Below are positions 1 through 64,000 of a stretch of DNA of 64,000 nucleotides, in pieces; position 1 is the first letter of the stretch, and every line of letters begins with the position of its first letter. The notes beneath the pieces were generated by a model. It saw nothing but the letters and a program-made list of their open reading frames with translations. It was not told where the DNA came from and ran no database searches. Location of the stretch: IMG/VR virus record IMGVR_UViG_3300048577_000544, positions 472-64,471 of that record; one strand, written 5' to 3'. The position numbers and the translations under genes are program-made. Source of the DNA: a virus.

Positions 1-855
1 GCGAAAGATGTCACGCCTCGTGATATCCAACAGATACTTTCGGCAACCCACGACCGAGGGCCGTCCATGGCGGCGCACCTACGGGCTTATCTACATGGCG
101 CTTTCTCTTTCGGGATTGGTCGAGAGTTCGACTATACCAGGGCCGCGCTCAGCGTCACTTTTGATTTAACACACAATCCCGTCGCCTCGGTCCCCCGCGA
201 TGCAAGCGCCTTTCAGGTCGGGGACCGCAATCTTTCCCGTGAAGAGGTTGGCCGGGTCTGGCTTGAATTTCCGCAAGGCGTTTCCGAGCGCTTGAGTATC
301 GCCCTACACCTCCTCCTTGCCGTAGGTGGCCAGCGCGTTGAGGAGGTCTTGGCGGCCAAACGAAATGAGTTCAATCCGGTGCGAACGACCTGGGTGCTCC
401 CGCCCGCTCGAACGAAAAATCACCGAGAGCATATCGTACCGCTGACACCCCGAAGCATCGTTCTTTTTCGCCGGGCCGAGGCCCTTGCCGGCGATTCAGA
501 ATACCTTTTCCCAGGGGATAAGGACCAGAACCGCCCAATCCTCGCCACGTCCCTAAATCGGGCCGCCTCGCGTTATTGCAAACGGGTGGGCATGGCTGCT
601 TGGACTCCGAGGGATATTCGGCGCACTTGCCGCACCTTGATGGCCGACACAGGGGAACCGAGCTACCTGCTAAATTTGCATTTTAACCATGGAACTCAAG
701 GTGTTGGCGAAAAACATTATGATCGGTCCACGCACTTGGAAGAAAAACGCACTTTAATGGGGCGATGGGATGCCCTCCTCTCCTCATGCATCGGTGAGGA
801 AACCGGAGGCAAGGTAGTCGATTTCCCCAACAAGCGAATCGTGTCGGGCGAATAA
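1..855 (+). CDS. Tyrosine recombinase/integrase, P4/CP4-like (5' partial)
   Basis: Frame is open from base 1; catalytic motifs GQRVEE (R), RTKNHREH (K), PRDIRRT (R-x-x-R variant of HxxR), HFNH, HYDRS (Y). Confidence 0.9.
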   Translation, partial: AKDVTPRDIQQILSATHDRGPSMAAHLRAYLHGAFSFGIGREFDYTRAALSVTFDLTHNPVASVPRDASAFQVGDRNLSREEVGRVWLEFPQGVSERLSIALHLLLAVGGQRVEEVLAAKRNEFNPVRTTWVLPPARTKNHREHIVPLTPRSIVLFRRAEALAGDSEYLFPGDKDQNRPILATSLNRAASRYCKRVGMAAWTPRDIRRTCRTLMADTGEPSYLLNLHFNHGTQGVGEKHYDRSTHLEEKRTLMGRWDALLSSCIGEETGGKVVDFPNKRIVSGE

Positions 856-897
856 TTTGGAACCCCCATTATTCTCCGGGGGCCTGGAAAGTGAGGG

Positions 898-1062
898 ATG
901 AGGATGGAAGGCTTGAACCAGGTGGCGCTTGCCGAAGCAACGGGCATCCCTCGCCGGCATATCAGCGAAATGGAGAACGGCCGCCGCCCCATCGGAAAGA
1001 AAAGTGCCCGGCTCCTGGCCGAGGCCCTGAATATTGACCCGAGGCGGTTGCTGACGGTGTAG
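898..1062 (+). pseudogene. XRE-family HTH protein, probably 5'-truncated
   Basis: Hand translation MRMEGLNQVALAEATGIPRRHISEMENGRRPIGKKSARLLAEALNIDPRRLLTV is a typical XRE HTH; only 54 aa, and an in-frame stop lies immediately upstream. Confidence 0.65.
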
Positions 1063-1184
1063 TCTGGTAGGATCAACGACATTTCCCCGGCCTAACCCTG
1101 GCCTCATGAACCAGGGCGAAAAGACGCACTCCAACGTCCTGGCCGGGGTGCTATTTGGAGATCAGGCAATGGAGAGCTTGAGAA

Positions 1185-1898
1185 ATGGCAAGCATTCAGT
1201 ATTATTCATTTTGGCTATGGCAATATGAAGTGCGAAGTGAAAAGCCGCTTGAAGAGAAAACTTTTAGAAATCATAATTATGCAGATCCAAATACAGTAAA
1301 TGTATCTGCGAGTGGTACTGAATTTACAAACAAAATTCCTCAAGATTTGATTATACAGGCCATCATAAATAACGAATTTACGCCATGCGGGCCAAGTATT
1401 TCAAGCGAAATATCCGCCCGTTCTTGTCTAAAACTTTCAAAAGGATTGAATGAATCAAACCTGTTTATTGCAATAAAGTACAACGCTCCACTCGAAAAAC
1501 TTATCCCCGAGATGAAAATGCTCATCGCAATGCAACGGCAATGGGCGGTGACTAAAAAGATAGAAATCACAGAGGAAGATCGCATAAAGGCAGGGCTTGA
1601 GGCTACATTAATCTATCAACAGGCCGAGGAAGAATTAAACGCCTATTTTGTTAAAGACAAACCAAATATACACAAAGAAGGAGCGCAAAGAGCATTAGGA
1701 TTATGGTTATTTGATTATTGTCAAAAACGCTCCTGTGGATGCCCGACTGCTTACGCCGCGCTAGAAAAGACGGGCTACCTAGAAAAATTGAACTACGGAA
1801 AAAAAGACAGTAAAAATGAGGAACGCCATTTTGCCAGACTTCTGAAAAACGCTCGCGATTGCATAGCAGCGTGCGAGGTCTTGCCCATAGGAGGATAG
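1185..1898 (+). CDS. Hypothetical protein (AT-rich), possible island regulator
   Basis: 237-aa ORF with GGAGAG RBS, between integrase and AlpA-like gene. Confidence 0.6.
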   Translation: MASIQYYSFWLWQYEVRSEKPLEEKTFRNHNYADPNTVNVSASGTEFTNKIPQDLIIQAIINNEFTPCGPSISSEISARSCLKLSKGLNESNLFIAIKYNAPLEKLIPEMKMLIAMQRQWAVTKKIEITEEDRIKAGLEATLIYQQAEEELNAYFVKDKPNIHKEGAQRALGLWLFDYCQKRSCGCPTAYAALEKTGYLEKLNYGKKDSKNEERHFARLLKNARDCIAACEVLPIGG

Positions 1899-2068
1899 AT
1901 TTCGTTCTCTTTCCTTCTCCGTCAATTATTTGACATGACACTATTGGCTTGGTCAGTAGTGACAGTGACATTTTCATAAAGTTGGCTACTGTCATTACAG
2001 GCACTCCGTTTCCCGCATATCCTATTCCTATGGGTTCTCACTCATGAACTCAAAAAAGGGAGAAAGGT

Positions 2069-2341
2069 ATGCAGCACAACACGCTCCAGACTACTGATTT
2101 TTTCGAGACAGCCCGCCGTGAGTGTCCAACTCATTTCGGCGTCACAGCCATTCCAAAACTCTTTCCTGACATTATCGCCCCTGGGACCGTCCACAACGCA
2201 ATTTCTGCGGGTGTAGGTCCTACCCACCAGAAGCTCAACGGCCGAATCGTCCTTGAGCGCGATTCCTTCCTGGCGTGGCTGCAAGACCGGCCTCGCGTGG
2301 TGAAGCGCGTCGGTGTGGGCAATGGGGGTGGCGATGCGTAA
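2069..2341 (+). CDS. AlpA/excisionase-like winged-HTH protein
   Basis: 90 aa; APGTVHNAISAGVGPTHQKLNGRIVLERDSFLAWL fits the AlpA/Xis pattern; position typical of satellites. Confidence 0.7.
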   Translation: MQHNTLQTTDFFETARRECPTHFGVTAIPKLFPDIIAPGTVHNAISAGVGPTHQKLNGRIVLERDSFLAWLQDRPRVVKRVGVGNGGGDA

Positions 2342-2594
2342 AAAGCAAAAACCCGACCTTATGATGATCGGGCCTTGCGGGGAAGACAGAAAAAATCGTG
2401 GTTGGTTCTTCCTGTCATTTTCGCGCGGCCCCGTCAACAGTTCCACGCTTCTTCTCGCTGCACTGACCTGTCTCCAAGACAAGTTGGCCCGTTTCGCTAT
2501 GCGGCGGCCGTGGTCTCCGTGGCTGTCGCGCATGGTGGACCGTCTCGAGGTTCTGGCCGTGGCCCTGGCCGAAAAGTCGGGGGTGCGGTCGTGA
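2334..2594 (+). CDS. Hypothetical protein
   Basis: Overlaps the upstream stop and the downstream GTG start (coupled operon). Confidence 0.45.
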   Translation: MRKKQKPDLMMIGPCGEDRKNRGWFFLSFSRGPVNSSTLLLAALTCLQDKLARFAMRRPWSPWLSRMVDRLEVLAVALAEKSGVRS

Positions 2595-3181
2595 TTGTCG
2601 AAAATGACATCCGCATCGTGACGCTCCAATCCTGGGAGTTGTCCGTTGTCCGATCCATGACCGCGACATGGGATTATCCTGGCCGGTCGAACATTCGGGG
2701 CCGCGAGGACCGGGCCGGGACGCTCGGGACTGATGCCCTTGTGGGCCAAATAGGAACCTACGCCGGCCTTAAATTCCTGTACGGGGCTTCCTGCCTCGAC
2801 AAGTACCTGACGGGGCGATGGCACGCGAATCGGCGCAAGTTCGAGGGAGACGGCGGGTCCGATGTTGACGCCTTAAACTTGGACTTCAAGGCTTCCCTGC
2901 GTCGCGATCCGAGCAAGCCCCTACTGTCCTACAATCTGGCCGTACGTCCACGGGAACGCCATGACGATTGGACGTACATTCTCGCCATAGTGGGGTCTTT
3001 GGCCGGGGAACAAGCCTTGGTCTACATCCTCGGATGGGCCTCAACGGCGATGATCCCAGACACCCCCGCCGAAGATGGCCCGCTGGCCGGGGCTCACCTT
3101 CTCCATGCCCGCGAACTTCACCCCCTTCCGCCGTTCAAGTGGCGTTATTTTGAGAGGTGCGCGCCATGCCTGCTGAACTGA
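2591..3181 (+). CDS. Hypothetical protein, possible PD-(D/E)xK nuclease-like fold
   Basis: GTG start overlapping the upstream TGA; motif GDGGSDV...LDFKAS resembles D...(D/E)xK. Confidence 0.5.
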   Translation: MIVENDIRIVTLQSWELSVVRSMTATWDYPGRSNIRGREDRAGTLGTDALVGQIGTYAGLKFLYGASCLDKYLTGRWHANRRKFEGDGGSDVDALNLDFKASLRRDPSKPLLSYNLAVRPRERHDDWTYILAIVGSLAGEQALVYILGWASTAMIPDTPAEDGPLAGAHLLHARELHPLPPFKWRYFERCAPCLLN

Positions 3182-5925
3182 TTTCCATGCTGCGGTCGCT
3201 GTATAACGGCCGACAGGATATTGTGCCACGTCGGTGGGAGAATAGGGGGGGGCGTGCTGGATATTCCCCAATATGCAGTGTGAGGCTAACAGCCGATTGT
3301 CTCATCACTAAGTCCCGAAAAACTGGTGGTGTGACGCGCGGCTTATGCAAGCACTGTGACATCAAACAGTATCAGCCCCTGACTGACGACCTGTTGCAAA
3401 GACACCTCGACGGTCGGGAGGTCCTCGGCTGCTACCCGCTGCTGCCCGGCGGCATATGCAATTTCATCGTGGGCGATTTCGATGACCACACTGGCGACCG
3501 CGACCCAAAAAAAGACGTGCTGGCAGTCCAGGCCGTTGCCGAGGTTCAAGACCTCCCGATGAGCGTCTTCACTTCCCGGAGCGGGGCCGGGTTCCACGGT
3601 TGTTTGTTCTTCGCTGCGCCTTTGCCCGCTTGGAAAGCCCGACTCGTGTACTTCGCGTTGCTGGAAGAAGCCCAGGTTTTAGCTGAGGGCGCGGAGCTAG
3701 GCAGCTTCGACCGGCTCATCCCGATGCAAGACCAGCTGCGCGGCGGGGCCGATCTCGGGAACTTGGTGGCCATGCCGTTCCAGGGCGCGGCCGTGCAGCG
3801 GGGGTTCACGCTCCTGTTGGACCCCGAGACCATGGAGCCATTCGCGGATCAGGTGACGGCGCTTAGGGCCATCAAGCGCGTGACCGAAGCTGACCTCGAC
3901 CGGGTTGTTGCCGAATGGGGCCTCAAGCGGCCTGAGGCAGCCAACAAGGACCGGGAAGGCGCGACCTGTGGAGCCCGACCGACCACGAACGCCTCGTCGG
4001 GCAAGCGGAAGTACGCCGAAAAAGTCCTGCAAACCTCCTGCGAGAAAATCCGACAAAGCCGCCCCGGGGACCAACACGACGTGCGCCTGAAAATGGCCCG
4101 GACTGTTGGGGGGTATCTGCACTATATGGATGAGGCGGTAGCCCTTGCTGCACTGCGCGAGGCGGTGGTTGACAGCGGTGCCCAAGACATTGCAGCGGCC
4201 ATGCAAACTGTTCGGGATGGTCTGGAATATGGCCGGGCCGAACCCATCACGATTCCCGACCAGACCAACAGTACCTCCTCAGGCCACACAAGCCCCCTGG
4301 TGGAGCACGCCGGCCGTCTGTGCCGGGTGAAGTACACCGACAAGGGCGAGGCCGAGTACAAGTCCATTACCAGCTTCCTGTTTCGCCCCATCGAAGCCGT
4401 CTCTGTGGAGGGCGAAGGCGAGTATATCAAAACCGCCTTGGTGGCCGGTGCGGTGACTCGGGAAGTCATGCTCCCGCCCGACTGTTGGACCTCGACACAA
4501 AAGTTCCTGCGCGTCTTGCCCGGCCGGGAGTTCATCTTCACGGGAGCCGCCGTTGACGTGCAACTTGTGCGCGGATTCCTGGCCGGCATGACGATGGATC
4601 AGCGCCAGGGCGTGAGAACTGCCGGCTTTCACGGCGAAACCTTCGTCACCAGCGACGGCGGCTTGACCCCGGAAGGCCCGTCCGACAGGCTGGTTTACAT
4701 CAACGAAATTCAGAGCCCCTGCCGTCTGTTGAGCACTGAAGCAGCGACTGCTGACGATCTGGACGCCATCCGGGAGTCAATCACCGGCTTCAACGCTCCC
4801 AAAGTGGCGATGCCCGTCTTGGGCTGGTCGGTCGCCTGCTTCTTTGCGCCGGTCATCCGTGAAATTCTTGACGCCTTTCCTTTGATTTGCATTGAGGGGG
4901 AGGCCGGGGCCGGCAAGTCATCCACGGTGATGGCCGTCGTGGCGGGTCTATGGGCACTCCACGGGGCGGCCCGTGCGCTTGGTGAGCAAACGCGATTCAC
5001 GCTTATGCGGGCGGTGGACGGCAGCAACTCTGTTCCGCTCATCTTCGAGGAGAACAAGGCCTCTCGTATGTCGGAGAAACAGCAGAACCTTGTCTCCAAC
5101 CTCATTCGCGACGGCTACAATGCCTTTGAGGGTCAGCGCGGCATGGCGGATCAATCCATGCGCTCATACCGCTATCAAGCTCCCGTTTGCATCGTCGGGG
5201 AGACCGGCTTCACCGAAACCGCGATTCTCGACCGGATGGTAAACGTGGCAATGACCCGCCGGGCCAGTGCCCCATATCGGACCGGGTTCCAAAAGGTGCA
5301 ACGCCTGCCCCTGGATCGCTTGGGCCGCACTATCCTGGAACATGCGCTTCGGATGGACGCCGAATCCGTGGGGGCGCGTCTGCGGGACTGCTGGCGCGAC
5401 GTTGGCCCCGCCCTTGAAGACCGGCCGCGCAACAATGCCGCCGTCGTCCGCTTTGGGCTGACCATCCTGGGTGATGTGCTCGGCATGGTCTTCGACGCCT
5501 CTCCTGTTGACGCCGCCATTCTGGCTGGCACGTCGGAAGATGGCGGTCCCCGGAAAACGGCAGTGGACCGCATCATCGAGGCCATGGGGCGTATGGCGGC
5601 ATTCGCAGAGCGTAGCCAGGGCCGCGAGTACACTTTCCAGGATCATCTGGAGCCAGACGTTCACTATTATAGCGACGGGCAGACCCTCCGACTGCATGTG
5701 TCCGGGGCCTACCCGGTCTTTGCAAAGTGGGCGCGGGTCCATGGCTTCGACGGCGACGTGATCCCGGAGGCGACCTTTCGCAAACAAATTCAGGGGGAGG
5801 CATATTTCCAGGGGGGCGGGGCCATCTGGATGGGGAGCAAAACCCGGAAAGGCATCGTCTTGGACGTATCGGCGATGGCGGCCAAGGGGCTGGATGTGCC
5901 CGAGGAGTGGGTAAATGCAAGCTAA
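3157..5925 (+). CDS. Primase-helicase (N-terminal AEP/TOTE-like primase, C-terminal P-loop helicase)
   Basis: N-term YSPIC..CKHC..LTDDLLQRHLDG..GCYPLL..C.F.V.DFD and SRSGAGFHG (AEP motifs); Walker A IEGEAGAGKSST; Walker B-like LIFEE. Confidence 0.85.
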   Translation: MRAMPAELISMLRSLYNGRQDIVPRRWENRGGRAGYSPICSVRLTADCLITKSRKTGGVTRGLCKHCDIKQYQPLTDDLLQRHLDGREVLGCYPLLPGGICNFIVGDFDDHTGDRDPKKDVLAVQAVAEVQDLPMSVFTSRSGAGFHGCLFFAAPLPAWKARLVYFALLEEAQVLAEGAELGSFDRLIPMQDQLRGGADLGNLVAMPFQGAAVQRGFTLLLDPETMEPFADQVTALRAIKRVTEADLDRVVAEWGLKRPEAANKDREGATCGARPTTNASSGKRKYAEKVLQTSCEKIRQSRPGDQHDVRLKMARTVGGYLHYMDEAVALAALREAVVDSGAQDIAAAMQTVRDGLEYGRAEPITIPDQTNSTSSGHTSPLVEHAGRLCRVKYTDKGEAEYKSITSFLFRPIEAVSVEGEGEYIKTALVAGAVTREVMLPPDCWTSTQKFLRVLPGREFIFTGAAVDVQLVRGFLAGMTMDQRQGVRTAGFHGETFVTSDGGLTPEGPSDRLVYINEIQSPCRLLSTEAATADDLDAIRESITGFNAPKVAMPVLGWSVACFFAPVIREILDAFPLICIEGEAGAGKSSTVMAVVAGLWALHGAARALGEQTRFTLMRAVDGSNSVPLIFEENKASRMSEKQQNLVSNLIRDGYNAFEGQRGMADQSMRSYRYQAPVCIVGETGFTETAILDRMVNVAMTRRASAPYRTGFQKVQRLPLDRLGRTILEHALRMDAESVGARLRDCWRDVGPALEDRPRNNAAVVRFGLTILGDVLGMVFDASPVDAAILAGTSEDGGPRKTAVDRIIEAMGRMAAFAERSQGREYTFQDHLEPDVHYYSDGQTLRLHVSGAYPVFAKWARVHGFDGDVIPEATFRKQIQGEAYFQGGGAIWMGSKTRKGIVLDVSAMAAKGLDVPEEWVNAS

Positions 5926-5944
5926 CAGTGAGGGGGGCACCCCC

Positions 5945-6180
5945 CTTACCCCGCCTTACCCCAACCTTACCCCTTTCTTACCCCATAACCAATTGAAATA
6001 TATAATTCCTTACCCTTCTTACCCCTACAGAAAAGGGGGTACACATGAGAGCCCTCCCCACTGCATGGGGCTAGTTTTCCCTTTTTATAGCGAGGGGGTG
6101 TCTCCCAAAGGGGTAAGGAAGGTAAGGTATTAATAAATTCAAATGGTTAATGGGTAAGAAAATGGTAAGTTTAGGGTAAG
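5945..6180. repeat. Iteron array / putative replication origin
   Basis: Six CTTACCC copies (5945, 5955, 5966, 5977, 6009, 6018) facing five (G)GGTAAG copies (6111, 6121, 6152, 6164, 6174); 50-bp imperfect inverted repeat 5977-6026 / 6109-6158 (40/50); directly after the primase stop. Confidence 0.8.
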
Positions 6181-6266
6181 GAACTAACCCCTACTGAAAA
6201 AAGGGGGCAGGCGACACTGTCTTATTGCCGTGAGGTCGTGACGTACCATGGCCAGGGAGGGGAATA

Positions 6267-6617
6267 ATGAAAACCGATTTCTACGACACCATGCTCAATT
6301 GCATCATTTCCGCAGGTGCTGGCCAGAAGATCGCCGAGAAGGCTGTTGAAGGACTCCTTACAGTGCTTGGCGGATCGTATATCCCAAAGATCGACCCCGC
6401 CATCCCAGGCCGAAACAAGCGCATTATACATGCGTGGCGGCTGGGCTACTCCTCAAGGGAACTATCTGAAGGGTATGGTGTGAGTCAAAGAACGATCCAA
6501 CGGTTATGCAAAAATGTCCCGAAAGACCTTTCCGCGTGCCTCTTGGGGACAACCCGCGATTACTACAGCCTGTCGCTTTCCGATGGTTTCATCGACACGG
6601 GGGACGGGAAAAAATAA
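6267..6617 (+). CDS. Mor/C-family transcription activator
   Basis: LGGSYIPK...RNKRIIHAWRLGYSSRELSEGYGVSQRTIQRL matches the Mor pattern (GG..yiP, C-terminal HTH). Confidence 0.75.
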   Translation: MKTDFYDTMLNCIISAGAGQKIAEKAVEGLLTVLGGSYIPKIDPAIPGRNKRIIHAWRLGYSSRELSEGYGVSQRTIQRLCKNVPKDLSACLLGTTRDYYSLSLSDGFIDTGDGKK

Positions 6618-6634
6618 CAAAAATATTTTATAGT

Positions 6635-6663
6635 GGCGACATGAAACTATATACCGTGTCGCC
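6635..6663. promoter_or_regulatory. Dyad GGCGACA-N15-TGTCGCC, candidate activator/operator site
   Basis: Perfect 7-bp inverted repeat just after the Mor-like gene and upstream of the next operon. Confidence 0.35.
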
Positions 6664-6718
6664 TAGTAGTGGCAACATTCGTGTAATGGTGGTTCACGAA
6701 ACAGAGAGGAGCATCGAT

Positions 6719-6928
6719 ATGGACGACGAGTTTAAAAACACAGCGGTAGAGTTTTTTAAAACTCCCGGCACTCGCATGACACGGCTCCAATTGGCGCGGC
6801 ATTGCGATGTGGCCGTCAGCACAATCACTGCCTACCTGTTGGGATATTGCCCGATGCCTTCGCATGTCCGTGAGAAGATCGAGGCGCTGATGGAGACGGC
6901 ACGGGGTCGTGTACTGCCCCAAGTGTGA
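6719..6928 (+). CDS. Small HTH DNA-binding protein
   Basis: MTRLQLARHCDVAVSTITAYLLG is HTH-like; AGAGGAG RBS. Confidence 0.6.
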   Translation: MDDEFKNTAVEFFKTPGTRMTRLQLARHCDVAVSTITAYLLGYCPMPSHVREKIEALMETARGRVLPQV

Positions 6929-6969
6929 TTAATCTTCACGTCAGATTAACAAAACGAGGCTGAACACTT

Positions 6970-7254
6970 ATGGCGGTAAACTTATTGGCAGCGGAACAGG
7001 ACGTCAATCAGCTTTTACACGAGGCTGTTGCACAGGACGGCCAGATGTTTCGTGTCTCCTACATTGAACGGCACGGGGAAGGACGGCTTGTCAGCATCGG
7101 TAACGCCGACGCTACCGTCGAGATTCCCTATGACGCGGTGCCGGGTGTGGCGCGAGCGCTTGAGCGGTTCGTGGAGGGCGAGGCTATCCGTGGTTTGGAA
7201 AACGTCGCTTTCACTCGCGGGTTGAAGCGGTCTTATCAAGGGTGGCGGCAGTAG
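6970..7254 (+). CDS. Hypothetical protein
   Basis: 94-aa ORF with GAGG RBS, abutting the TerS start. Confidence 0.55.
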   Translation: MAVNLLAAEQDVNQLLHEAVAQDGQMFRVSYIERHGEGRLVSIGNADATVEIPYDAVPGVARALERFVEGEAIRGLENVAFTRGLKRSYQGWRQ

Positions 7255-7746
7255 ATGGAATTAAAGCAAACTGAGAAATCGAAAGGCGGACGGCCGACCG
7301 GCTACACCGAGGAGATAGGCGACGAAATATGCGCCCGAGTGCTGGCAGGCGAAACAATCAATGAGATTTGCGCGGGCCAGGATATGCCGCCTGTGAGAAC
7401 CCTGTACGGTTGGCTAAAGCAAGTACCAGCGTTCGAGCAGGCGTACGCGCGCGCGCGGGCTGAATCCGGGCAGGCCAGCGAAGGTAAAATACGCGGCTAT
7501 ATGCGGCAGGTGGTGACCGGCGAGCTTGATTCGACAGCCGCGCGTGTTTTGATCGACGCTGAAAAATGGCTTGCGTCAAAACGTGCCCCACGGACCCATG
7601 GTGATCGTGTCGAGGTCGAGCATAGCGGCACTGTCGGCCAAGCCATGCAGGTCACCGTCAACGTCGTGGGTTATGATCCATCGCCGCCCGCCATCGATGT
7701 TGTGCCTACTGCTACTGCGTTGCCTACGGCATCTGTAGAGAATTAA
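7255..7746 (+). CDS. Terminase small subunit (Sf6/P22-like, HTH)
   Basis: GGRPTGYTEEIGDEIC..VLAGETINEIC...DMPPVRTLYGWL...F..AYARAR and C-terminal GDRVEVEHSG are characteristic TerS motifs. Confidence 0.85.
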   Translation: MELKQTEKSKGGRPTGYTEEIGDEICARVLAGETINEICAGQDMPPVRTLYGWLKQVPAFEQAYARARAESGQASEGKIRGYMRQVVTGELDSTAARVLIDAEKWLASKRAPRTHGDRVEVEHSGTVGQAMQVTVNVVGYDPSPPAIDVVPTATALPTASVEN

Positions 7747-7779
7747 AACGTGTAACACACTTGAAAATAAGGGGAAAAC

Positions 7780-8193
7780 ATGGCCGACACACCTTTCATG
7801 GACATTCGTTCCGCCGTCCGAACCATTGAAACCACGTCATTCGATTCTGCCGAGAACCGCGCTGGCAGGGAATTCTTGCGCGGACAGATGGATGACTCGG
7901 CCCGCGACAGCTTCGACGACGCCGTAACGACCCTTCGTGCGTCATTGGCCCCGATGACTCCCGAAGATCGCGAGGCGTGGCGGGGTTTCCACTGCGAGAT
8001 TGCGCCGGGCGATGGCCTCAATTTCGTCGTTAATGCGATCCCGGCCGTCTCGCTGCGAGAAGTTTCTTCGATCTCAGGCCCCGGCGTTGCGCCCCGGTTT
8101 GGCACTCCCACCACGCAGCGCGGCGCTCTTTATCGCTACGTGGAGTCGATTGCGCCCCACACCCCGGACGGCCCGACGTCCAGCACCGCCTAA
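7780..8193 (+). CDS. Hypothetical protein
   Basis: 137-aa ORF with AAGGGG RBS. Confidence 0.55.
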   Translation: MADTPFMDIRSAVRTIETTSFDSAENRAGREFLRGQMDDSARDSFDDAVTTLRASLAPMTPEDREAWRGFHCEIAPGDGLNFVVNAIPAVSLREVSSISGPGVAPRFGTPTTQRGALYRYVESIAPHTPDGPTSSTA

Positions 8194-8238
8194 ATCAGAC
8201 GCCTGACCCTAAACCGTTCCATCAAAGGAGTCTCACGT

Positions 8239-10080
8239 ATGTCGCTTTTGTTTCCCGATCCGACGCAACCAGCGTTCCCGCTTGCCGAGCAAATCCAGTG
8301 GGACTTGCAGGGAGACAAGGGCGCGGCGGATCGGTTGCGCGGCGTGGGACTCCAAGTGATGGAGCAGTTAAAGCGAGAAAACGTCAACGATTACCCAATA
8401 TATCGCCTTGGTCCGTTTGAATATCCGGGCGGCGTGAGGGTTCGCGTGTTTCGCCAGAAGCAAATCTTCGTGGACCTGTACATCGTCTCCATCTACGCGC
8501 CGCCAAGTGAACAGCCGAAGCAGGTAGAAGATCGGGAGCTGATACCGGAGTTGGAGAAGGGTCAGTTCTATTGGGTGCCGGGGTGTGTGGCGCGGTATGA
8601 TGCCGTCAAGGACTCCAAGAACTGCATACCAAGCGGGCCGCTTGCGGGGGAGTCGGTAAGTGCAGCCGGTAATGCTTCTGGGGCAACCTCAGTGTTGGCT
8701 TACAGGTGTATTGACTTTGGCCTTCCAACCCCCGGTGCCTCTCCCGATGGGAGTATCGTCCGTAACTACCACGCGGTGGTTTTGCCGGGCAATTCGGTAG
8801 ATACGGCAATGGCGGATATAGATTCGGGCCTTACTTTTTCGGCTGACCATATCCCAACTTCGGGACCTTTTTCACTTTCGTGTATAGTAAAGCTCAATTC
8901 TCCTGTAAAAGTAGACTACAGTTTCACTGAAAAAACCAACGAACTCAATGATGGATTCACAAACTATAACATATTTAAGCCCAGGTTTCTGACGTCCGCT
9001 GATGGCGAATCATGGTCATCCCTTTGCCCTGGAAGTCTCGCCCCCCTAATCGGATGTCTTGAAATTTCCAGATTCTCTGACCATTGGGTCAAGATTACGC
9101 CCCCCTGGCCACCGTACAACGACAACTTTGTGGACAACGCAGTGCATGCGATTGGATATCGAGAGATCGGCACAATTTGCGCCGACGAACCGCTGCTGAC
9201 GTCCGACTATGATGCCGCGTCCCCCTATTGGGATAAGGTGACGACTGGCGAACTGGAGGCGCTTTCCGGGGAGTTTGATGGCGGGTGGGCAGAAAATACG
9301 GAGACGGCAAACACCACGCCTTATGCGTCGTATTGCCGTTTCAAGGTTTTGGGTAGCCACGTCAAGCCCGTTGGCACCCGCGCTATTCGCGCCCTGGATG
9401 GTGGCGAAAAAAGATATTCCACGGTCTACTCATGCAGTTATGACGAAGGCACAGACACTACGTCTTTCGTTCTCAAGGACTACCAACACAAGCTGTATAT
9501 GACCGAATCGGATGGTGAAGCCTCAATCATATTCGGACAACAGCCGTTCCCTGTCTGCCATCCGCAAGGTTATATGGTCGGCATGAACCTGTTGGGCATG
9601 TGCTGGTTTAATGGGAACCGCATCCTTGCTGGGAAGGTATGCGACTTCCAGGGAGAGTACGCATTACCTCCCACCATGTCCGATCCTCTGGAAATTGGCG
9701 AGTGGTATCATGTTTGTATGACATATGACGAAGAGGGGAAGACGAATCTATACACAACAAAGCTCGGTGTGCGGACAATTAATGTAAAGAGTTTTTTGCA
9801 ATCAACCTCAGTATTTATTCCAGACAAAGATTTAAAGTTTTATTCTGGCATTGAAATGTGGAACAACGCCCCAAGCGTTACAGCTCCATCTTCAGAATGG
9901 AGAGCCGCTTGGGTTTATTCAGCAGCAATGGACATTGGCCTGCCGAGATTTTATTTTCATGCACTCTCCGATGATGAAGTACGCGCGTTATTACTTGAGT
10001 CGTTCCATGGGGTATTTGTAGCGGACGATTACGAAGCCGCACAACTGATAGGGGCTGGCCTAACGCCAGTAACACTGTAG
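8239..10080 (+). CDS. Putative virion/tail-associated protein with LamG/ConA-like lectin segment
   Basis: AAGGAG RBS; EIGEWYHVCMTYD...TNLY and terminal RFYFHALSDDEV resemble LamG-fold signatures. Confidence 0.55.
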   Translation: MSLLFPDPTQPAFPLAEQIQWDLQGDKGAADRLRGVGLQVMEQLKRENVNDYPIYRLGPFEYPGGVRVRVFRQKQIFVDLYIVSIYAPPSEQPKQVEDRELIPELEKGQFYWVPGCVARYDAVKDSKNCIPSGPLAGESVSAAGNASGATSVLAYRCIDFGLPTPGASPDGSIVRNYHAVVLPGNSVDTAMADIDSGLTFSADHIPTSGPFSLSCIVKLNSPVKVDYSFTEKTNELNDGFTNYNIFKPRFLTSADGESWSSLCPGSLAPLIGCLEISRFSDHWVKITPPWPPYNDNFVDNAVHAIGYREIGTICADEPLLTSDYDAASPYWDKVTTGELEALSGEFDGGWAENTETANTTPYASYCRFKVLGSHVKPVGTRAIRALDGGEKRYSTVYSCSYDEGTDTTSFVLKDYQHKLYMTESDGEASIIFGQQPFPVCHPQGYMVGMNLLGMCWFNGNRILAGKVCDFQGEYALPPTMSDPLEIGEWYHVCMTYDEEGKTNLYTTKLGVRTINVKSFLQSTSVFIPDKDLKFYSGIEMWNNAPSVTAPSSEWRAAWVYSAAMDIGLPRFYFHALSDDEVRALLLESFHGVFVADDYEAAQLIGAGLTPVTL

Positions 10081-10089
10081 GAGGCTAAT

Positions 10090-10917
10090 ATGGACATTTT
10101 GACGCAGTATTACAACCATGGCGGCCAGATCGTCAGCAAAGTCCCCGGAATGGACACACGCGAGTTTTACCGGGATGTGATGTTTCGGCATCGGTTTAAG
10201 GAAATGTTCTGTGCGGGGTCGGAATCTGACGGCGTTGGTTTTGCATATTCAGATACTGGAATTTACTTGAACTGCGGAAATATGCCAGGGGGCTTACCGC
10301 TATCGAACATCAATGACGCCAGCGTTGTATATTCCATGGTGGCCGGGTCGAATGGCAATCAAGCCATACAACCAACGGCAATCAGCATGTTGCCGGCTGT
10401 CTCTGGATATAAAGCTTTTGCCCTTTCTACGGGAGAAAACGACACCGTAGATTTGAAAGTTAAAAACATACGGCTCCGCGCGGTTATTAAGCTGGGTGCT
10501 TCTATACGCAACATGAGCTTGCAAGTTTATGATGGAGCGACCGGCGCGGGAATCGAGGGAAAGCGCGAGACTTATTTTCAAATCGGCATCAACAAATGGG
10601 ATAACACTAGAATCATCCAGATGTATGCGCCGACGACTCTCTACAGGGGATATGCGTCTGACGCTGATTTAGATTGGTATGTAAGCAATAGCTACACCGA
10701 TGGATTCCTATTCGACAACGCATTTCATGTCTATGATGCCTTTCTGAATGTTGATGGGGCTATCAATCTGCAAGTAGACGGAGTTACCGTATTGAGTGGG
10801 AGCTTCCCATCCCCCTGGATAGAGGGGTTTTACTCTCCAGTATTGCAGGTGCTTTGTGGCTTTGATGATGGAACCGAAACCTATGCCATCGAATCGCTTG
10901 AGGTAAAAGCTATATGA
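10090..10917 (+). CDS. Hypothetical beta-rich protein (tail module)
   Basis: GAGG RBS; FHVYDAFLNVDGAINLQVDG is lectin-like; coupled to the next gene. Confidence 0.55.
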   Translation: MDILTQYYNHGGQIVSKVPGMDTREFYRDVMFRHRFKEMFCAGSESDGVGFAYSDTGIYLNCGNMPGGLPLSNINDASVVYSMVAGSNGNQAIQPTAISMLPAVSGYKAFALSTGENDTVDLKVKNIRLRAVIKLGASIRNMSLQVYDGATGAGIEGKRETYFQIGINKWDNTRIIQMYAPTTLYRGYASDADLDWYVSNSYTDGFLFDNAFHVYDAFLNVDGAINLQVDGVTVLSGSFPSPWIEGFYSPVLQVLCGFDDGTETYAIESLEVKAI

Positions 10918-11513
10918 AACTTCCCTACCCCCAAAGCGTCAACTGCTCCTTCGATGGATTCCCTGCGGCCATTGCTATGACCTGCGGCGAGAGGATAAAC
11001 GAAATTGAGCCGGGCGAATCCTACGGCTCTCGCCAAAGGTTGTTCCAAACCCCGAAGAGTCGGGTTCTCCAAGGCGAGTATGTGGTGGGGCAAGCGATAC
11101 CCGATCTTGCCGTGACCTACTCCGACACGGGCAGCGACGACGATTTCAGCATTAAGCTTTCACACATCGGCTACGGCACGTTCTACAAGCTTACAAAGTC
11201 CGACAAATATTTCCGCGCCATGGTCTACAAGGCCATTGTGATCGAGACGCCCACGGCAGGCAAAAAAGTCTTCGGCGATACCTTCGATTGTGAAACTCTT
11301 ATCCCAGCCGACACGGACACGACGGCGCTGTTCTCGTATGATGGGCCGGCTATCCAATATGTCGACACCGCCACCTCGGGAAGTGCCTCCGGGACCATCG
11401 TCATCGGGGGGCAGACTTACAACCTCGCGGAAGGTGCCAGCATCACGATCACATCGGCAACCGGCGGCACTCAAACGGTCACATTCGTCGGTGGCACATT
11501 CGTCGTCAACTAA
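10914..11513 (+). CDS. Hypothetical protein (tail module)
   Basis: ATGA overlap with the upstream gene; Thr/Gly-rich beta C-terminus. Confidence 0.55.
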   Translation: MKLPYPQSVNCSFDGFPAAIAMTCGERINEIEPGESYGSRQRLFQTPKSRVLQGEYVVGQAIPDLAVTYSDTGSDDDFSIKLSHIGYGTFYKLTKSDKYFRAMVYKAIVIETPTAGKKVFGDTFDCETLIPADTDTTALFSYDGPAIQYVDTATSGSASGTIVIGGQTYNLAEGASITITSATGGTQTVTFVGGTFVVN

Positions 11514-11547
11514 TCCCTGCCGGGTAGATAGAAAGGGAAACTATCGT

Positions 11548-13224
11548 ATGAGTGCTTCAATTCTCTCCTACATCGCCACCATGGACGCCGCCACCGTGGA
11601 CAACCCCACGGGTGACGGATTTTGCGTCACCCCGCTTTGCACCGGCACCGGAACCGGCACGTCTGGCTGTGTCGCTCTTGCCGATATCCCGGCCATGACC
11701 TGCGATGGCGTAGCCGATTGGGCACCGATAGGCATTGCCACGCTGCCGACTATGGCCGCCATGGGCACGACAGACGATTACCGCCCGGCCTGGGGTGATC
11801 TGTCCTTGCCCGCCCTTTCTGGCGACGGCACGGCACATGTGATCATTGAGTCGCAATGCCTGCTCACGCCGCTTTTCGGTGTCGGCTACACCGGGGCCGT
11901 GGCTAGTAATGCGATGCCTGCTTTTTCGGCCTACGGGATTGACGACTCTTTCAACCGTGCGGCGTCCGGTGCCGGGACAATTCCGTCCCTGACCGCTTCA
12001 ACGCTCGTTTGCGGCATCGACAAGCCCATCGACAACGGGGCGACATCCGCCGCCGTGGTCAACCTGCTCCAGCAGGGAAACACGACGATAGCCGATGCGG
12101 CCGAAGCAGTTTGCACTGGGATGACCACCTCCGACGCCAAGGCTTTGGTCCTGGTCCGGTATGTGTCGAATCTCCTGACGTACACCTCGGACAGTTCGAG
12201 CGGCATAGGCGACCGCTGGACGTGCGCCCTGGCGACCTTGCAGCGCGAGTACGGCGACTGCGAGGATGGGGCTATCCTGCTCCATTCTCTGCTTCTCGCG
12301 GCTGGCGTTAACCCTGGCCGCATCCGCACGGCGTTTGGAACGGCGATGTCCTCGGCACTTACCGAGGTCGGTCACGCCTGGGTCATGTATCGCCGACTGA
12401 CGGACGAGGAATGGATACCGTTGGAATGGACGGCGCAGCCGACGCCGTACACGGTCCCCATTTATTCCATCAATCGGCAAGTGGACCGGGCGGCCGACTA
12501 CACGGCGATTTCCTATATCTTGACCGATGAGAAATTCTACACCGTAGCAGACATCAACTACATCGCCAATCTCGCGGCGAATCGTTCAACCGGAGAAGCC
12601 GCGATACCGGCTCTTGAAGCTGACGGTGCTTCCGGTCCTCGGTGTGCCGCATCGCTTCGCCTGGGCAAGATGGACGCCACGGGGCAGGCCGGCGCAAGTC
12701 TTTCCGACTATCTGCCAAAATTGGTGGCGATGGGGAGCGGGCAACAGCTTGGAACAGCCCAAGGCGCGGCGATTATGCCGGCCCTGGCCGCCACCGGCTA
12801 CACTGGTGCCCACGGCGCGGCCTCGCTCTCGAAGCTGGCGGCGGTCGCGCAATGCGGCACATCGGCCAGCGGTAAGGCGAACATCCCGGCATTGACCCTT
12901 TCCGCTTCGGCCCAGGTCGATCTTCTGTGCGCCGGTTCGCTCTCGCTGCCCAAGCTGACGATGACGGGCCGGGGCAACGGTGGCTCCCTGCTGGCGGCTG
13001 CCGCGACACTGCCGCCTTTGGCAGTCACCGGCCGGGCCAAGCAAGGGCCTGTCGCCAAAGGTGCGGGCAAGCTCCCGCGACTCTCTTGCCTTGGTCATGC
13101 GGCTGTTCTTGTTGTGGCAGAGGGGGACGCCGAGTTGCCGCCGTTGGAAGGCCGAGGCCACGCGGTCAACGTCTCCACCTCCTGGGGCAAGCCTCTGCGA
13201 TATAATCCGAACCGGTGGGCGTAA
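11548..13224 (+). CDS. Repeat-rich fibre-like protein with inserted transglutaminase-like (LapG/BTLCP-type) cysteine protease domain
   Basis: Start at MSASIL (AAAGGG RBS); YTSD...DRW...GDCEDGAI...GHAW...PLEW gives a C-H-E triad; about 16 (G/A)-x2-3-(L/I/M)P-x-(L/M)-x3-G repeats on both sides. Confidence 0.7.
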   Translation: MSASILSYIATMDAATVDNPTGDGFCVTPLCTGTGTGTSGCVALADIPAMTCDGVADWAPIGIATLPTMAAMGTTDDYRPAWGDLSLPALSGDGTAHVIIESQCLLTPLFGVGYTGAVASNAMPAFSAYGIDDSFNRAASGAGTIPSLTASTLVCGIDKPIDNGATSAAVVNLLQQGNTTIADAAEAVCTGMTTSDAKALVLVRYVSNLLTYTSDSSSGIGDRWTCALATLQREYGDCEDGAILLHSLLLAAGVNPGRIRTAFGTAMSSALTEVGHAWVMYRRLTDEEWIPLEWTAQPTPYTVPIYSINRQVDRAADYTAISYILTDEKFYTVADINYIANLAANRSTGEAAIPALEADGASGPRCAASLRLGKMDATGQAGASLSDYLPKLVAMGSGQQLGTAQGAAIMPALAATGYTGAHGAASLSKLAAVAQCGTSASGKANIPALTLSASAQVDLLCAGSLSLPKLTMTGRGNGGSLLAAAATLPPLAVTGRAKQGPVAKGAGKLPRLSCLGHAAVLVVAEGDAELPPLEGRGHAVNVSTSWGKPLRYNPNRWA

Positions 13225-13230
13225 TCGACC

Positions 13231-13503
13231 ATGCCCAGCTTGTTTGATCCTCTTGTGTTCCTGGAACGCGAAACACGTTGCGAGGTTGCCCTTGATGACG
13301 AGGGGGTGGTGCGCCTGAAGTTCGACCGGCGGCATACCCCGGAGAACATCAAAAAGGCCCAGGCCGTGGCCAAGCGGTATGACCGGCTGCTGACGTTGCA
13401 GCTACGGGAGGGACACAAAAGCGTTCAAAAGCTCTTGGCGCTCGGCAAGATCAAGCTGGTTGGCAGGCGGTATGTCCTGCCGGGGGCTACTCCGTCTCCT
13501 TGA
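13231..13503 (+). CDS. Small hypothetical protein, paralogue of 32551-32823
   Basis: Aligns by eye with the prophage ORF (FDP..L...C...L..G.V.L.FD...D.LL.LQL...VQ.L.A.G.I....RYV). Confidence 0.7.
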   Translation: MPSLFDPLVFLERETRCEVALDDEGVVRLKFDRRHTPENIKKAQAVAKRYDRLLTLQLREGHKSVQKLLALGKIKLVGRRYVLPGATPSP

Positions 13504-14254
13504 GTTGTGTGCCCGATCTGCCTACAGGGCGCTCGTAATAATCTTCAATGCGCCGTACCAATTCATTACGAGCAAGCCCAGCTTCCTCTTCTGTTTCAAA
13601 TTCTATTGAAATGCCGTCATCAAATTCCGAGTCCACAGACACATATCCGGTTATACTTGTTTTAAAGCTATAACCCTTTGTTCTTGTGCCATCACTGAGA
13701 TCGACAAAGGATATAATCCCATACTCGACATCTGATACCCCATTGATGTGCGCGAGGGGTATAAGCCGGCCACCGAGAAAAACAAGATTTTTAAGTTCTC
13801 CCCGAGCCTCGAAGTTGTAAGGGCATTGTTTTTCGGCATCATCTTTATCATTCATGCTATCTGCTTCCTCTGCCTCAATCAACGCCTTCAGCTGTTCTTG
13901 TGGCAAATGGTTAAATCCATGACAACCTGTCAAAATGGCATGTTTTATTGTTGGCGGGTAATCGCGACATAGTCCTGGCTTCAAATCTTCAATACGACAA
14001 CGATAAGCGTCTTTCTTTGGGAGCTTCCGAAGCCAAGGACAACGCCGAGCGCTCTCCCCCTCGGCGGGATGGACCCAAATGTCGTATCCGACCGGAACTT
14101 TTTTGTTATAAAACACGTAAACCCATTCTAAAATATCATATCGCTCGGCACGTTTCCACATCCTGTAGTCCGTGCCAGAAACGCTGGCCGCGCAGGCATT
14201 CAGTTCAAGGCAGCAATGGCCACAACGCTTGCAGATAAAACCCCTTGGCGGCAT
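13487..14254 (-). CDS. YkgJ-family cysteine-cluster protein with C-terminal extension
   Basis: CKRCGHCC...CPWL...CRIEDLKPGLCRDYP pattern; an internal Met (MNDKDD) suggests a fusion of two domains. Confidence 0.7.
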   Translation of the reverse strand: MPPRGFICKRCGHCCLELNACAASVSGTDYRMWKRAERYDILEWVYVFYNKKVPVGYDIWVHPAEGESARRCPWLRKLPKKDAYRCRIEDLKPGLCRDYPPTIKHAILTGCHGFNHLPQEQLKALIEAEEADSMNDKDDAEKQCPYNFEARGELKNLVFLGGRLIPLAHINGVSDVEYGIISFVDLSDGTRTKGYSFKTSITGYVSVDSEFDDGISIEFETEEEAGLARNELVRRIEDYYERPVGRSGTQLKETE

Positions 14255-14808
14255 AAGTACCCTCCCTGTTTATCGGGCCTGCTCCCGGCGTAAAAGGCTC
14301 TGCCTGGAATATGAGAATTAATCGGCAAAAGGTAGGACCGATACCGGGGAAGGCAAGGGATTTTGTGGAGCGAATGCATAACCGACTTTTAACGACCAGG
14401 AAGGCGTTTTCCGTGTGGGATGGCAGATTGTATGGGGCGAGGTGCTTACGTCGATTCTACGCGCGGAAATGGCGTCCTGTACTGGTAGATTTGAGACAAA
14501 AGGGCGTGACCTGGTTAATGCTCCGGGGTCTCATTTCCGAACATCGACGTAATCAACTTTTCGGCGTCGGCGTCTCGATGACAATGATCGACAAAGCCCT
14601 CGGGAAGGATGGCAAGCAAACCCTCGAATCGAGCGCGTGAAATGCCGGCCTTTTTCCATGGGCGCTGCGACTCGTACTGACGGCGGGTGACTTTAAGGAT
14701 CGCCCAAGGCTTCTCTTGTTTCGGATTCCGTTGCATGAAGATCGGGTAACATCACTTTACAAAACCTTGAAGTGAAAACATGTCGTATTTGACGAGGCGT
14801 TGCCGGGC

Positions 14809-14843
14809 AAAAAAAGCGGCCCATCCCCGGAGAGACAGGCCGC
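14809..14843 (-). terminator. Putative intrinsic terminator
   Basis: GCGGCC...GGCCGC stem followed by a T-run on the - strand, downstream of the 14972-17311 operon. Confidence 0.45.
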
Positions 14844-14971
14844 AATTCATCACAGAAATTAAAGTTTGAACGGTCTACGCCAGCAACCAGGACACGGACC
14901 ACGACGGGCGGAACCATGCCCATAAGTCGCGGCCGATCTCGGCACAGTTGTCGGTGAAGCGAAAAATATAA

Positions 14972-15655
14972 CTACGCATGGCATTCCTCCTCATCGGCTT
15001 CCTCTTCAAAACAGCCCTTGTTGGATTTTCGGTAGCCGGCAAGCTTGGCCAGTTTTGCCAATTCTGGAAGCACGGAAAACTGTTCGTCGCGCTGGATATA
15101 CGCTTCCGCGACGTCGGCCAGTAGTAAACCCACGGGGTTAGCGCTTTCGTCCTCTTCGGGCTTAAGCATGTCCGCCAATGCGCACAGCTTGCGCCAGTGC
15201 TGGTCAATAAATTTGCTGCCCTCTTTCATGTCGTCACTAATGGACTCGTAAAGCTTCGCCACCTTGGCGCGGTGTTCGTCGCTGAATTCTGGCTCATCCT
15301 CTTCGGGTTCATCTTTGGGAGCCTCGTTGGCCGGCGCTATGGGCGGGGTAACGCTGACGATCAAGTTGAAAGCCTTCCTCGTCACGGTGTCATGTACGGA
15401 TGCCCGCTCTTCGGGATTCAGGTCGCTAAGCTCCCCTTTGATCTCGTCCATTTGGGCAACCACGCGGTCGAGCTTTTCCAGCACATCGGCCGTGGTCGCG
15501 GTGTCTGCGTGTTCGTCGTTGCCGGGCACGCTCTGCGGAGCCTCACGACGGTAGAACGGCTCCGTAGGGGAGGGCTCTTCGTAGTCCTCGGGTACACCGA
15601 CAAGAGCAATAGGCTTGCGACCGGAGAAGAGATTCCAAAAATTGAAGTTACGCAT
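14972..15655 (-). CDS. Hypothetical acidic helical protein
   Basis: Start at MRNFNF with GGAGG RBS; 227 aa. Confidence 0.55.
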   Translation of the reverse strand: MRNFNFWNLFSGRKPIALVGVPEDYEEPSPTEPFYRREAPQSVPGNDEHADTATTADVLEKLDRVVAQMDEIKGELSDLNPEERASVHDTVTRKAFNLIVSVTPPIAPANEAPKDEPEEDEPEFSDEHRAKVAKLYESISDDMKEGSKFIDQHWRKLCALADMLKPEEDESANPVGLLLADVAEAYIQRDEQFSVLPELAKLAKLAGYRKSNKGCFEEEADEEECHA

Positions 15656-16250
15656 GGCTAGCCTCCATCGGCTCGGACGTGTTGGCGGAAGGTTCAGCGT
15701 GGCCAAATAGCGAAGCCTGGGCATGGGGACTACGAAGGTGAATCTCACCTAAAAAGCCCTCTTGGGGGACAGAATGACCAGAACTATGGCCGGGGTCGCT
15801 CCCGTCTATTCTTGAGCGCGAAACAGTGTCCTGTACTGTTCCAAAACCGTATTTCCGCCCTTGCTCCCGTCGCTTCTCCCTAGCCGCTGCCGAGTAGAAA
15901 GGATTTTTGCCACATCGGTACGGCCAAAGGGAACAACCTTCCATCCCAAGATAGGCCAGCCCGGCAACGCAAGCGGTCGCGTCCTCCTGGGGAAGGCAGC
16001 TTTCGGCGCAATACGATTTGATGAGGCGCAGCAACCGACGATCCGCGCCGGCTTCGATGGTGCCGCAACGATACTGGTGGAACTTGCACGTGGTCGTCGC
16101 ACAGGCTCCAACCAACAAAGGGTTGCCGCCCATGCAGACACGGCAAAAAGTTTGAATAGCCAAAAGCGGAGTTGTGCGCTTGCCCTGGAATCCGGGCAAA
16201 GTGGTAAGGTTGCCTCGGGCGCGAGGCTGCATTAAAGAGCGCGTAGCCAT
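15648..16250 (-). CDS. Protein with tandem duplicated Cys-rich (zinc-binding) motif
   Basis: AIQTFCRVCMGG...C....CKFHQYRCG and LIKSYCAESC...C...CSLWPYRCGKNP; GGAGG RBS. Confidence 0.65.
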   Translation of the reverse strand: MATRSLMQPRARGNLTTLPGFQGKRTTPLLAIQTFCRVCMGGNPLLVGACATTTCKFHQYRCGTIEAGADRRLLRLIKSYCAESCLPQEDATACVAGLAYLGMEGCSLWPYRCGKNPFYSAAAREKRREQGRKYGFGTVQDTVSRSRIDGSDPGHSSGHSVPQEGFLGEIHLRSPHAQASLFGHAEPSANTSEPMEASHA

Positions 16251-16326
16251 GACACTACCTCCATTGGGTAGGGTTACTGGTTAGGCCCTGGTTCGGTGCT
16301 CGTAACACCTGCCGGGGCCGTTTTAT

Positions 16327-16644
16327 TTACGAGTCGCCCGGATCGCTCGGGGCGTCGTCCTCTCTTGGCTGTGACAGGACTCGGTCAATCTCTTCCTTCG
16401 TGATGTACCACTTGCGAAGCCCGATCCGCTTGGCCTTGATGGTGCCATTGGCGCACCATCGCCTTACCGTTGTGGCGGGTATTCCTGACAGCTTCGCTAG
16501 CTGTGTGACCGAAAACAATGTCCTATCTTCCATGTCTCCCTCGTGCTCTAGGTGGCCGGCAAGCTTATCGAGGCTTTCGGGGCCAACCTCGCGCAGTAAC
16601 TCGACCAGCCTTTTATATTCGAACTCGTCTTTAAGCTGCTTCAC
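16327..16644 (-). CDS. Excisionase-like HTH protein
   Basis: FSVTQLAKLSGIPATTVRRWCANGTIKAKRIGLRKWYITKEEIDR. Confidence 0.8.
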   Translation of the reverse strand: MKQLKDEFEYKRLVELLREVGPESLDKLAGHLEHEGDMEDRTLFSVTQLAKLSGIPATTVRRWCANGTIKAKRIGLRKWYITKEEIDRVLSQPREDDAPSDPGDS

Positions 16645-17311
16645 TTATGGACCTCAAATAGACCTGACGCACAACTGGGGGCGTCCAGGCGCGGCCCGTC
16701 TTGGTCAAGATGCCATCGGCATTCATCTGGTTGGCAATCCGATGGTAACCATGCCCCTTCGCTCTCAAACTCTCGATGAGACGTAAGCCCCTCTGCTCTG
16801 CCGGGTTCTCCACCAGCTTGCCGGCCAACACATCGAAGCCGAAGGGGATGCCCCCGCCGGTCTTTTCTCCACGGCTCCGCTTGGCTTTCAGTGCATCTTT
16901 TGTGCGCTCCCCGATGGCTTCTCGTTCCCATTGGGCCACGCTCATCAACACGTTTAGCACCAACCTTCCGCCGGCACTGCTCGTGTCTACCTGTTCGGCC
17001 ACCACGAGAAGATGGGCATTCCCACTGAAATGCTGTTCCAGAAGATCGCCCATGTCGCGGACAGAACGCGTCAGTCGGTCTAACTTGGCGATCAGTAGGC
17101 CGGCAGCCTTCCCGGCGCGAAGGGCATCAAGCACGCTTTGCAACCCATGGCGGCGAAGGTTTTTTCCGCTGGCGGCCTCGGTGACGACCTCCACCATCTC
17201 GTGGCCGTACAGATCGCAGTAAGCCCTAAGCTTTGCGGTTTGGGCTTCTAGGCCCAGCCCGCTTGCGCCCTGCTCGTCAGTGGAAACCCTGGCGTAACCG
17301 ATGACTTTCAT
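16631..17311 (-). CDS. Serine recombinase (resolvase domain plus short recombinase domain)
   Basis: GYARVSTDEQ (catalytic Ser), EAASGK, AKLDRLTR, ERTKDALKAKR..GEKTGG; GGAGGG RBS. Confidence 0.93.
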   Translation of the reverse strand: MKVIGYARVSTDEQGASGLGLEAQTAKLRAYCDLYGHEMVEVVTEAASGKNLRRHGLQSVLDALRAGKAAGLLIAKLDRLTRSVRDMGDLLEQHFSGNAHLLVVAEQVDTSSAGGRLVLNVLMSVAQWEREAIGERTKDALKAKRSRGEKTGGGIPFGFDVLAGKLVENPAEQRGLRLIESLRAKGHGYHRIANQMNADGILTKTGRAWTPPVVRQVYLRSISEAA

Positions 17312-17573
17312 GGTGCCGCCCTCCGTTGGCTGAAACGTGGCACAGTGGTCGATAAATGTCAAAAAGTATTTTTATGGTCATTGTCCAGAGCGGAAATCGT
17401 AGCCCTTCGACCGATGACTTACGGTTTTGGCCTATGGCGGTCAAAGTGGCTCAGATGGAGCTTGTCATTGTGCTTCTGGCCAAGGACACCACGGCCTTGC
17501 CCGAGAAGGCCGGCATGAGATACATTCAAGCCGACACCATCAAGATCGAGGAGGACCGGCCTTTGTGCGCCGC

Positions 17574-17672
17574 GTCCTGGGCAAGACGCGCTTCGAGCTA
17601 TTCAAGGCCGGTAAGCTGTCCCTGTCGGGCATGGTGACGGACGGGCGGATCAAGAAACTTTCGGAACTGTAG
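17574..17672 (+). pseudogene. C-terminal remnant of a phage minor head morphogenesis (SPP1 gp7/Mu gpF-like) gene
   Basis: VLGKTRFELFKAGKLSLSGMVTDGRIKKLSEL* resembles the family C-terminus; the upstream part is unrelated. Confidence 0.45.
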
Positions 17673-17683
17673 AAGGAGAGAGC

Positions 17684-18133
17684 ATGGACAAAGGAACTTG
17701 CATAAACGCAGGTGTTATGTCGGCTAACGATTTCTTCAAAGACCTAGACAGTTCTCTTAAAGAACAACTCAACAGAAAGAACAAAAAGAAACAGGACCTT
17801 GACAATCAAAGAGCAAAAGCGGGGAAGGACTCATGGCCCATTGTGAAAAATTATGCGAGCCGTTATAATCCTCGCGACAAGGTTATAGAGACGGAGGAAA
17901 GTAAAGAAATAAACTACGGATTTTCTGTAACAGTATATAGGAATGGTAAGAAATATTACAAGTTGTCCCTTGGAAAGGATGACTTTGAAATCCATGGAGA
18001 TGGTGCAACACAATTAATTGAAGATATCATGAATATGAAAGCCCCACCTCAGCCTAGTATCTATCGATGGGACAAAGTTGAATTTGAAAAGTTTCTCCAA
18101 CACTTGATAAAGTCTGCACTTGTCTTTGAGTAG
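17684..18133 (+). CDS. Hypothetical protein (AT-rich)
   Basis: 149-aa ORF with AAGGAG RBS and downstream terminator. Confidence 0.6.
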   Translation: MDKGTCINAGVMSANDFFKDLDSSLKEQLNRKNKKKQDLDNQRAKAGKDSWPIVKNYASRYNPRDKVIETEESKEINYGFSVTVYRNGKKYYKLSLGKDDFEIHGDGATQLIEDIMNMKAPPQPSIYRWDKVEFEKFLQHLIKSALVFE

Positions 18134-18153
18134 AAGACAGCAGGAACGATAAC

Positions 18154-18193
18154 AAAGCGCCCTCTGAGACGATTCGGGGGCGCTTTGTTTTTC
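18154..18193 (+). terminator. Intrinsic terminator
   Basis: AAAGCGCCC...GGGCGCTTT followed by T-run. Confidence 0.7.
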
Positions 18194-18265
18194 TCCTACA
18201 CGCCAACGTCCAAGGAACGATTTGAGATCAAAGCTATTGCCGGCCAGGGCCATGACGAAGACGCC

Positions 18266-18484
18266 CACGGCAAGGATGTCGAGGCGCTACTTCTGGCCGT
18301 CGTCAGGCTTCTAGCCGCTGACCAGCCGCTTCCATCGTTCAACCGCGACCATGCACTGATTGGCGAATGGTGCGACCATAGGGATTGCCACCTCAAGCCA
18401 GACCTTGTGCTTATGTATCGCAAGACACAAGATGGCTTCCTTGACCTAGTGCGACTCGGGTCACATAGCGGACTTGGGATGTAG
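18266..18484 (+). pseudogene. yafQ: YafQ-family mRNA interferase toxin, 5'-truncated, no antitoxin
   Basis: RDHALIGEW.DHRDCHLKPDLVLMYRK...LVRLGSHS is the YafQ signature; the N-terminus is replaced by terminator-derived sequence. Confidence 0.75.
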
Positions 18485-18893
18485 GCCGACAGCGATGAGT
18501 CGTTGCACAGGAACAGAACTGTGCAGTCACGCCGACGTCACGATCGGTCAGGGCAAAGTTGTCCTTGACGGCCATGCCCACGGGATGCGGATACACTACA
18601 CCCCCTCCCCGGTCATCAACACACGGATAGGGGAGGCTGATAACCCCCACCCCTATGCCCCCCAAGACGAGGATGGGACCCACGCTGTTTGTAGTACCTC
18701 CACCTTCAATTTTACCAACTTCCAGGAGTATCCAATGCGATTAAAAGACATCATCTGGCCGTGGGGTACGACATGGTCAGGCCTTGACAGGGTATCCCTC
18801 TGGGGACATTTATAACTGTAGTTGATAAATTGAAGATTGCTATGCACTTGACCGCCGGTTGAGCCGACAAAAAAAACACAACGAGGGTTACGC

Positions 18894-19235
18894 ATGAATA
18901 GGTTGGGATTTAAAACTTTTGTTGCCACGTCTGCGATTTTTTTAGGCTTACTTTTGGCCAATCGTGCCATGGCCAGCCAGGCAAGTAGCTACACTGAAAT
19001 GAATCTTGCGGATGGGCAGTGCGAACAAAATGCATATAATATTGCAACTGGCAAGGGCGTTACAAATATTGAAGTAAAAAATCCAATAGTAACATTTACT
19101 ACTGGACCGTACGAATGCGCCGCACGATGTATCTTAAAACATAACATTGTTTTTTTCTATTGCGTTGGCCCTGAATTTGATTACGCACATGGCATCGTTG
19201 AATATATGAAAAAAAATGGACAGTGGTTCCAATAA
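18894..19235 (+). CDS. Exported Cys-containing hypothetical protein
   Basis: Signal-peptide-like N-terminus (..ANRAMA-S); GAGG RBS. Confidence 0.6.
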   Translation: MNRLGFKTFVATSAIFLGLLLANRAMASQASSYTEMNLADGQCEQNAYNIATGKGVTNIEVKNPIVTFTTGPYECAARCILKHNIVFFYCVGPEFDYAHGIVEYMKKNGQWFQ

Positions 19236-19435
19236 ATTGACATTCCTCTTTGAGGTTTATCATACCCCTGGCCGCCATGAACCCATACCCGTGCGGGTAT
19301 CTCGGTGATAAGTTGAGCGACACGGCCATGTGTACGCGCCCCACGACCGTCCGATACGTCGAGCGCCCGACGATCTGACACCCAACAGGCGCGGCACCAG
19401 TTTGCCTGCGCCCCCTGTGCTGACGATGGTCTGCC

Positions 19436-19732
19436 CTACCGACGCACCGTCGCCCTCATCACTCCATCTTTTCCAAACTCAATTTGGCGCACCTCGACAA
19501 CTTGGCCAACCTCAAGGGTTTTACCTTGCCGGCAGTCCGCGCCATCAATGCGGGCTGTAAACCAATAGTCCTCGCCGTCCGGTTGAAAGCCGAAAGTACG
19601 GCAGTCCACAACCTCGGCCACGGTGCCCCGTACCCAGCCCCCCATGTCCTCTTGTGGGCGAAACAGGTAAAAGGCTGCGACGGCGGCCAGGGTGAAGAGA
19701 ACCACGCGACAGAGCAGGCGCGCGCGGATCAA
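19436..19732 (-). CDS. Membrane-anchored small beta protein
   Basis: N-terminal hydrophobic helix; coupled to the PLD gene. Confidence 0.5.
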   Translation of the reverse strand: MIRARLLCRVVLFTLAAVAAFYLFRPQEDMGGWVRGTVAEVVDCRTFGFQPDGEDYWFTARIDGADCRQGKTLEVGQVVEVRQIEFGKDGVMRATVRR

Positions 19733-20247
19733 TATGCCTCCGAATGCTCCCGGTGCTTCTGCCAGTTGTCCAGGTAGAGCTTGGCCAAGCCGACGTCTCG
19801 AATGATGAGGAGGTTTTCGGCGTTGGAGTTTTCCGCCGCCTTGGTGAAGTTGAACGATCCCGTGATTAATGTCTGCCCGTCGATTACCATCACCTTGTTA
19901 TGCGCGATGGCGTGGGCCGCGTCTATGTAGACCGGGATGCCCTCGTTTTTTAGAAAGGTGGCCCCGGTGTAGGTCGCCGTTCGCTGTGATTTGTCCAAGA
20001 CCGCCTCAACCTTTACGCCGCGCTTCGACGCGTCCACCAGGGCCTTGGCTATTGGGGCGCTCGTAAAACTATACGCCTGCACATAAACGCTTTGCTTGGC
20101 CTGCCCTATGGCGTCAACAATGGCATCCTGTGCGCCACCCTTAGGGCTGAAATAAACGCTGACAGGGGTGTCGTGAAGGGTGAGGTCGTAGGCAAAGGCC
20201 GGTGACCACGGCAGGACGAGACAGAGGACAAGGAGAAGGCGCTTCAT
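19729..20247 (-). CDS. Exported phospholipase D-family nuclease (Nuc-like)
   Basis: Signal peptide; single HKD motif AHNKVMVID..TGSFNFT..NAEN. Confidence 0.9.
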   Translation of the reverse strand: MKRLLLVLCLVLPWSPAFAYDLTLHDTPVSVYFSPKGGAQDAIVDAIGQAKQSVYVQAYSFTSAPIAKALVDASKRGVKVEAVLDKSQRTATYTGATFLKNEGIPVYIDAAHAIAHNKVMVIDGQTLITGSFNFTKAAENSNAENLLIIRDVGLAKLYLDNWQKHREHSEAY

Positions 20248-20253
20248 ACTCAC

Positions 20254-20526
20254 CTACTTCAGATTGTGCTTGGTGCGATAGGCTTGAACCATCTGGTCGG
20301 AAACGTCCTTAGGGTAACAGAGAGGAGAACGACCGCCCGGCTTGCTGTAGGCGCTTCGACCGCCACAGCTTCGGCCATTTTTCATGGTGTTGTACGGACA
20401 AGGGCAGTTGCCGGGGTAGGATTGGAGCGACTCCTTGATTATGACGTCACGAATCTCGGCGTCAGTCACGGCAAAAGACAAAACGGGGATAGCGACCAAG
20501 ATGATGGTCAGAAGCAATCTTTTCAT
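20254..20526 (-). CDS. Exported small Cys-rich protein
   Basis: Signal peptide; GNCPCPY...GRSCGGRSAYSKPGG..PLCY. Confidence 0.7.
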   Translation of the reverse strand: MKRLLLTIILVAIPVLSFAVTDAEIRDVIIKESLQSYPGNCPCPYNTMKNGRSCGGRSAYSKPGGRSPLCYPKDVSDQMVQAYRTKHNLK

Positions 20527-20554
20527 GTTTTCGGCCTGGAGAAACTTTTCATAG

Positions 20555-21253
20555 TTATTTTTTAATTATAATGTTGACTTGCTGCTGTTGCTGTTGTTGC
20601 TGCGCCTGCACAGGTACATAAATTCTTGTTGGCGGTGGCGGTGGTGCCTCATATACGACACACCTAATCGCAGGGTCAGCCGCTACAATTTTTCCGTCTG
20701 CATTCTTAAAATAAAAAATGCCCTCGTAGTACCCTTCGTTCTTATTTATAAACTGAACATAACTCTTGTCTCTTTCTATCCACGGCTTATCTGCATCGCC
20801 TAACCACCAAATCCCTTTTCTTTGGTCTTTGGCTTCTTGTTCCGCATGTATAATGTTTTCACAGTCTTTTAGCGTACAATTATTACCCAAAACCATAGCC
20901 ATCCCCTCTTTAACGACGAGGTGGTTCATTGAAACATTATCTTTAAACACAAAGGCTTGAACCCTGCCGAAAACATCGTATCCTTTTTTAGCCGGCACAA
21001 TATGTATATAAGTGTTTGTTCTTTTCATCTCGCTAGAGAGAAATTCCCTTGCAGTGTCAAACCCTAACTGCCCTTCGTCTGGTGCATCTATTCCATAGAG
21101 TCGGACAATGACCGGAGAATCCGTTTTTTCTTCCCTAACTAATAATGTATCGCCAGAGATGGCTTTCTCGAAGACAGCTATAAAAGCGTGAGCTTTTGAC
21201 CCGCTCAATAACACCAGTAATAGTGCTGAAATAAAACAAGATATTGTTCGCAT
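20555..21253 (-). CDS. Exported thermonuclease (SNase) family protein
   Basis: Signal peptide; SGDTL, VRLYGIDAPD, DVFGRVQA, EQEAK..RKGIW. Confidence 0.85.
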   Translation of the reverse strand: MRTISCFISALLLVLLSGSKAHAFIAVFEKAISGDTLLVREEKTDSPVIVRLYGIDAPDEGQLGFDTAREFLSSEMKRTNTYIHIVPAKKGYDVFGRVQAFVFKDNVSMNHLVVKEGMAMVLGNNCTLKDCENIIHAEQEAKDQRKGIWWLGDADKPWIERDKSYVQFINKNEGYYEGIFYFKNADGKIVAADPAIRCVVYEAPPPPPTRIYVPVQAQQQQQQQQVNIIIKK

Positions 21254-21847
21254 GTTGAATTTAACCCTTTTAAAAACGGTTATGGTTCTAGTCTCTATTG
21301 TTTTTTATTTACCTGCAATGTCTGCCCACGCCCACACGCAACGCCCGACAATCGCCCCGCCTTCCTGCCCTGGCTCCCGGACCAAGAAAGATGCCCCCGG
21401 AGTTGAAGGCCTCAGACATTCCTCTCTATCCCCCTTGGCGAGAATGCCGATCCAGGACAGCCACTAGCCTCCCAAAAAAACTTTCTCTGAACAGTGAAAA
21501 GTGTACCCCATCCAAGACTACGCGATATCCTTAGGCTTGCCAACGATTGGGTGGGCGGCTACCAACAGGGAGGGACACGGAGGAGGTAAACGCACTTCTG
21601 CGAAGCGCTTTGCGAGTCCAATCCCTGCGACCCCAGGTTGCCAGGATTACCTTGGCTGGTGGCTAAACCAGTTCGCTGGAAAGTCAACGAGCGTGAGGCT
21701 GGGACATTTTGATGGGAGCGCATCCTCCAAATAGGAGAGCATCTACACAGCGCCACATCTGAAGTAATGTCGAAGGGCTTTTTCAACTGAGACCAGAAGT
21801 CGACTTTTCGACAATGGAATATTTTGCCTCCCCACGGTTGAAATCGT

Positions 21848-22618
21848 ATGCCACACGATGATTTACAAGGCCATCTCGCAAATATTTCAAGCAGTTGTGC
21901 CCTTGAATTACTTGAAATTACCGCAAAATGCCTGCATTGCGATTCAGAAAATGATTATAGGCATATATTCACGCTACTTAAAAACCTTATACCATTCGAC
22001 AAATCGACATCAGGCCTTGCAAGCTTAAACAACAACGATATTGTATCATATGAACTTATCAATATTAATTACCCGAATGAATGGTTAAAAATCTATAAAG
22101 AAAACGACTTCAACAAAATTGATGTCATTGTGCAAAATCATTTTACACATTTTACTCCGCAGTATTGGGATTTTACCTACAAGAAGTTCAAGCAATCCCC
22201 AAAAATTGCATCATTGGCGTCTGATTTTGGCATCATACACGGATATACCTTTGGAATGAGGCCGTTCGGTTTTTGCAAAACGGCAAGTCTTTACTCTTTT
22301 TCTGGAAAATTCAACACATATGATTCGAGAGTAATATCCATTTTACAAACAGTAGTCCCTCACATACATTTAGCCTCATCGCGCATAGTTGAAGAGCGCA
22401 GAATTGAATGCAACAAAAAGGTGTTATCAAGACGTGAAAATGAAGTCCTAAAATGGTTAAAGAGAGGGAAAAGTTCATGGGACATCTCTGTAATACTTGA
22501 GATAGGCGAGAGCACTGTCAACTTCCACATTTACAATATCATGAAAAAACTTGATGTTGTAAACCGCCCCCAAGCTATTGCGGTGGCAACTCATCTTGGG
22601 CTACTTGATATTGATTAA
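21848..22618 (+). CDS. luxR: LuxR-family autoinducer-binding transcriptional regulator
   Basis: NYPNEWLKIYKENDFNKIDVIV (W, Y, D of the AHL pocket); C-terminal LSRRENEVLKWLKRGKSSWDISVILEIGESTVNFH. Confidence 0.9.
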   Translation: MPHDDLQGHLANISSSCALELLEITAKCLHCDSENDYRHIFTLLKNLIPFDKSTSGLASLNNNDIVSYELININYPNEWLKIYKENDFNKIDVIVQNHFTHFTPQYWDFTYKKFKQSPKIASLASDFGIIHGYTFGMRPFGFCKTASLYSFSGKFNTYDSRVISILQTVVPHIHLASSRIVEERRIECNKKVLSRRENEVLKWLKRGKSSWDISVILEIGESTVNFHIYNIMKKLDVVNRPQAIAVATHLGLLDID

Positions 22619-23282
22619 ACCAAGCTATCAACTCAGGCTTTTGAAGAAGATTTCTGTCCTCGAAGTCTCTCCAGTCCATTATTGCCGCAGCAGCCACAAT
22701 ACCATCTGACATTCTCGTGGGTTCACCAATCAGTGCACACGGAAATCCAAGCATTTTTAAAAGCCTAAACACTTTATATTCAACCACTAGATATAAATAT
22801 CGAACATTGAACTCAGCACACCATTGATAAACGCGGCGATATAGAAACATTGACACGCCAAGTTGTCCTATATCAGTGCAAAACCTTGTCGAACGTTCAT
22901 CAAAATCCACACATAAACGAGAAACTTCACGTGTGTCACTGTCTTTTCTAAGGACATACCCTGGAGATACCAAGTTAGAAAATTCTTTTTCCAACATAAA
23001 CCGGTAATCAGGCGTGACAAGTCGCAGATACGACAGAATGTTCGTATTTTTAAAAACTCCAAAATGCTCTGCATATTTATCATAAGCATCTTGTTCAAGG
23101 CCATTATCGTTTTGCTGCACCCACCCCAACTCTTCAGCAAACACCTTGTGGCGCAATTCATACGCAAGCGTTATCGTGTCGTCACAAATGACACGTGCGT
23201 CCACTTTGCATACAGATTCCAAACCTTGTTCATATCCACCCCCACTCTTCAGATACTCATTGCTTCTAGACTCTATCAGCAT
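22575..23282 (-). CDS. luxI: LuxI-family acyl-homoserine lactone synthase
   Basis: LRHKVFAEELGW (R, F, W), EQDAYD, YLRL, EVSRL; AAGGAGG RBS; 3' end overlaps luxR by 44 bp. Confidence 0.85.
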   Translation of the reverse strand: MLIESRSNEYLKSGGGYEQGLESVCKVDARVICDDTITLAYELRHKVFAEELGWVQQNDNGLEQDAYDKYAEHFGVFKNTNILSYLRLVTPDYRFMLEKEFSNLVSPGYVLRKDSDTREVSRLCVDFDERSTRFCTDIGQLGVSMFLYRRVYQWCAEFNVRYLYLVVEYKVFRLLKMLGFPCALIGEPTRMSDGIVAAAAIMDWRDFEDRNLLQKPELIAWFNQYQVAQDELPPQ

Positions 23283-23582
23283 GTGTGCCTCCTTTGGTCA
23301 CACAGAGATAAATCAAATTATATAAAAAAAATATCTATGATTTCTTATAGTTGCCTTACCAAATTCTAATATGCTATATTTTTAAGTTTATCCATTAAAG
23401 AACGATGCTCATTCACTTATGGAGTACAAACCATTGATATCCACATCAACAACAGGGGTTGAAATACAAATTCCCACGAATTATACAGAAGTCCAATCAC
23501 AACTAGGTGTACACAGCTGAAACAGACCACTGGCCTCTCCTTAGTCCGCGTCGATACCCCCCCTCCTCCCGTACCTAGGCAT

Positions 23583-23602
23583 ACCTATAACTTCTTCTAG
23601 TT
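23583..23602. promoter_or_regulatory. Candidate lux box (ACCT-N12-AGTT)
   Basis: ACCTATAACTTCTTCTAGTT fits the 20-bp CT-N12-AG consensus, in the spacer between luxI and a divergent small ORF. Confidence 0.35.
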
Positions 23603-23884
23603 GTCCCCAGAATTTTTTTTCTCTATTCGTGCTATAAATTTGTACACAGGAATTTACACCACATTAAACAATATAGCATTTGATACAACACACAGCATTA
23701 TCAGGTTAAGTCTTTGCCTGTCACTTATATAGCGATTATAAATAACCTTGAAATCAGTAAATTTTCAATAAGTTTTGATTTATATAATACGACTCTCATA
23801 AATGAAATACATAAACGCCAATTGTCTAAGCATTTCACTATAAAAGATGGCAAGATGCATGTAAAACATACTTAGGAGTTTGCC

Positions 23885-24091
23885 ATGAACAAAGCAAGGT
23901 GCATTAACCCTTTTGCTTCGAAATTCTTAAAGCCTATTATTTCTCAGAGTCAGAAAATGCTATTACTGAGGTACGAATGCGAAGATGGGAGCATGGGAAG
24001 TATTGGGATAAAAGAAGAAGCAATCGATACTTTGTACAGCGCTATTAACGAGGCGTTAGAAACTGGATGGCAGTCAAAACAATGTAAATAG
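23885..24091 (+). CDS. Small hypothetical protein divergent from luxI
   Basis: 68 aa, AGGAG RBS. Confidence 0.6.
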   Translation: MNKARCINPFASKFLKPIISQSQKMLLLRYECEDGSMGSIGIKEEAIDTLYSAINEALETGWQSKQCK

Positions 24092-24318
24092 CTATATTGT
24101 GTATATTTGGTGTTGATTGCGTTTATCAACGCCATTGCGCTGTCGTGCGCCCACCGGAGAAGGCGGCCCCTTGCCGTATTGAGCTTATTTTTTTCTTGAG
24201 AGGTCGTAAGGGCTAGGCAGGGCTTGGTGTTGAGTGCGAACCTCGGCAGGGAGGGCGACACGAGGCGGGGACATGGGCAAAGTCATAACACCTGCCTTCA
24301 CGGGCTTACACATTCCAT

Positions 24319-24340
24319 ACTGCCCCCATAACTGCCACCA
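24319..24340. repeat. Direct repeat ACTGCCCCCA/ACTGCCACCA, candidate integrase arm sites
   Basis: Two 10-mers 12 bp apart next to the att fragment; resemble the TGGGGGCA/TA-type arms of P4-like islands. Confidence 0.4.
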
Positions 24341-24349
24341 AAACAAAAA

Positions 24350-24389
24350 AAACAAAGAAAAAGGCACCTAGGTTTCAACCTAAGTGCCT
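24350..24389 (-). terminator. Hairpin/terminator downstream of the tRNA fragment
   Basis: AGGCACTTAGG...CCTAGGTGCCT followed by a T-rich run on the - strand. Confidence 0.65.
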
Positions 24390-24397
24390 GAATTTCC

Positions 24398-24442
24398 TGG
24401 AGCCAGCGAAGTGACTCGAACACTCGACCTGCTGATTACGAA
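24398..24442 (-). tRNA. 3' fragment of tRNA-Thr(CGT), att core duplication (not an intact tRNA)
   Basis: Reverse complement TTCGTAATCAGCAGGTCGAGTGTTCGAGTCACTTCGCTGGCTCCA: anticodon loop CGT, T-arm GAGTG-TTCGAGT-CACTT, acceptor strand and CCA; 5' half absent. Confidence 0.85.
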
Positions 24443-24519
24443 GGAAACGGGGGTTGGCTTACTACCTAGCGATCCAATGGGGGTGGGTGCATTCTGGTTA
24501 CAAGCGTCAGCCTGATTCG

Positions 24520-25563
24520 CTATTTCACGCTCCGGATGCTTCCCGTTAAATCCAACGCGCCAAACGACACTCGGGCTGCTTCCTCTTCCAGGTAGCCAGG
24601 CGTCAGGTCCGAATAGTAGCGCTCGGTCGTCGTGTAGTCCGCATGCCCGAGGAGTTCCTTGAGGGCGTAGAGGTTGCCGCCATTGTTTAGATACTCCACG
24701 CCAAATGACACGCGAAGGCCTTGCAGTGACACATCTGGATACCCTGCTGCTTTGAGATAGAACTTGGCCTTGTCCGAAATCGTGTCGACATGAACATGCG
24801 GCAGCAGATAGGCTTCCGGGTCCGTAAACGGGCCGAAGGCCTCGAACGCAGCCACCCCAGCCGTGGTCATGGGATACCAACGCTTGGACTCGTCCGTCTT
24901 CGAGTCTACGATCTGATAACGCTTCGTCTCCATATCCACGTGCTTGACCTTGATCCCGAGCAGTTCCTTGCGTCGTCTGCCCGTGGCGCAATAAAGCGCC
25001 AACACGCGACGCCAGATGATGTCCTCGATGGACATGAGAAACTTCGAGAAGGTGCCGGGTTGTAGATGTGGACGTATCTCGGGTTTGCGCTTCTTGATCT
25101 TGATCGCGGCGAAAGGATTGGTTTTGACGTACTCCCAATCCACGGCCACTTTGAGAGCGGCCTTGCAATGACGCAGATAGGTGTCGATAGATCGTTGCGA
25201 GCATTTGCGTTTCCTGCATGCCGCTACGAGCAGATCGATATGTTTACGCCCAAGACGATCAAGGTGGATCGTTCGCCCCGCCACATTGATGAGCTGGTCC
25301 AGGGCCAGTCTGTTGGCCCGACCGGTCGAATCCGTTTGGCCGCCTTTCTCGGCCCACGCAACAAGCTCATCCCTATAGTCGCCAAGAGACTTATCAGAGC
25401 CCTTGTCCATGAGCACAAGGTGCCCCATGGCCATCTCGCGTTGCAGGATGACAAATCGGCGTTCGGCTTCCTTGGCGTCTTTGGTACGCAGTGATCGCCT
25501 TTTCCCGCGATCGAACTCAACGTACCACGTGCCACCGGCCTCTTCTCGTGGGTATATCCGCAT
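24520..25563 (-). CDS. Prophage tyrosine integrase
   Basis: ATGRRRKEL (R), DSKT (K), QGLR (HxLR variant), LLGH..YTTTERYY (H, Y); ends 78 bp from att. Confidence 0.92.
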   Translation of the reverse strand: MRIYPREEAGGTWYVEFDRGKRRSLRTKDAKEAERRFVILQREMAMGHLVLMDKGSDKSLGDYRDELVAWAEKGGQTDSTGRANRLALDQLINVAGRTIHLDRLGRKHIDLLVAACRKRKCSQRSIDTYLRHCKAALKVAVDWEYVKTNPFAAIKIKKRKPEIRPHLQPGTFSKFLMSIEDIIWRRVLALYCATGRRRKELLGIKVKHVDMETKRYQIVDSKTDESKRWYPMTTAGVAAFEAFGPFTDPEAYLLPHVHVDTISDKAKFYLKAAGYPDVSLQGLRVSFGVEYLNNGGNLYALKELLGHADYTTTERYYSDLTPGYLEEEAARVSFGALDLTGSIRSVK

Positions 25564-25567
25564 GTGC

Positions 25568-25819
25568 TCATGATGTACGCATCCCCTTGAGGATATCAAG
25601 TGCGACGTTGCGGTCGGCGTCCTGCAGGGATGGAGCCTCAAGACTGTCCCTGTCGATACGCCGGTGCCCGCCGGGCGTTGTCCGGACATTGACGAGCCTC
25701 CTGTCAGCCATTTCGCGCATGGTGTTGGGGCAGCAGCCATAGAGATAGGCGGCAAGGGATACGGCTACCCAACGACGGCCATCGTCCCTGATCTCCCGTG
25801 GACTGGTTACGCGTGGCAT
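25568..25819 (-). CDS. Excisionase (MerR-like HTH)
   Basis: AAYLYGCCPNTMREMADRRLVNVRTTPGGHRRIDRDSL; directly upstream of int. Confidence 0.85.
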   Translation of the reverse strand: MPRVTSPREIRDDGRRWVAVSLAAYLYGCCPNTMREMADRRLVNVRTTPGGHRRIDRDSLEAPSLQDADRNVALDILKGMRTS

Positions 25820-26667
25820 GCCGCCTCCTTTGTCGTTTCAACGCCGCCGACGTTCACCGTCGAGGCGACCGGTTCCGGGTCGAATTCGATGCGCCATACC
25901 CAGGGGTTTTTCTCGAACAGGTCGCCGTCCGGTTTCAGATTCCAGTTGGGGCCGGCGTAGCATTCGTTGACGTAGTTGGCGAAAGCGGAGCGCGGCGACG
26001 GCAGGCACTGGTCCGATGTTTTGGGGAACGGATCGCGCAGGGACCAGCCAGGCAATTGCTGACCATACCGATTGCGGCCGAAATCCACGAACCGCGCGCC
26101 CTCGGCGATGGCATCCTCATCAGTGATGTCCTTGAGGCGTTCGGCGCGGATAGAGACGATGGGCAGGACAAGGCGGCAGGCCCAACGGGGCATATGGATG
26201 GACGGTCGTGATCTCCAGAAATATTCCCCGCACATAGGGAACCACTTTCGGTCCTCGTGAAACCCTTCCGGCGTACCCCAGTCGTTCTTCCCCATCACAG
26301 GAGGAACGCCATCGGTTGCATACCAAGCTACCATGGCTGCATGCCACCCACTCCAGTCGTCGTCCTCGGGATATGTACTGAAGGAGTAGCCCGCATCGTA
26401 GAAGGCTTCCCGCACCCAAATCCGGTCGCCAGGAGCGTACGGACGCCGGAACGGCTCCGTACTGTTCCAGCAGCCCCCGATGCGGGCGTAATACGCCGCA
26501 CCCTTTTTCGGCGCGCCAGTGCAGTAATCGTCCACTGACTCGACATAGGGTAGGCGCGTCTTGCATTCATGTGGCTGCGGCTTGATCACGCGCCGTGTCA
26601 CGCGCTTGCGCTTGGCCAGTATCGCCCGCACCATGTCGGCCTTGAAGAGGATTCCCGTCTCTTTCAT
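25807..26667 (-). CDS. Conserved phage protein (ASCH/PUA-like)
   Basis: ILFK..MVRAIL...K..TRR, PY.PGDRIWVRE, W.S.PSIHMPRWA.R, ERL.DIT.EDA.AEG, NPWVW.IEF. Confidence 0.75.
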   Translation of the reverse strand: MKETGILFKADMVRAILAKRKRVTRRVIKPQPHECKTRLPYVESVDDYCTGAPKKGAAYYARIGGCWNSTEPFRRPYAPGDRIWVREAFYDAGYSFSTYPEDDDWSGWHAAMVAWYATDGVPPVMGKNDWGTPEGFHEDRKWFPMCGEYFWRSRPSIHMPRWACRLVLPIVSIRAERLKDITDEDAIAEGARFVDFGRNRYGQQLPGWSLRDPFPKTSDQCLPSPRSAFANYVNECYAGPNWNLKPDGDLFEKNPWVWRIEFDPEPVASTVNVGGVETTKEAACHA

Positions 26668-27086
26668 GACGCGACCTCCAAAAGCTTGGCGTCCGCCGCC
26701 TCAATCTCTCGCATATGGGCCTGGGCTTGTTCGGGGGTGGCGATGGCGAAATAGGGATGCTCCTTGCCGTCATCGTCCACGACGGTCAGAGTGTGGATTG
26801 TAAACAATCCACCGAGCGTATAGTTGCAGCCGTCTCCGGGAATATGCTTCCCGGTAAAGGCGTCCTTGCCTTGCGGTTTAAAACGCCCGACGCAGGAGAA
26901 ACCCAAAAACTTCGTAACATCCTTGAAGCTATCACCGGCCCCGGTACGACAGAGGTCTTCTGCGGACTGCACGGTGCCGCAGATCGGACAGACGAACGCC
27001 CAGAATTCCCTGGGGACCCCTTGCGCGCGGACGCGGGAGCGGAACTCTTCCATTGTGATGATTTCCGCCTTCTTAACCTTTTTCAC
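26664..27086 (-). CDS. VVA0879-like Cys-containing phage protein
   Basis: WAFVCPICGTVQSAED..FSCVGRF..GCNYTLGGLF; GTG start overlapping the upstream stop. Confidence 0.7.
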   Translation of the reverse strand: MKKVKKAEIITMEEFRSRVRAQGVPREFWAFVCPICGTVQSAEDLCRTGAGDSFKDVTKFLGFSCVGRFKPQGKDAFTGKHIPGDGCNYTLGGLFTIHTLTVVDDDGKEHPYFAIATPEQAQAHMREIEAADAKLLEVAS

Positions 27087-28258
27087 GCCGCATCCTCCCA
27101 TTCGGAAAATTGGGTTGGCGTCGGAGCCATAAGCGGCATGATGACGCCGAGCCAGGACGGGTCGGGGTCGCCGGCATCGGTGAGCGCCTGGAAGCCCATG
27201 GGGCCGTCCCATCCGGTAAGCGTCAGCCGGAGGCGTTCGCCCGGAACGCGGGACGCGAGGGCGCCGAAATCCTGGGCCGGGATGACGACCTTGACGGGCT
27301 TGCCGGAAACCAGCCGCGCGCCGTCCGCGATCTCCACGCCCTGGCCGCCGTCGGCCGTGAACGTGATGCCGCCCGGAGACGCGTCAAGCAAAACGGCCCG
27401 GCTTTTTTCGGGCAGCACGATGCCCAGGCGATCGCAGACACAGGCCAGTTCGGATACAGCGATGTCGATATGGGTCACGTCAGGCATAGACAGCTTGGAG
27501 ACCATGGCGTTTCCGGCGTCGGTCCATATCCCGCGCCGCACCGGCAGCGACCACCAGCCCAGGTCGTCGGCGAAAAACACACGCTTTTCCGTGACTGCCA
27601 TGCGCGTGGCCGTTTCGAGCCATTTGACCGTACCGGAAATCCGGGCCGGGTCGACGCCGAAGGCTTCGGGCACAATGCCGGGCCACGTGCCCCCCTCGGG
27701 CCGAAAGAGGCGGTCTCGGGCATAGGCGTTTTGCGACACGGCTTCGATCGACAACCCGCCGACGTCGTCGGCGGGAGGCGTAAACCGGACCTGCTCCAGT
27801 TCCTCGTCGCCGGCGGCAAAGGCCACACGGGCGATGGCCGCCGCCAGCCGCCCTTTGGGCACGGCATGGAGCGTGTCCGGAGGCATCTCCACGGTCGGCC
27901 GATCGGCGACGTCGCGCACCGGGATGCCGGAATTGCTGCGGCCGCATTTGACGCGCAGCTTGTCTCCGGACACGTCCAGGGCGAGCGTCACCGGGGCGTC
28001 GGGCAGGCGTTCCACCAGTTTGCGGAACTGGCCGGCCGGAACGCCGCAGGCAAACGGCGTGACAGGCTTTCCCGGCGCGAGGATGCGGCACGAGGCGTCC
28101 AGGGTGCCGTCGGTGGCGGCCAGAGTCAGACCGCCGCCCGTGGCCGTGATCCAGACGCAACCCAGGGCGTGGGTGGCCAGCTTGCCGGCCTGGAAGGACG
28201 TCCGGCCCAGCGCGGCCAGCAGATCGTTGCGGGGGATGGTGACGGACGGCATGGTCAT
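27083..28258 (-). CDS. Divergent DNA polymerase III beta-clamp homologue
   Basis: About 390 aa; LTLAATDG, VPAGQFRKLVERLP, LRVKCGRS and C-terminal P..F...VIMP follow the DnaN three-domain pattern. Confidence 0.75.
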   Translation of the reverse strand: MTMPSVTIPRNDLLAALGRTSFQAGKLATHALGCVWITATGGGLTLAATDGTLDASCRILAPGKPVTPFACGVPAGQFRKLVERLPDAPVTLALDVSGDKLRVKCGRSNSGIPVRDVADRPTVEMPPDTLHAVPKGRLAAAIARVAFAAGDEELEQVRFTPPADDVGGLSIEAVSQNAYARDRLFRPEGGTWPGIVPEAFGVDPARISGTVKWLETATRMAVTEKRVFFADDLGWWSLPVRRGIWTDAGNAMVSKLSMPDVTHIDIAVSELACVCDRLGIVLPEKSRAVLLDASPGGITFTADGGQGVEIADGARLVSGKPVKVVIPAQDFGALASRVPGERLRLTLTGWDGPMGFQALTDAGDPDPSWLGVIMPLMAPTPTQFSEWEDAA

Positions 28259-28482
28259 AGCGACGCCCCTAACGCCCTGGCTTTTTCGGTCAGCGCATCG
28301 AAACGGTCCAGGGCTTCCACGCACTCCCTGGCGGCGCGTCTTGCCCCAAGGTCAAACACAATGGCCTTCAAGATCATCTTTCGCCGTAGCCTTGATTCCG
28401 CCTGTACTGCCGTCGCCATGGCCTCAAGCGCGTCATTGTGGATCTTGTCCGCATCCATGAGATTTGCCGGTGCGCCTTGCAT
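28255..28482 (-). CDS. Small hypothetical protein
   Basis: AAGGAGG RBS, coupled in the early operon. Confidence 0.55.
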   Translation of the reverse strand: MQGAPANLMDADKIHNDALEAMATAVQAESRLRRKMILKAIVFDLGARRAARECVEALDRFDALTEKARALGASL

Positions 28483-28492
28483 GTCCCCTCCT

Positions 28493-28654
28493 TTATTGGT
28501 CGAACTGCGCCGCCGTTTCGCGGGACACCTTGACGCGTCGACCGACCACGCCGCGCCGATGACAAAGCCTGTAGACCAACACGTCGACACAGATGGCCAA
28601 GGCGGCAAACCCCAGAACCGCCCACATGATCGCGAAAGCGTCATCAAGCCGCAT
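28493..28654 (-). CDS. Small membrane protein
   Basis: One hydrophobic helix; GGAGGG RBS. Confidence 0.5.
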   Translation of the reverse strand: MRLDDAFAIMWAVLGFAALAICVDVLVYRLCHRRGVVGRRVKVSRETAAQFDQ

Positions 28655-28907
28655 CGGGGCACCCTCCTTCGTCCCGGTCGCCGGTCGGCAATTGCCGTTC
28701 GCGGAAATCGACCACCGGAGCCAGCCGCCGGGGAGGCACGGCGCGGAGCAGCGCATGCCGCCGCATCATGACCACCCCCTGGATGCTGCCCAGGCAGCCG
28801 CGCACGGCGAGGCGCTGGGAGCCGGTGAGAAATGGATCAGTCACCAGATCGGCCAGCGCCGCCTCGGCTGTGGCAAACTTACGGTCGATATTAAGCTGCA
28901 CGCTCAT
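28644..28907 (-). CDS. Small hypothetical protein
   Basis: GGAGG RBS before MSVQLN. Confidence 0.5.
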   Translation of the reverse strand: MSVQLNIDRKFATAEAALADLVTDPFLTGSQRLAVRGCLGSIQGVVMMRRHALLRAVPPRRLAPVVDFRERQLPTGDRDEGGCPDAA

Positions 28908-29316
28908 GGAAACCTCCGTAGCAATCGGGACAGGTGACGCGGATTCCGGGAAATTCCTGGGCCACGCGGTAACCGGCTGTGATGTAATCCTTGGCCGTAC
29001 AGCCGCAATCCGCGATCGGGCGGCGACAGACGTTGCAAACCGTGCCTTTCGGATCGACACGGACCTGCTCCGGAGTCAGCCTGAAATACGCGGCCACAAC
29101 GGCGGGGTCCGGGTCTTTCGGCTCCGGCGCTACCCCTGCTTTAGCGACAAGCGTGTATTCGACGCGGATCTCCGCCGTAATCTCAAAGTCTTTGGCGCAA
29201 TGCGAACAGGTGACGTCGAAATGTTGCGTCTCGTCTTCGCCGTAGCCGCCGTGGAATTCTTCAATATCCTCGCTTAAAATATTCTCGCCGCAATACGGGC
29301 ACTCGTACATGCTCAT
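28891..29316 (-). CDS. Zinc-finger protein
   Basis: CPYC, CSHC and CNVC..C.C motifs; GGAGG RBS. Confidence 0.6.
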   Translation of the reverse strand: MSMYECPYCGENILSEDIEEFHGGYGEDETQHFDVTCSHCAKDFEITAEIRVEYTLVAKAGVAPEPKDPDPAVVAAYFRLTPEQVRVDPKGTVCNVCRRPIADCGCTAKDYITAGYRVAQEFPGIRVTCPDCYGGFHERAA

Positions 29317-29732
29317 CGCTCCACCTCCCGCCGCGCGACCTTGCCGAGCGGCACGATGCCGGCCGAGATGCAGTCCGCCGCCCAGCCGTGTTTGTTCCAG
29401 ACGATGTCCTTGACGCGGGTGACAATCCAAACGCCCACCCGGCGATGCACGCTGACTCGGTCGCCGCGCACAACCGGAAACACGCCCGGCAACGGCCAAC
29501 GCCCGATGATGCGCTCCCGGACCACGGGACGGACGGACGCGGGCAGAGGAAGATCGCCCGCGCCGTCTGTGTTTCGCGACTGGGGATTCGCGCCCGCCAG
29601 GTCACTCTTTGGCGTCGAGACCTCGCCAGGGGACGGGACGCAAATCCCGCCCTCGGCTCCCAAACCGACAGCCGCGGGGAGGATGCCGCGGCTGTCGGCA
29701 ATCGCCCCTCCCTGGCCAGGTCTCGACACCAT
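29313..29732 (-). CDS. Hypothetical protein
   Basis: GGAGG RBS; fills the operon between cII and the Zn-finger gene. Confidence 0.45.
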   Translation of the reverse strand: MVSRPGQGGAIADSRGILPAAVGLGAEGGICVPSPGEVSTPKSDLAGANPQSRNTDGAGDLPLPASVRPVVRERIIGRWPLPGVFPVVRGDRVSVHRRVGVWIVTRVKDIVWNKHGWAADCISAGIVPLGKVARREVER

Positions 29733-29734
29733 GG

Positions 29735-30187
29735 CTAGACCGCCTCCAATGACTTGGCGAACGTCATCAGCGCGGCTACGGCCTCGTAAATTTCTTTGCG
29801 AACGTCCTTTTTGTCGCCCCGGTCGATCGTGCCGTCACCGGCCGCCTTGAGGTAGGCCTCCATGACATCGCCGACTTCCTTGACAGACTGGATGGCCTGC
29901 ATGGACAGCGGTTCCATACCGAGCACGGCCTCGGGCAGGTCGATGACCACACAACCCAGACGGTCGGCCAGGTAATGCAGCGCCCGCTTGGAACCGGCCT
30001 GAAGGCTGACCGGCAACACCATGTTGGCGTCAAGCTTGAACCCTTCTTGCTGCTCCAACTGGTTCATAAACGTGGTGTAGCGCTTGAACCCCAGATTCTC
30101 GGCGATCGCGTGCGGGGTCAGGCCGCTTGGCGCGTCCAGCACGTCGGCATGCAACACGGCGATGAGCGAATCGAAGTCCCTGGCCAT
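29735..30187 (-). CDS. Phage regulatory CII-family protein
   Basis: LHYLADRLGCVVIDLP...KEVGDV....A.GDG.IDR.D....KEI.EA pattern; follows cro. Confidence 0.75.
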   Translation of the reverse strand: MARDFDSLIAVLHADVLDAPSGLTPHAIAENLGFKRYTTFMNQLEQQEGFKLDANMVLPVSLQAGSKRALHYLADRLGCVVIDLPEAVLGMEPLSMQAIQSVKEVGDVMEAYLKAAGDGTIDRGDKKDVRKEIYEAVAALMTFAKSLEAV

Positions 30188-30425
30188 AGATTTCCCTCTC
30201 TCTATCTCGTGGAAGGCGTTAAGCTACATTGACAATCTGTAAACATGGAAAGCGGAAAACAACTCACACGTTGCGCTGATTGCATCGAATGGGTGTGCAA
30301 CCTGGAGGGTCGGCAGGACGACCGGGGATGGGTGAAGCACTGCCCCGCCGGCGGACGGGAAACCGTGGAGACGGACGCGGCCTGCGGGAAGTTTGCGCCG
30401 TGGCGCACGGGTGGGTTACGGGAGG

Positions 30426-30716
30426 TCATGCGGCTTTGACCTCCGCGTCGTCGCGGGAAACGTAGCCCGCAGGAGGAAGTAAAAATTCAGGTATTCCAAG
30501 CGCCGCGAGTTGTGCAACACGACCTTTAGGGACTTCGCGCCCTGTGACAATCTTGCTGGCCATGGATTGGCTCACTCCAAGCACTCCGGCCAGTTTAACC
30601 TTCGACAGCCCCTTATAGGAGACAAACGCCGCCAAGGCGGCGGCCTGACCACCCTCGTCTTTCAGGTTTGAAAAGGCCGCGATTTCACCTTGACTTAGTA
30701 TGACAATGCCGTTCAT
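30426..30716 (-). CDS. Cro-like HTH protein
   Basis: GLSKVKLAGVLGVSQSMASKIVTG HTH, divergent from cI. Confidence 0.7.
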   Translation of the reverse strand: MNGIVILSQGEIAAFSNLKDEGGQAAALAAFVSYKGLSKVKLAGVLGVSQSMASKIVTGREVPKGRVAQLAALGIPEFLLPPAGYVSRDDAEVKAA

Positions 30717-30849
30717 GAGGACTTACCCCGCGCTCACATACTTGAGCTAATTTGTTGACTCATACTTAAGAGGAACTTTAGTTTGTGTCAACATTTTTTC
30801 TCATTTTATTTAGGTAGACTTAATTATAGTATTAAATATAGGAGTTTAG
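30717..30849. promoter_or_regulatory. cI/cro divergent promoter-operator region
   Basis: AT-rich spacer with repeated CATACTTGAG / CATACTTAAG. Confidence 0.55.
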
Positions 30850-31590
30850 TTGAAAGATTCCGCTTCCGTTGTTATCGATAGAATCAGGCAGGAGCTTGGC
30901 CTGAAAACCGATGCCGCCCTGGCCCGCATTCTGGGGATCTCCGCGTCCGCCATCTCGCAGGTCCGCAAGCGCGACACCGTTCCCCTTGATTGGCTTGAAC
31001 AACTTGAGGCAGCACCCGGCTTTGATCGACAGTTTATAAAAACCGGGACGAGGACGAAGACGATGCCTGGAGCTTCTACCCTCGCCAACCAAGACCCATC
31101 CAAAAAGTGGGCGACGGCTGTTTTTAGTTCTGACGGGCAGGAAGAAGTTTATAGCGAGTATCCGGCGGCCGGGATCGTCACCAACGCCTCGGGGCTGGTA
31201 CTGCCGGTGCACCATTACGCGGAATACGTTTTAGCCCTGGAAGTACGCGGGAAACTCGACGCCGACGGCAATCTGCAACTGACCGGCTCTGGACTGCCAT
31301 TGCCACGCGAGCGGCTCAAACGCTGGCAGGCTGACGAAACGAAAGTCCGCAGCTTGCGAACGGCACAGGGGTTGGCCGTTTTCGATCTGGGACAGACGGA
31401 TGAATGCGACGGACGCTCGTATATCGTAGAGGTCAGCAGGACACTGCTCCTCCGGACGTGGCGTATCGGCCTCAATGGTCCGGAATTTGTGGCGACGGCC
31501 GGAAACGCCCCGGCTATACCGGCTGGAAGAGGGGCAGAAGGCGGAGTTGCCATAGTCGGCAGGATTGTGATGCTCTGTATGGAGATGTGA
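30850..31590 (+). CDS. CI-like repressor with degenerate S24-like C-terminal domain
   Basis: N-term IDRIRQELGLKTDAALARILGISASAISQVRKRDTVPLDWL; C-term DGRSYIV...IVGRIV but no GDSM or KR motif; AGGAG RBS, TTG start. Confidence 0.85.
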   Translation: MKDSASVVIDRIRQELGLKTDAALARILGISASAISQVRKRDTVPLDWLEQLEAAPGFDRQFIKTGTRTKTMPGASTLANQDPSKKWATAVFSSDGQEEVYSEYPAAGIVTNASGLVLPVHHYAEYVLALEVRGKLDADGNLQLTGSGLPLPRERLKRWQADETKVRSLRTAQGLAVFDLGQTDECDGRSYIVEVSRTLLLRTWRIGLNGPEFVATAGNAPAIPAGRGAEGGVAIVGRIVMLCMEM

Positions 31591-31604
31591 GACGGGAGGT
31601 GTGC

Positions 31605-32099
31605 ATGGGCGACAACGCTATATACTGCCCCTCTTGTGGTATGGACTTTCGCCCCGAGGACGTGGCGGGCACGGTCGTTTGCCCCGTCTGTGGGGCGCGG
31701 CTCGACGGTCAGCCGACAGCGCCAACGCCAGGCATTTTGACAAAACCGCTGCCTGCCCGTTGGGACAAGCGGATCAAGCTCGGCATCGGCGCGTTTCTGG
31801 CCGCGCTCCTTTTCTTTGGTTGGACAGTCAACAACACCCTCCACCCGCCCAAGACCATCACCGAGGACACGCTCCAACACGCCGCCGACGCCGTCAAAAC
31901 GCTGCCCGGTGTCCAGGCCGTTGTCGTCGCTGCTATCGATCCGCCACGACTGACCGTCTATGCCGAAGATCAGGGCAAGAAACCAGAAATGTACCAGAAG
32001 TTTTTATGCGCCAAGATCGCTCAGGCCGGGGCCTGGGCCAGCGTCGAGGTATTGCCCGTCGGAGCGGGGACGGCGCTTTGGAATGGGGTTTGTCGATAA
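31605..32099 (+). CDS. Zinc-ribbon membrane protein co-transcribed with cI (possible exclusion factor)
   Basis: CPSC...CPVC, one TM helix, small exported domain; GGAGG RBS. Confidence 0.65.
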   Translation: MGDNAIYCPSCGMDFRPEDVAGTVVCPVCGARLDGQPTAPTPGILTKPLPARWDKRIKLGIGAFLAALLFFGWTVNNTLHPPKTITEDTLQHAADAVKTLPGVQAVVVAAIDPPRLTVYAEDQGKKPEMYQKFLCAKIAQAGAWASVEVLPVGAGTALWNGVCR

Positions 32100-32131
32100 A
32101 ATAAGAGGCGACCGAAGCCGCCTCTTATTTT
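32098..32131. terminator. Bidirectional intrinsic terminator
   Basis: AATAAGAGGCG-N-CGCCTCTTATT between convergent genes. Confidence 0.75.
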
Positions 32132-32145
32132 CAGAGCCCGCCAAC

Positions 32146-32424
32146 CTATTCCATACGCCCCTCTAAATTCTTCGCAGCTACAGAGATTATGGCAACAATC
32201 CCCTTCGTCGGGAGGGGGTACAAAGCTTCGTCAGCTGGAGCCCAAGGCCTCTCATTTATAAGGTTTATGGTCACCCCGTTTCCCACCTGAGTTTCTGTTG
32301 TTCTTTCAGAACGTTTTTTTATGTCTTCTCCCCTTGCTCTTGCCCTTAAATGTACGACTGCAATATCAATATGATAAAGCACATCTTCGATCGACATCTC
32401 CGCAAAGCATTTATCTAGATCCAT
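32146..32424 (-). CDS. Hypothetical protein (AT-rich moron-like)
   Basis: GGGGGA RBS before MDLDKC. Confidence 0.5.
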   Translation of the reverse strand: MDLDKCFAEMSIEDVLYHIDIAVVHLRARARGEDIKKRSERTTETQVGNGVTINLINERPWAPADEALYPLPTKGIVAIISVAAKNLEGRME

Positions 32425-32550
32425 GTATCCCCCAATCTTGTTAAGGTTCACAAGCCCCAGAGAGAGATTCCTTGTTTCGATACACATTATACATATTATC
32501 AATAAGCTTTCGACAAGGAAACAACCAAACCGCAATACCCTATACCTGCC

Positions 32551-32823
32551 CTACTCCTTCAGCGTCACCACATACCGCCCATCCCTGATTCGTATCCGCC
32601 CCGCCGCCATCAACTGTTGCACGGTTCTAGGGCGTGTCCCCGGCGGCACGTCGAGTTGGAGTCGCAGCAGGCCGTCCCAATTGCGGATGATGCGGCGAAT
32701 CCGTTCCCGGACCTCCCGTCGCATGTATTCGTCAAACAGGAGTTGCACCGAGCCGTCGGCGGCCAGTGAGGCGACGCACCCCTTGCGCGCCAGCCAGGCG
32801 CGAGGGTCAAATGGTGAGGACAT
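32551..32823 (-). CDS. Small hypothetical protein, paralogue of 13231-13503
   Basis: Alignment with the island ORF; lies at the end of the tail-fibre module. Confidence 0.65.
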   Translation of the reverse strand: MSSPFDPRAWLARKGCVASLAADGSVQLLFDEYMRREVRERIRRIIRNWDGLLRLQLDVPPGTRPRTVQQLMAAGRIRIRDGRYVVTLKE

Positions 32824-32886
32824 AGGGAAACAATAGCGGGGAGGCGGCGGAAGCAAAAGACCCTGACAGCGGAACCGTTATTTTTG

Positions 32887-32937
32887 CGGATGTCGTCGGC
32901 ATCCCGATCTGACGCTTTTGGATGCCGGCGACATCCG
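32887..32937. repeat. 18-bp inverted repeat (1 mismatch)
   Basis: CGGATGTCGTCGGCATCC ... GGATGCCGGCGACATCCG. Confidence 0.7.
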
Positions 32938-32951
32938 AGTGGTGCCACCGG

Positions 32952-32994
32952 AAAAAGCGAAAGCCCCGACATCCGCCAGGGGCTTTCGCTTTTT
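32952..32994. terminator. Intrinsic terminator ending the tail/DGR operon
   Basis: AAAAAGCGAAAGCCCC-N11-GGGGCTTTCGCTTTTT perfect 16-bp stem. Confidence 0.85.
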
Positions 32995-33013
32995 GGGACC
33001 GCGCCGAGCGCGC

Positions 33014-33715
33014 CTACGGCCAGACAATCCCCAGTAGCACGGCGTCGATGGCCAGGGCGTCGCCGGCGGCTTTGACGGCGGCCTGGGCGGCCGTGCAGGT
33101 CCGGTAGAGGGCATCGGTCCAAAACGTGATTTCGGTGGTCAGCGCCTTAAATGTCTCGGTGGTGTGCGGAATATGATTGCCGTCGGCGTCGTCCCAGACG
33201 AAACCATCGGGCAGCGTCATACCGCCGGCCAGCTTGGATTCAAGCCCGGTCATCCATTGACGAACAGCGGCGTTTGCTTTATAAGTCACGCCTTTGGAGT
33301 CGGTGAACGTGCCGAACATCCGGGCGTCGGTCCAAGCGTCGAGCCGGGCCACGGCCGTCATTCGCAGCGCGGCCACATCGTCGACCGGCGGCGGCACGGC
33401 CCGATCTGCGCAACCCCAGGCCACGGCCTCGGCAACGGTAATTCCCATCCGGGTCAGGGCGTTGTTCGGGTCGACCATCCATTGCGACAAGTGTCGGGCC
33501 GTGGCTGTTCCCCGGTCATCGTAGTCCGTCAGCACACGGTGCCCGGCGATGGCCGTTACCGTGTCGGCAAGCGGGACTTCGCCCAAAGGCACCCAGCCGT
33601 AGCGCTCATCCATGAGCGTTTGCACCAGGGCCAGCGCCGGGGCCGCGTACGCCGGATCGGCCAGCAAGTTGACGATGTCCTGCCGTAAGCTGATCGTCTT
33701 CGGGAACCCCTGCAT
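33014..33715 (-). CDS. DUF4376-like tail fibre assembly protein
   Basis: C-terminal FTDSKG..Y.AN....W.DADGN.IP...F..L.......A.DA..IDAV..I.W pattern. Confidence 0.7.
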   Translation of the reverse strand: MQGFPKTISLRQDIVNLLADPAYAAPALALVQTLMDERYGWVPLGEVPLADTVTAIAGHRVLTDYDDRGTATARHLSQWMVDPNNALTRMGITVAEAVAWGCADRAVPPPVDDVAALRMTAVARLDAWTDARMFGTFTDSKGVTYKANAAVRQWMTGLESKLAGGMTLPDGFVWDDADGNHIPHTTETFKALTTEITFWTDALYRTCTAAQAAVKAAGDALAIDAVLLGIVWP

Positions 33716-33723
33716 AATACCCC

Positions 33724-34023
33724 CTAGGATAGTGTGTAATATCTGTCGATACGCTTGATTGTCGCCAGAAACGGCACTTCGCCGCCGTATTTCTCGAACT
33801 GGCGCATGAGCACTTCGGAGCCGGTGAAAAATATCTTGCGCGCGCCGGCCTGCTCGAATTGGACGGTCAGGCAGTTCCCGGAATTGCTTGCCCCGTACTT
33901 GCTTTTTTTGACCTTGAACCCCGTGACCAGAACTTCCAGATTTAAAACGGAGTCGAGCTTGACCTTCTCGCCGTCAAGCGGCCCCTCTTCCTGGGCAAAG
34001 TCCGCAAATCGTTTCGGCGACAT
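33724..34023 (-). CDS. Small beta-rich protein overlapping the DGR RT 3' end (candidate DGR accessory factor)
   Basis: GGAGG RBS inside the RT gene; LDGEKVKLDSVLN..VLVTGFKVKKSKY..CLTVQF..FFTGSEVL..Q..VPFLATI. Confidence 0.7.
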   Translation of the reverse strand: MSPKRFADFAQEEGPLDGEKVKLDSVLNLEVLVTGFKVKKSKYGASNSGNCLTVQFEQAGARKIFFTGSEVLMRQFEKYGGEVPFLATIKRIDRYYTLS

Positions 34024-35023
34024 GCGTACACCTCCACAGTTTTTCCAACTCCACGGCCAGGGCCAGATTGTGGCTGTTGGCCCACTTGATCCAACCGCGC
34101 GTGGAGGCAATCGAGGATCGATATTGTTCGGGGCTGATCCGCCCCGAGGCAAGCAGACCGGGCAGCGACCGCAGCCGCACCTTGACCCGCTTGGCCGTGC
34201 GCTTGCGGAGCAGGATGTAGTCGGGAAAATGGCGGTAGCCGAGGAAATCCACGCCCTGGGACACCGGGAACAGGTTCAGCCGGCTCAAGCACATCTTGAG
34301 CCGGTCGGCCACGAAGTCGCGAATCACGCCCGCCAGATCGCGGAGCACGGCCTTGTCGTCATGGAACAGACAGAAATCGTCGCAGTACCGAATATAGGAT
34401 TTGACGTGGCAGCGATGCTTGAGGTGTTGATCCAATTCGTTGAGATAAAGGTTGCCAAACCATTGGCTCAAAAAATTGCCGATGGGCACGTTTTTGCCGC
34501 CGTCAACGGAATGGATGACGTCATCGAGTAGCCACAGCGTGGCGGGGCACTTGATTTTGCGGCGCACGATTTCCGCCAGTACGGCATGATCCATGGACGG
34601 GTAGAACTTCGAGACATCGCCTTGCAGACAATAGCGGTAGCGGCGCACGTATTCCATGACCTTGCGGCTGCCGGCGTGGACGCCCAGGCCCCGGCGGCAG
34701 GCGTAGGACGTCGGAATCATGAGGCCGTCCCAGATCGGTTCCAGCACGTTCATGACGGCATGTTGCACGATCCTGTCCGGCGCGAACGGCAGTATGAAGA
34801 TGGTCCGGCGTTTCGGTTCGTGGATCGTCTTCAAGCTGTACGGCGACGTCGTAAAGGTTTTTTCCAGCAACGCTTTCCGGATGCCCGCCAGATTGCCCTC
34901 GACGTCCTGATCAAAACGCACAATGGCGCTATGCCAGGATTTACCGCGCCGGGCCTTGTGGTGGGCCAGCCGCAGATTGTCCATGTCAGCGATGCGTTCA
35001 AAAAGATTGCCGTGTCGTTTCAT
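33974..35023 (-). CDS. DGR reverse transcriptase
   Basis: PFAPDRIVQHA, DVSKFYPSMDH, PIGNFLSQ (DGR-type GxxxSQ), YIRYCDDF, GVDFLGY; 349 aa, no maturase or endonuclease extension. Confidence 0.95.
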   Translation of the reverse strand: MKRHGNLFERIADMDNLRLAHHKARRGKSWHSAIVRFDQDVEGNLAGIRKALLEKTFTTSPYSLKTIHEPKRRTIFILPFAPDRIVQHAVMNVLEPIWDGLMIPTSYACRRGLGVHAGSRKVMEYVRRYRYCLQGDVSKFYPSMDHAVLAEIVRRKIKCPATLWLLDDVIHSVDGGKNVPIGNFLSQWFGNLYLNELDQHLKHRCHVKSYIRYCDDFCLFHDDKAVLRDLAGVIRDFVADRLKMCLSRLNLFPVSQGVDFLGYRHFPDYILLRKRTAKRVKVRLRSLPGLLASGRISPEQYRSSIASTRGWIKWANSHNLALAVELEKLWRCTHVAETICGLCPGRGAA

Positions 35024-35162
35024 GTGTTGTCATCGGGTTGGAGAGCGTTCGGCCTGCGCCTACTAGCTCCCCGCCCCCTCCGTCGTGTGTTTTGCCTGTC
35101 GGCCGTGCGGCCTACCGGGCAGGGCCGATGCGTCCAGCCTGGAGTCGTGGCCCGATCCAGTA
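35024..35162 (-). ncRNA. DGR TR-RT spacer (structured 3' part of the DGR RNA)
   Basis: GC-rich non-coding stretch between TR and RT containing GGCAAAACAC...GAGCTAGTAGG...CGAACGCTC. Confidence 0.55.
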
Positions 35163-35279
35163 TCCGTGACACCGCGCACCCCGTAATTCGCATTGAGCGT
35201 CAGCGGACTGTTATTCACATTCAGCGCGCGCGAACCGCAAATCGCCCCATTCGACCAATTACCACCAACGAGCGCACGG
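35163..35279 (-). repeat. DGR template repeat (TR), 117 bp
   Basis: Reads RALVGGNWSNGAICGSRALNVNNSPLTLNANYGVRGVTD; 20 adenines, mostly in AAT/AAC codons. Confidence 0.95.
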
Positions 35280-35329
35280 GAGACGCATCAGCCAAATTTT
35301 CGCGGCGCGAGACGCATTGCGAACCGTCG

Positions 35330-36817
35330 TTATACGGCCAACGGCTCCGCGACACCGCGCACCCCGAAATTCGCAGCGAGCGCCAGCGGACCGTAATACA
35401 CAAGCAGCGCGCGCGAACCGCAAATCGCCCCATTCGACCAAGGCCCACCAACGAGCGCACGGTTTGGTTCCATATACATCTGTCCAGCGACACCTGAATC
35501 ATTACCGTCGAAGCCATTTTTCCAGGAGGACGTGCCGGACGAAGCCATATCCAGAGCCCACCACCACATGCCGCCAGCCATCATTTCACAGCCGTTGTTG
35601 GCAACCATGCGGCGTCCGGACGTGTCCACGAATGCGCCGGCCATATTAGGATCGGCCGAGGTGGAGATATTGGTTCCCTGGTTGCTGCCGAGCGACAAAT
35701 ACTGGAACTCATGGTGCCAGGGCGGGCGCTTGCCGACTGCGGCAAGAAGCTGTGCCCCTTTGTTCCAGTGGAGCGCGGGACTGGATGTGCCGTCGACCAA
35801 GGTGCCGCCGAAGGTGGAAACCAGCTTTCCGCCGACGAAAGAATTGCCGAACACATCCGCCCAGAGGCGGATGCCTGCGTCGTAGGTCATCCCCTCGGGC
35901 GAGGCGCAATCGGGGAGGTGTTTTAGGTCCCAGATCGTACCAGGGATGATGTCGCCTGTGATGAAACCCGTCAGTGTATGGCCGCTTATCGCGCCGTAGG
36001 AAAGCGGCACGCAAAGGAAGCCGCCAATTTTTCGGGAGGTGCTGGCCGTGTAGCCGCTCGGGTATGTGCTGTTGGCCGAAAGGATGACTTTGAGCGCGCC
36101 GCCGTTATTGACGGCATAGCGGTAGATATCCATGCCCGCCCGGTTGGCCGGGTTGGTGTAATCCGGGGTCGTCGTGTCCCAGTTCGCGGCCACGTTCAGG
36201 TCCAGGGCCTGCTGGCCGGCCAGGTAGTAGCCGCTGTCGGCGATGTTTGCGGTGACGCGGTTCGGCGTCAGGTAGGTGCGCCGGTCGGCGGCCACGGAAC
36301 TGCCGGCCACGCTACCCAGGATGTCGCGGGCGTAATGGGCTGGCATGGCGGCCATGGCCTTCACGCTCATTTCAAACGAGATTCCGTTTGTTATGTCATT
36401 GCCGTTGAGTTTCTCCGTTTTGACGTCGGCAAGCGGCGTTTCGTCCTGGCCCAGTGCCAGGCCGCTTTTCGTGGGTATCAGGTCGCCGCCGAACCCCAAT
36501 GTGCCGGCGAACCATGCGGCGGCCTGGTTAACCGAAAACGACGTCCGTTCGAGTTGAAACAGCGTATCCCAGCTGCCGTCCGCATTTTGCATCAGGATGT
36601 CGATGGCGCCGCGTTTGTCGGCGACAATGAGATAGTTTTTGGCGTTCGATGCAACGCTTGTGCTTGTCAACGCAAGCGATACGCCGGCAGACTCCGGCCC
36701 GGTGACGCCCAGGCCGGCGGAAAAGGTCGCGTCCTCGGAGAATTTGGCGTAATCTGTGAGGTCGACGTCCCCGGTGCCGCCGCTGCCGCCGCCCGGCGGA
36801 TTATTAAGTGGTAGCAT
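35330..36817 (-). CDS. DGR target tail-fibre adhesin (Mtd-like, C-terminal C-type lectin fold)
   Basis: VR at the extreme C-terminus; PEGM..D..LWADVF and GG.W..W motifs; located at the end of the tail operon. Confidence 0.9.
   Translation of the reverse strand: MLPLNNPPGGGSGGTGDVDLTDYAKFSEDATFSAGLGVTGPESAGVSLALTSTSVASNAKNYLIVADKRGAIDILMQNADGSWDTLFQLERTSFSVNQAAAWFAGTLGFGGDLIPTKSGLALGQDETPLADVKTEKLNGNDITNGISFEMSVKAMAAMPAHYARDILGSVAGSSVAADRRTYLTPNRVTANIADSGYYLAGQQALDLNVAANWDTTTPDYTNPANRAGMDIYRYAVNNGGALKVILSANSTYPSGYTASTSRKIGGFLCVPLSYGAISGHTLTGFITGDIIPGTIWDLKHLPDCASPEGMTYDAGIRLWADVFGNSFVGGKLVSTFGGTLVDGTSSPALHWNKGAQLLAAVGKRPPWHHEFQYLSLGSNQGTNISTSADPNMAGAFVDTSGRRMVANNGCEMMAGGMWWWALDMASSGTSSWKNGFDGNDSGVAGQMYMEPNRALVGGPWSNGAICGSRALLVYYGPLALAANFGVRGVAEPLAV
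35346..35462 (-). repeat. DGR variable repeat (VR), 117 bp
   Basis: 104/117 identical to TR; 12 of 13 mismatches at TR adenines; encodes RALVGGPWSNGAICGSRALLVYYGPLALAANFGVRGVAE. Confidence 0.95.
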
Positions 36818-36829
36818 GCCTATCCCCTC

Positions 36830-37063
36830 CTACAGGATCGTTACAATTTTTGTCGCCTCGGCCGGCAGCTTCGCGGCCACGGCGTCGCCGATCACCAGCA
36901 CCCGGTCGCCGGCGGAGACGGACAGGCCGCAGAGGACTTGGCCGGTGCCGCCACCCGCCCAGGCGATGGTGGCCCAGCCGCCGGCAAGGGCCTGGACCGT
37001 GCCCGTGCGGCGCGAGGACGCCGGCGCGACCAGTTTGCGGAGAGCAACCAGCGGATTGCTCAT
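36830..37063 (-). CDS. Small tail-tip protein
   Basis: GTVQALAGGWATI...VSAGDRVLVIGDAV beta-barrel pattern; coupled. Confidence 0.6.
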   Translation of the reverse strand: MSNPLVALRKLVAPASSRRTGTVQALAGGWATIAWAGGGTGQVLCGLSVSAGDRVLVIGDAVAAKLPAEATKIVTIL

Positions 37064-37383
37064 AGCGGGCGCTCCACGGTGTATTCACGGGTTACGGTGG
37101 CTGCGCCGGCGTCGTCCACGGCCAGGGTCAGGGTGAAGGCCGTGGCTTTGCCGCGCCAGGTCTCGCCGGCCGTGGTGTCGTCGACCTCGAGCAGATCGCC
37201 GGGCAGGATGGCCAGCGTGTCCGGCGGCAGACACTTTAGCGTCGTTTCGGTCATGTCCTGGCCGCCCCCGTCCAGGTAGTTGCGGCCGGCCTGGGTGGCC
37301 GGGGCCTCGCTGCACGCCAGTTCGGCCGTCAATTCGTCGGGCGCGGGGATGTCGCCCGCGCCGCGCTGCACGGTCAGTCTCAT
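37060..37383 (-). CDS. Tail-tip protein
   Basis: VQRGAGD.PAPD...L....A.Q.GRNYLD; ILPGDLLEV.D. Confidence 0.6.
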   Translation of the reverse strand: MRLTVQRGAGDIPAPDELTAELACSEAPATQAGRNYLDGGGQDMTETTLKCLPPDTLAILPGDLLEVDDTTAGETWRGKATAFTLTLAVDDAGAATVTREYTVERPL

Positions 37384-39431
37384 GTGGTCGCCTCCGCCAG
37401 TTCAAGCAGCACCGGAAATGCGTCGGCCAAGGTCTCGGGGATCAAGCGCCAGACGTCGTAGCGCGTGGTGTACGTGACCACGGCCACGCCGAAACCGGCG
37501 CCACCGGACAACAGCACATTCGCCCCACCGCTTGGAACCATGGCCCCGAGGTCGTTGCCGTACCACGTGACCGAATCGACGGTGGACACAAGCTTGCCCA
37601 GGCTGGCCGTGTCGACGGCGTCGAAACAGACCGTCTCGGTAAGGCTTTCGGTTTCGTCCGTGGACACCAGCTCCAGCCGGCCGGAGGTGGCGCGCAGGGC
37701 ATAGGCGACGTCGTGGTACACCCGGAAATAGGCCGGCTCGCCCGGCGGGAACGTGGTGCGGCTGGCGTTGCGGTCGGCGTCCAGCTCAAACACCAAATAG
37801 GCGTCGGTGGTCGCCCGGTTGTCGACCACGGTGACGGCGTTGTAGCCGACCCCGGCCACAAACGATTCCGACAGCGTGGTCACGTCGACGTCGTCGGAGA
37901 ACGTGGCAACCGGCGTGGCCGTGGCGTATTCGGTGACGCCGACGGGATACTTGTAGATGACGCGCACGCCGCCGGCCGGCACGGGCTGGACCACCGCGCC
38001 ACAGGAGGCCGCGATCCTGGCCAGCACGGTGGCCGGGGTCTCGGCAGCGGCCGTCAGGCGACCGGCCGGGAGCGTCCAGTTGCACACCTCCCAGGACAGG
38101 GCCAACCCGCAAGCGGCGGCCAGCCCCTCGGCCGCGTCCCTGGCCGTGGTTTCGCCCCATGACTGGGTCAGGGCGGCGGCATAGGGCGCGTCGAGCCGGC
38201 ACGACAGCGTGCGGGCCGTGGCTGTCCAGCCGAACGATCCGGATTGCAGATCGCGGCTGCGAGACTCGAGGAGCAGCGCCAGGGTCAGGCCGCCCATGGC
38301 AAGCGTCAGCCGCCGGCCGGGCGTGCAGGACAGCCAGGCGTCTTCGTCGGGCACGGTCAAATCCACGGTCCAGGCAAAGGAATCGAGGTCGCCCGTGACG
38401 GTGGCGGCCTGCAGGTCCAGGACCGCGTCGTCGTCAACGAAAACGCAGGACACGGCAAACGACCGGAGTACGGCCTTGCCGTCGCGGATGGCATGGCGGG
38501 CGACGCAATCGCGGGACACCGGATTGTAGTCGAGGAAACGATGCCGGCCGAAGACGTCGCGGAAAACAATGACCGGAACGGCGTGGTGGGCCGTCATCTC
38601 GCGCGTCACCCAGCCGGGGATGGAATGACGGCCGACCATGTCGCGGATAATGCCCGGCGCGCGGTATGCGGCTGTTAAATCGCGGCCGACCGGGATGCGG
38701 TGGCGGCCAATGATGTCGCGAGTGATCAGGACAATCGGAAGCGCTGGGGCAGTGACGGTGATAAGTCCTGTAGGAACATCGGCCCGGCGGATGTTCGGGG
38801 CCGGGGACGACAGCGCGATGCCCCCCGCCGGAACATGGGCGCGACGGATCGTTGGAACCGGAGTGGAAACAGTGATGGTTCCGGCCGTGACCTTTGCCGA
38901 TGGCGCGGCAACTTCCCACTCGACATAAAGGCCAATACCGGAACCATTGCTCTCAAAGGTCTCTGCCCCTCGTTTTGCGCCGTATGTGCTTCCATTGTCT
39001 TTGATGACAGCCATGACGGCGTTTCCGGAATTCCACCCGGATCGGTCGATAACTTCTTGCAACGCGGTAGACAAGTCCGGCGATTGGTACGAGTTCCCAT
39101 AAACCCATGACTCTACTCCGGTCCATGCGACCGATCCAGAGAGCGAAAGATTGCCGAATTCTTCAATACTTTCCGGAGCCACTGCCGAGTCCGAAGCATT
39201 GAAATATACATTCACAACAACATTCGACGCCGTATATGTATCTTGAGGAACAAATACCAGATGACATGCCCGTATCGTCGACTCCTTCGATATCGACACA
39301 TTTGGAAATCGTACGAATTCTTTTGCCCTATTCCCAAAGTACATCTGTACTTCGGTCACAGCAAATGATGCACTATTCCAAATATACCCATCATCTGACG
39401 ATGCGGCAGGATAAAACGTCGCGGAAGGCAT
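37380..39431 (-). CDS. Tail hub/central tail protein with N-terminal AT-rich carbohydrate-binding-like domain
   Basis: N-term RFPNVSI..TI..C.L.F..SPDLSTALQEVIDRSGWNSGN; middle repeats; GC-rich hub-like C-term. Confidence 0.6.
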   Translation of the reverse strand: MPSATFYPAASSDDGYIWNSASFAVTEVQMYFGNRAKEFVRFPNVSISKESTIRACHLVFVPQDTYTASNVVVNVYFNASDSAVAPESIEEFGNLSLSGSVAWTGVESWVYGNSYQSPDLSTALQEVIDRSGWNSGNAVMAVIKDNGSTYGAKRGAETFESNGSGIGLYVEWEVAAPSAKVTAGTITVSTPVPTIRRAHVPAGGIALSSPAPNIRRADVPTGLITVTAPALPIVLITRDIIGRHRIPVGRDLTAAYRAPGIIRDMVGRHSIPGWVTREMTAHHAVPVIVFRDVFGRHRFLDYNPVSRDCVARHAIRDGKAVLRSFAVSCVFVDDDAVLDLQAATVTGDLDSFAWTVDLTVPDEDAWLSCTPGRRLTLAMGGLTLALLLESRSRDLQSGSFGWTATARTLSCRLDAPYAAALTQSWGETTARDAAEGLAAACGLALSWEVCNWTLPAGRLTAAAETPATVLARIAASCGAVVQPVPAGGVRVIYKYPVGVTEYATATPVATFSDDVDVTTLSESFVAGVGYNAVTVVDNRATTDAYLVFELDADRNASRTTFPPGEPAYFRVYHDVAYALRATSGRLELVSTDETESLTETVCFDAVDTASLGKLVSTVDSVTWYGNDLGAMVPSGGANVLLSGGAGFGVAVVTYTTRYDVWRLIPETLADAFPVLLELAEATT

Positions 39432-39434
39432 ACC

Positions 39435-39875
39435 CTATCCCACGGCCATCTTGACGATACCGTCCTTGTTCCAAACGACCGGGAACGTATTGCCATCGAA
39501 TTCGACATCCGCCGGGGTGCTGTCAAACAACAGCAAGGCAACCAGGGGTTTGGTTAGTCCGTTTCTGGTGACATCGGCGTAAAGAACGCCATATCGAACC
39601 GTTCCTATGACGCCACTGATATTGTAGTCGTCGGCATCGCATTTTGTCGTTCCGGCGGAACGCGACAACACTTGATTGCTTAAGGCAAAACCGCCACTCG
39701 TGTAGCCGGTGCCGGAAAACTCATAGGAAGAGACATCGCCCCAGACGGTATGTTCCGCATTCGGAGTATATGCGCTGGTCAACAGCGCCAAACGCAACTG
39801 GTCACCGTCCCAATCGAGCGTGCTGTCGGCCAAAATCTTCGCGATGTGATTGTAGAGCGTGCTGGTCGTATTCAT
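39435..39875 (-). CDS. Conserved tail-associated protein
   Basis: DWDGDQLRLALLTSAYTP..H..W.DVS..E.SGTGYTSGG..L. Confidence 0.65.
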   Translation of the reverse strand: MNTTSTLYNHIAKILADSTLDWDGDQLRLALLTSAYTPNAEHTVWGDVSSYEFSGTGYTSGGFALSNQVLSRSAGTTKCDADDYNISGVIGTVRYGVLYADVTRNGLTKPLVALLLFDSTPADVEFDGNTFPVVWNKDGIVKMAVG

Positions 39876-39884
39876 GGTCGTCTC

Positions 39885-40856
39885 CTAATTGCTGCCGCCG
39901 ATGACGCGCAGGCCAAACGTGTCGTCGCCGGCCGGAGCCGCGCCGGCCGGCAGGACGCCCTTGACCCAAAAGGCAACGGCGGCAGCCACGCTGGCGAACG
40001 TGACCACGTTGCCGGCCACCCAGATGCCGCCCCAGGTCCCGGACGCAATCTTGAAATACGGCTTGGAAAAATCGGCGTTGGCCGGCGCGAAATCGGCATT
40101 AATAGCGCCTGTCCCCAGGCTGCCGTGGACGTCGGAAACTGCGGAAAAGGCCGTGGCGCTGGTGAAGGTGATGGTTACGGTATGGTCGACGCCGCCGATG
40201 GCATCCGGCGTGATTTTGGTCGCATCCAGGGTGCCGGACGCGGATGTGACGGCCGGAGTCCCGATTGCGGCCTGGATGGTGCCAAGGGGCAGCACGCTGG
40301 CCACGGTCGCTCCCGCCGCAAAGTCACTGGACAGCATGTCGCCGGCAGCCAGGGTGATGGTGACCAGGCCGCCGCCGGGGTTCGAGACCGTGACGTTTTC
40401 ATGGTACTCGTAGTTCGTGCCGTCGGTGATGCAGATCTGGTCGCCGCTACGAAACACGACCATATCCATGTCCTCGACCGTCACGGACAACACCGTCGCG
40501 CCAGCGGTCAGGGCGGATTGCAGCACTCCAGCTCCATATTCGGTCGGCGATGCGGCCAGGGTCGCCTGGGTATCGGTAGTCGTGCCGGCGAAAAGCGTCA
40601 CCCGGTCATCGCCCGAGGAAACGCTCGTCAGATGCAGGCCAGCCTGGGTCAGGGCCAGATCGTCGTCGTTGGCCACGTGCAGGAAATACTTGCGGAGCCG
40701 CGAGCCGCCAGCCGTGACCTGGGCCAGGGTCCAGTCGGGCAGAAAATTCTGCCGTGCGCCGGAAACCACGGCGTTTTTGCTCATGCGGCCACCGTTGGTC
40801 GCGGTGTCGGTGCGGGAGGCGCTTTTACGGATAACGAGTTCGGAACTGATAATCAT
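39885..40856 (-). CDS. Tail-tip protein (transposable-siphophage-like)
   Basis: D...NGGRM....V.SG...N..P......G....RK.F N-terminus. Confidence 0.6.
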   Translation of the reverse strand: MIISSELVIRKSASRTDTATNGGRMSKNAVVSGARQNFLPDWTLAQVTAGGSRLRKYFLHVANDDDLALTQAGLHLTSVSSGDDRVTLFAGTTTDTQATLAASPTEYGAGVLQSALTAGATVLSVTVEDMDMVVFRSGDQICITDGTNYEYHENVTVSNPGGGLVTITLAAGDMLSSDFAAGATVASVLPLGTIQAAIGTPAVTSASGTLDATKITPDAIGGVDHTVTITFTSATAFSAVSDVHGSLGTGAINADFAPANADFSKPYFKIASGTWGGIWVAGNVVTFASVAAAVAFWVKGVLPAGAAPAGDDTFGLRVIGGSN

Positions 40857-41386
40857 ACAACAACCCCCGTGCGTGCGATCAGGATGTTTTCAATGGCAGC
40901 GCATTCGGCATCGGAAAGCGCCTTTGAAAATATAAGCTGCGCGGCGACGTCGAGATAGCCTTCCGCCGTCCATAATTCGCGCCATACTTGTAATCCAAAG
41001 GCCAACTTTGAATACCAGGCCCAAGAAGGAAAAGTGTTGACCGTGGCCGTTCCTCTTATTGTACCGTTTTTTCTGACAACAAGATTTCGCATGACATCCA
41101 TACGAATCGTTAAGACACTTAAGTTTGCGAATTCCTCGGCAATAAAAATATCATCAAAAAAATTCCTCTGATATTCTGTAGATGCTTGAACACAAAACTC
41201 CGTATGTATCCAATCATTTGACGCTTGCATCGCATTTTCAATGCGAAATCCCAACGGTCCACATCCAAACAAAGCAGACATGTAGCCACTTAATCGGAAC
41301 ACTAAAAATGCCGTCAATACTTCTCCCGATATTCCGACGGGTTCATAGTCTGTTAATTCGTACTGACTTTGATAATATATCGGCAT
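40853..41386 (-). CDS. LamG/ConA-like lectin domain, C-terminal part (AT-rich)
   Basis: TAFLVFRL ... LIFSKALSDAECAAIENIL; in frame with the upstream ORF across a single TAG. Confidence 0.6.
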   Translation of the reverse strand: MPIYYQSQYELTDYEPVGISGEVLTAFLVFRLSGYMSALFGCGPLGFRIENAMQASNDWIHTEFCVQASTEYQRNFFDDIFIAEEFANLSVLTIRMDVMRNLVVRKNGTIRGTATVNTFPSWAWYSKLAFGLQVWRELWTAEGYLDVAAQLIFSKALSDAECAAIENILIARTGVVV

Positions 41387-41389
41387 AAT

Positions 41390-42280
41390 CTATCCATATG
41401 TTATAATTATTGAAAACCTCATTAACCCATCTATGACGCTTGGATTGTACGATCCAGCTCCAATATAAAGAGTATTTCCAACGCCGCTTTCATCCGGCCA
41501 CGTGGTTAAATTTTGTCCTGCACTTCCAGAGAGATTGCAGGCCCGATACATAGCCACCAGCCCTCGAGAGGAATCGAACAGGTAATCCAGTTCCGTAGCA
41601 GTCCAACCACAGGCATCGGCATCCGGCTCGTCGCCGCCAGGGTCAGCCGTGCCCTCGTCGTATTCCGAAAGCGTCAGCGAAAATTCGGAAACAAGCGACC
41701 CGTACCGCATGAGAAAAAACCAATAGGCCGCGCCGTCGCGTTCGTCCTCGTCATCGGAGCACGTGCCCTCCGGCAGTCCCTCGGCCGGTTTCCGGGGCGC
41801 GATCCACTCCCATTCCCGGCACCAGGGCGAACGGGGGGCCGTGGCCGCCACGGTGCCGGTCAAAACAGGCCTGTCCAGACCGGCGGCCAGGGCGTTGCCG
41901 GACAGCCGGAAATAGCGCGTCACGTTCTCGCCCGGCAGGGCGATCAGGCTGACGGCGTTGCCGACGACATGGTACAACCGCCCTACGGCGACGACCGCAG
42001 CCAGCGACAACACGGGCCAGGTGAACGCCGAAAGCCCGCCGGAGCCGTCCAGGTCGAACAGCGCCATTTCAGTCTGGCCGTCGTAGCGGCCCAGTCGCCC
42101 CGCTCCCAGACGCGCCGCGCCCTGGTTGAGCGCATAGCCGTCCAGAGCCTCGCGCGACCGGCCCCACAGGTACATACGCACGGGTTCACCGGGATCGGCG
42201 GACTGCGCCGGCACATCCATTTTGACGCCGCCGTTGTCCTGGCCCGAGGCGGAATAAGGCACGAGGAGCGTCACACTCAT
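41390..42280 (-). CDS. Tail-tip protein paralogue B with start of a lectin domain
   Basis: Start MSVTLL; N-terminal ~215 aa similar to 42277-43146; ends with LTTWPDESGVGNTL.. (LamG start). Confidence 0.65.
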   Translation of the reverse strand: MSVTLLVPYSASGQDNGGVKMDVPAQSADPGEPVRMYLWGRSREALDGYALNQGAARLGAGRLGRYDGQTEMALFDLDGSGGLSAFTWPVLSLAAVVAVGRLYHVVGNAVSLIALPGENVTRYFRLSGNALAAGLDRPVLTGTVAATAPRSPWCREWEWIAPRKPAEGLPEGTCSDDEDERDGAAYWFFLMRYGSLVSEFSLTLSEYDEGTADPGGDEPDADACGWTATELDYLFDSSRGLVAMYRACNLSGSAGQNLTTWPDESGVGNTLYIGAGSYNPSVIDGLMRFSIIITYG

Positions 42281-43146
42281 GCGTAGCTCCCGATCTTGAC
42301 GCGCACCTCGCCGCCGGCGGCCGGAATGGTGATGCTGTCGTTGTCCGTATAGCTGTCGGCATCGGTGGCGGTGTAGCCGGACTTCGCCACCCGGACCGGA
42401 TAGGTGCCGGACAGAATGCGGTTGACGCGCACGTAGCCGTAGCGGTCGTTGGATTTGCCGATGTAGGTGCCATTGAGCCACACGTCGGCCCCAAGCACGG
42501 CCCCGGCCGTGCGGCGGTCGATGATGCGGATCTTGACGTCGGTGTAGGCGATGGACGTGTCTTCGGGGTCTTCGGACATGGCCAGACTGAACTTGTGTTG
42601 TAGCTCCCCGTCCTTGCGAATCCAAAACCACTGCGCCCCGGCCGGATCGCTCGGCGCGGTCCAGGACCATTCGAGGCAGTGCTCGCCGCGCGCCCCTACA
42701 GCATGCACCGTGCCGTAGAGCAGGGGCAGCCCGGCAGCGGGCACGAGGCTGGCATGGCCGCGCCGGGCGAACAGGTCGGTCACGTCCGCGCCGGCAGCGG
42801 CCAGGGTCGTGACGGCGTTGCTATTCGCGGCCACGCCGAAAAACGGCGAAAAGGCCAGGGCGCGGCTAAGCGCCGTAATGGGATAGCTGAACAGCTGGGG
42901 GCTGTTGTCGCCAGCGAAATCGAAATACTTGCAGGTTGTCTGGCCGGGCCAACGGTTGAGCCGGCCGCTGCCGAGCGACACGACGCCGGCCGTCAGGTGG
43001 TAGCCGGTCAGGAGCGTCGGATCGTTGGCCCAGGCGCGCAAGGTAATGACTTCGCCCGGGTCCACGTCCTGGTCCGGGATTTCCAGGAGCACGGACGGAC
43101 TCGACGCGTCCGGACCGACGTTTACGAGCATGGTTTGCGCGCTCAC
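42277..43146 (-). CDS. Tail-tip protein paralogue A with C-terminal Ig/PEGA-like domain
   Basis: GADVWLNGTYIGKSN..G.V.V..I.SGTYPVRVAKSGY. Confidence 0.65.
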   Translation of the reverse strand: MSAQTMLVNVGPDASSPSVLLEIPDQDVDPGEVITLRAWANDPTLLTGYHLTAGVVSLGSGRLNRWPGQTTCKYFDFAGDNSPQLFSYPITALSRALAFSPFFGVAANSNAVTTLAAAGADVTDLFARRGHASLVPAAGLPLLYGTVHAVGARGEHCLEWSWTAPSDPAGAQWFWIRKDGELQHKFSLAMSEDPEDTSIAYTDVKIRIIDRRTAGAVLGADVWLNGTYIGKSNDRYGYVRVNRILSGTYPVRVAKSGYTATDADSYTDNDSITIPAAGGEVRVKIGSYA

Positions 43147-43529
43147 GCCACGGTCTCCAGACGCAGCGCCGTCAGTTGGTACAGGTCGCCGGCCTCGGGG
43201 TCGGCCAGCCCCAGCAGGGAAACCACCTCGACGGATTTCTCTTCCTGGGTGCGAATACGAACCGAGAACGTCCGGCCGTCGTGGAGCGTCAACACCCCCC
43301 GCCAGCCGGGTGTGCCGGCCCAGGCAAAGAGCACGGCCACGTCGGCCCGCGTGAGCCAGGCGTTTTCGCCGCCAAGGTCGATGGGACGGCCGGCGGTCAG
43401 ATACGTCTCGGCCACGACAAGGCGGCCCGAGACGGTGCGCGAAGCGGCGGCGGCCACGGGCAAGGCATCGAATTCATTGGTCCAGATGCAGTCGTCGGGC
43501 AGGGTCAGGGTGTCGAGGGTGATGCTCAT
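43143..43529 (-). CDS. Distal-tail-like protein
   Basis: LPDDCIWTNEF...RT.SG.LVV......GRPI.L; follows the tape measure gene. Confidence 0.7.
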   Translation of the reverse strand: MSITLDTLTLPDDCIWTNEFDALPVAAAASRTVSGRLVVAETYLTAGRPIDLGGENAWLTRADVAVLFAWAGTPGWRGVLTLHDGRTFSVRIRTQEEKSVEVVSLLGLADPEAGDLYQLTALRLETVA

Positions 43530-46500
43530 TTGACGTTCACCCCTACTTTGCGGAGTTCGCGGACCAAACCGGCGGCGGTGGCGGCCGTGGTCCGCGTCTC
43601 GAATTGCCTGCCGCCGACGGCCAGATTGAGGGTGGCGGTATAGCTCTCGCCCGAGGACGCGCCGGAACGCGTGGGCAGGGCCGCCACGGCGGCCACGTCG
43701 CCGCCGGGCACCAGCCCGCCCGTGTTGAAACGCGGCAGCGCGCTGAAAAAGCCGTCCAGATCGAGATTGTTCAGCGCGTCGAGCGCCCGCTCGGAAAGTA
43801 CCTTGGCCATGGCCTCGGCCCGGACCACGCCCTCGCCGGGCGTCAGCACGGCCGGCACCGAATCCTGACCGGCGATCGCGCCGGGCAGCATGGGCACCGT
43901 GCCGCCGTCGGCGAAGCCCAGTATTCTGCCCAACACCCCGGCCGGAGTGACCGGCCCGCCCTTGGCAAATTTACGAAGGCGTTCCAACGCCTTTACCGGT
44001 CCGCCGTCGCGCAGCCACTGGGAGAAACCGGAGATCGAGTAGCCCTTTTCGTCGTCGGCATCGGCGCGGGCGCGGGCCTCCTCGATGTCCAGGTCTTCCA
44101 TGGCCCGGTCGTAATCGAGCTTGAGGTCGGCCAGGGTATCGGCCAGCGTCTTCTCCAGGTCGGCCTTGTCGGCGTCCGCCTGGGACTTGGTCGATTCGGT
44201 GTCGGTCGCGGCCGTGGTGTTGGCCGCATCCACGCCGGAGGAGTAGTCGCTTTGGGCGGTCTGCCAGGTTTCGGTCACGTCAGACGGAATTGAAAACTGT
44301 CCCAGGCCGGCCAATGCCTGTTTGGCCGTGGTGACGGCTTGCCGCAGGGTGGCCAATTGGGAATTGTGCTCGGCCAGGGCTTTCTTGTCCGAGACCCAAT
44401 AGGTCGTTGTCACCTTCCCCTTGTTTCCGGGGATCAGGCCGGTATTCCCTAATTGCGTTTTTGTGTAGCCGTACTGGGTTTTGTCCTTGTTCGCTTCCTT
44501 GGCGTAGGCTTGCGCGGCCTCGACCACGGCCTGTTGCAGGCTGGCTTTCTTCTCGGCGTATTCGCTCTTGGCCGACTGCACGGCCTCGGCATACGTCTTT
44601 TGGGCTTCCACCCAGGACTTCTGCAAATCGGCCAGCGTCTCGGCCAGGGTGGCGGCAATCTCGTCCAGGTCCGACTGCTCCTGTTTGAGCAGCTCGGCCA
44701 GATCGTCGTCGTGGCTTTCCTGGGCGTCGGCCACGGCGATGTCGTAGTCTTCCTTGGTGCGTTTGCGCTCCAGGGCGATGTCGGCCAGGGTTTCGTCGAG
44801 ACTGCCGCCGGAAGAGAACGTAATGGCGGCGGATTGCCGCAACCCGTCCAGCCGGGAGACGGCGGCCACGCCGCGCGCGCTGGCCCCTTTGGGCGCGGCC
44901 AGGGACGTGGTCAAGGATGCGGGAGCGGATGTGGTGGCTTGAGCGGCTGCAATGCCCGGCAATGCTCCCGGACCTGCCGGCTGGACCGTCATGGCCGCTG
45001 CGGACTGCTCTTGCAGCCGCCGGAGCCAGTCGGGCAAGGCAAAGCCGCCCGAGGCCAGGGCTTGGATGCCCGCCGGCAGCGCAAAACCGCCGTTGGCGAA
45101 GACTTGGGGAGCGCTCCCCTTGCCAAGGGATTGCAGGAACTGCGCGCCGTATCGCTGCACGGCCGCCTTTTTGACCACGAACGCGCCTTCGGGCAACAGC
45201 ACCGGCTCGGAATCCTCATCACCGACGCCCGGAACCAGCCCGGAGCGAAACGGCCGAAACACCCCGCCGCCACCGTCGAAATGCTGCACGGCCTCGCGGG
45301 CGACGCGCATGGAATTGATGGCGTGAAGGAGCGGCCCAAGCGCCCCGGCCCGCTCGGGTTCGATGACCACCTCGCCGGGCATGACCATGGCCGGCACGTT
45401 GCGGGAGGTTGTGCCGCCGGCGGCGTAGGCCTCGACCTTCTTTTCGTAGACCGTGTGGGTCGAGCTGGTGTCGTGCCCCTGGAGTTTGTCCAGTTCGGAG
45501 AGGACGGATGCGGAATTGTCCGTGACGCTATGCGCGGACTCGGTTTTTTTGCCGTTGAGCGCGTCCAGGGCCTTGTCGACCTCGGAGGTGTCGACGTTGA
45601 CCGACATGGACAGCGGCGTTTTCTGGATGTCATTAAGGGCGGATTTGGCTTCCTGTATCTGGGACATAAGCGATTGCGCCGTGTCCTTCCAGGCCTCCTT
45701 ACCGGCCTGGGCCGCCTTTTCCCAGACTTCACCCGCCCCGGCTACGCCATTGATGGCAGTCTGCACGGCCTGGGCATTGCCAACCACGTCCTTACCCGAG
45801 CTGACCGATGCCGCGAAAAGGGTTTGCGCTTCCTTGGCGTACTGGATCGCCTTGTCGTAGCCTTCGGCCGTGCCCGAAGCCGCTGCCGTCTCGGCTTTGG
45901 ACAATTTTTCGCGCGCCTCGGCAATCTGGTCATAATAGGCCCTGTACTCGGACATGGTCCCGCGTCTTAATTCGCGGACCTTGTCCTCCGTGGTCTTGTG
46001 GGCGTTTTCCGCCTCTTGGGCGTAGCGCTTTTCCTGGGCCAGGGCGTCGTCCAGGCCGCTTTTCAGATCATCCACCCAAGACTTGAGGGCGGCGACCTTG
46101 GCCTTTTGCAGGTCTTTTTCCACCTGTTCGCGGAGCTGGGCTTTTTGCTGCTCGGTGCCGGCGGCCTCGTTGATCAAGCGTATCTGGGCGGCAGCCGTGG
46201 ACTGGGCCACGGTCAAAACAGCCTTGTACTTGTCACGCTGGGCAGCCAGGCCGGCGGCCGCCGCCGCGCCTTCGGTGGTGGACAGGGCCTTGGCTTCCTT
46301 GGCCTGCTGGTCATAGCGGTCGGCGACCTGGGAAAGGTAGGTGTTGCCGGCCTCGCCGGCCTTTTTGACCTCGGTTTGCAGGGCCTTGTATTCCGTGGCC
46401 GTCAGAGCCACGTTGCCGGCGTGGTCCTTGAGCTTGATCGAGCCGTCGGCAACCTTTTTGTTCCAGTCTTTCAGGCTGTCGACGCTTTGCCCCTGGGTCT

Positions 46501-47695
46501 GGGCGTACTGATTGAGGGCGGCCACGGCCTTCTTATTGTTTTCCGTGGCAATGTTTTGCAGATCGGCGGCTTGCTTGAGCGCCTTATTGCGCGTGGACTG
46601 CGGATTGAAATACTCGTTGGCGGCCCTGGCCAGATTCACATAGCCGTCGATGGCGTCCGGGATGGCCAGCGCCAAGCCGAGCACGCCGAGCTTCGACGAG
46701 GTCAGGGCTTTGGTCAGTGCGCCGATTTTCTCGGCAGCCAGGGCGAGGGCCGCCACGGTCCCCACCGTAGCCAGAAGCGATCCCCAGCGATCCGTGAAAT
46801 CGCCCGCCACGGTCAGCGCCCGCTTGCCCGACTCCCAAACGTATTCCAGAGCCTGCTTGGCAGTGCGGCCCCACTCTTCCAGCTTGCCGTCCCGGCCGAG
46901 GCCTTCCACCACCGCTGTAATTTCCTTGATCTTGTCCTTGACCGACTCAAATAGCCCCGAACCGGAAAATTGCAGGACCTTCCGCGTCACGGCATCCAGC
47001 ATGTTGGAGACCACCCCGGAAAACGTGGTCATCTGGGCGTCCATGCCGCCGGCATACATATCGGTCCAGATGCCGGAGAGCGCCTTGCCGATGGCTTCGG
47101 CATTTTTCGTGACGCTTTTTTCCATCATCGTGCCGTTTTGCATGTAGGACAGCGTGACCTGGTTGCCCGAAACCTCGGCGTTGATGCCGAATTCCTTCAA
47201 GCGCTCGAACTCGCCGCGCGTGGCGTCGGCAAAGGCCTCCACGGCCTGGTCCAGGTCCTTTTGCATGCCGCTGGCGGCATTGCCGATGGGCGTCAGGATT
47301 TCCTTGGGATCGAAACCGTAGCTCGTCAGCTTGGCGAAGGCTTCGGCCACCTTGCCCAGTTCATAGGGTGTCTTGGTGGCGAAATCCGTGACCCAGGCCA
47401 TGCCGGCCTCGGCCGCCGCGCTGGACTTGGTGACGGTTTCGAGCTGTTTGGACAGGGACTCGAACTGGGCCGGCACCGTGACCAGCTTGGAGCCGGCAAA
47501 GGCCCCGACCAGCGCGACGGCAGCGGTATAGAGTCCCGCGACACGGGTATGGGCAGAAGCGGCAGCGGCATCGATTTTGGTAAACGCTCCCGGCCCGTCA
47601 TTACCCAAAGCATTCACGCGGGTCTGGATGGATTCCAGAACCTTGGACGCGTTGTCTTGCGCCTGGATGAGGATGTCGAGCGATGTCCCGGCCAC
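43526..47695 (-). CDS. Tape measure protein
   Basis: 1389 aa, Ala-rich; FATKTPYELGKVAEAFAKL.SYG tape-measure N-terminal domain; several FAxGG motifs. Confidence 0.92.
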   Translation of the reverse strand: MAGTSLDILIQAQDNASKVLESIQTRVNALGNDGPGAFTKIDAAAASAHTRVAGLYTAAVALVGAFAGSKLVTVPAQFESLSKQLETVTKSSAAAEAGMAWVTDFATKTPYELGKVAEAFAKLTSYGFDPKEILTPIGNAASGMQKDLDQAVEAFADATRGEFERLKEFGINAEVSGNQVTLSYMQNGTMMEKSVTKNAEAIGKALSGIWTDMYAGGMDAQMTTFSGVVSNMLDAVTRKVLQFSGSGLFESVKDKIKEITAVVEGLGRDGKLEEWGRTAKQALEYVWESGKRALTVAGDFTDRWGSLLATVGTVAALALAAEKIGALTKALTSSKLGVLGLALAIPDAIDGYVNLARAANEYFNPQSTRNKALKQAADLQNIATENNKKAVAALNQYAQTQGQSVDSLKDWNKKVADGSIKLKDHAGNVALTATEYKALQTEVKKAGEAGNTYLSQVADRYDQQAKEAKALSTTEGAAAAAGLAAQRDKYKAVLTVAQSTAAAQIRLINEAAGTEQQKAQLREQVEKDLQKAKVAALKSWVDDLKSGLDDALAQEKRYAQEAENAHKTTEDKVRELRRGTMSEYRAYYDQIAEAREKLSKAETAAASGTAEGYDKAIQYAKEAQTLFAASVSSGKDVVGNAQAVQTAINGVAGAGEVWEKAAQAGKEAWKDTAQSLMSQIQEAKSALNDIQKTPLSMSVNVDTSEVDKALDALNGKKTESAHSVTDNSASVLSELDKLQGHDTSSTHTVYEKKVEAYAAGGTTSRNVPAMVMPGEVVIEPERAGALGPLLHAINSMRVAREAVQHFDGGGGVFRPFRSGLVPGVGDEDSEPVLLPEGAFVVKKAAVQRYGAQFLQSLGKGSAPQVFANGGFALPAGIQALASGGFALPDWLRRLQEQSAAAMTVQPAGPGALPGIAAAQATTSAPASLTTSLAAPKGASARGVAAVSRLDGLRQSAAITFSSGGSLDETLADIALERKRTKEDYDIAVADAQESHDDDLAELLKQEQSDLDEIAATLAETLADLQKSWVEAQKTYAEAVQSAKSEYAEKKASLQQAVVEAAQAYAKEANKDKTQYGYTKTQLGNTGLIPGNKGKVTTTYWVSDKKALAEHNSQLATLRQAVTTAKQALAGLGQFSIPSDVTETWQTAQSDYSSGVDAANTTAATDTESTKSQADADKADLEKTLADTLADLKLDYDRAMEDLDIEEARARADADDEKGYSISGFSQWLRDGGPVKALERLRKFAKGGPVTPAGVLGRILGFADGGTVPMLPGAIAGQDSVPAVLTPGEGVVRAEAMAKVLSERALDALNNLDLDGFFSALPRFNTGGLVPGGDVAAVAALPTRSGASSGESYTATLNLAVGGRQFETRTTAATAAGLVRELRKVGVNVK

Positions 47696-47697
47696 GC

Positions 47698-48021
47698 CTA
47701 CTCCCGGATCAAATCGTTAAAGTAGTCCTTGAAAGGTTCGGTGTCTCCGCGCATTGCCACCCGAAGGTCCAGCATACGCCCGCCCCGCTCCAATCGGTCC
47801 TTCCTGGCTGCCGCCGCCTCGGCCGCATCGGCGGCCCGCAGGCACCGCCAGAACCAAGACAGCCCGTACCCATAGACCGCAGGGCCGTGACCACGCGCCG
47901 TCAGGCGGTCCACGGCCCTGGCCAGGGCGTCTAGGGGGTCGCCGCCTTTGCCGGCTTTTCGGCCTTGTCCGCCGCTTTCCCGATTTTTTCGCCCATCTGC
48001 CGTATCCGGTCGAAAAAACCC
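47698..48021 (-). CDS. -1 frame extension of the tail assembly chaperone (gpGT-like)
   Basis: -1 frame is open from the slippery G GGT TTT TTC (48012-48021) to the stop at 47698; it is closed by TGA just upstream of the slippery site. Confidence 0.7.
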   Translation of the reverse strand, partial: GFFRPDTADGRKNRESGGQGRKAGKGGDPLDALARAVDRLTARGHGPAVYGYGLSWFWRCLRAADAAEAAAARKDRLERGGRMLDLRVAMRGDTEPFKDYFNDLIRE

Positions 48022-48305
48022 TGGTTGACCTCAACCCAACCGGCCAGCACGTCCATGAGCGTTGCGCCGCCGATTTTCTTAATGTCTTCGCCAAGATCAC
48101 TGATACGCGGCATAAGGGCCGCAATGTCGGGCTGGTCCTGGCGCATGACAATGGTCAGAACCATCTCATCGGGCTGCCCGGTCAAAACGAAGCCGAGCAC
48201 CGTCTTGGAGTTGATCAACTGCTCGACGTTCATCTCGTAGACAACAACGTCCCTGCCAGCCTCGCCGTCGCCGCCGATGCGGATGGTCTTTTCTGCGCGC
48301 ATCAT
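47931..48305 (-). CDS. Tail assembly chaperone (gpG-like)
   Basis: Between tail tube and tape measure; EVNQGFF at the slippery site. Confidence 0.75.
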   Translation of the reverse strand: MMRAEKTIRIGGDGEAGRDVVVYEMNVEQLINSKTVLGFVLTGQPDEMVLTIVMRQDQPDIAALMPRISDLGEDIKKIGGATLMDVLAGWVEVNQGFFDRIRQMGEKIGKAADKAEKPAKAATP

Positions 48306-48308
48306 GGG

Positions 48309-49052
48309 TTAGGCCGCCTTGGCCAGGACGGTGACGGTGTACGGAGACGACGCGCCGGCCGGCGTGTTGAGGGTGCCCTCGAACTGGGCCGAGGCGAAGT
48401 CGCTGGACAGGAAGTCCAGGCCACTTTTCGGCGTCAAGACGGCTTCGAGAACGTCCAGGCGGATGCGGGACGAGTCGGCCAAGTTCTTACCGATCAGCAG
48501 TAGCCGGCCCTTGATGGTCGGCTTGGCCGAACCGTTGATGACGTAGCCCGAGGCAGCGGCCACGGCATAGGTGACGGTCGCTGTGCCGGTCGCCGGGGCG
48601 GAGGTGGTGAACAGGATAAGTCCGTTTTCCGCGTCCAACTCGTAGGCCCCGGCATCCATGGCGGTGCCGCCAATGGCCACGCCCGACACGGTGATGTCCA
48701 GGTCGCCGATCTCGTAATGGACGTTGTCTTCGACGACGGACAGGTCGAAGGTTTTGGTTTTGGTCGGCGCGGCCGCGACTGCCTTGGCGGCAGAGGAGCC
48801 AAGACAGACCAGAGCCAGGTTCGACTTGTTCAAATCGTCCAGGGTCAGAGCGACCTTGGCCGCGCCCTTGATGGCCACGGAATCGAGTACCTGGCCATAC
48901 GTCTTGGTCTGCTTGGACGTCCTTTCCTTGATGGTCGAGGACTCGGTGATGGACAGCGCCGTGGCGTTGCCGATGGCGACAAGCCCGGTGCTTTTGCCGT
49001 CGTCGTCCTGACGATCGAAGTAGACGTCGCCGGAAAATAAAATACCCGCCAT
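48309..49052 (-). CDS. Major tail tube protein
   Basis: FSGDVYF.R...IGNAT.L....L.L...A.L.P......LS.D......EG; position. Confidence 0.8.
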   Translation of the reverse strand: MAGILFSGDVYFDRQDDDGKSTGLVAIGNATALSITESSTIKERTSKQTKTYGQVLDSVAIKGAAKVALTLDDLNKSNLALVCLGSSAAKAVAAAPTKTKTFDLSVVEDNVHYEIGDLDITVSGVAIGGTAMDAGAYELDAENGLILFTTSAPATGTATVTYAVAAASGYVINGSAKPTIKGRLLLIGKNLADSSRIRLDVLEAVLTPKSGLDFLSSDFASAQFEGTLNTPAGASSPYTVTVLAKAA

Positions 49053-49061
49053 GATGGCCTC

Positions 49062-49478
49062 CTATTTGTTGGTTACGATGATGGTGGACACGTTCTCGAA
49101 AAATCCGTCCTCGCCGATTTCGTGGACGTCCTCGCCGGTTTCGACCTTGCCCAGGCCCGGCAACATGAGGGCCGCCTCGATCAGCTCGCGCAGATCCCCG
49201 GCCCGGTCCTCGCCGTCGTCCTGGTTGCCATCGGGGTCGCGCCAGACACCGCACGACAGCATGAACGTGCGCGGCACCTCGCGACTGACGTTGGATTTCC
49301 GGTCGCCCAGGAACTCCAGGTGCGCCCAGGGGCAGGCGTCTTTGCCCGGAGGGTTATGGACGTCGAAGCGCTTGACGACCGTGAGCGCCCGGCCGAATTG
49401 CGTCTGGCAAAAGGCATCAATAGCCGCGTCCGTGGCCAGCCGTTGCCGGAGATGCTCTTTGAGCGCCGAGAGCATCAT
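49062..49478 (-). CDS. Tail terminator/completion protein
   Basis: Size and position upstream of the tube gene. Confidence 0.6.
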   Translation of the reverse strand: MMLSALKEHLRQRLATDAAIDAFCQTQFGRALTVVKRFDVHNPPGKDACPWAHLEFLGDRKSNVSREVPRTFMLSCGVWRDPDGNQDDGEDRAGDLRELIEAALMLPGLGKVETGEDVHEIGEDGFFENVSTIIVTNK

Positions 49479-50134
49479 GCCGCCACCTTCCCTTCCATCA
49501 GCTTGCGCCAGTTGGCCGCGAACTTGATGCAGAAATACTCCGGAACCTTGGGCATGATGCGCGCGAAGTACGGCGCGGCCACCGGCCGGGCGGGTACGTT
49601 GATGAAGGCCTTGTCCCGGCCGAAGGCGTAGTAATTGCGGCCGACCTTGGGCCGCTTGGCCTTGGAGCGCGCCTTGGTGATGGCGGCCACGTAACCCCGC
49701 ATCTTTTCGGTGATCTGCCCGTGCCAGCCGTATTCCGCCTTTTGGGCGATCCAGGAGACGACCGGATCGGCTTCCAGCAGGCTGTCGGCCACCAGACCGA
49801 ACTGGCCGACGCCGGTGTAGCCGTCGGAAAGTTTTTTGGAGCGCGATTTTCCCTTGCCGAAGCCGATGGCCACGGCCATCTGGTCGGCAAAGGCCTTGTA
49901 GCGAACGAACTGACGCAGGAACTTAAGCCCGGCCCGACTGCCGCCCAGGGCCTTGGTCATGGGGGAAAGCGCCGCCCAGGACGGCGACCGAAAATAGAGC
50001 CGCCAGTTTTGCTGCACCATCCAGCCCGTGCTTTTCAGCGCCCTAAGCGCCACCCGGCGCACGAGCTGGTTGGAACTGGCCAGAAGCGCCGACAACACCG
50101 GCGATTCGGCAAGCGTCATGGTCGCGCCGATCAT
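49475..50134 (-). CDS. Neck/tail completion protein
   Basis: Basic protein with PARPVAAPYF motif; position. Confidence 0.55.
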   Translation of the reverse strand: MIGATMTLAESPVLSALLASSNQLVRRVALRALKSTGWMVQQNWRLYFRSPSWAALSPMTKALGGSRAGLKFLRQFVRYKAFADQMAVAIGFGKGKSRSKKLSDGYTGVGQFGLVADSLLEADPVVSWIAQKAEYGWHGQITEKMRGYVAAITKARSKAKRPKVGRNYYAFGRDKAFINVPARPVAAPYFARIMPKVPEYFCIKFAANWRKLMEGKVAA

Positions 50135-50484
50135 GCGCGGCCTCCGGTCAGGGCAACGGCCCCCTTGCGGCGACACTGGAGCAACCAGAACGGCCATTTG
50201 CGCGTGCGTTGCAGCTTGCGGTCCTGGTTGACGCGAAATTCCCAGGCCACGCCGTCGACCACCAGCGTGTCGTCAACGGTCGGCTCGGGCACATCGCGCA
50301 TGGGCACGCGGATGTCGGCATACTCGCCATGGGCGCGGCTGTCGGTTTCCACGGTGGACGTCTCGATCATGACATGGGTAGCGACCGGAGCGCCGCCGGC
50401 GGCCGGTTGATAGCTGGCCGGAGATACGCCGGGCAGATCCGGAAAGGCGTCCAGGAGGTCGTCGAGGAAGTCTTCGGCGCTCAT
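50131..50484 (-). CDS. Head-tail joining/closure protein
   Basis: PTVDDTLVVDGVAWE beta-barrel pattern. Confidence 0.65.
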   Translation of the reverse strand: MSAEDFLDDLLDAFPDLPGVSPASYQPAAGGAPVATHVMIETSTVETDSRAHGEYADIRVPMRDVPEPTVDDTLVVDGVAWEFRVNQDRKLQRTRKWPFWLLQCRRKGAVALTGGRA

Positions 50485-50624
50485 GGCTGCCCCCAGGCGG
50501 ATCGGATGACGTTGACGAGCCGGACGAACTCCCACAGATCGAAGGCGGCCCCGAGGGCGATCACCCAGGTGATGAGCTGCATTCTCCGGCGCAGGCGCGC
50601 CACTTGGCGTTCGAGGTCGTTCAT
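50481..50624 (-). CDS. Small membrane peptide (47 aa)
   Basis: Hand translation MNDLERQVARLRRRMQLITWVIALGAAFDLWEFVRLVNVIRLGQP..; overlapping start/stop codons at both ends. Confidence 0.45.
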   Translation of the reverse strand: MNDLERQVARLRRRMQLITWVIALGAAFDLWEFVRLVNVIRSAWGQP

Positions 50625-50893
50625 TGTCCGATCCACTTGCCGGTTTTGCTCACAAGCAACACGCCGATGCCGATGACCAGCGCCAGCCCGAGAAATTTAA
50701 AGATGGTCGACAGAATCGTTTTGCGGCCGTCGGCCAGGGTCTGGCGAAACTCGTAGACAAATTTGTGATCGTCACGGTGCATATTCGGCTCCAGGTCGCA
50801 GGTGCGGCAGCAGTCCTTGCAGTGCCCCGCCCCGGACTCGGTAAGGGCTTCCTTGACCGCCTGGGCCACAACGGCTTTGATTTCGTCGTTCAC
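50621..50893 (-). CDS. Small C-terminally anchored membrane protein (lysis cassette)
   Basis: Cys-rich N-term, TM helix LGLALVIGIGVLLV. Confidence 0.6.
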   Translation of the reverse strand: MNDEIKAVVAQAVKEALTESGAGHCKDCCRTCDLEPNMHRDDHKFVYEFRQTLADGRKTILSTIFKFLGLALVIGIGVLLVSKTGKWIGQ

Positions 50894-51465
50894 GCTACGC
50901 CCCCTTCCGCCGGGATCGGCGCGAACTCGACCAGATCGCCGGACACGTCCTGGAGTCCGGCCCAGGGGATGATGTCGCCGGGACGCGGCGCGCGGTCGGT
51001 GCCGTGGATAACGCCGGTATGCACCAGGGCGTCCCAGACGAACTCCGAGCAGATATAGCGGCTAGCGTCGCGCGACACGTGGCCAAGGATGTTGGCAATA
51101 AGGCCGCCGTAGTCGTAGCGGATGCCGTCGGCGCAACGATCCACCGCGAACTGGCGGCAGGCGGTTTGCTGGAACGGACGGACGGGCGGCATCCACACCC
51201 GCGCCCGACCGGAGTAACCGGCCAGCCGTCTGGACAGGTGGCGCAGCTCCAGGCCGGTTTCCAACGCCTCGACGAGAAAGACCCGCTGCCGCCGGTCATC
51301 GTGGTCGAAAAGCCGCACCACGAGCGAGGCATGGGAGTATTCGCTAAAGCAGCGGATGGCACGGGACAGCAGACTGTCGCCCTGCCACAGGATCACGTGG
51401 CCGGTACGCAGCCGCGGCCGCAGCGCCTCGTAGGACAGCACGGGTATGGAGGTGGTGCCGGCCAT
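50890..51465 (-). CDS. Permuted papain-like amidase (YiiX/YaeF, C92-like)
   Basis: TG.VIL.QG...YSHASL...YDY...YICSEFV (His before Cys). Confidence 0.8.
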   Translation of the reverse strand: MAGTTSIPVLSYEALRPRLRTGHVILWQGDSLLSRAIRCFSEYSHASLVVRLFDHDDRRQRVFLVEALETGLELRHLSRRLAGYSGRARVWMPPVRPFQQTACRQFAVDRCADGIRYDYGGLIANILGHVSRDASRYICSEFVWDALVHTGVIHGTDRAPRPGDIIPWAGLQDVSGDLVEFAPIPAEGGVA

Positions 51466-51471
51466 GATACG

Positions 51472-51861
51472 TTACTTCCCGGCAACCAGAGCAAGGGCTT
51501 GCGGGATCAGGACCTCGCCGGCCTTGACCAGCGCCGGCCAGGCCAGCGACCACAACCACTTCGTTTGTCCGCCACTCGCGGCGGCAGCCTTGTATTCGGC
51601 GACCTTTTCCTTGATGGCGGTCAGGATCGGACCGACCTTGGCGTTGATGGCCGCGATCTTGTCCGGGTAGGTGGCCAGGGCCACGGTCACCTTGTCTTCG
51701 AGGGTCGAGAGTGTGGATTCCAGAATGGTGACGGCCGCCGTCACCTTGTCGGCCGGCTCGGCCTGGGATTGGTCGGGACTGGCGACACGGCCGGTCGACG
51801 AAAGACAACCCGGCAAGAGCAGCGCCAGGACGCAGAGCAGCAGGCAAGCAAATCGGGACAT
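51472..51861 (-). CDS. Lipoprotein (possible spanin-like component)
   Basis: Lipobox LLPGC; helical; GGAGG RBS. Confidence 0.6.
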   Translation of the reverse strand: MSRFACLLLCVLALLLPGCLSSTGRVASPDQSQAEPADKVTAAVTILESTLSTLEDKVTVALATYPDKIAAINAKVGPILTAIKEKVAEYKAAAASGGQTKWLWSLAWPALVKAGEVLIPQALALVAGK

Positions 51862-52011
51862 ACTACCTCCCAAGAAGCGGTTCGGTTTTAAGGTGGCCCG
51901 AGCCGGTGGCGCCGCCGTCCTGCCACCAGGATGGCGGCACGCCGAAGCGGACGGCGTAGCCACAACCGGCCGGGATGGCGGCCAGCGCCAGCATGAGGAC
52001 AAGGGCGCGGA

Positions 52012-52536
52012 TCATACGGCCCGCCTGGGGCGCGAGGCCGTTGTTTCGGCCGTGGTTTCGGCCGGGACGACCCGGGGCGCGGCATCGGGCAAGAGCAACG
52101 CGGACAGACCGGCCGGAACCGGAAACGGCTTCGGAGCCTCTTCCGCGTTGGCGACCGGATGCACGTCGAGACGCTGCGCCGGGGCCGGGGTAATGATCGG
52201 CCGGCCGATCGACGCTTCCGTGGCGGCGACCGCCGGAGCCTCACCCGCGACCTGGTCCAGCACGGCGTCGACCACGCGGCCGATCCAAAGCGGACCCGAG
52301 GCCCCGAGGCGTCCCCAGACGACGGTGCCCGCCAGGATCGTGGCCAACACTTCTTTCGGCCCAAGAATGAGGCCGTACAGGCGGATGCGGATATCGAAGA
52401 CGCGCGGCAGTTCCTGCCCGAAAATGGTGCCTGGATCGATCGCGCCGATGGCCACCAGATAGAGGGCCAGGCCGGCCAAAATGGTCTTGCTGACGCCGGC
52501 CCGGCGCAGCAGGAGCAAGAGCGTCCGCGCGTTCAT
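52012..52536 (-). CDS. Holin-like membrane protein
   Basis: Two hydrophobic segments; directly downstream of the endolysin. Confidence 0.5.
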   Translation of the reverse strand: MNARTLLLLLRRAGVSKTILAGLALYLVAIGAIDPGTIFGQELPRVFDIRIRLYGLILGPKEVLATILAGTVVWGRLGASGPLWIGRVVDAVLDQVAGEAPAVAATEASIGRPIITPAPAQRLDVHPVANAEEAPKPFPVPAGLSALLLPDAAPRVVPAETTAETTASRPRRAV

Positions 52537-53549
52537 GCCGCCACCGCCGTGGTTCCGCCGGCCAGCCGGTCGCAGTAGACGTCAAGCGCCGTGCAGCGGT
52601 TGAGCCAGCCGTTGATGGGATTGGAGGCGTCGGCCGCGAAAAGGCCCCGGTAGAACGCCCGGCGGCTTTGGGTGACGCGCCGGGCCAGGATCAGATCGCG
52701 CTGGTCGGTGTCGGCGATGGCGGCCACGGCGGCTCGGGTTTTGTCGCCCGGCACGCCGTCGATGCGAAGCGCCGTGCCGGGGTAAAAGTTGCAGGCCATT
52801 TGCAGGGATTTGACGGCCGCCCTGGGACCGGCGTTGACGGCGAAGTCGTAGAGGCTGGCCGCCGTGATGCGCGGCAGACGGTCGCCCTTGAGGCCATCCC
52901 AGAAGACCAGGCGCATGAGCCGCTGGGCGTCGTCCGGCGTCAGCGCCCGGATGTCGTCGATATCCACGTCGCCGTCGTGATCGATGTCGCCCAAGGCCAC
53001 GCCCTGGCCGCGCAAAAATCGCAGGCTAATGCCGTACTTGGTCGCGCCGCCCTTATCGACGGTCCAGCCGCCCTCAATCATGGACGTAAAGGCATGAGCC
53101 GCCCGAAACGCCGCCGACGGGGCCGGGGCGCTGGCTTCGACGTCGGCCAGGGTCAGACCGACGGCGCGCAGCAGGACCGGCAGGCCGTAGACGTAGCCGT
53201 CATCAGTACACACCCAAAACACGCGCGGACCGGGGCGCAAATCGAGGTGGTAGCCAGGCGTATGCCAGTGCGGATACCAACCCACCCCGCCCCAGGGACC
53301 GGCCAACACGTGGCGCAGGATGTCGGCCGGCGTCGAACCCCGGACCACCAGATCGGCCGCGTCGCACGGCGCGCGCTTATGACGCGAGGCGGCGGCATGA
53401 CCGCCCGTGGCGTAGGTGCAGTTGATGCGGATGGGTGCGCCGACAGCTTCGCGGAGGTCGTCCAGGGCGTAGCACAGCCGCGTATCCACGGCCGCTGACA
53501 AGGCCTTGAATTCGGCGGGCTTGAAGTGACGTAAATTGCTCGGGATCAT
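52533..53549 (-). CDS. Endolysin: M15-like peptidase + GH108 muramidase + PG-binding domain
   Basis: SRH...AADL..GVGWY..HLDLR (M15-like); IEGG..D.GG.TKYGIS (GH108); F..GWLNR C-term. Confidence 0.85.
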   Translation of the reverse strand: MIPSNLRHFKPAEFKALSAAVDTRLCYALDDLREAVGAPIRINCTYATGGHAAASRHKRAPCDAADLVVRGSTPADILRHVLAGPWGGVGWYPHWHTPGYHLDLRPGPRVFWVCTDDGYVYGLPVLLRAVGLTLADVEASAPAPSAAFRAAHAFTSMIEGGWTVDKGGATKYGISLRFLRGQGVALGDIDHDGDVDIDDIRALTPDDAQRLMRLVFWDGLKGDRLPRITAASLYDFAVNAGPRAAVKSLQMACNFYPGTALRIDGVPGDKTRAAVAAIADTDQRDLILARRVTQSRRAFYRGLFAADASNPINGWLNRCTALDVYCDRLAGGTTAVAA

Positions 53550-53562
53550 GGTTAAACCCTCC

Positions 53563-53871
53563 CTAGCTGTACCAGGCCACGGCCACGACACAGGCGGCCG
53601 AGGCGATCAGGCTGACCGACGCGCTGTCCCGGACGTCGCGCACGGTGGGGTTGATTTCCGCGCCCGTGCCGTCGGTCACATCAGCCGTAGGCACGACTGC
53701 AGCCGATCCGTCCCACCGGGCGTAAAAGGTGCCCGTGGCCGAAAACACGCCAAAACGCGCGCCGGTCGGGACGGCCACGGATTTGGCCGTCCCGATGGAC
53801 AAGACGAGGTTGTCGACACGGTCGGGGCTAGGCGGAACCTCGTTTTGCACGGTAAACGGCAGAGAACGCAT
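53563..53871 (-). CDS. Small virion-associated protein
   Basis: GGAGG-coupled ORF after the capsid cement gene. Confidence 0.55.
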   Translation of the reverse strand: MRSLPFTVQNEVPPSPDRVDNLVLSIGTAKSVAVPTGARFGVFSATGTFYARWDGSAAVVPTADVTDGTGAEINPTVRDVRDSASVSLIASAACVVAVAWYS

Positions 53872-53874
53872 GGC

Positions 53875-54222
53875 CTAACCTCGCAACTTCACAGCAATAT
53901 GAGTGTCCGCGCTGGCCGCCGCCTCGAAAGCATATCCTGCCGATGCATTGCTGGAGACCGTGGTGGTGATGGCACCGGTCCCGGCCGTGCCGCCGACCGG
54001 ATTGCCGTCGACATCGAAGTAGCAGTCCGCGCCCTGGTCGATGACTCCGGTTGCTTTGGGCAGGGAGTAGACCCCTTCCATGGCCACGGCGCCCGAGGCC
54101 CCTGCAGCGATGTCGCCGCAGGCCACGCCCAGGTGCGTACCGATGACCACCGGATCGCCTCCGGTGATGTTTGTCAGGGCCGTATGGATGAGCCGGTCAC
54201 CTTTCTGTGTGTAGTTTTTCAT
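53875..54222 (-). CDS. DUF2190-family capsid decoration/cement protein
   Basis: MKNYTQKGD...GVA..DIAAG..G.V...GV..LPK. Confidence 0.8.
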   Translation of the reverse strand: MKNYTQKGDRLIHTALTNITGGDPVVIGTHLGVACGDIAAGASGAVAMEGVYSLPKATGVIDQGADCYFDVDGNPVGGTAGTGAITTTVSSNASAGYAFEAAASADTHIAVKLRG

Positions 54223-54257
54223 GATGCTATGTCCTCATATCCTCACGTCCGGCCCTG

Positions 54258-56303
54258 CTAGCCGGGGTTTTTCTGCAGCGCCCGCCAGTCCACGGCCTTG
54301 GCGCCAGCTTCGAGCCGCACCTTGTATTCCGTGCCATCCACACTCCAACCCTGCCGCGTTTCAAGGTAGGGTTCCCGAACGCCGTTTAAGAAAAAGAGCC
54401 GCACGGTCTTTCCCTTCGGCCCGGCCAGGTACCATGTCGAAGTGGAGTCATCGTCCAGGCGTGGTTCGTAAACGCGGGTGATTTTTTCCCCGTAATAGGG
54501 ATTGGTCAGGTTGGGCTGATTGTTTGCGCCTCCGATGAGCTGCGTCAGAAAGAATTGTTCGTGCTGCGTCTTTTTGCTGACCGGAGAGAGCAAGAACTGG
54601 GGCTGGATGTTGAGACGACGCTTACCTCGGATGTCCTTTTGTAACTGCATAGCCGTCTCGCCTGCGCCCAGGGTGGCCACGGACAGTGCCCCGGCACTCA
54701 TGAGATTGCCGTGATCCGCATGAAAGAGCGCCTTGCCGTCGCCCATCTTGCCGTTGGCAATGAGCACGGCGTAAGCCAGATCGCCGATCTTGCGGCCGGC
54801 TGCCTCGCCATGTTGGCGCGAGGTGTCGGTTATACTGCCCAGGTTGTCGTTGATGACGGCCTCGCGGGTGATGGCGAAGAGCTTGCCGAATTTGGCGATT
54901 TGGTAGGTTTCCTTGGTCTCGTCCGTGGAGCCGTACTTGTATTCGCCGGCCTCGGGGATTTCCTCCAGGTCGTCGGATTCACCGGCACGGGCCATGGTAT
55001 GAATCTTGAAATCCGAAACCGTGCCCGAGTCGTCTACCCAAACGACATAGGTTTCCTGCTGGGCCGCATAGCCTTCCATTAAGGACAGATTGGCCACGTT
55101 GCCGAGCAGCACAGGTAGGTCGGTGGTGGTCAACGCCCGGCCGACCATCTCCATGGGATTGGCCGAAATGGGCTGGCCGGCCATACGCAGCGCCTCGCGG
55201 CAGACTTCACGCAGGGTGTAGCCGCGCAGTTCCGCAGCGCCGGGAACCGGCTTCTCCACCGAAAGGCCGGCGCGCAAGGCCAGAGCGTCGCCCATGGCCG
55301 CGCGAAACTTGTCGCGCTCGGTTGCTCCCAGTTCGATGCTCGGCTGATAGCCGGGCATTTCGGTGTTCTTGCTCTTTCGCTCCAGGTGATCGAGCAGGGC
55401 CGCGCGCGCCTTGTCCGTGTCGACACATTCGGTGATCAGTTTTTCCGCCAACTCGGGACAGTCAAACCGCTTTCCCATGGCCATGATTTCGCGCGTCCGT
55501 TCCCGTTCGGCGCGGACGCCTTCACCGTTGTCTTCGCCGAGCGCGAAAAAAAGCGGCGTTCCTTTTTCTTGCTGATTGCTTTTGTCCGACTCGCCTTCTC
55601 CCGCCTTTCCCGGCGCTCCCTCGGACCGGACTTCGAGCGTCTGCATAAACGCCCAAGCCTGGTCCTCGGTGGCGTCTTTCGGGAGGCCGCGAGCCTCCAG
55701 AATTTCACGCAGCCTTTTGTTCATGTCGTCACTCCTCTCGGCCCCTCGGGCCTTGGCGTTGGGATCGGCCCCGATGGGGCAGATCGAAAGTTCTCGGGGT
55801 TCCCAGTCCGTGGACACCAGCGCCGGACCGGTGAAGCTTCGGCCTTCGACCACGGCGGTCTTGCCGGCTTCGATGCGGGTGTAGGCGTTGACCCGGTAAC
55901 CTATGGAAAAATCCGTCAGATGGCCCTCGCGCAGTTTGACGAAAGGCCCCTCCCCTTCGGGCTGGCTGGTGAAGATGGCCTGGCCGAGGAGTTGGTCGCC
56001 CTCGATCCGCAGGTCGCGATAACTGCCGATGACGCTGGCCGTGTCGTAGCGGGAATGGGTGTCGAGCAGGACCAGCTGTCCGGACGCCGGCATGCGACAC
56101 CCGGACATAAGCAGGATCTCGTCGACGACGGTGCCCAGGTCCCAGTCGTAGGTCGGCACCGCCGTTTCCGTAGCCCCGATCACTTCCACCGAGCGTTCGG
56201 CTTCGTTCACAGTGGCGGGCTTGCCGCCGGCGTCGAAACGCACGGACAAGGCGCGGGAATGCATAGGCCGCGCGGCATCGCTACGGGTACGATAGAGGGT
56301 CAT
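54258..56303 (-). CDS. Prohead serine protease-major capsid protein fusion
   Basis: LLDTH, DFSIGY, ELS.CPIGADP.A (protease); KFGKLFAITREA.INDNL, WYL..., GAKAVDWR (HK97-fold capsid). Confidence 0.9.
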   Translation of the reverse strand: MTLYRTRSDAARPMHSRALSVRFDAGGKPATVNEAERSVEVIGATETAVPTYDWDLGTVVDEILLMSGCRMPASGQLVLLDTHSRYDTASVIGSYRDLRIEGDQLLGQAIFTSQPEGEGPFVKLREGHLTDFSIGYRVNAYTRIEAGKTAVVEGRSFTGPALVSTDWEPRELSICPIGADPNAKARGAERSDDMNKRLREILEARGLPKDATEDQAWAFMQTLEVRSEGAPGKAGEGESDKSNQQEKGTPLFFALGEDNGEGVRAERERTREIMAMGKRFDCPELAEKLITECVDTDKARAALLDHLERKSKNTEMPGYQPSIELGATERDKFRAAMGDALALRAGLSVEKPVPGAAELRGYTLREVCREALRMAGQPISANPMEMVGRALTTTDLPVLLGNVANLSLMEGYAAQQETYVVWVDDSGTVSDFKIHTMARAGESDDLEEIPEAGEYKYGSTDETKETYQIAKFGKLFAITREAVINDNLGSITDTSRQHGEAAGRKIGDLAYAVLIANGKMGDGKALFHADHGNLMSAGALSVATLGAGETAMQLQKDIRGKRRLNIQPQFLLSPVSKKTQHEQFFLTQLIGGANNQPNLTNPYYGEKITRVYEPRLDDDSTSTWYLAGPKGKTVRLFFLNGVREPYLETRQGWSVDGTEYKVRLEAGAKAVDWRALQKNPG

Positions 56304-57799
56304 TTCTTACTCCTTGCTTTCCGGTCGGCTTCCTCGGCCGTATCCGGATCGACGGCGGCCGGGTTCCCGGCCAGGGCCGTGGACGAGGCGGCGGCGTTGA
56401 AATCCAAACCGCGATCGCTGCACTGCACCTTCCAATCCGCCAGCTGGTCAAGGATCTCTTCCGGGTCGTCTCCACGCTCCAGAATGACCTGTTGCGGGCT
56501 TTTCAGGCCGGCGTTGATGGCCTCGACATTGGCCTTGAATTCGCGGAGAGGATCGATCTCCGGCATGCCCGCCGGAATCCAGACGCCGCGCAGGAAGCGG
56601 GCCGGTTGGGAAAAATAGCCAGGCAGGAAACCCGGATCGGACAGGGCCTCCATCTCCATCCACTGCCGCATCACGGGCCTCGAAAAGTGGATGATGTTGC
56701 GCATCTGCTGCGGGGCCAGCATCTGGCGGAAATCGTTGCGGATGCCGCGAAGGGTCGTATAGTTGATCCCGGTATAATCCCCGGACAACAGCTCGTAGGG
56801 CACGCCGATGGTGATGGAGACCATGCGAAGCACGAAGCGGTAGAAGGACTCGAATTGCGCACCAGGCCGGTCGTGGGACTGAAACGAGACATCCTCGCCG
56901 GGCCGCAGGTATTCGATGATAGCGTTTTCCAGTGTCTCGGTCGGCGCGGCGGCACCCTCGCCGGGCTTGCCGTCCAGACGCGTGGACTGCATTGCGGACG
57001 GGTCCGGCGCCTTGACGAAGGCCAGCCACTTGGCGGCCATTTTGGCCGCGTCCACCTCGGCCCGGACGTAATCGTCCAAATCGCGGGCGATAAGCAACGC
57101 GGCCGCGAAAGGCGACACGCCGCGCAATTGGCCGGGACGCAGCATCTTGAAATCGTGGAAGACCAGGGAAGCGTCCACCCGCGTCGGGTTGCCGTAGCCC
57201 TCGTCACAGAAATGATAGGCCACGCGTTCGCCGGTCTCGACGTCGTATTCGATGCCCTGGGAAACCTTGTTGCCGGCGGCGGTGCGCGCCCCATAATCAC
57301 CCAGGCGTTCGGATTCGAGGAACTGGAGGGCAAAGGGATGCCGGCCGACACGCTTCGGCTGTCGGATGACAGCGATGTATTCGCCGGACTCACCGTCCTG
57401 GCGCACGGCCAGTTGCTGCAATTCGTGATAATGCAGCCGACCGGACACGTCGGCCTGATCCATCCAGGCGTCGAACCGATCCTCAATCTGCTGGCGCAGG
57501 GCCTTGGCCGGAAAGCCGTCGGGCGTCATGACGCGGGACTGGAAACGAATACCCTGGCCGACGATGAACGTTTCCAGGTTGTTGACGGCTCGGTAGAACG
57601 GGGCGAAGTCGCGCACCATCTGGCGGGTGCGGGCGCGGATGACCGGGGCCGACGAGGCGACGAGGTCGTTAACGCGATAATTGGCCGGCATCCAGTTGCC
57701 GATCAACCGGCCGGTTTGGGCGGCGGCGTATTGCCGCTTAGAAAGCGCCAGCCGACGGATGCGCCGTCGGATGAGCCAATCGGAGAGCGCGCCGAACAT
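56300..57799 (-). CDS. Portal protein, lambda family
   Basis: RART, DGE, QL..LESE, RPGQLRG.SP, ELLSGDY..NY, IDP..E. Confidence 0.92.
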   Translation of the reverse strand: MFGALSDWLIRRRIRRLALSKRQYAAAQTGRLIGNWMPANYRVNDLVASSAPVIRARTRQMVRDFAPFYRAVNNLETFIVGQGIRFQSRVMTPDGFPAKALRQQIEDRFDAWMDQADVSGRLHYHELQQLAVRQDGESGEYIAVIRQPKRVGRHPFALQFLESERLGDYGARTAAGNKVSQGIEYDVETGERVAYHFCDEGYGNPTRVDASLVFHDFKMLRPGQLRGVSPFAAALLIARDLDDYVRAEVDAAKMAAKWLAFVKAPDPSAMQSTRLDGKPGEGAAAPTETLENAIIEYLRPGEDVSFQSHDRPGAQFESFYRFVLRMVSITIGVPYELLSGDYTGINYTTLRGIRNDFRQMLAPQQMRNIIHFSRPVMRQWMEMEALSDPGFLPGYFSQPARFLRGVWIPAGMPEIDPLREFKANVEAINAGLKSPQQVILERGDDPEEILDQLADWKVQCSDRGLDFNAAASSTALAGNPAAVDPDTAEEADRKARSKK

Positions 57800-58017
57800 C
57801 AGCTACGCCCCCCGTTCCGGGCATAGGTGCGGCCGTAATACGACTTGCTTTCAGCGGCGGCCTTGCCCTCGACGTATTCCAACGTGGCCAGGAAATCCTG
57901 GGAGGTCTGGTACTCCATCCTGGAGTCGCCAACGGCATAGGTCTTGAGGCGCCACCGGCCCGAGGCGAAGTCGGCGCGCATCGAATCGCGCAGTGCTGTC
58001 CAGGTTGTGAATGCCAC
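57799..58017 (-). CDS. Head-tail joining protein (gpW-like)
   Basis: 72 aa, upstream of portal; YAVGDSRMEY. Confidence 0.7.
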   Translation of the reverse strand: MAFTTWTALRDSMRADFASGRWRLKTYAVGDSRMEYQTSQDFLATLEYVEGKAAAESKSYYGRTYARNGGRS

Positions 58018-58053
58018 GGGTCCCTCCGCTATTTAGAGGGACCGTACCGTATG

Positions 58054-58121
58054 ATTTTACCCCCTTTTCCTAGATTGCGGCAGAATCGGACAAACGTGGC
58101 TTAGATTTTGGCAAACGTGGC
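58054..58121 (-). promoter_or_regulatory. Candidate late promoter with tandem direct repeats
   Basis: GCCACGTTTG twice (58091-58100, 58112-58121; 21-bp period) upstream of TAAAAT (58054-58059). Confidence 0.45.
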
Positions 58122-58156
58122 AACTTTTTTGTTGACGAGATTTTCAGACCCAAATC

Positions 58157-58342
58157 TCATGCAGCTTCTTCGGATATTTTTTGCCGCCGCCATGCATCGA
58201 TCATGTCCGTGTCCGAGGTCCATTCACCCTTAATCTTCTTGGCCGGAAGCCCTTCGTGGCGGATCAATCCCAACACCGTCGGCTCTGACCTCCCGACATA
58301 CATGCAAATCGCCTTCATGCCCGTTAGCCCTGTTCCTTTCAT
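58157..58342 (-). CDS. Small Xis-like winged-HTH protein
   Basis: GMKAICMYVGRSEPTVLGLIRHEGLPAKKIKGEW; TAATG coupling to terminase. Confidence 0.7.
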   Translation of the reverse strand: MKGTGLTGMKAICMYVGRSEPTVLGLIRHEGLPAKKIKGEWTSDTDMIDAWRRQKISEEAA

Positions 58343-60219
58343 TACCATCTCCGTATCGGTGGTTGAGGTTGTTTCCGTGGTGGCGGGGCCGGCTGCGCCT
58401 CTTCCTGCTGTCCTCTGGCCAGAAACTGCAGGCCCGGCGTCCATTCCGGCGCGGCGCAGGCGGCCGCGATCATCTCGCAGTCAAGCAAATGGTTGTCCGG
58501 CCTGATCTGCCGCCAGGTCTGCTTGCCCTTGACCGTCACCAGCTCCTCGGCTGAAATCTGTTTGGCATAGTCCTCGCCGACCTCGCCATGGAGTCGCAGC
58601 GGTTGGGACGAATCAGGCTCCAACCGGGCGTGGAGCAAGCGCTTGTAGAAGTCGGTGTCCAGGACGTGGAGCACCAGCCCGCCGGGGATGAGCTTGCCGG
58701 ACTTCGGCAGACGATCAATCGGGGTGCGTCGTATGGGCTGAAGCTGTGCATGGGATGCGCCCTTGATGGCAAACACTTTACCCAAACTGTTGGCCCGCAC
58801 CCACTGGTAAACCTCCTCGGTGCGCGTCCAGACCTGGTCATCCGTTTCGCCGCCGCCGGAATCCATGCCGGCGCGCCAGATGCCCTTTTCCCCGCCGCCC
58901 TCGACCGGGTAGAGCATCTCGAAGCAGAGCTTTCGGGCTTCCTCGAAATCGGCCAGGAAACCGTAATCCACGAGCCAACTTTCCAGGGTGTCCGCCCAGG
59001 CCCGGACCACAAACCATAAGCCCCGCTTTTGCACGTCAATGCCGGCCGTCAGGGCCACGGCCGCCGCCGGCACGGTGCGCGCCGGCAACGTCGGCACACG
59101 GGCCTCGAGTACCTTCTCGGCCGAGGTCTTGATCGTGGTTTTGACGTGCGGTTCGGCCAAGCGGCCATTGAAAAAGCCCTTCCACTTTGACGGATCAACC
59201 TTGGCCTCCAGGAAGTCGGCCGCGATTTCGGACAACGACACAAACGGGGACAACAACGCCGGCAGATGAAACCCCACCGATCGAGGGCGATACACGGCAG
59301 CGGTCGGCGCAAACTGGCGTTTGGCCGAGTCCCATCGCACCGGCCGCCAGCTGCCGCGTCGCACAGCCTCGTCGCGGGCGAAGTCCGACCAGTGATAGCG
59401 GCAGTGCTCGCATTCGTAGCGCGCCGGCCGCGACTGACACATTTCTTTGGGGTCCTTGCATCCATTGAACTTGATCTGGGAAAACTGCATAAACTGCTCG
59501 GCCCCACAGGCCGGGCAGACCGTGGCGTAGGCCCGGATTTCCACGCAAGACAAGAGGCCCTGCCAGATGGTCGTGTCCTCGCCGCCGACAGGCTTGGCAG
59601 CCCGAAAAATCTTGCGCATCCAACTATAACTGGTTGTGCGCTCCAGGAAATCCGTCAGCGGGTCACCCTGGCCGCTGACGGATTTATACAGGGACTCTTC
59701 ATCCAAAAAGAGGTCCATGATGGACACGGAGGCGCGTTGCGCCGGGGACTGGGCCGAGGAAAGAAAAAGCACCGAGCCATCGGAAAATGTGAGTGTGTCC
59801 AGCGTGGACTTGATGAGCTTGTCGCGGGCCGCCCGGCAAGCCTTGATGGAGGGCAGGAGCTTGAACTGCGAAACGCGATTGAGGGTCAGATCATCGGGCA
59901 TGGCCAGCATGCGCGGGCCGGGCCGACGATCGATTGCATACTCAAGGCAACGGTACATGGCCGACGTCTTGCCGGACTGGGGCGAACCGCAGACATCCAC
60001 TTCTTCGGTGTAGGGATCGGCCCAGGTGTCCATGATCTCGACGAGATACGGCGCGGTGGCGTTGCGCCAGCGGCTGTTTTTGTACGGGCCATCCTTGACG
60101 ATGACGTTTTCCTCGGCCCATATGGACGGCAGCACAAACGGCCGACGACGGAACACATCGCGCTCGCCGGACGTAAACTCAAACGTGAACGGCTCGAGCC
60201 TCCTGGCCGGTTCACCCAT
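58342..60219 (-). CDS. Terminase large subunit, lambda gpA family
   Basis: PQSGKT, FLDEE, CPACG..Q, YECEHC, F.N..L.EP, AGIDVQ, NHLLDC. Confidence 0.93.
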   Translation of the reverse strand: MGEPARRLEPFTFEFTSGERDVFRRRPFVLPSIWAEENVIVKDGPYKNSRWRNATAPYLVEIMDTWADPYTEEVDVCGSPQSGKTSAMYRCLEYAIDRRPGPRMLAMPDDLTLNRVSQFKLLPSIKACRAARDKLIKSTLDTLTFSDGSVLFLSSAQSPAQRASVSIMDLFLDEESLYKSVSGQGDPLTDFLERTTSYSWMRKIFRAAKPVGGEDTTIWQGLLSCVEIRAYATVCPACGAEQFMQFSQIKFNGCKDPKEMCQSRPARYECEHCRYHWSDFARDEAVRRGSWRPVRWDSAKRQFAPTAAVYRPRSVGFHLPALLSPFVSLSEIAADFLEAKVDPSKWKGFFNGRLAEPHVKTTIKTSAEKVLEARVPTLPARTVPAAAVALTAGIDVQKRGLWFVVRAWADTLESWLVDYGFLADFEEARKLCFEMLYPVEGGGEKGIWRAGMDSGGGETDDQVWTRTEEVYQWVRANSLGKVFAIKGASHAQLQPIRRTPIDRLPKSGKLIPGGLVLHVLDTDFYKRLLHARLEPDSSQPLRLHGEVGEDYAKQISAEELVTVKGKQTWRQIRPDNHLLDCEMIAAACAAPEWTPGLQFLARGQQEEAQPAPPPRKQPQPPIRRW

Positions 60220-60754
60220 GCAGCAACTCCTCGACGACAAAAGTCTTATCCGCCGCAAACGCATCCAGCCAAACGGCCGTCATTTCTCGAAGGAGCAGGA
60301 TCAAGTCGGGCAAACGGGCCTCGTCGCCACCCACGGCGGTCAGAATACGCGGCGCGGCCAGATGACAAAGCACGTCGACCTGGTTGCGAAAAAACTGCGC
60401 CCGCGCGGCCAAAGCCAACTCGTGTTCCTCGCGGGGGATGAGATGGCCCGTTTCCTGGTCCAACTTGAGCTGCATGCGCCGGGCCTGTACCGACCGCAGA
60501 TCGGCATCGGCCAAAAGCCGGTTGGTTGCCGCCTCCGCCCCTCTATCGTCCACCCCCCTGCCGCCGACCGGCTCCAAAAACGCCCGCGCATAGGCCACCA
60601 GCACATCCGGCGAGAACGTGCCGTCCTTCTGTTTTCCCAGCCGGCCTTGCTCGATATCCTTGTATATTTTCGCCTGGGATATCTTGTAGCCCAGGCCCTG
60701 CAGGAACTTATGCACGGCCGTGCCGGACTTGAGAGGGCTGTCGGTGGAGGTCAT
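60212..60754 (-). CDS. Terminase small subunit (Nu1-like)
   Basis: N-terminal DNA-binding helix region, coiled coil, [14 protein letters not shown]; upstream of gpA. Confidence 0.7.
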
Positions 60755-61923
60755 GACGCTTTCGCCTCCGTTGATATATTTATCGCTGCAACAATCTCTA
60801 CCGGCCCAAAAAGCCCGGTTTCACGCTCAATGCGCCGCGCGGCCATACGGCAATAGTCCGGATTGAGTTCGATGCCGACGAACTGTCGGCCGAGACGTCG
60901 GGCAACAAGACCCGTGGTGCCGGCTCCGAAAAACGGATCGAGGACCGTGCCGCCGGCAGGACAGCCCGCCTTGACGCAGGGGTCGACCAGGGCCGGGGGG
61001 AACGTGGCGAAATGGGCCTCGGAGAATCTGGCGGCCGGGATGGTCCAGACGGACCGACGGTTGTGGGTGTTGACAGGGTACTTTATCAGGCCGTCGCCCT
61101 GCCCCCCCCCTCTGGTGTCGATATCTGGCCGGGGCGTCCTGGACTTTTCGCGATAGTAACCAATTTTCTTGTCATGGATTCCCGGACCGACATCCCAGCC
61201 GGCTGGAACGGGTTGCGCTCGACTCATCCTCTTTTGCGGCTTTTGACCTGGCACACGATAGTCTTTCGTGTCCCACCGATTCCGAGGCGCTTCGGCCTCG
61301 CCTGATGCCGGCTCTTGCATGCTCTCGTGATCGAAATAGTACCGGGGAGATTTTGAGAGCAAAAACAGATACTCGTGCGATGTCGTAGGCCGATCCTGGA
61401 CGCTTGACGGCATCGGATTCGGCTTGTGCCAGATAATATCCGACCGGAGAAACCACCCGTCGGCCTGGAGCGCCAGGGCCAAGCGCCAGGGCTGGCCGAC
61501 GAGGTCCTTGGGCTTGAGTCCTCCAAAAGCATTTTTCTTTCTTTTAACTCTGGCCGCCCTCCGGCTACTCCCCTGAATGCCTCGTGTTCCCAATAAGTTC
61601 GGACCGGAATGGTCTGGACGATCATTCCCTGGCGGGTTGCCGCAGTAACTGTCCCCCATATTGATCCAAGCCGTCCCGTCAGTCCGCAATACGCGCCGTA
61701 CCTCTCGGAACACGGCGACCATGTGGCACATGAAACACACGCCGCACGGCTGCCCCGTGGCCCAGCCCAAGCAGTCCACGCGATCCTCAAGGCCGAGCTG
61801 GCCGGAAACGCCGTAGTCGCGCAGGCCCCAATAAGGGGGCGAAGTTACGCAGCAATGGACGGACTCGGCCGGCAGTGTGCGGAGGATGGCTAGGGCGTCG
61901 CCGTGGTAGATGCGGCTAGTCAT
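60751..61923 (-). CDS. DNA N4-cytosine/N6-adenine methyltransferase
   Basis: [33 protein letters not shown]. Confidence 0.92.
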
Positions 61924-62105
61924 GACGCGGCACCTGCACGTTTTTTAAGGAGTTCGCCCTCTCTCCGCAGAATGTCAGAGATAGAGCCGTGCACTATCCG
62001 CCCACACTCGCGGCAGCAGTAAATTTGAGTTGACGCCTTGTCGCATTTGAAAACGCCGTTGCAACCGGCACGGACACAGACGCGGGTGACGAGGGGTGTT
62101 CCCAT
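61920..62105 (-). CDS. Small Cys-rich protein
   Basis: C..AGC..F......Q.YCC.EC; coupled. Confidence 0.5.
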
Positions 62106-62107
62106 GG

Positions 62108-62620
62108 CTACGCCGCCTCCTTGTAGTAGCTCCGGACGAACGCCCGGACGTGGTCGCAGGCCTCCACGACAAAGCTGTTACCGGCGGCCGTCATAGGCAG
62201 CCCGCATTGCCGCAACGCCCGGCGCAGATGCTCGACGTCGGCAAGGTGCGGCGCGCGGTCCAGCCGGCGATAATCCCGCAGCAGCTTTGCAAGGCCAACC
62301 TTTGCTGGCGCGGGTTGCTTCGCCTTGCCCAGGCCCAACGTCCGCCGCAGGGCCAGCGCCAAGGCTTTACCGCGTGGCATCGACCCGTTAAACGGCCGAG
62401 TACATTTCCTGGGTACGACCGGCGGCGTCCATGCACTGGACAGGAGCCGCGTCAGCCGGCCGGCAACCGCGTCGGCGTCCATCCCGTCGATGGCGATGAG
62501 TGCCACAGGCACGGGGCAGGTCACGCACACCAGGTGCGGCAGCAGACATGCCACGCGATCGACGCAGCGCGACCGGTCCGTTTCGCCAAAACCGTGCGGG
62601 CACGTGATAGTGATGGTCAT
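62108..62620 (-). CDS. Hypothetical protein
   Basis: GGAGG RBS; coupled to the primase stop. Confidence 0.5.
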   Translation of the reverse strand: MTITITCPHGFGETDRSRCVDRVACLLPHLVCVTCPVPVALIAIDGMDADAVAGRLTRLLSSAWTPPVVPRKCTRPFNGSMPRGKALALALRRTLGLGKAKQPAPAKVGLAKLLRDYRRLDRAPHLADVEHLRRALRQCGLPMTAAGNSFVVEACDHVRAFVRSYYKEAA

Positions 62621-64000
62621 TTTGTCCAGCCCTCCGTCTCAATCCATTCGGTCTCCACTGCGTCGAAGACGCGTACCGCCTCGGCGCGCAGCGCCTCCGG
62701 GAATTCTTCCGGGAACTCGAACCGCAGCCCATGCAACCGCACACCCGCCGCTGCATGCCGCGCCAAAAACGCTTCCAGCTCCCGCACCTTTTCCGTCTCC
62801 ACCGCTCCAACCAGAAAATCCCCCGCCCCCCAAACAAGAGGCAGTCCAGGCGATGCATGTCCCGACGTCCCCGGATCGGGCGCGGAAAGCGTCGGCGATT
62901 TGACAGGTGGCAGCGTAAAGACCGGCGGCAACCCGGCCATGATCCAGGCGGCCAGATCCACGCCGGCAATGACCGCATCGCCCGGGTCCTTGCCATCAGG
63001 TGTCGGCCAGCGTTCCGCTCGGGGAAAGACACGGCGCCAACACCAGGCATCAGGGCGAGCCTTGGGGCGCAACCGCGCATCCCACGCCGCAGCACCGGCT
63101 TTGTCGAAGTCGAGCGCCACCAGGATATGTAGGGCTTTTTGCAGCGCGATCATGGCCGGCGCATCCGGGCGCGTGCTGGACGATCCAAGGGCGAGCACCC
63201 CCACACAGTCCGGGGCGGCAGCAGCCACGGCCATGGCGTCAAGCTCGGCCTCGACCACCACGATGACCGGCGCGGTCGGCCGAATGAGGAGCTGCTCCAT
63301 ACTGGAGCCGGGGACGATATAGTACCGGGTGTTTTGGAGTGCCTCCGGCCCGGACTCCGGATGCGGCCGTCGAATACGAAGGCGCTCGACGACACGATTC
63401 TTGACGAGTGGCACCGTCAGCCCTATCGGCAACCAAAGCGGTTTGGGTTTGTCGGTCTTCATATTGATCTTTTCAGGGAGTCCCCAGGCCACTCGATCGC
63501 GGTAGCAATCCTTGCCGTTGTCGCCGACATTATAGCCAAGACCAAACCGCTTCACCGTAACAACGTCTATCCCGCGCCCCGACAACCATTCGAGTAGCTC
63601 GGTATCTGCCACGAGCGCTTCGTGGCATCTCTTGGCAAACTCGGTTGACTTGGTCGCCCATTGCTCCGGAGGTGAAACAGGATGAACCGGCGTCGCCTCG
63701 GGCCGTCCCACCCTGTCGGCCTGTGCCCTGGGCAAGCCCATACGCCGCACACTGACGGCCGGCGGCCGGCCGACATGCCTGGCTGCCTCGGGGAAACTCA
63801 TGCCTAAAAAATCCATGCAGAACTGGACGGCATCCCCTCCACGATCGCATCCCCGGCACCAGTAGCTGCCCTCGCCGCCCTTCTGATCAGGCCAGACATG
63901 GAACCGATCCTCGCCACCGCAGGAAGGGCACGGTCCTTGGTATTCATCCCCCCGCTTAGGCGAGGAGCCTATCTTTTTGAGGATGATGCCAGCGCCGGCT
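62617..64000 (-). CDS. DNA primase (CHC2 zinc finger + TOPRIM), 5' partial
   Basis: Frame open to the window end: GPCPSCGGEDRF..YWCRGC...GDA..F; VVEAELDA, VALDFD.AG. Confidence 0.88.
   Translation of the reverse strand, partial: AGAGIILKKIGSSPKRGDEYQGPCPSCGGEDRFHVWPDQKGGEGSYWCRGCDRGGDAVQFCMDFLGMSFPEAARHVGRPPAVSVRRMGLPRAQADRVGRPEATPVHPVSPPEQWATKSTEFAKRCHEALVADTELLEWLSGRGIDVVTVKRFGLGYNVGDNGKDCYRDRVAWGLPEKINMKTDKPKPLWLPIGLTVPLVKNRVVERLRIRRPHPESGPEALQNTRYYIVPGSSMEQLLIRPTAPVIVVVEAELDAMAVAAAAPDCVGVLALGSSSTRPDAPAMIALQKALHILVALDFDKAGAAAWDARLRPKARPDAWCWRRVFPRAERWPTPDGKDPGDAVIAGVDLAAWIMAGLPPVFTLPPVKSPTLSAPDPGTSGHASPGLPLVWGAGDFLVGAVETEKVRELEAFLARHAAAGVRLHGLRFEFPEEFPEALRAEAVRVFDAVETEWIETEGWTK

Follow-up and report, generated by a model that had tools for sequence, protein, structure and literature searches.

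The general view is that phage satellites hardly ever code for parts of the tail. A lack of tail genes is one of the features by which they are defined and recognised in genomes (PMC10085698). Such genes are forbidden in the models of SatelliteFinder, and the island described here carries them as judged by homology and fold: four of its genes, g1-g4, are homologous to podophage virion genes, and g1 is tailspike-like. The closest described systems are Gram-negative PICIs of the EcCICFT073 type and PICI-like satellites with a TerS, which share with the island an integrase gene at one end (a divergent, putative one in the island), a primase of their own with an iteron origin, a TerS of their own, mosaic exchange and the lack of capsid and portal. 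PICI-type integration at a tRNA gene is seen in a relative of the island, L048. The cf-PICIs resemble the island, as we propose it to work, in that some virion parts come from the satellite and the others from its helper; in cf-PICIs this division of supply affects host range (bioRxiv 10.1101/2025.02.11.637232). In phage SU10, the type of adaptor present has a fibre-dock domain, and the genes for the fibres are located between those for the adaptor and the nozzle (PMC9509320).

The DNA analysed here (the window) is a stretch of 64,000 nucleotides, positions 472 to 64,471 of IMG/VR virus record IMGVR_UViG_3300048577_000544, in which an earlier note made from the letters alone had read a capsid-less satellite with an adsorption-like module of its own. 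We read the DNA from position −470 to at least 16.3 kb as a satellite of the PICI-like type, resident in a Desulfovibrionaceae (Solidesulfovibrio-like) host, whose g1-g4 were captured from SU10-adaptor podophages; taken together with the mechanism proposed further below, this explanation has in our view an even chance of being right. Outside the g1-g5 block, the features of the island are as follows.

1 to 855, + strand: P4-type tyrosine integrase, the C-terminal 284 aa of 441 aa; the gene begins 470 nt ahead of the window, at record base 1
3157 to 5925, + strand: AEP primase-helicase, the replication protein of the island (PF22548 AEP-TOTE, E 1.7e-53)
5945 to 6180, no strand: iteron cluster of CTTACCC copies directly 3′ of the primase, putative replication origin
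6267 to 6617, + strand: Mor-like transcription activator (PF08765 Mor, E 1.5e-4, below the curated cut-off)
7255 to 7746, + strand: TerS, Sf6 type (PF20901, E 2.5e-25; phrog_1482, E 1.5e-33)
7780 to 8193, + strand: g137, a 137-aa protein encoded between TerS and g1
15648 to 16250, − strand: 200-aa gene common to other islands (63% identity to L048 16174-16746)

The backbone bears out the designation as a satellite-type island. The integrase (the ORF at 1-1326 in L032) has an Arm-DNA-bind_3 domain (Pfam, E 1.1e-5); the protein is divergent, and Pfam gives no catalytic-domain match in its 441 aa. The record begins at the integrase ATG, and the left att site therefore lies outside it. The primase is 82-84% identical to those of two capsid-less islands (L029 and L030), in which the order is int-...-primase-ERCC4-TerS and structural genes are absent; the nearest relatives of the island backbone are thus free of structural genes. 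Exact copies of CTTACCC number 11 in the whole window compared to a shuffle expectation of 5.1, and nine of the 11, six direct and three inverted, lie inside 5945-6180. The island TerS is not homologous to the TerS of the neighbouring prophage at 60212-60754 (phrog_57), and its homologues elsewhere sit in further primase-linked islands, not in phages. A search of IMG/VR for close relatives of the island primase and TerS gave none or only distant ones. For g137, Pfam and PHROG give nothing, and no homologue was found in other islands or phages. The Mor-like gene product is a candidate activator of the TerS-g5 operon; a promoter and terminator scan of 5.9-14.6 kb returned the same counts as shuffled sequence. 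Because the 200-aa gene past g5 is common to other islands, with relatives that directly adjoin TerS homologues in three of them (L057, L059 and L060), the g1-g5 block is internal to the element and the island continues past g5. The neighbouring DNA also contains a truncated serine recombinase and mobile cassettes.

No tube, tape measure, capsid or portal had been noticed in the earlier reading, and we found the same. Between 1 and 24 kb of the window, no ORF has a Pfam or PHROG match to capsid, portal, tube or TMP, and tblastn of podophage head, portal, adaptor and nozzle-region markers gave no match. Pfam and PHROG likewise detected no TerL, lysis genes or head-tail connector among the island ORFs, and the prophage's own portal, capsid and adaptor markers had no tblastn match in the island.

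The tight operon previously described after TerS is present, with g137 interposed between TerS and g1. Its five genes are all on the + strand and are spaced, counting from g137 on, by 45, 9, −4, 34 and 6 nt, and frameshifts and truncations are absent across all 5.3 kb.

8239 to 10080, + strand: g1, 613 aa, ConA/LamG lectin fold, a virion-type protein, tailspike- or fibre-like by AF2 model and synteny
10090 to 10917, + strand: g2, 275 aa, LamG-like, with an N-terminal anchor and a variable body (ESM-Atlas model, alignment)
10914 to 11513, + strand: g3, 199 aa, conserved partner protein, 35-62% identical to the gene adjoining g1/g2 in phages, L013 and L048
11548 to 13224, + strand: g4, 558 aa, transglutaminase/LapG-like Cys protease core between two LPxLxxxG arms (PF01841)
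13231 to 13503, + strand: g5, 90 aa, member of a small family found at the end of fibre modules, with a paralogue in the neighbouring prophage

The earlier note had read lectin-like proteins in this operon, which holds well for g1 and less firmly for g2. The AF2 model of g1 has a pLDDT of 82, and a VIA search gave Z 18.2 to the carbohydrate-binding domain of AbnA and Z 15.7, over 219 residues, to the tailspike of cyanopodophage Pan3. When the complete g1 model was compared with PDB and BFVD by Foldseek, the only matches were weak lectin ones at the level of single domains (TM 0.1-0.25). We ruled out that g1 is a nozzle protein, the fold in the VIA search being a lectin jelly roll, not a beta-propeller. 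The ESM-Atlas model of g2 matches LamG/GH16 jelly rolls at TM 0.53-0.62, which is weaker support than for g1. The first 41 residues of g2 are nearly invariant and the remainder is 22-46% identical; a conserved N-terminus with a variable body is typical of receptor-binding proteins, and on this sequence pattern g2 is a candidate for one. A full-length homologue above 40% identity occurs only in island L013 (42% by tblastn, 46% in alignment A3). The ESM Atlas model of g3 has no usable fold (pLDDT 0.37). Complex prediction for g1 with g2 gave a median score of 0.03 against a mark of 0.32, a result that counts neither for nor against binding.

The start of g4 was placed at the ATG at 11548, not at the GTG at 11290. 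Its match to PF01841 (E 7.4e-7) scores 29.9 bits against a cut-off of 23, and across 32 homologues C238, H276 and D286 do not vary, D286 being the invariant aspartate that probably completes the Cys-His-Asp triad. In VIA, the core matched LapG at Z 13.5 and the phage endoisopeptidases PeiW/PeiP at Z 9. The repeat-stalk protein of the earlier note is this gene product, and the repeats are real: 11 motifs of the form [LIM]P.[LMF]..G occur at a spacing of about 21 aa, compared to 0.6 in shuffles. The stalk itself did not receive a confident fold, since AF2 is confident only in the core (about residues 153-343) and the arms are left without a confident model.

LapG, a protease that releases a surface adhesin, is the best structural match to the g4 core, and lectin folds bind surface glycans. 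This raises the possibility that these proteins act on the envelope of the host itself, where they would process adhesins, mask receptors or exclude superinfecting phages, as a cell-surface or lysogenic-conversion function. We regard this as very improbable. No N-terminal signal peptide was seen by eye in g1-g4, PF06035 (the LapG family proper) does not match g4 at E ≤ 0.01, the genes belong to a late, packaging operon, and all homologues lie in virion modules between the adaptor and the ejection proteins.

The small last gene, g5, is paralogous to the last gene of the fibre module of the neighbouring prophage, as had been observed before: the two are 34% identical over 87 aa (tblastn E 2e-8). 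The prophage copy is placed as follows.

32551 to 32823, − strand: g5 paralogue, last gene of the prophage fibre/DGR module

It lies directly downstream of the DUF4376 fibre gene of the prophage (33014-33715), and a further g5 homologue follows a DUF4376 gene in another genome (G006). In L048 a g5 homologue, 57% identical to the prophage paralogue, follows g3. The g5 family comprises 39 clusters at 50% identity. The co-resident prophage is a lambda-like siphophage, unrelated to the island, with a TerS, TerL and tape measure protein of its own. We excluded this DGR prophage as the donor of g1-g4, which have no similarity to it; only g5 has a paralogue there.

Homologues of the block are found in podophages. 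PHROGs had no match for g1-g5, tblastn of a phage collection with g1 and g4 gave none, and PDB sequence and profile searches with g1, g5 and the phage 636-aa and 302-aa proteins found nothing below E 0.03; the 636-aa protein has no usable fold in ESM Atlas. At about 30 related loci, in turn, g1, g3 and g4 occur within complete podophage virion modules, 3′ of a SU10-type adaptor. At least 15 loci (group 1) follow the order SU10_adaptor-302-152-g1-(g2)-g3-g4-150-636-175-giant LPD protein, and 12 group-2 loci have g1-g4-type genes in a second fixed order. The podophage gene following adaptor-302-152 is 41-56% identical to g1. Of about 20 podophage marker proteins, only g1-g4 match the window. By homology and gene order, the g1-g4 block represents a segment of a podophage virion module, and synteny and fold point to a position in the virion for its products.

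These matches reopen the question of a decayed prophage, which the earlier note had named as the reading that would tell against a satellite. Part of that reading is correct, in that most of the homologues belong to complete phages. The copies in the window, however, are free of frameshifts, and the backbone around them does not stem from a phage. We rejected a decayed podophage prophage: no podophage marker apart from g1-g4 matches the window, g1-g4 are full length, the backbone is common to islands that lack structural genes, and the podophage records are without the primase and TerS of the island, no homologue of either being found in five group-1 records.

A related possibility is that the block is an inert recombination scar, left when podophage DNA entered a satellite or when a satellite inserted into a prophage that later decayed, and that it has no role in the life cycle of the island. 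The G+C content of g1-g2 (49-50%, compared to 58-62% in the backbone) fits such an origin, as do the concentration of homologues in complete phages, the mismatch between the TerS type of the island and the donor phage group, and the nearby truncated serine recombinase and mobile cassettes. However, five genes spanning 5.3 kb are free of frameshift and truncation, g1-g5 are tightly spaced or overlapping within the TerS operon, and no other podophage fragment is present.

The recurrence of the genes elsewhere also argues against an inert scar. We found g1-g2-g3 in two further capsid-less islands, L013 (int-primase-ERCC4-TerS-TerL-273-g1-g2-g3) and L048 (int-helicase-primase-ERCC4-DUF5681-g1-g2-g3-g5-like). 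Both lack capsid and portal, and their modules for replication and packaging are not those of the island in the window. The L048 island spans 19.3 kb between 80-nt direct att repeats at tRNA-Leu. The genome bearing it probably also contains a related podophage-type prophage. In the g1 tree, the window and L013 group together (96/94) and L048 stands apart inside a phage clade (100/98), a topology that requires at least two independent captures. The g1 genes of the window and L013 are sisters that have diverged to about 51% identity, yet both are intact, indicating long purifying selection while in islands. With the block retained on different backbones in this way, we consider it unlikely that it is inert. 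The TerS of L013 is 47% identical to that of a TerS gene about 4 kb upstream of the portal in a group-1 prophage, a resemblance that links the islands to that phage group. Since g4 is missing from both L013 and L048, it may be a passenger.

We tentatively propose, as a reading to which we give somewhat less than an even chance, that a Desulfovibrionaceae satellite family mounts its own g1-g2-g3 adsorption apparatus, with or without the virion peptidase, on hijacked podophage particles, so that the satellite and not the helper picks the recipient cells. Upon helper induction, the satellite would replicate, and its own TerS would direct packaging into helper capsids. The g1 spike or fibre, together with g2 and g3, would assemble on the conserved tail platform of the helper, either replacing the helper versions or sitting beside them, and g4 would equip the virion with a cysteine peptidase directed at the cell envelope. 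Particles filled with satellite DNA would then adsorb to cells picked by the satellite's own receptor-binding set. In this scheme the incorporation of the proteins into virions, receptor binding, the effect on host range and the choice of helper are all inferred, and g1-g4 may be fibres or some other peripheral part of the virion.

The same genes could instead harm the helper. Island copies of tail parts might disrupt the assembly of helper tails or titrate it, for instance with incompatible parts that take up the fibre docking sites, and so lower helper yield. Diverged versions of helper structural proteins that interfere with assembly are common in satellites, one being the Ccm capsid homologue of SaPIbov5 (PMC8569155), and Tai proteins of PICIs and prophages block tail assembly (PMC11364771). 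The island g1, at 41-56% identity to phage g1, is diverged as well. However, the island copies of g1-g4 are full length and keep every residue that is invariant among the phage homologues, the variable body of g2 resembles a working receptor-binding domain, and what was transferred is a co-adapted set of g1-g2-g3 plus g5, not a single decoy. We therefore think interference unlikely as the explanation of the block, although it and self-equipment are compatible with each other and not mutually exclusive.

If the proposal of satellite-encoded adsorption is true, it would amount to a new satellite strategy in which the fibres are the satellite's own and the head and tail core are stolen. It would offer mobile islands a simple escape from the host range of their helper and would bear on gene flow in sulfate-reducing communities. 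Present surveys would then under-count satellites, because they discard elements with tail-like genes.

Compared to the PICIs, the island differs in its 5.3-kb block of tail-type virion genes, its AEP-TOTE primase, its sulfate-reducer host and its size, the element being probably larger than 16 kb. In the fold of its core and in its invariant Cys-His-Asp set, the g4 product is like LapG and other bacterial transglutaminase-like cysteine proteases (BTLCP) and like PeiW/PeiP. LapG proper is a periplasmic, calcium-dependent, adhesin-releasing protease, whereas g4 has no visible signal peptide and no PF06035 match, carries its core between the 11 LPxLxxxG motifs and is encoded in a virion module. 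The donor phages share with SU10 a Kuravirus-type adaptor of the SU10_adaptor family (PF24175), and g1-g4 fill the equivalent stretch of the genome; the likeness is one of synteny and of the g1 fold, as neither sequence nor profile searches relate g1-g4 to any SU10 protein or solved structure. Finally, cf-PICIs have capsid, portal, connector and TerL genes of their own and take tails from a helper. In gene content the island is their mirror image, encoding none of these and instead carrying putative external parts of the tail or adsorption type.

The window takes in 64 kb of the 66.3 kb that make up an IMG/VR provirus record, whose host was judged, from the names on homologues, to belong to the Desulfovibrionaceae. 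Its first part is a PICI-like, capsid-less satellite island with the following features, where g1 to g5 denote the five genes 3′ of the island small terminase gene (TerS), spaced by 9, -4, 34 and 6 nt.

ORF begins 470 nt 5′ of the window, + strand: P4-type integrase, 441 aa
Between integrase and primase-helicase, + strand: small regulators
+ strand: AEP primase-helicase, 922 aa (PF22548, E 1.7e-53)
5945-6180: iteron cluster; of the 11 CTTACCC copies in the window, 9 are here
5′ of TerS, + strand: Mor-like gene, then two small ORFs
7255-7746, + strand: Sf6-type TerS
Between TerS and g1, + strand: g137, a 137-aa ORF
8239-10080, + strand: g1
10090-10917, + strand: g2
10914-11513, + strand: g3
11548-13224, + strand: g4; true start is the ATG at 11548, AAGGGA motif just 5′
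13231-13503, + strand: g5

As the earlier note had stated, the island lacks virion core genes: no ORF of window 1-24 kb matched a capsid, portal, tube, tape measure or adaptor. A 237-aa ORF without a Pfam match (1185-1898, +), in a 43% G+C patch between integrase and regulators, is probably recently acquired cargo and possibly a defence gene. Further along, a 243-aa ORF (16631-17362, -) that combines a resolvase domain with just the first part of a Recombinase domain looks from its sequence like a truncated large serine recombinase; ORFs downstream of it gave no recombinase signal.

About 30 loci yielded homologues of g1, g3 and g4. Group 1 (15 or more loci) has the fixed order portal, capsid, SU10-type adaptor, 302 aa, 152 aa, g1, (g2), g3, g4, 150, 636, 175 and a giant polyvalent protein. 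Group 2, a podophage-like element present in 25 of the 401 Desulfovibrionaceae genomes searched, carries the same genes in a second fixed order, portal, capsid, adaptor, 302, 152, g3′, X, g4′, 150, short g1′ (about 480 aa) and 636 (L036-L047, e.g. G156:C1:3118000-3138000), and its capsid is 70-74% identical between genomes. Because g1, g3 and g4 sit in two fixed virion-module orders, the g1-g4 block is, judged by gene order, a fragment of a podophage's virion module. The giant proteins that close this module in the donor podophages (2000-3500 aa; genes at L002 16259-21686, L008 14491-20523 and L012 17504-21974) have LPD1/LPD3/LPD38 and ddrB-ParB domains, and are presumably ejected polyvalent proteins.

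It had been suggested as an alternative that the region is a decayed prophage, with homologues mostly in complete phages and frameshifted copies here. The phage virion-module context is real, but the copies are not damaged: when about 20 podophage marker proteins were compared with the window, only g1-g4 matched, all four at full length. The island primase is 82-84% identical to those of two int-(toxin-antitoxin)-regulators-primase-ERCC4-TerS islands with zero structural genes (L029, L030), and homologues of the island primase and TerS are absent from five podophage records, two of which are at least 93% complete. By these comparisons the backbone is of a different lineage from the podophages. 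Additionally, a 200-aa gene (15648-16250) lying 2 kb past g5 is common to other islands, and at other loci it directly adjoins TerS homologues; this places the g1-g5 block inside the island. With full-length genes, a backbone of another lineage and an internal position, the region is not a decayed prophage.

Two more capsid-less islands carry g1-g2-g3. L013, a metagenome contig, reads integrase, Toprim primase, ERCC4, TerS, TerL, 273 aa, g1, g2, g3, then a toxin-antitoxin pair and an IS element; its large terminase (7681-9099; Terminase_6N, E 1.7e-6) with portal and capsid absent is an unusual combination for a satellite. L048, in genome G100, reads tRNA-Leu, P4-type integrase, AAA_25 helicase, DnaG-like primase, ERCC4, DUF5681, g1, g2, g3 and a g5-like gene, is flanked by an 80-nt direct repeat with copies 19.3 kb apart, and has no structural matches among its remaining ORFs. 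The three islands have integrases, ERCC4 and small genes in common and differ in replication and packaging modules. In the g1 tree the window and L013 are sisters (96/94) and L048 stands apart, nested within a clade of phages (100/98). Every bootstrap tree requires the island label to change twice. Every family-invariant residue is kept in both island lineages. Recurrence, separate captures and retention of these residues argue, at the sequence level, for selection on the block inside satellites. An inert recombination scar is disfavored because the genes are intact, stand in an operon context and were captured repeatedly.

Homologues of the island TerS, 38-43% identical, adjoin the 200-aa gene homologue in four other genomes (L057-L060), one of them on a contig of 58.7 kb, possibly a plasmid. 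No head genes were recognisable nearby, L057 has a 1025-aa primase close by, and these loci look like further satellites with other cargo.

Both other islands show links to a possible helper. A group-1 prophage has, some 4 kb upstream of its portal gene, a TerS gene whose product is 47% identical to the L013 TerS. L048 shares genome G100 with a group-2 prophage, and the 152-aa protein of that prophage matches its group-1 counterpart at 86% identity. For the window island no helper could be named, its TerS type occurring elsewhere only in further primase-linked islands. The neighboring element, on the opposite strand at about 24.4-64 kb, is a complete lambda-like siphophage unrelated to the island. 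It encodes a separate TerS and TerL, a portal, a protease-capsid fusion, a tape measure protein and a diversity-generating retroelement (DGR). In the DGR (33974-36817, -) an Mtd-like target (PF21916, E 7e-14) adjoins the reverse transcriptase (PF00078), followed by a DUF4376 fibre-type gene and a g5 paralogue. The window also has a PLD-family nuclease (19729-20253, -) and a LuxR/LuxI pair (21848-23282), found together again (80% and ~60% identical) in genome G218 (L055 14949-16644). There they lie ~17 kb away from the group-1 podophage prophage of that genome, which suggests a mobile cassette travelling with these elements.

The block had been described as encoding lectin-like proteins, and the predicted structures of g1 and, more weakly, g2 agree. 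The g1 model (pLDDT 82) has a ConA/LamG jelly roll as its main element, matching a carbohydrate-binding domain (Z 18.2) and the cyanopodophage Pan3 tailspike (Z 15.7 over 219 residues); a beta-propeller nozzle was rejected on the dominance of this jelly roll. The g2 Atlas model resembles LamG/GH16 jelly rolls (TM 0.53-0.62). Across 12 g2 homologues residues 1-41 are nearly invariant and the remainder is 22-46% identical, a layout that reads as the fixed anchor and changeable body usual for a receptor-binding protein. Complex prediction for g1-g2 returned no verdict and is counted neither way. g3 is conserved among homologues, and its Atlas model yielded no assignable fold. The g4 core folds confidently as transglutaminase/LapG-like, with C238, H276 and an Asp invariant. 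Of the proposed repeat stalk in g4, the repeats stand (11 LPxLxxxG motifs against 0.6 expected, at ~21-residue spacing on two arms either side of the core), and the stalk is unproven because these arms are missing from the predicted model. The supposed kinship of g5 with the last gene of the prophage fibre/DGR module was borne out (32551-32823, -; E 2e-8); family members also lie 3′ of g3 in L048 and, in a different genome, 3′ of a DUF4376 fibre-type gene.

The best-supported reading, which we consider about equally likely to be right or wrong, is that the satellite equips helper-built particles with its own adsorption parts: the helper would provide the head and tail core, the satellite the external adsorption parts, and the satellite would thereby set recipient range. 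The block proteins might instead have a cell-surface role. A parallel with Tai systems and Ccm (PMC11364771, PMC8569155) also raises the possibility that the island copies interfere with the helper's tail assembly. No published report of a satellite with a fibre module was found in an incomplete literature search, which is not proof of absence. In phage SU10 the fibre genes have the adaptor on one side and the nozzle or ejection proteins on the other (PMC9509320), and by analogy the g1-g4 block would occupy the equivalent position.

Follow-up and report, generated by a model that had tools for sequence, protein, structure and literature searches.

A repeat-flanked transglutaminase-fold peptidase from Desulfovibrionaceae phages and a satellite-like island: a candidate fibre-borne protease

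We describe tg558 (P0001), a 558-residue protein in which a transglutaminase-like cysteine peptidase is flanked by two runs of short repeats. The gene (11548..13224, + strand) was recognised from its translation, a match to Pfam PF01841 and its homologues. It lies in a 64,000-nucleotide stretch, hereafter the window, of a 66-kb IMG/VR provirus record. Our tentative reading is that tg558 is a virion fibre and that the protease it displays acts on a protein of the host envelope.

The tg558 gene product and its catalytic core

The tg558 frame is open from position 11290. An AAGGGA Shine-Dalgarno sequence is found 9–14 nt upstream of the ATG at 11548, and the preceding gene stops at 11513. All homologues begin at the equivalent methionine, within the motif M..(I/L)xDYI..M(E/D)A. 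Hence, the ribosome-binding site and the shared start identify ATG 11548 as the start codon. A first search returned 48 homologues and an exhaustive search 30 clusters at E<1e-30. The closest are P0002 and P0003, which are 65% and 62% identical to tg558, respectively. Neither tg558 nor the products of the nearby genes p613, p275, p199 and p90 match a PHROG or NCBIfam family. Similarly, tblastn with tg558, either whole or as the core alone, found no homologue in 50,697 GenBank phage records. Hence, no characterised phage can be used as a guide.

The N-terminal segment (residues 1–45; 11548..11682, +) is conserved. Both the start motif and GTGTCG are kept across the family, including in short forms of 460 residues. 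We consider this segment a candidate virion-attachment end. Most close homologues also share a C-terminal tail, LxY(D/N)xxRW (13180..13221, +). The LRYN.RW tail of tg558 is also found at the end of P0183, an otherwise unrelated repeat protein. In agreement with a preliminary description of the sequence, no signal peptide is evident in tg558 by eye. Briefly, the N-terminus is acidic, with neither a basic n-region nor a hydrophobic core, and D13 and D18 fall within the would-be h-region.

The catalytic core comprises residues 150–345 (11995..12582, +). In an AF2 model built from the homologue alignment, this region has pLDDT >90 and superposes on the transglutaminase fold. The PF01841 (Transglut_core) profile matches residues 185–293 with an E value of 6.1e-7 and 30.1 bits, above the gathering cut-off of 23, and covers profile positions 4–107 of 108. 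The core contains the motifs DRW (222–224), GDCEDGAI (236–243), GHAW (275–278) and PLEW (291–294). The nucleophile, C238, sits between acidic residues D237 and E239 (12256..12264, +), as in the calcium motif of BTLCP-type enzymes. H276 (12373..12375, +) is the catalytic histidine. The third triad residue, E293 (12424..12426, +), occupies profile position 107.

Conservation was assessed in an alignment of 56 homologues, reaching down to 25–30% identity with the query. Residues G236, D237, C238, E239, D240, G241, G275, H276, W278, R283, D286 and W294 are invariant (56/56). Position 293 is always acidic, with D in 35 sequences and E in 21. Hence, the family is canonically C-H-D and the window encodes a C-H-E variant; the intact C-H-E triad of the preliminary description is borne out. 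The data support the assignment of tg558 to the transglutaminase-fold cysteine peptidases, its C-H-(D/E) triad being both intact and conserved. Furthermore, since the nucleophile, base, acid and calcium-site residues are so strictly conserved, the core is probably a working peptidase, predicted to be calcium dependent.

The core model was compared with solved structures. Foldseek placed Legionella LapG first (E 1.4e-5, TMt 0.55–0.60). LapG (4fgo) was also the top match using VIA, with Z 13.3 and an rmsd of 3.9 Å over 146 aligned residues. A sequence-profile search of the PDB found LapG alone (4fgo, E 3e-4; 4u65), through the block DxW...GDCEDxAI. In these matches, D237-C238-E239 of tg558 aligns with GDCED of 4fgo and 4u65. 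In DvhG, the Desulfovibrio counterpart of LapG, the calcium site consists of D316 and E318, on either side of C317; the D316A/E318A and C317A variants are inactive (PMC13090378). Fold matches of the core in BFVD were mostly unnamed; psiM2 Pei was among them.

The likeness to LapG and DvhG (BTLCP; MEROPS C93; PDB 4FGO and 4U65) therefore spans the fold, a C-H-D-type triad, the DxW...GDCEDxAI block and the acidic residues flanking the cysteine. However, tg558 is only 15–17% identical to LapG in the structural alignment. The BTLCP profile, PF06035, aligns with residues 192–262 only, at 12.9 bits (E 0.096) against a cut-off of 27. Hence, of the two Pfam families named for checking in the preliminary description, PF01841 recognises tg558 and PF06035 does not. 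Given the sub-threshold PF06035 score, the lack of an export signal and a different genomic setting, tg558 is not a LapG orthologue. The "LapG-like" label given previously is a fair one for the active site, where three methods and the D-C-E motif agree, but does not extend to membership of the LapG family.

These data bear on whether tg558 is a true counterpart of LapG or DvhG. Such an enzyme would act in the periplasm to release the giant T1SS adhesins of the host, detaching infected or lysogenic cells from the biofilm. Among solved structures LapG comes nearest, and both proteins have the calcium motif. In addition, Desulfovibrio has a Lap-like Dvh system, in which two adhesins are cleaved at [T/A/P]AAG (PMC13090378), and one locus encoding a tg558 homologue (L088) has a giant ORF with a GGDEF domain ~2.9 kb downstream. 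Set against this is the PF06035 score. Nor does tg558 have a signal peptide or membrane anchor, and nothing in LapG corresponds to its ~360 residues of repeats. No linkage to LapD/DvhD, T1SS or giant-adhesin genes was found at the tg558 loci examined, where identifiable neighbours are phage genes, structural genes among them. We therefore regard a periplasmic LapG role as very improbable.

LapG is not alone at the top of the VIA ranking. Axonemal DRC7/CEP76-type domains (Z 13.1–12.7) and S. pyogenes TglA (Z 12.3) are statistically tied with it, and eukaryotic transglutaminases score about Z 10. Consistent with this, PF24656 (CEP76 peptidase-like) matches tg558 at 27.2 bits, just under its cut-off of 27.8; a DUF553 match is also below threshold (12.6 bits). 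The axonemal domains are thought to be non-catalytic. Hence, tg558 might be a pseudo-enzyme that serves as a receptor-binding head, or the window copy might be an unused remnant. Taken together these options seem highly improbable: a head that only binds is hard to square with a nucleophile, base, acid and flanking acidic residues that are strictly conserved down to 25–30% identity.

The repeats flanking the core

Two runs of LPxLxxxG repeats surround the core, both delimited by a strict-motif scan. The N-terminal run (residues 47–165; 11686..12042, +) has ~6 copies of ~19–21 residues. Strict copies start at residues 47, 66, 87 and 123, and degenerate copies near 105 and 144. The C-terminal run (residues 346–540; 12583..13167, +) has ~10 copies of ~21 residues, with strict starts at 353, 389, 410, 446, 467, 488, 509 and 530 and degenerate copies near 371 and 428. 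These counts match those of the preliminary description. Across tg558, the motif [LIM]P.[LMPFA]...[GAS] occurs 12 times, compared with 0.65 +/- 0.8 expected and a maximum of 4 in 2000 shuffles. Copies are spaced by 19–21 residues, or by 36 where a degenerate copy separates two strict ones.

The repeat unit was derived from 520 windows pooled across the family, and reads G at -4, L at 0, P at 1, L at 3, G at 7, A at 9, A at 15 and G at 17. The periods in these windows are 21, 19 and 17. Among homologues, copy number varies from 0 to 8 in the N-terminal run and from 1 to 12 in the C-terminal run, and in some AP(M/L)P replaces LPxL. No Pfam model describes the 21-residue repeat. Its sole family match is phrog_38263, on P0083, a protein with ~27 very regular copies. 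By eye only, P0083 also has a BNR-like SxDxGxTW motif.

In the AF2 monomer, the repeats are drawn as β-hairpins, with two short strands per unit, at pLDDT <50. The AlphaFold check suggested in the preliminary description thus gives a confident core but no confident fold for the repeats. Because the repeat fold is not confidently modelled, the term "fibre" is an analogy from the architectures compared here. By that analogy, the two runs probably form an extended β-rich stalk, most likely only as an oligomer. We also considered an outer-membrane β-barrel for the C-terminal repeats. This was rejected: matches to BamA, BtuB and perforin were weak (Z 4–5) on a model with pLDDT <50, and hydrophobic residues do not alternate along the strands. 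Similarly, the repeats were rejected as LapG-type cleavage sites since tg558 contains no [T/A/P]AAG.

The repeats are also found around other domains. Among proteins retrieved via the repeats, P0175 has a SASA sialate O-acetylesterase domain with repeats on both sides, the same inserted-head layout as tg558. P0173 has a SPRY domain, and P0159 and P0183 have other globular domains. Hence, the repeat looks like a general scaffold for surface-directed heads, at least as judged from these sequences. At the loci themselves the distribution is narrow; in a six-frame scan of the window and 161 loci, no protein other than tg558 homologues contained the repeat. When the C-terminal repeats were used by themselves as the query against a large protein database, P0001 and P0002 were the only proteins among the matches listed, low-complexity words having filled the candidate list. 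Single-protein locus searches gave no match for P0183 or P0175 in viral contigs, nor for P0001 in metagenomes.

Genomic setting of the tg558 module

Upstream of tg558 are three genes on the same strand: p613 (8239..10080, +), p275 (10090..10917, +) and p199 (10914..11513, +). The product of p613 is a ConA-like jelly-roll protein, identified using AF2 (pLDDT 67) and VIA, and is a candidate receptor-binding protein. Its VIA matches include the AbnA carbohydrate-binding domain 4 (Z 18.2), lectin-like receptor-binding domains of clostridial toxins (Z 16–17), the cyanopodophage Pan3 tailspike (Z 15.2), CBM40 modules (Z 13) and CBA120 TSP2 (Z 12). There is a weak Pfam match to Laminin_G_3, and the p613 alignment, run as a profile against PDB sequences, returned noise only. 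The p275 gene is a variable member, present between p613 and p199 in many viral contigs, and its homologues are often conserved just at the N-terminus. For p199, the partner encoded immediately upstream of tg558, Pfam gave no match either. Downstream, a small gene, p90 (13231..13503, +), closes the module in this window only. Its product is 34% identical (E 2e-11) to that of 32551–32823 (-), at the end of the fibre genes of the neighbouring prophage. No p90 was found beside other tg558 homologues at the loci examined.

To place the module, window proteins were mapped onto loci drawn from genomes, IMG/VR and metagenomes. Of 45 loci that encode a near-full-length tg558 homologue, about 43 also have a p199 homologue on its upstream side; some contigs are present in two collections. 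At these loci, a p613 homologue is present wherever the contig is long enough. Gene order is p613-p275-p199-tg558 in the closer group and p199-x-tg558-p613-like in a distant Solidesulfovibrio group.

Constant company of this kind could mean that the enzyme acts on the phage's own proteins. Hence, tg558 might be a maturation protease that acts on p199, p613 or the repeats as particles are assembled, or a true transglutaminase that covalently joins components of the fibre. Its fold family includes cross-linking transglutaminases and TglA (Z 10–12), and the repeats could be substrates. We think this improbable, for the D-C-E calcium motif and the best structural matches point to the hydrolytic BTLCP branch. 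Moreover, the repeats have neither a conserved Gln/Lys pair nor a [T/A/P]AAG-type site, and their occurrence in proteins with no protease domain indicates that they are not a dedicated substrate.

In the annotated Desulfovibrionaceae prophages, the p199/tg558/p613 trio separates the head-closure genes from the tail genes. The L088 provirus (54.6 kb) has the module after genes for a major head protein, an SU10-type adaptor, head closure protein Hc3 and a virion structural protein. In Solidesulfovibrio alcoholivorans DSM 5433 (L012), the module is between portal, MCP and Hc3 genes on one side and phrog_10969, phrog_644 and tail proteins on the other. Within the 10-kb flanks, no tape-measure, tube or sheath gene was seen between the head genes and the module. 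Hence, the phages that normally carry the module are probably short-tailed, as far as these flanks indicate.

Terminal domains are exchanged within the tg558 family. The L095 homologue is an 807-residue variant with two copies of another domain in place of the N-terminal repeats. This domain is homologous to residues 39–178 of pp683, the 683-residue tail protein (phrog_6079) of the window prophage. In P0078 and P0082, a tg558-type core is followed by a phrog_26502 "virion structural protein" domain at the C-terminus. A weak match to phrog_26502 is also seen in the 149-residue product of the gene just downstream of the tg558 homologue in L088. The family therefore shows two properties of tail proteins: it is encoded within the virion structural block (L088 and L012) and it exchanges terminal domains. 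Together, the lectin fold of p613, the domain swap in L095 and the phrog_26502 fusions suggest that tg558 belongs to the adsorption apparatus. The preliminary description proposed a protein that was "virion-displayed or exported"; gene context backs display, and export finds no signal.

The same position could suit an ejection protein, since genes for these often lie between the head-closure and tail genes of short-tailed phages. Hence, the strongest rival to the fibre reading is a virion cell-wall endopeptidase, which would cleave the peptide cross-links of peptidoglycan so that a short tail or ejected proteins could cross the periplasm. The Gly/Ala-rich repeats would then be flexible or unfoldable segments for passage through, or extension from, the tail; their low AF2 confidence is consistent with this. 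The related NlpC/P60-type cysteine peptidases, which occur in tail tips (lambda gpK), provide a parallel. Phage PeiP and PeiW, pseudomurein endoisopeptidases that share the fold (Z 9.6 and 9.4, respectively, using VIA, with Pei also recovered by Foldseek), cleave a cell-wall isopeptide bond (PMC10318531). However, LapG-type and other transglutaminase-like proteins outscore Pei. Furthermore, the repeats carry glycan-directed or lectin domains (SASA and SPRY) that are typical of external fibres and not of ejection proteins, the N-terminus of tg558 is interchangeable with a tail-protein domain, and its partner p613 has a lectin fold. On balance, we consider a cell-wall enzyme unlikely, if less so than the other alternatives.

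In the window, the module is preceded by genes encoding an integrase, an AEP primase and a small terminase subunit (TerS). No head genes are present in this island. The integrase, primase and TerS are absent from all other loci mapped. Hence, the window copy is the only satellite-like setting seen, and represents capture of the module by a satellite-like island. The lack of head genes would fit the unused remnant raised above, but all four module genes in the window are intact. The adjacent prophage encodes a tape-measure protein, tail proteins and a DGR reverse transcriptase. Its tape-measure and tail proteins indicate a morphotype different from that of the usual carriers of the module.

A putative fibre-borne peptidase

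Returning to the fibre reading, we tentatively propose the following mechanism. The short conserved N-terminus of tg558 probably anchors the protein to the particle. The two repeat runs would form a stalk, with the putatively calcium-dependent peptidase held between them. During adsorption the peptidase would cut a protein or peptide of the host envelope, and the lectin-fold p613 encoded nearby would supply binding. The substrate might be an adhesin on the surface of the Desulfovibrionaceae host, a protein of its biofilm matrix or some other surface protein. The preliminary description named S-layer proteins and biofilm adhesins; for tg558, either is purely inferred. LapG-type enzymes work inside the periplasm, and the site they cut is inaccessible from outside the cell. 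Hence, the LapG substrate is not simply transferable to tg558. The island-borne module, if expressed, would presumably be mounted on the particles of a helper phage.

In this role tg558 would parallel the tailspike heads that cleave or deacetylate glycans, with proteolysis as its activity. Enzymatic tailspikes and fibres, such as CBA120 TSP2, the phi92 endosialidase and SASA-esterase fibres, similarly place an enzyme on an appendage beside lectin-like binders. Their known heads are glycosidases, lyases or esterases, whereas that of tg558 is a peptidase, lies mid-chain between repeat runs and is not accompanied by a predicted β-helix. To our knowledge, proteases have little precedent as heads of phage fibres; the appendage enzymes known from phages act on sugars.

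Other viral proteins share the peptidase domain in different settings. PeiW and PeiP of methanogen viruses (PDB 8JX4 and 8Z4F) are likewise cysteine peptidases with a transglutaminase fold, encoded by viruses and directed at the host envelope. However, they are lysis enzymes with pseudomurein-binding repeats, belong to no tail module and have lower Z scores, and the host here is a Gram-negative bacterium. Small phage proteins of ~160–240 residues with transglutaminase-like or BTLCP domains (PMC11283719) have the core domain in common with tg558. These are stand-alone domains, whereas tg558 is 558 residues long, repeat-flanked and tied to p199 and p613. BTLCP genes are reported to be the most frequent "auxiliary" gene in river-water single-virus genomes (PMC11283719), and PF01841, PF04473 and PF06035 are found in atlas clusters of mainly viral membership. 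Our literature search found no description of the repeat-flanked form or of a fibre-borne peptidase.

A protease is an unusual enzyme for a phage adsorption module. If our reading is correct, a conserved peptidase built into a fibre would mean that phages also cut the protein layers on their hosts. A bolder version is that tg558 is a "proteolytic depolymerase" of sulfate-reducer phages and a satellite: a fibre-displayed, calcium-dependent, LapG-type protease that cuts the giant adhesins or protein matrix of Desulfovibrio biofilms from a previously undescribed general enzyme-display stalk of 21-residue LPxLxxxG repeats. As a whole this is doubtful. Desulfovibrio is a corrosion-relevant group that needs two giant protein adhesins to form biofilms (PMC13090378), and such an enzyme could therefore find practical use in biofilm dispersal. 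The 21-residue repeat is an unannotated building block that recurs around different enzyme and lectin heads, and a solved fold would help to annotate many phage proteins that lack annotation. Finally, an island that has an integrase, a primase and TerS yet lacks head genes carries the complete module, which is relevant to the question of how satellites may retarget the particles of their helpers.

Composition of the island and the end of its module

The island (window 1–13503) encodes, in order, an integrase (67–855), an AEP primase (3157–5925) and TerS (7255–7746); the adsorption module, of four genes, comes immediately after these. No head genes were found in this interval. Among approximately 45 module-bearing loci, only the window combines integrase, primase and TerS with the module in this way. 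The last gene of the island's module, p90 (13231–13503, plus strand), encodes a 90-aa protein. A paralogue of equal length (32551–32823, minus strand; 34% identity, E 2e-11) is the last of the fibre genes in the neighbouring prophage. No family match was obtained for either protein. In loci mapped with the window proteins, p90 homologues were absent next to homologues of tg558, the LapG-like peptidase gene. Convergent on the module is an ORF of 255 aa (13487–14254, minus strand). By eye, its product has an N-terminal cysteine cluster, C..C..CC; an NCBIfam search returned no match.

Repeat units and N-terminal domains in other contexts

The 21-aa G..TLPxLTASG unit also occurs in the database proteins P0175, P0173, P0083, P0159 and P0183, for which no loci were available. 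Here, it is found around a SASA esterase, with a SPRY domain or in long arrays of approximately 27 copies. There is no Pfam model for the unit and its sole family match is phrog_38263, of unknown function. In locus L095, an 807-aa fusion variant of the peptidase protein (8708–11128, plus strand) has its N-terminal repeats swapped for the pp683 N-terminal domain, present twice; pp683 is the 683-aa tail protein of the window prophage.

Fibre genes and a GGDEF protein in related loci

The window prophage encodes a 495-aa protein (35330–36817) adjoining the DGR reverse transcriptase. Homologues lie downstream of the module, at approximately 17000–18500, in four loci of the more distant group (L174, L175, L178 and L182). 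L182 additionally encodes a homologue of the prophage's DUF4376 fibre protein. Hence, podo-like and tape-measure-bearing prophages have fibre genes in common.

In the provirus L088, a giant ORF (14546–19252, plus strand) lies downstream of the gene homologous to tg558, at a distance of approximately 2.9 kb. It encodes at least 1569 aa, extending past the end of the locus, and combines a GGDEF diguanylate-cyclase domain with a ddrB-like ParB domain and Rho_N. Control by c-di-GMP is a feature of LapG/DvhG. The proximity of a phage c-di-GMP synthase to a LapG-like protease is therefore suggestive.

Follow-up and report, generated by a model that had tools for sequence, protein, structure and literature searches.

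The luxR/luxI gene pair that adjoins the attachment site of a prophage at 21848-24442 raises the question of whether these genes form a quorum-sensing unit of their own, and whether such a unit governs the mobile elements on either side of it. The earlier note on this DNA had described a complete LuxI/LuxR module on a satellite-like island, and had proposed that the island makes and senses its own acyl-homoserine lactone (AHL) and may time its excision, or induce a phage, by population density. Here, the whole stretch of 64,000 nucleotides, referred to as the window, was analysed together with related loci. The locus is probably a self-contained, horizontally acquired three-gene AHL quorum-sensing cassette, and control of excision or phage induction by this cassette is a conjecture, for which the observation at hand comes from a single relative, Desulfovibrio sp. 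JY (JY in the following), with its cassette in a prophage immunity region.

The luxR and luxI genes

21848..22618, + strand: luxR, AHL-receptor-type transcription factor, 256 aa (Pfam Autoind_bind and GerE)
22575..23282, - strand: luxI, LuxI-family acyl-homoserine-lactone synthase, 235 aa (Pfam Autoind_synth)

Both genes are intact and convergent, as had been seen from the letters alone, and their 3' ends overlap by 44 bp (22575-22618). LuxR matches the Pfam domains Autoind_bind (PF03472, 1.8e-18) and GerE (PF00196, 4.7e-20), and its nearest solved structure is CviR, which it matches over its full length (E 1e-41). The residues W79, Y83, D92 and W107 align with residues of the CviR ligand pocket, with Val replacing Pro after the pocket Asp. 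The identity to the LuxR proteins of 11 related cassettes is 57-64%.

LuxI matches Autoind_synth (PF00765, 1.1e-18) with 67.9 bits, where the cut-off is 24 (a search of the genome gave 68.3 bits), and its profile matches are TofI, LasI and EsaI. The invariant residues of the family are present (R44, F48, W54, D65, D68, R87, E119, S121 and R122); they align to LasI, EsaI and TofI and are invariant or nearly so among the relatives, of which homologues at 61-79% identity exist. The C-terminus is 12 aa shorter than in the relatives, and the protein carries a long N-terminal extension. With domains, catalytic residues and ligand-pocket residues all in place, the two genes make up the complete synthase/receptor pair that had been claimed. 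A profile alignment puts Leu165 at the position equivalent to EsaI Thr140, in agreement with the Leu assigned there previously by hand, and a non-3-oxo acyl chain of the LuxI product is weakly hinted at.

A conserved third gene

23885..24091, + strand: small ORF, conserved third cassette gene, 68 aa (homologues beside luxI in the subclade)

A divergent 68-aa ORF with a strong ribosome binding site about 300 bp from the attachment site had also been pointed out. It has AGGAG 7 nt before its ATG, ends 307 bp short of the tRNA fragment described below, and turned out to be a conserved gene. Homologues that are 39-69% identical accompany luxI in divergent orientation at each of the subclade loci checked, and therefore the locus is regarded as a three-gene cassette. 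The small ORF adjoins luxI in all of the 14 subclade loci detected by HMM and is absent from the more distant loci searched. The alignment of the small proteins has 17 invariant columns, and the family is tiny, with 22 clusters in a set of 1.84 billion proteins.

The small protein matched none of the families in Pfam or NCBIfam. An AF2 model (pLDDT 81) predicts four strands followed by a helix, in a fold that would be dimeric, and searches with Foldseek (PDB, AFDB clusters, BFVD), VIA-align and the ESM atlas returned just weak COMM-like or PUR/PC4-like matches (Z 4-6). Tandem-domain paralogues occur in phage-like immunity regions without luxI, and are found near CI-type repressors in JY and at the locus L058. 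These paralogues in luxI-less immunity regions are more in keeping with a phage-directed role of the small protein than with a purely internal one. A reading of L058 itself as 'signal synthase + receptor' was dropped, as the radical SAM gene beside its tandem paralogue is RaSEA-like and thus encodes a nucleic-acid modification enzyme.

The lux boxes and the luxI leader

23280..23306, - strand: luxI-leader hairpin, 8 bp (alignment of 9 loci)
23333..23352, - strand: proximal lux box, AACTATAAGAAATCATAGAT in luxI sense, at the conserved position, ending 50 nt before the luxI ATG
23583..23602, - strand: distal lux box, the only perfect match to the degenerate pattern in the window

The degenerate lux-box pattern AMCTRK-N8-MYAGKT was scanned over the 64 kb. 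Its only perfect match, 23583-23602, is the very 20-mer that had been singled out as lux-box-like, and 18 of its 20 positions are identical to the JY box, which sits 49 nt upstream of JY luxI. In the window, 300 nt separate this distal box from the luxI ATG, and its distance to the ATG of the small ORF is 282 nt. The earlier account of the boxes thus recognized a genuine box-type motif but missed the box at the conserved position, 23333-23352, which has one mismatch to the pattern and is degenerate in having CTAT/ATAG in place of CTGT/ACAG. Its position (49-50 nt) is that of a CAACTAG-N8-AYAGRT box in 8 related loci; the alignment of 9 loci shows a box at a constant distance from luxI, and in the wider clade canonical CCTGT-N8-ACAGG boxes are found upstream of luxI.

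A second box, nearer the small ORF, is also present in JY and at the locus L057, and is thus shared by the AT-rich mobile versions of the cassette (window, JY, L057). An origin of the two boxes by duplication was considered and rejected, as they resemble each other over 23 nt only, with a score in the range given by shuffled sequences. The intergenic region has a length of 602 bp in the window, compared with 250-363 bp in six relatives and 224 bp in L057, and because of this greater length regulation at the window locus may differ from that of the relatives. A scan of promoter consensus sequences gave no more matches than expected by chance.

When up to one mismatch to AMCTRK-N8-MYAGKT is allowed, there are 8 matches in the 64 kb, with 2.5 expected. 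The perfect match and one of the one-mismatch matches, the proximal box, fall in this intergenic region. The remaining six are additional one-mismatch matches, for example 2466-2485 and 29954-29973, which is near the chance number, and a lux box was not found at excision or transfer genes in the window. As there is no further perfect match and the six one-mismatch matches are close to chance, it seems improbable from the sequence that LuxR directly controls genes beyond the cassette, whether of the phage or of the satellite.

In the conserved leader hairpin of luxI, the start codon is part of the stem and the Shine-Dalgarno sequence is located in the loop. In the alignment of 9 loci, 94% of the cells are paired and two pairs show compensatory changes; the hairpin score was reached by 4 of 500 shuffles.

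Genomic setting

1..8193, + strand: PICI-like satellite core (integrase, int-alpA RNA, AEP primase, TerS)
1085-1161: int-alpA RNA (Rfam)
7255-7746: TerS, phrog_1482 (1.5e-33)
19729..20253, - strand: secreted PLD/NucT-like nuclease (Pfam PLDc_2; NCBIfam NucT-like)
24362..24389, - strand: native intrinsic terminator of tRNA-Thr (12-bp stem, then a T run)
24399..24443, - strand: 3' 45 nt of tRNA-Thr(CGU), the left att of the prophage (matches intact tRNA-Thr(cgt) genes)
24520..25755, - strand: tyrosine integrase of a siphovirus prophage (Pfam Phage_integrase)

To the left of the cassette, the combination that characterizes a PICI-like element (integrase, alpA, primase and packaging gene, without capsid or TerL) is found for 1-8.2 kb only. 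The primase is of the AEP-TOTE type (1.7e-53), and TerL, portal and capsid were not found in 1-24 kb. The record starts at the ATG of the satellite integrase, with attL out of view; the first 41 nt of this integrase had no match in a metagenome scan, and an exact search for the LuxI of the window matched no record. Apart from an 80-82% identical primase, two other genomes have nothing in common with the window. The placement of the lux module on a satellite-like island was thus correct with respect to a PICI-like core to the left, but the cassette is only a candidate part of the satellite: it is 14 kb beyond the satellite TerS, and the satellite and prophage integrases are unrelated (19% identical).

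To the right, the siphovirus prophage spans 24.4 to beyond 64 kb, with terminase, portal, head, tape measure and endolysin to the right of its integrase and a CI-like protein at 30850-31590. The cassette does lie beside the prophage att, as had been described: the tRNA-Thr fragment has 80-100% matches to the 3' portion of intact tRNA-Thr(cgt) genes, and the tRNA 3' end and the terminator are conserved together in other Desulfovibrionaceae genomes. Since the fragment left of the prophage retains its native terminator, the cassette is located outside the prophage. ARAGORN detected no whole tRNA in the window, and the tRNA-Thr fragment is unique, with no repeat in the record. Three wastewater metagenomes in contig form contained a 181-nt luxI piece and tRNA pieces, and no junctions bearing on excision.

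Composition and distribution of the cassette

The AT-rich character that had been ascribed to luxR/luxI is evident from a GC content of 0.38 at 22-24 kb, compared with about 0.60 for the window. The cassette has a lower GC content than its flanks in 15 of 15 loci measured, and the values are lowest in the window (0.38) and in the JY prophage (0.395). LuxI was found in 7 of the 301 Desulfovibrionaceae species genomes searched, which is in keeping with the remark that a synthase plus receptor on a satellite would be unusual in such a host, a probable sulfate reducer. A search of IMG/VR with LuxI as the query revealed no close relatives in phage collections.

In most relatives, the cassette resides in the ordinary chromosome with no phage nearby, and its neighbours at the G179, G211, G002 and S. 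magneticus-type loci are ordinary chromosomal genes. Among the loci examined, JY is the only one with a phage-borne small ORF; its cassette is located within the immunity region of a prophage that has TerS, TerL and portal. The S24 repressor, PLD and luxR genes follow one another in this order and are co-directional, luxI is convergent, and the small ORF heads a leftward early array that runs to RecT and the integrase. The JY PLD gene, directly beside luxR, has a 75% identical counterpart in the PLD/NucT-like nuclease of the window.

Proposed function and alternative explanations

If the locus is a self-contained cassette, LuxI would make an acyl-HSL, and the CviR-like LuxR would bind this signal and act at the lux box 50 nt upstream of luxI, resulting in autoinduction; LuxR would probably also act at the second box, which faces the divergent 68-aa gene. 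The small protein, co-inherited throughout the Solidesulfovibrio-type subclade, most likely serves the cassette itself, as its dedicated regulator or output. The hairpin that pairs the luxI start codon probably holds basal LuxI translation low. The cassette as a whole is cargo in accessory DNA between the PICI-like core and the native tRNA-Thr 3' end.

Alternatively, the cassette might be a density-sensing switch for a mobile element, in which LuxR-AHL turns on the 68-aa gene and the product serves as antirepressor or excision activator, directed at the adjacent prophage with its CI-like protein (30850-31590) or at the PICI-like satellite. The JY arrangement, with the cassette inside a prophage and the small ORF heading the early array, agrees with such a switch, and so do the tandem paralogues near CI-type repressors in JY and L058, the second box on the small-ORF side of the AT-rich mobile versions, and the precedents of TF-smORF modules (PMC10432266) and Phaeobacter luxI/luxR switches (bioRxiv 10.64898/2026.07.02.736140). 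However, the window cassette is outside the prophage att with its small ORF antisense to the prophage integrase, the other one-mismatch boxes are near the chance number, the cassettes of most relatives have phage-free chromosomal surroundings, and the HTH of the CI-like protein of the window is just 33-37% identical to those of the JY and L058 counterparts, so that a switch of this kind appears unlikely. It is likewise doubtful, though conceivable, that the luxR-luxI-small-ORF cassette stems from phages and acts as a density-sensing decision module in mobile elements of Desulfovibrionaceae, in which LuxR-AHL drives the 68-aa protein and this protein inactivates a CI-type repressor or triggers excision. 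If this were true, the JY prophage would be the first phage outside the Alphaproteobacteria to carry a complete AHL synthase and receptor, and would do so in an anaerobic sulfate reducer. Through the window copy, an island or satellite would be able to eavesdrop on the neighbouring prophage or to provoke it.

It is quite improbable that the enzyme is an N-acyl amino acid or other LuxI-like acyltransferase instead of an AHL synthase, and that the regulator senses a non-AHL compound. TIGR03694 (PEP-CTERM/exosortase-associated acyltransferase) gives 68 bits with LuxI (cut-off 112), and the TraI-type NCBIfam AHL-synthase models, which represent narrower subfamilies than the LuxI family, give 54-63 bits, far under their cut-offs of 250-292. 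The EpsA model is the top NCBIfam match to the C-terminal part of LuxR, and some LuxI proteins of the clade have been named N-acyl amino acid synthases by JGI. Nevertheless, the Autoind_synth score is far above the 22.8 bits of FeeM in Pfam, every LuxI-family invariant residue is present, the partner has a full autoinducer-binding domain with a Trp/Tyr/Asp/Trp pocket and is nearest to CviR, and canonical lux boxes occur throughout the clade. That the window copy is decaying, inert cargo from an earlier element downstream of tRNA-Thr is highly improbable, because, despite the shortened LuxI C-terminus, the degenerate proximal box, the expanded intergenic region and the nearby remnants (a truncated 243-aa serine recombinase and toxin-antitoxin pieces), the three ORFs are open with every conserved residue kept, the hairpin, Shine-Dalgarno sequence and box spacing are preserved, and a near-identical luxI fragment (1 difference in 181 nt) exists in a wastewater metagenome.

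Comparison with known systems

Complete LuxI/LuxR pairs on prophages have been known since 2026 from Roseobacter: Phaeobacter inhibens prophages contain luxI/luxR switches, with an xre-luxR-luxI lysogeny operon and a counter-oriented hth (Bunsick et al., bioRxiv 2026, 10.64898/2026.07.02.736140). That study surveyed Alphaproteobacteria alone, and among these it found the xre-luxR-luxI modules to be restricted to the Roseobacter clade. The cassettes described here are similar in that complete synthase and receptor pairs occur on mobile elements and are exchanged as cassettes, and the co-directional JY luxR behind a phage repressor resembles the xre-luxR-luxI operon. In contrast, luxI converges on luxR, neither xre nor hth adjoins, and the third protein is a beta-rich orphan; in addition, the tRNA-Thr att with its native terminator separates the window cassette from the prophage to the right. 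The JY prophage would offer a natural system for asking about phage-borne complete AHL circuits beyond the Roseobacter clade.

TF-smORF modules, including XRE-LuxR/smORF of Aeromonas phages, have been described for these and for Vibrio phages (Silpe et al., Nature 2023, PMC10432266). The XRE-LuxR/smORF phages have no synthase and need an XRE partner, and the smORF is divergent from the TF gene and inactivates cI (PMC10432266). Both there and here a LuxR-type receptor is encoded beside a counter-oriented gene for a domainless small protein, with a candidate LuxR site upstream of that gene here, but the small ORF of the cassette is counter-oriented to luxI and not to luxR, and its contexts are mostly non-phage. 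Depending on its role, the small ORF would stand for either a new kind of quorum-sensing accessory regulator or an extension of phage 'small-protein switches' to anaerobes. Although AHLs have been found in the vicinity of sulfate reducers, a 2016 genome-mining review reported no synthases in these organisms (PMC5187520). The clade analysed here provides concrete LuxI/LuxR candidates for these organisms, rare as they are among the Desulfovibrionaceae species genomes.

Small regulators of the RsaL/RsaM type are encoded beside luxI homologues. The similarity to them is one of position only, that is, a small gene divergent from the synthase gene and inherited with the pair; no likeness in sequence or fold was found, and the small protein is not helix-turn-helix. 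Excision of ICEMlSymR7A is AHL-controlled (TraR/TraI), and the likeness lies in the idea of an AHL circuit on an integrative element that acts via small downstream ORFs, while PICI-type satellites resemble the core in the window with its integrase, alpA motif, primase and TerS. In contrast to both, no excision or transfer gene has a lux box here, and the cassette is only a candidate member of the satellite.

Convergent synthase and receptor genes with overlapping 3' ends are known from CviI/R and ExpI/R (ExpI/ExpR-EsaI/EsaR type). The window pair shares this layout with CviI/CviR of Chromobacterium, and its LuxR is closest to CviR among solved structures, but it differs in the Desulfovibrionaceae host, in belonging to a clade common to Nitrospirota and Geobacteraceae, and in the conserved third small gene, the long N-terminal extension of LuxI and the Leu at the EsaI Thr140 position. 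Within this clade, luxI and luxR are convergent in 31 of 34 genome loci, the 31 being those whose contig reached the luxR side, and these span Desulfovibrionaceae, Nitrospirota, Geobacteraceae and others; the overlapping convergent arrangement characterizes the clade as a whole and is not peculiar to the window locus.

The luxR-luxI cassette and its third gene

The locus is probably an autonomous AHL-type circuit, carried here as cargo, with an additional co-inherited small protein, and this is the best-supported account. It comprises three genes:

21848-22618, + strand: luxR; autoinducer-binding domain and GerE-type HTH
22575-23282, - strand: luxI; Autoind_synth domain (67.9 bits versus a cut-off of 24)
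23885-24091, + strand: small ORF of 68 aa

The earlier note had described a complete, convergent luxR/luxI pair in an AT-rich patch, and both points were borne out: the domains are present in both products, the 3' ends share 44 bp, and the luxR/luxI region has a GC content of 38%, versus about 60% in the surrounding DNA. The family-invariant residues of LuxI are present (R44, F48, W54, D65, D68, R87 and E119-x-S121-R122), and its profile matches include TofI, LasI and EsaI. The nearest solved structure to LuxR is CviR (E 1e-41, full length), and comparison with CviR showed that the ligand-pocket Trp, Tyr, Asp and Trp are conserved. In the profile alignment, the equivalent of EsaI Thr140 is Leu165, in agreement with the previous hand alignment; among 26 aligned clade members, this position is occupied by Leu, Ala or Met (Met once), and never by Thr or Ser. 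As to the acyl chain, this gives only a weak hint.

A 181-nt contig of low depth from a 2024 wastewater metagenome run matches a piece of luxI (22637-22817) with one difference, a hint as to where the source organism lives.

The divergent 68-aa ORF, noted earlier for its strong RBS, is indeed a gene: its homologues are 39-69% identical, are divergent from luxI, and are each preceded by a Shine-Dalgarno sequence. They are found in Desulfovibrio sp. JY, S. magneticus-type loci, one uncultured Desulfovibrio and several metagenome contigs, and the alignment contains 17 invariant columns. Three further family members, chosen by sequence alone, again showed the three-gene arrangement in each case. 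An HMM search detected the small ORF in all 14 loci searched from the Solidesulfovibrio-type subclade; it gave no hit in the related genomes G179 and G211 or in more distant loci from Nitrospirota and Geobacter. A search of 1.84 billion proteins yielded just 22 representatives of this very small family (E ≤ 0.001), and no Pfam or NCBIfam model matches the product. In the AF2 model (pLDDT 81), four strands precede a long helix. Its structural matches are weak, with Z 6 for COMM domains and Z 4 for PUR/PC4-type repeats, both of which are dimer-forming modules. Such modules would fit the tandem-domain paralogues of the small protein, which is no more than a lead.

These paralogues, with two copies of the domain, are encoded near CI-type repressors in JY (L005:14099-14470, 123 aa) and in the metagenome contig L058 (4379-4798, 139 aa). 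In L058, the paralogue gene comes after one for a RaSEA-like radical SAM protein (TIGR01210, 213 bits) and shares 44 bp with a convergent LysR gene, so that neither neighbour encodes a signal synthase; the CI-type S24 repressor is 3 kb away.

Distribution of the cassette

A LuxI-homologue profile search of species-representative genomes yielded 34 loci, distributed over Desulfovibrionaceae, Nitrospirota, Geobacteraceae, Smithella, Desulfobulbia and others. Of these, 31 have a luxR that converges with luxI, and the other three contigs stop short of its expected place; judged from these sequences, the convergent layout is a clade trait. The synthase is rare in Desulfovibrionaceae (7 of 301 species genomes searched), and, according to a 2016 review of sulfate reducers, genome mining had found no synthases (PMC5187520).

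Putative lux boxes and a leader hairpin

The luxI-small-ORF intergenic regions were compared without any preset motif, and the top conserved element was the very 20-mer (23583-23602) that the earlier note had called lux-box-like. In luxI sense it reads AACTAGAAGAAGTTATAGGT in the window versus AACTAGAAGAATTTACAGGT in JY. The lux box of the relatives ends 49 nt upstream of the luxI ATG, a position that in the window is filled by a second, more degenerate copy (23333-23352, AACTATAAGAAATCATAGAT), while the 23583-23602 copy is separated from luxI by 300 nt and from the small ORF by 282 nt. A second box closer to the small ORF is also present in JY and the related locus L057, and was not found in S. 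magneticus-type loci. Canonical CCTGT-N8-ACAGG boxes precede luxI in most clade loci.

The only perfect match to AMCTRK-N8-MYAGKT in the 64 kb is 23583-23602. With up to one mismatch, eight matches were found versus about 2.5 expected by chance, including the proximal box, the palindrome of the tRNA terminator and 2466-2485 (ACCTGTCTCCAAGACAAGTT), a one-mismatch site that falls in the 5' portion of an ORF (2375-3181) of the satellite early region. A box-derived matrix retrieved the two intergenic sites only, to which it is biased because it was built from them, and the likeness of the two boxes, limited to 23 nt, is not significant alone. The case for both boxes rests on their conservation across loci.

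Directly before the luxI ATG is an 8-bp hairpin (23280-23306, - strand; CATGTGYG...CRCACATG), in which the start codon is paired to a CAT further upstream and the Shine-Dalgarno sequence stays in the loop. Across nine loci it has two compensatory pairs and 94% of cells paired, and the observed score was reached by 4 of 500 shuffles. Its role may be that of a translational brake or of a stabilising 5' stem.

Possible association with mobile elements

The IMG/VR record, 66,288 bp long and classed as a provirus, has as its very first bases the ATG of a gene for a 441-aa integrase; the window corresponds to bases 472-64471 of this record. The cassette has the following surroundings:

1-8.2 kb: PICI-like core with integrase, int-alpA RNA motif, AEP primase and TerS
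8239-13503: module after the satellite TerS; products of 613, 275, 644 and 90 aa (three large genes at 8.2-13.2 kb)
16631-17362: truncated serine recombinase, 243 aa, CcrB-like; resolvase domain and beginning of recombinase domain
18185-18484: YafQ-like toxin gene
18894-21253: run of small exported-protein genes, read from N-terminal signal-like sequences; includes the two nucleases listed next
19729-20253: secreted PLD/NucT-like nuclease
20555-21253: secreted staphylococcal-nuclease homologue
24362-24389, - strand: tRNA-Thr terminator, 12-bp stem, downstream of the fragment on this strand
24399-24443, - strand: 3' 45 nt of tRNA-Thr(CGU), unique in the record
right of the fragment: siphovirus-type prophage with integrase, CII-like and CI-like regulators, sliding clamp, diversity-generating retroelement (DGR), tail proteins, tape measure, endolysin, head-protease, portal and terminase

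TerL, portal and capsid genes were not found in the PICI-like core, its left att is outside the record, and the primase is the sole part shared with its nearest relatives. The two tyrosine integrases of the window are unrelated (19% identity). Accordingly, the cassette may lie either within the satellite or outside it. For the three large proteins of the adjoining module, homologues with 41-50% identity are encoded on five phage contigs of IMG/VR (29-56 kb); all four proteins have homologues in the JY prophage late region, and the 644-aa protein contains a transglutaminase-like core. The recombinase fragment and the toxin gene, located between satellite core and cassette, are signs of older mobile-element debris. 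Intact tRNA-Thr loci from other Desulfovibrionaceae match the tRNA fragment together with its terminator by 80-100%. The two are therefore the host gene's own end, displaced from the rest, and the DNA to their left lies outside the element on the right.

In each of the 15 loci measured, the cassette had a lower GC content than its flanks, with the lowest values in the window (0.38) and JY (0.395), as would be expected of a transferred unit. In JY, a complete predicted AHL synthase-plus-receptor pair is located inside a Desulfovibrio prophage of about 60 kb (CP082962.1, about 686-746.5 kb), which encodes TerS, TerL, portal, RecT and a serine integrase and carries PLD-luxR-luxI-small ORF immediately after an S24-type repressor. 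Repressor, PLD nuclease (75% identical to that of 19729-20253) and luxR have the same direction, luxI is convergent to luxR, and the small ORF heads the leftward early array. This order is reminiscent of the xre-luxR-luxI lysogeny operons of Phaeobacter prophages (bioRxiv 10.64898/2026.07.02.736140) and of the small antirepressors whose expression LuxR drives in Aeromonas phages (PMC10432266).

The JY prophage makes more concrete the earlier proposal that the cassette times excision or phage induction, which is possible but seems rather unlikely, being without direct support in the window. The flanks of the cassette in G179, G211, G002 and the S. magneticus-type genomes speak against a phage role: they hold genes for histidine kinases, a universal stress protein, deoxyhypusine synthase and BamA, among others. 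That the acyltransferase makes a product other than an AHL is quite improbable, and an inert remnant would be the least credible reading.

LuxI/LuxR pairs have long been known. Complete pairs on prophages have been known since 2026 (bioRxiv 10.64898/2026.07.02.736140); the novelty here lies in a three-gene form that includes an orphan small protein, in the conservation of the leader hairpin, and in a cassette that is found both within and next to Desulfovibrionaceae mobile elements.

The DGR of the window's prophage (33974-36817) consists of a reverse transcriptase gene (33974-35023, - strand; phrog_1423, 2e-114) and a 117-nt template repeat (35163-35279) that is 89% identical to a variable repeat (35346-35462) inside the 3' end of a tail protein gene (35330-36817, - strand), the product of which has 48% identity with an mtd-type protein of the JY prophage.
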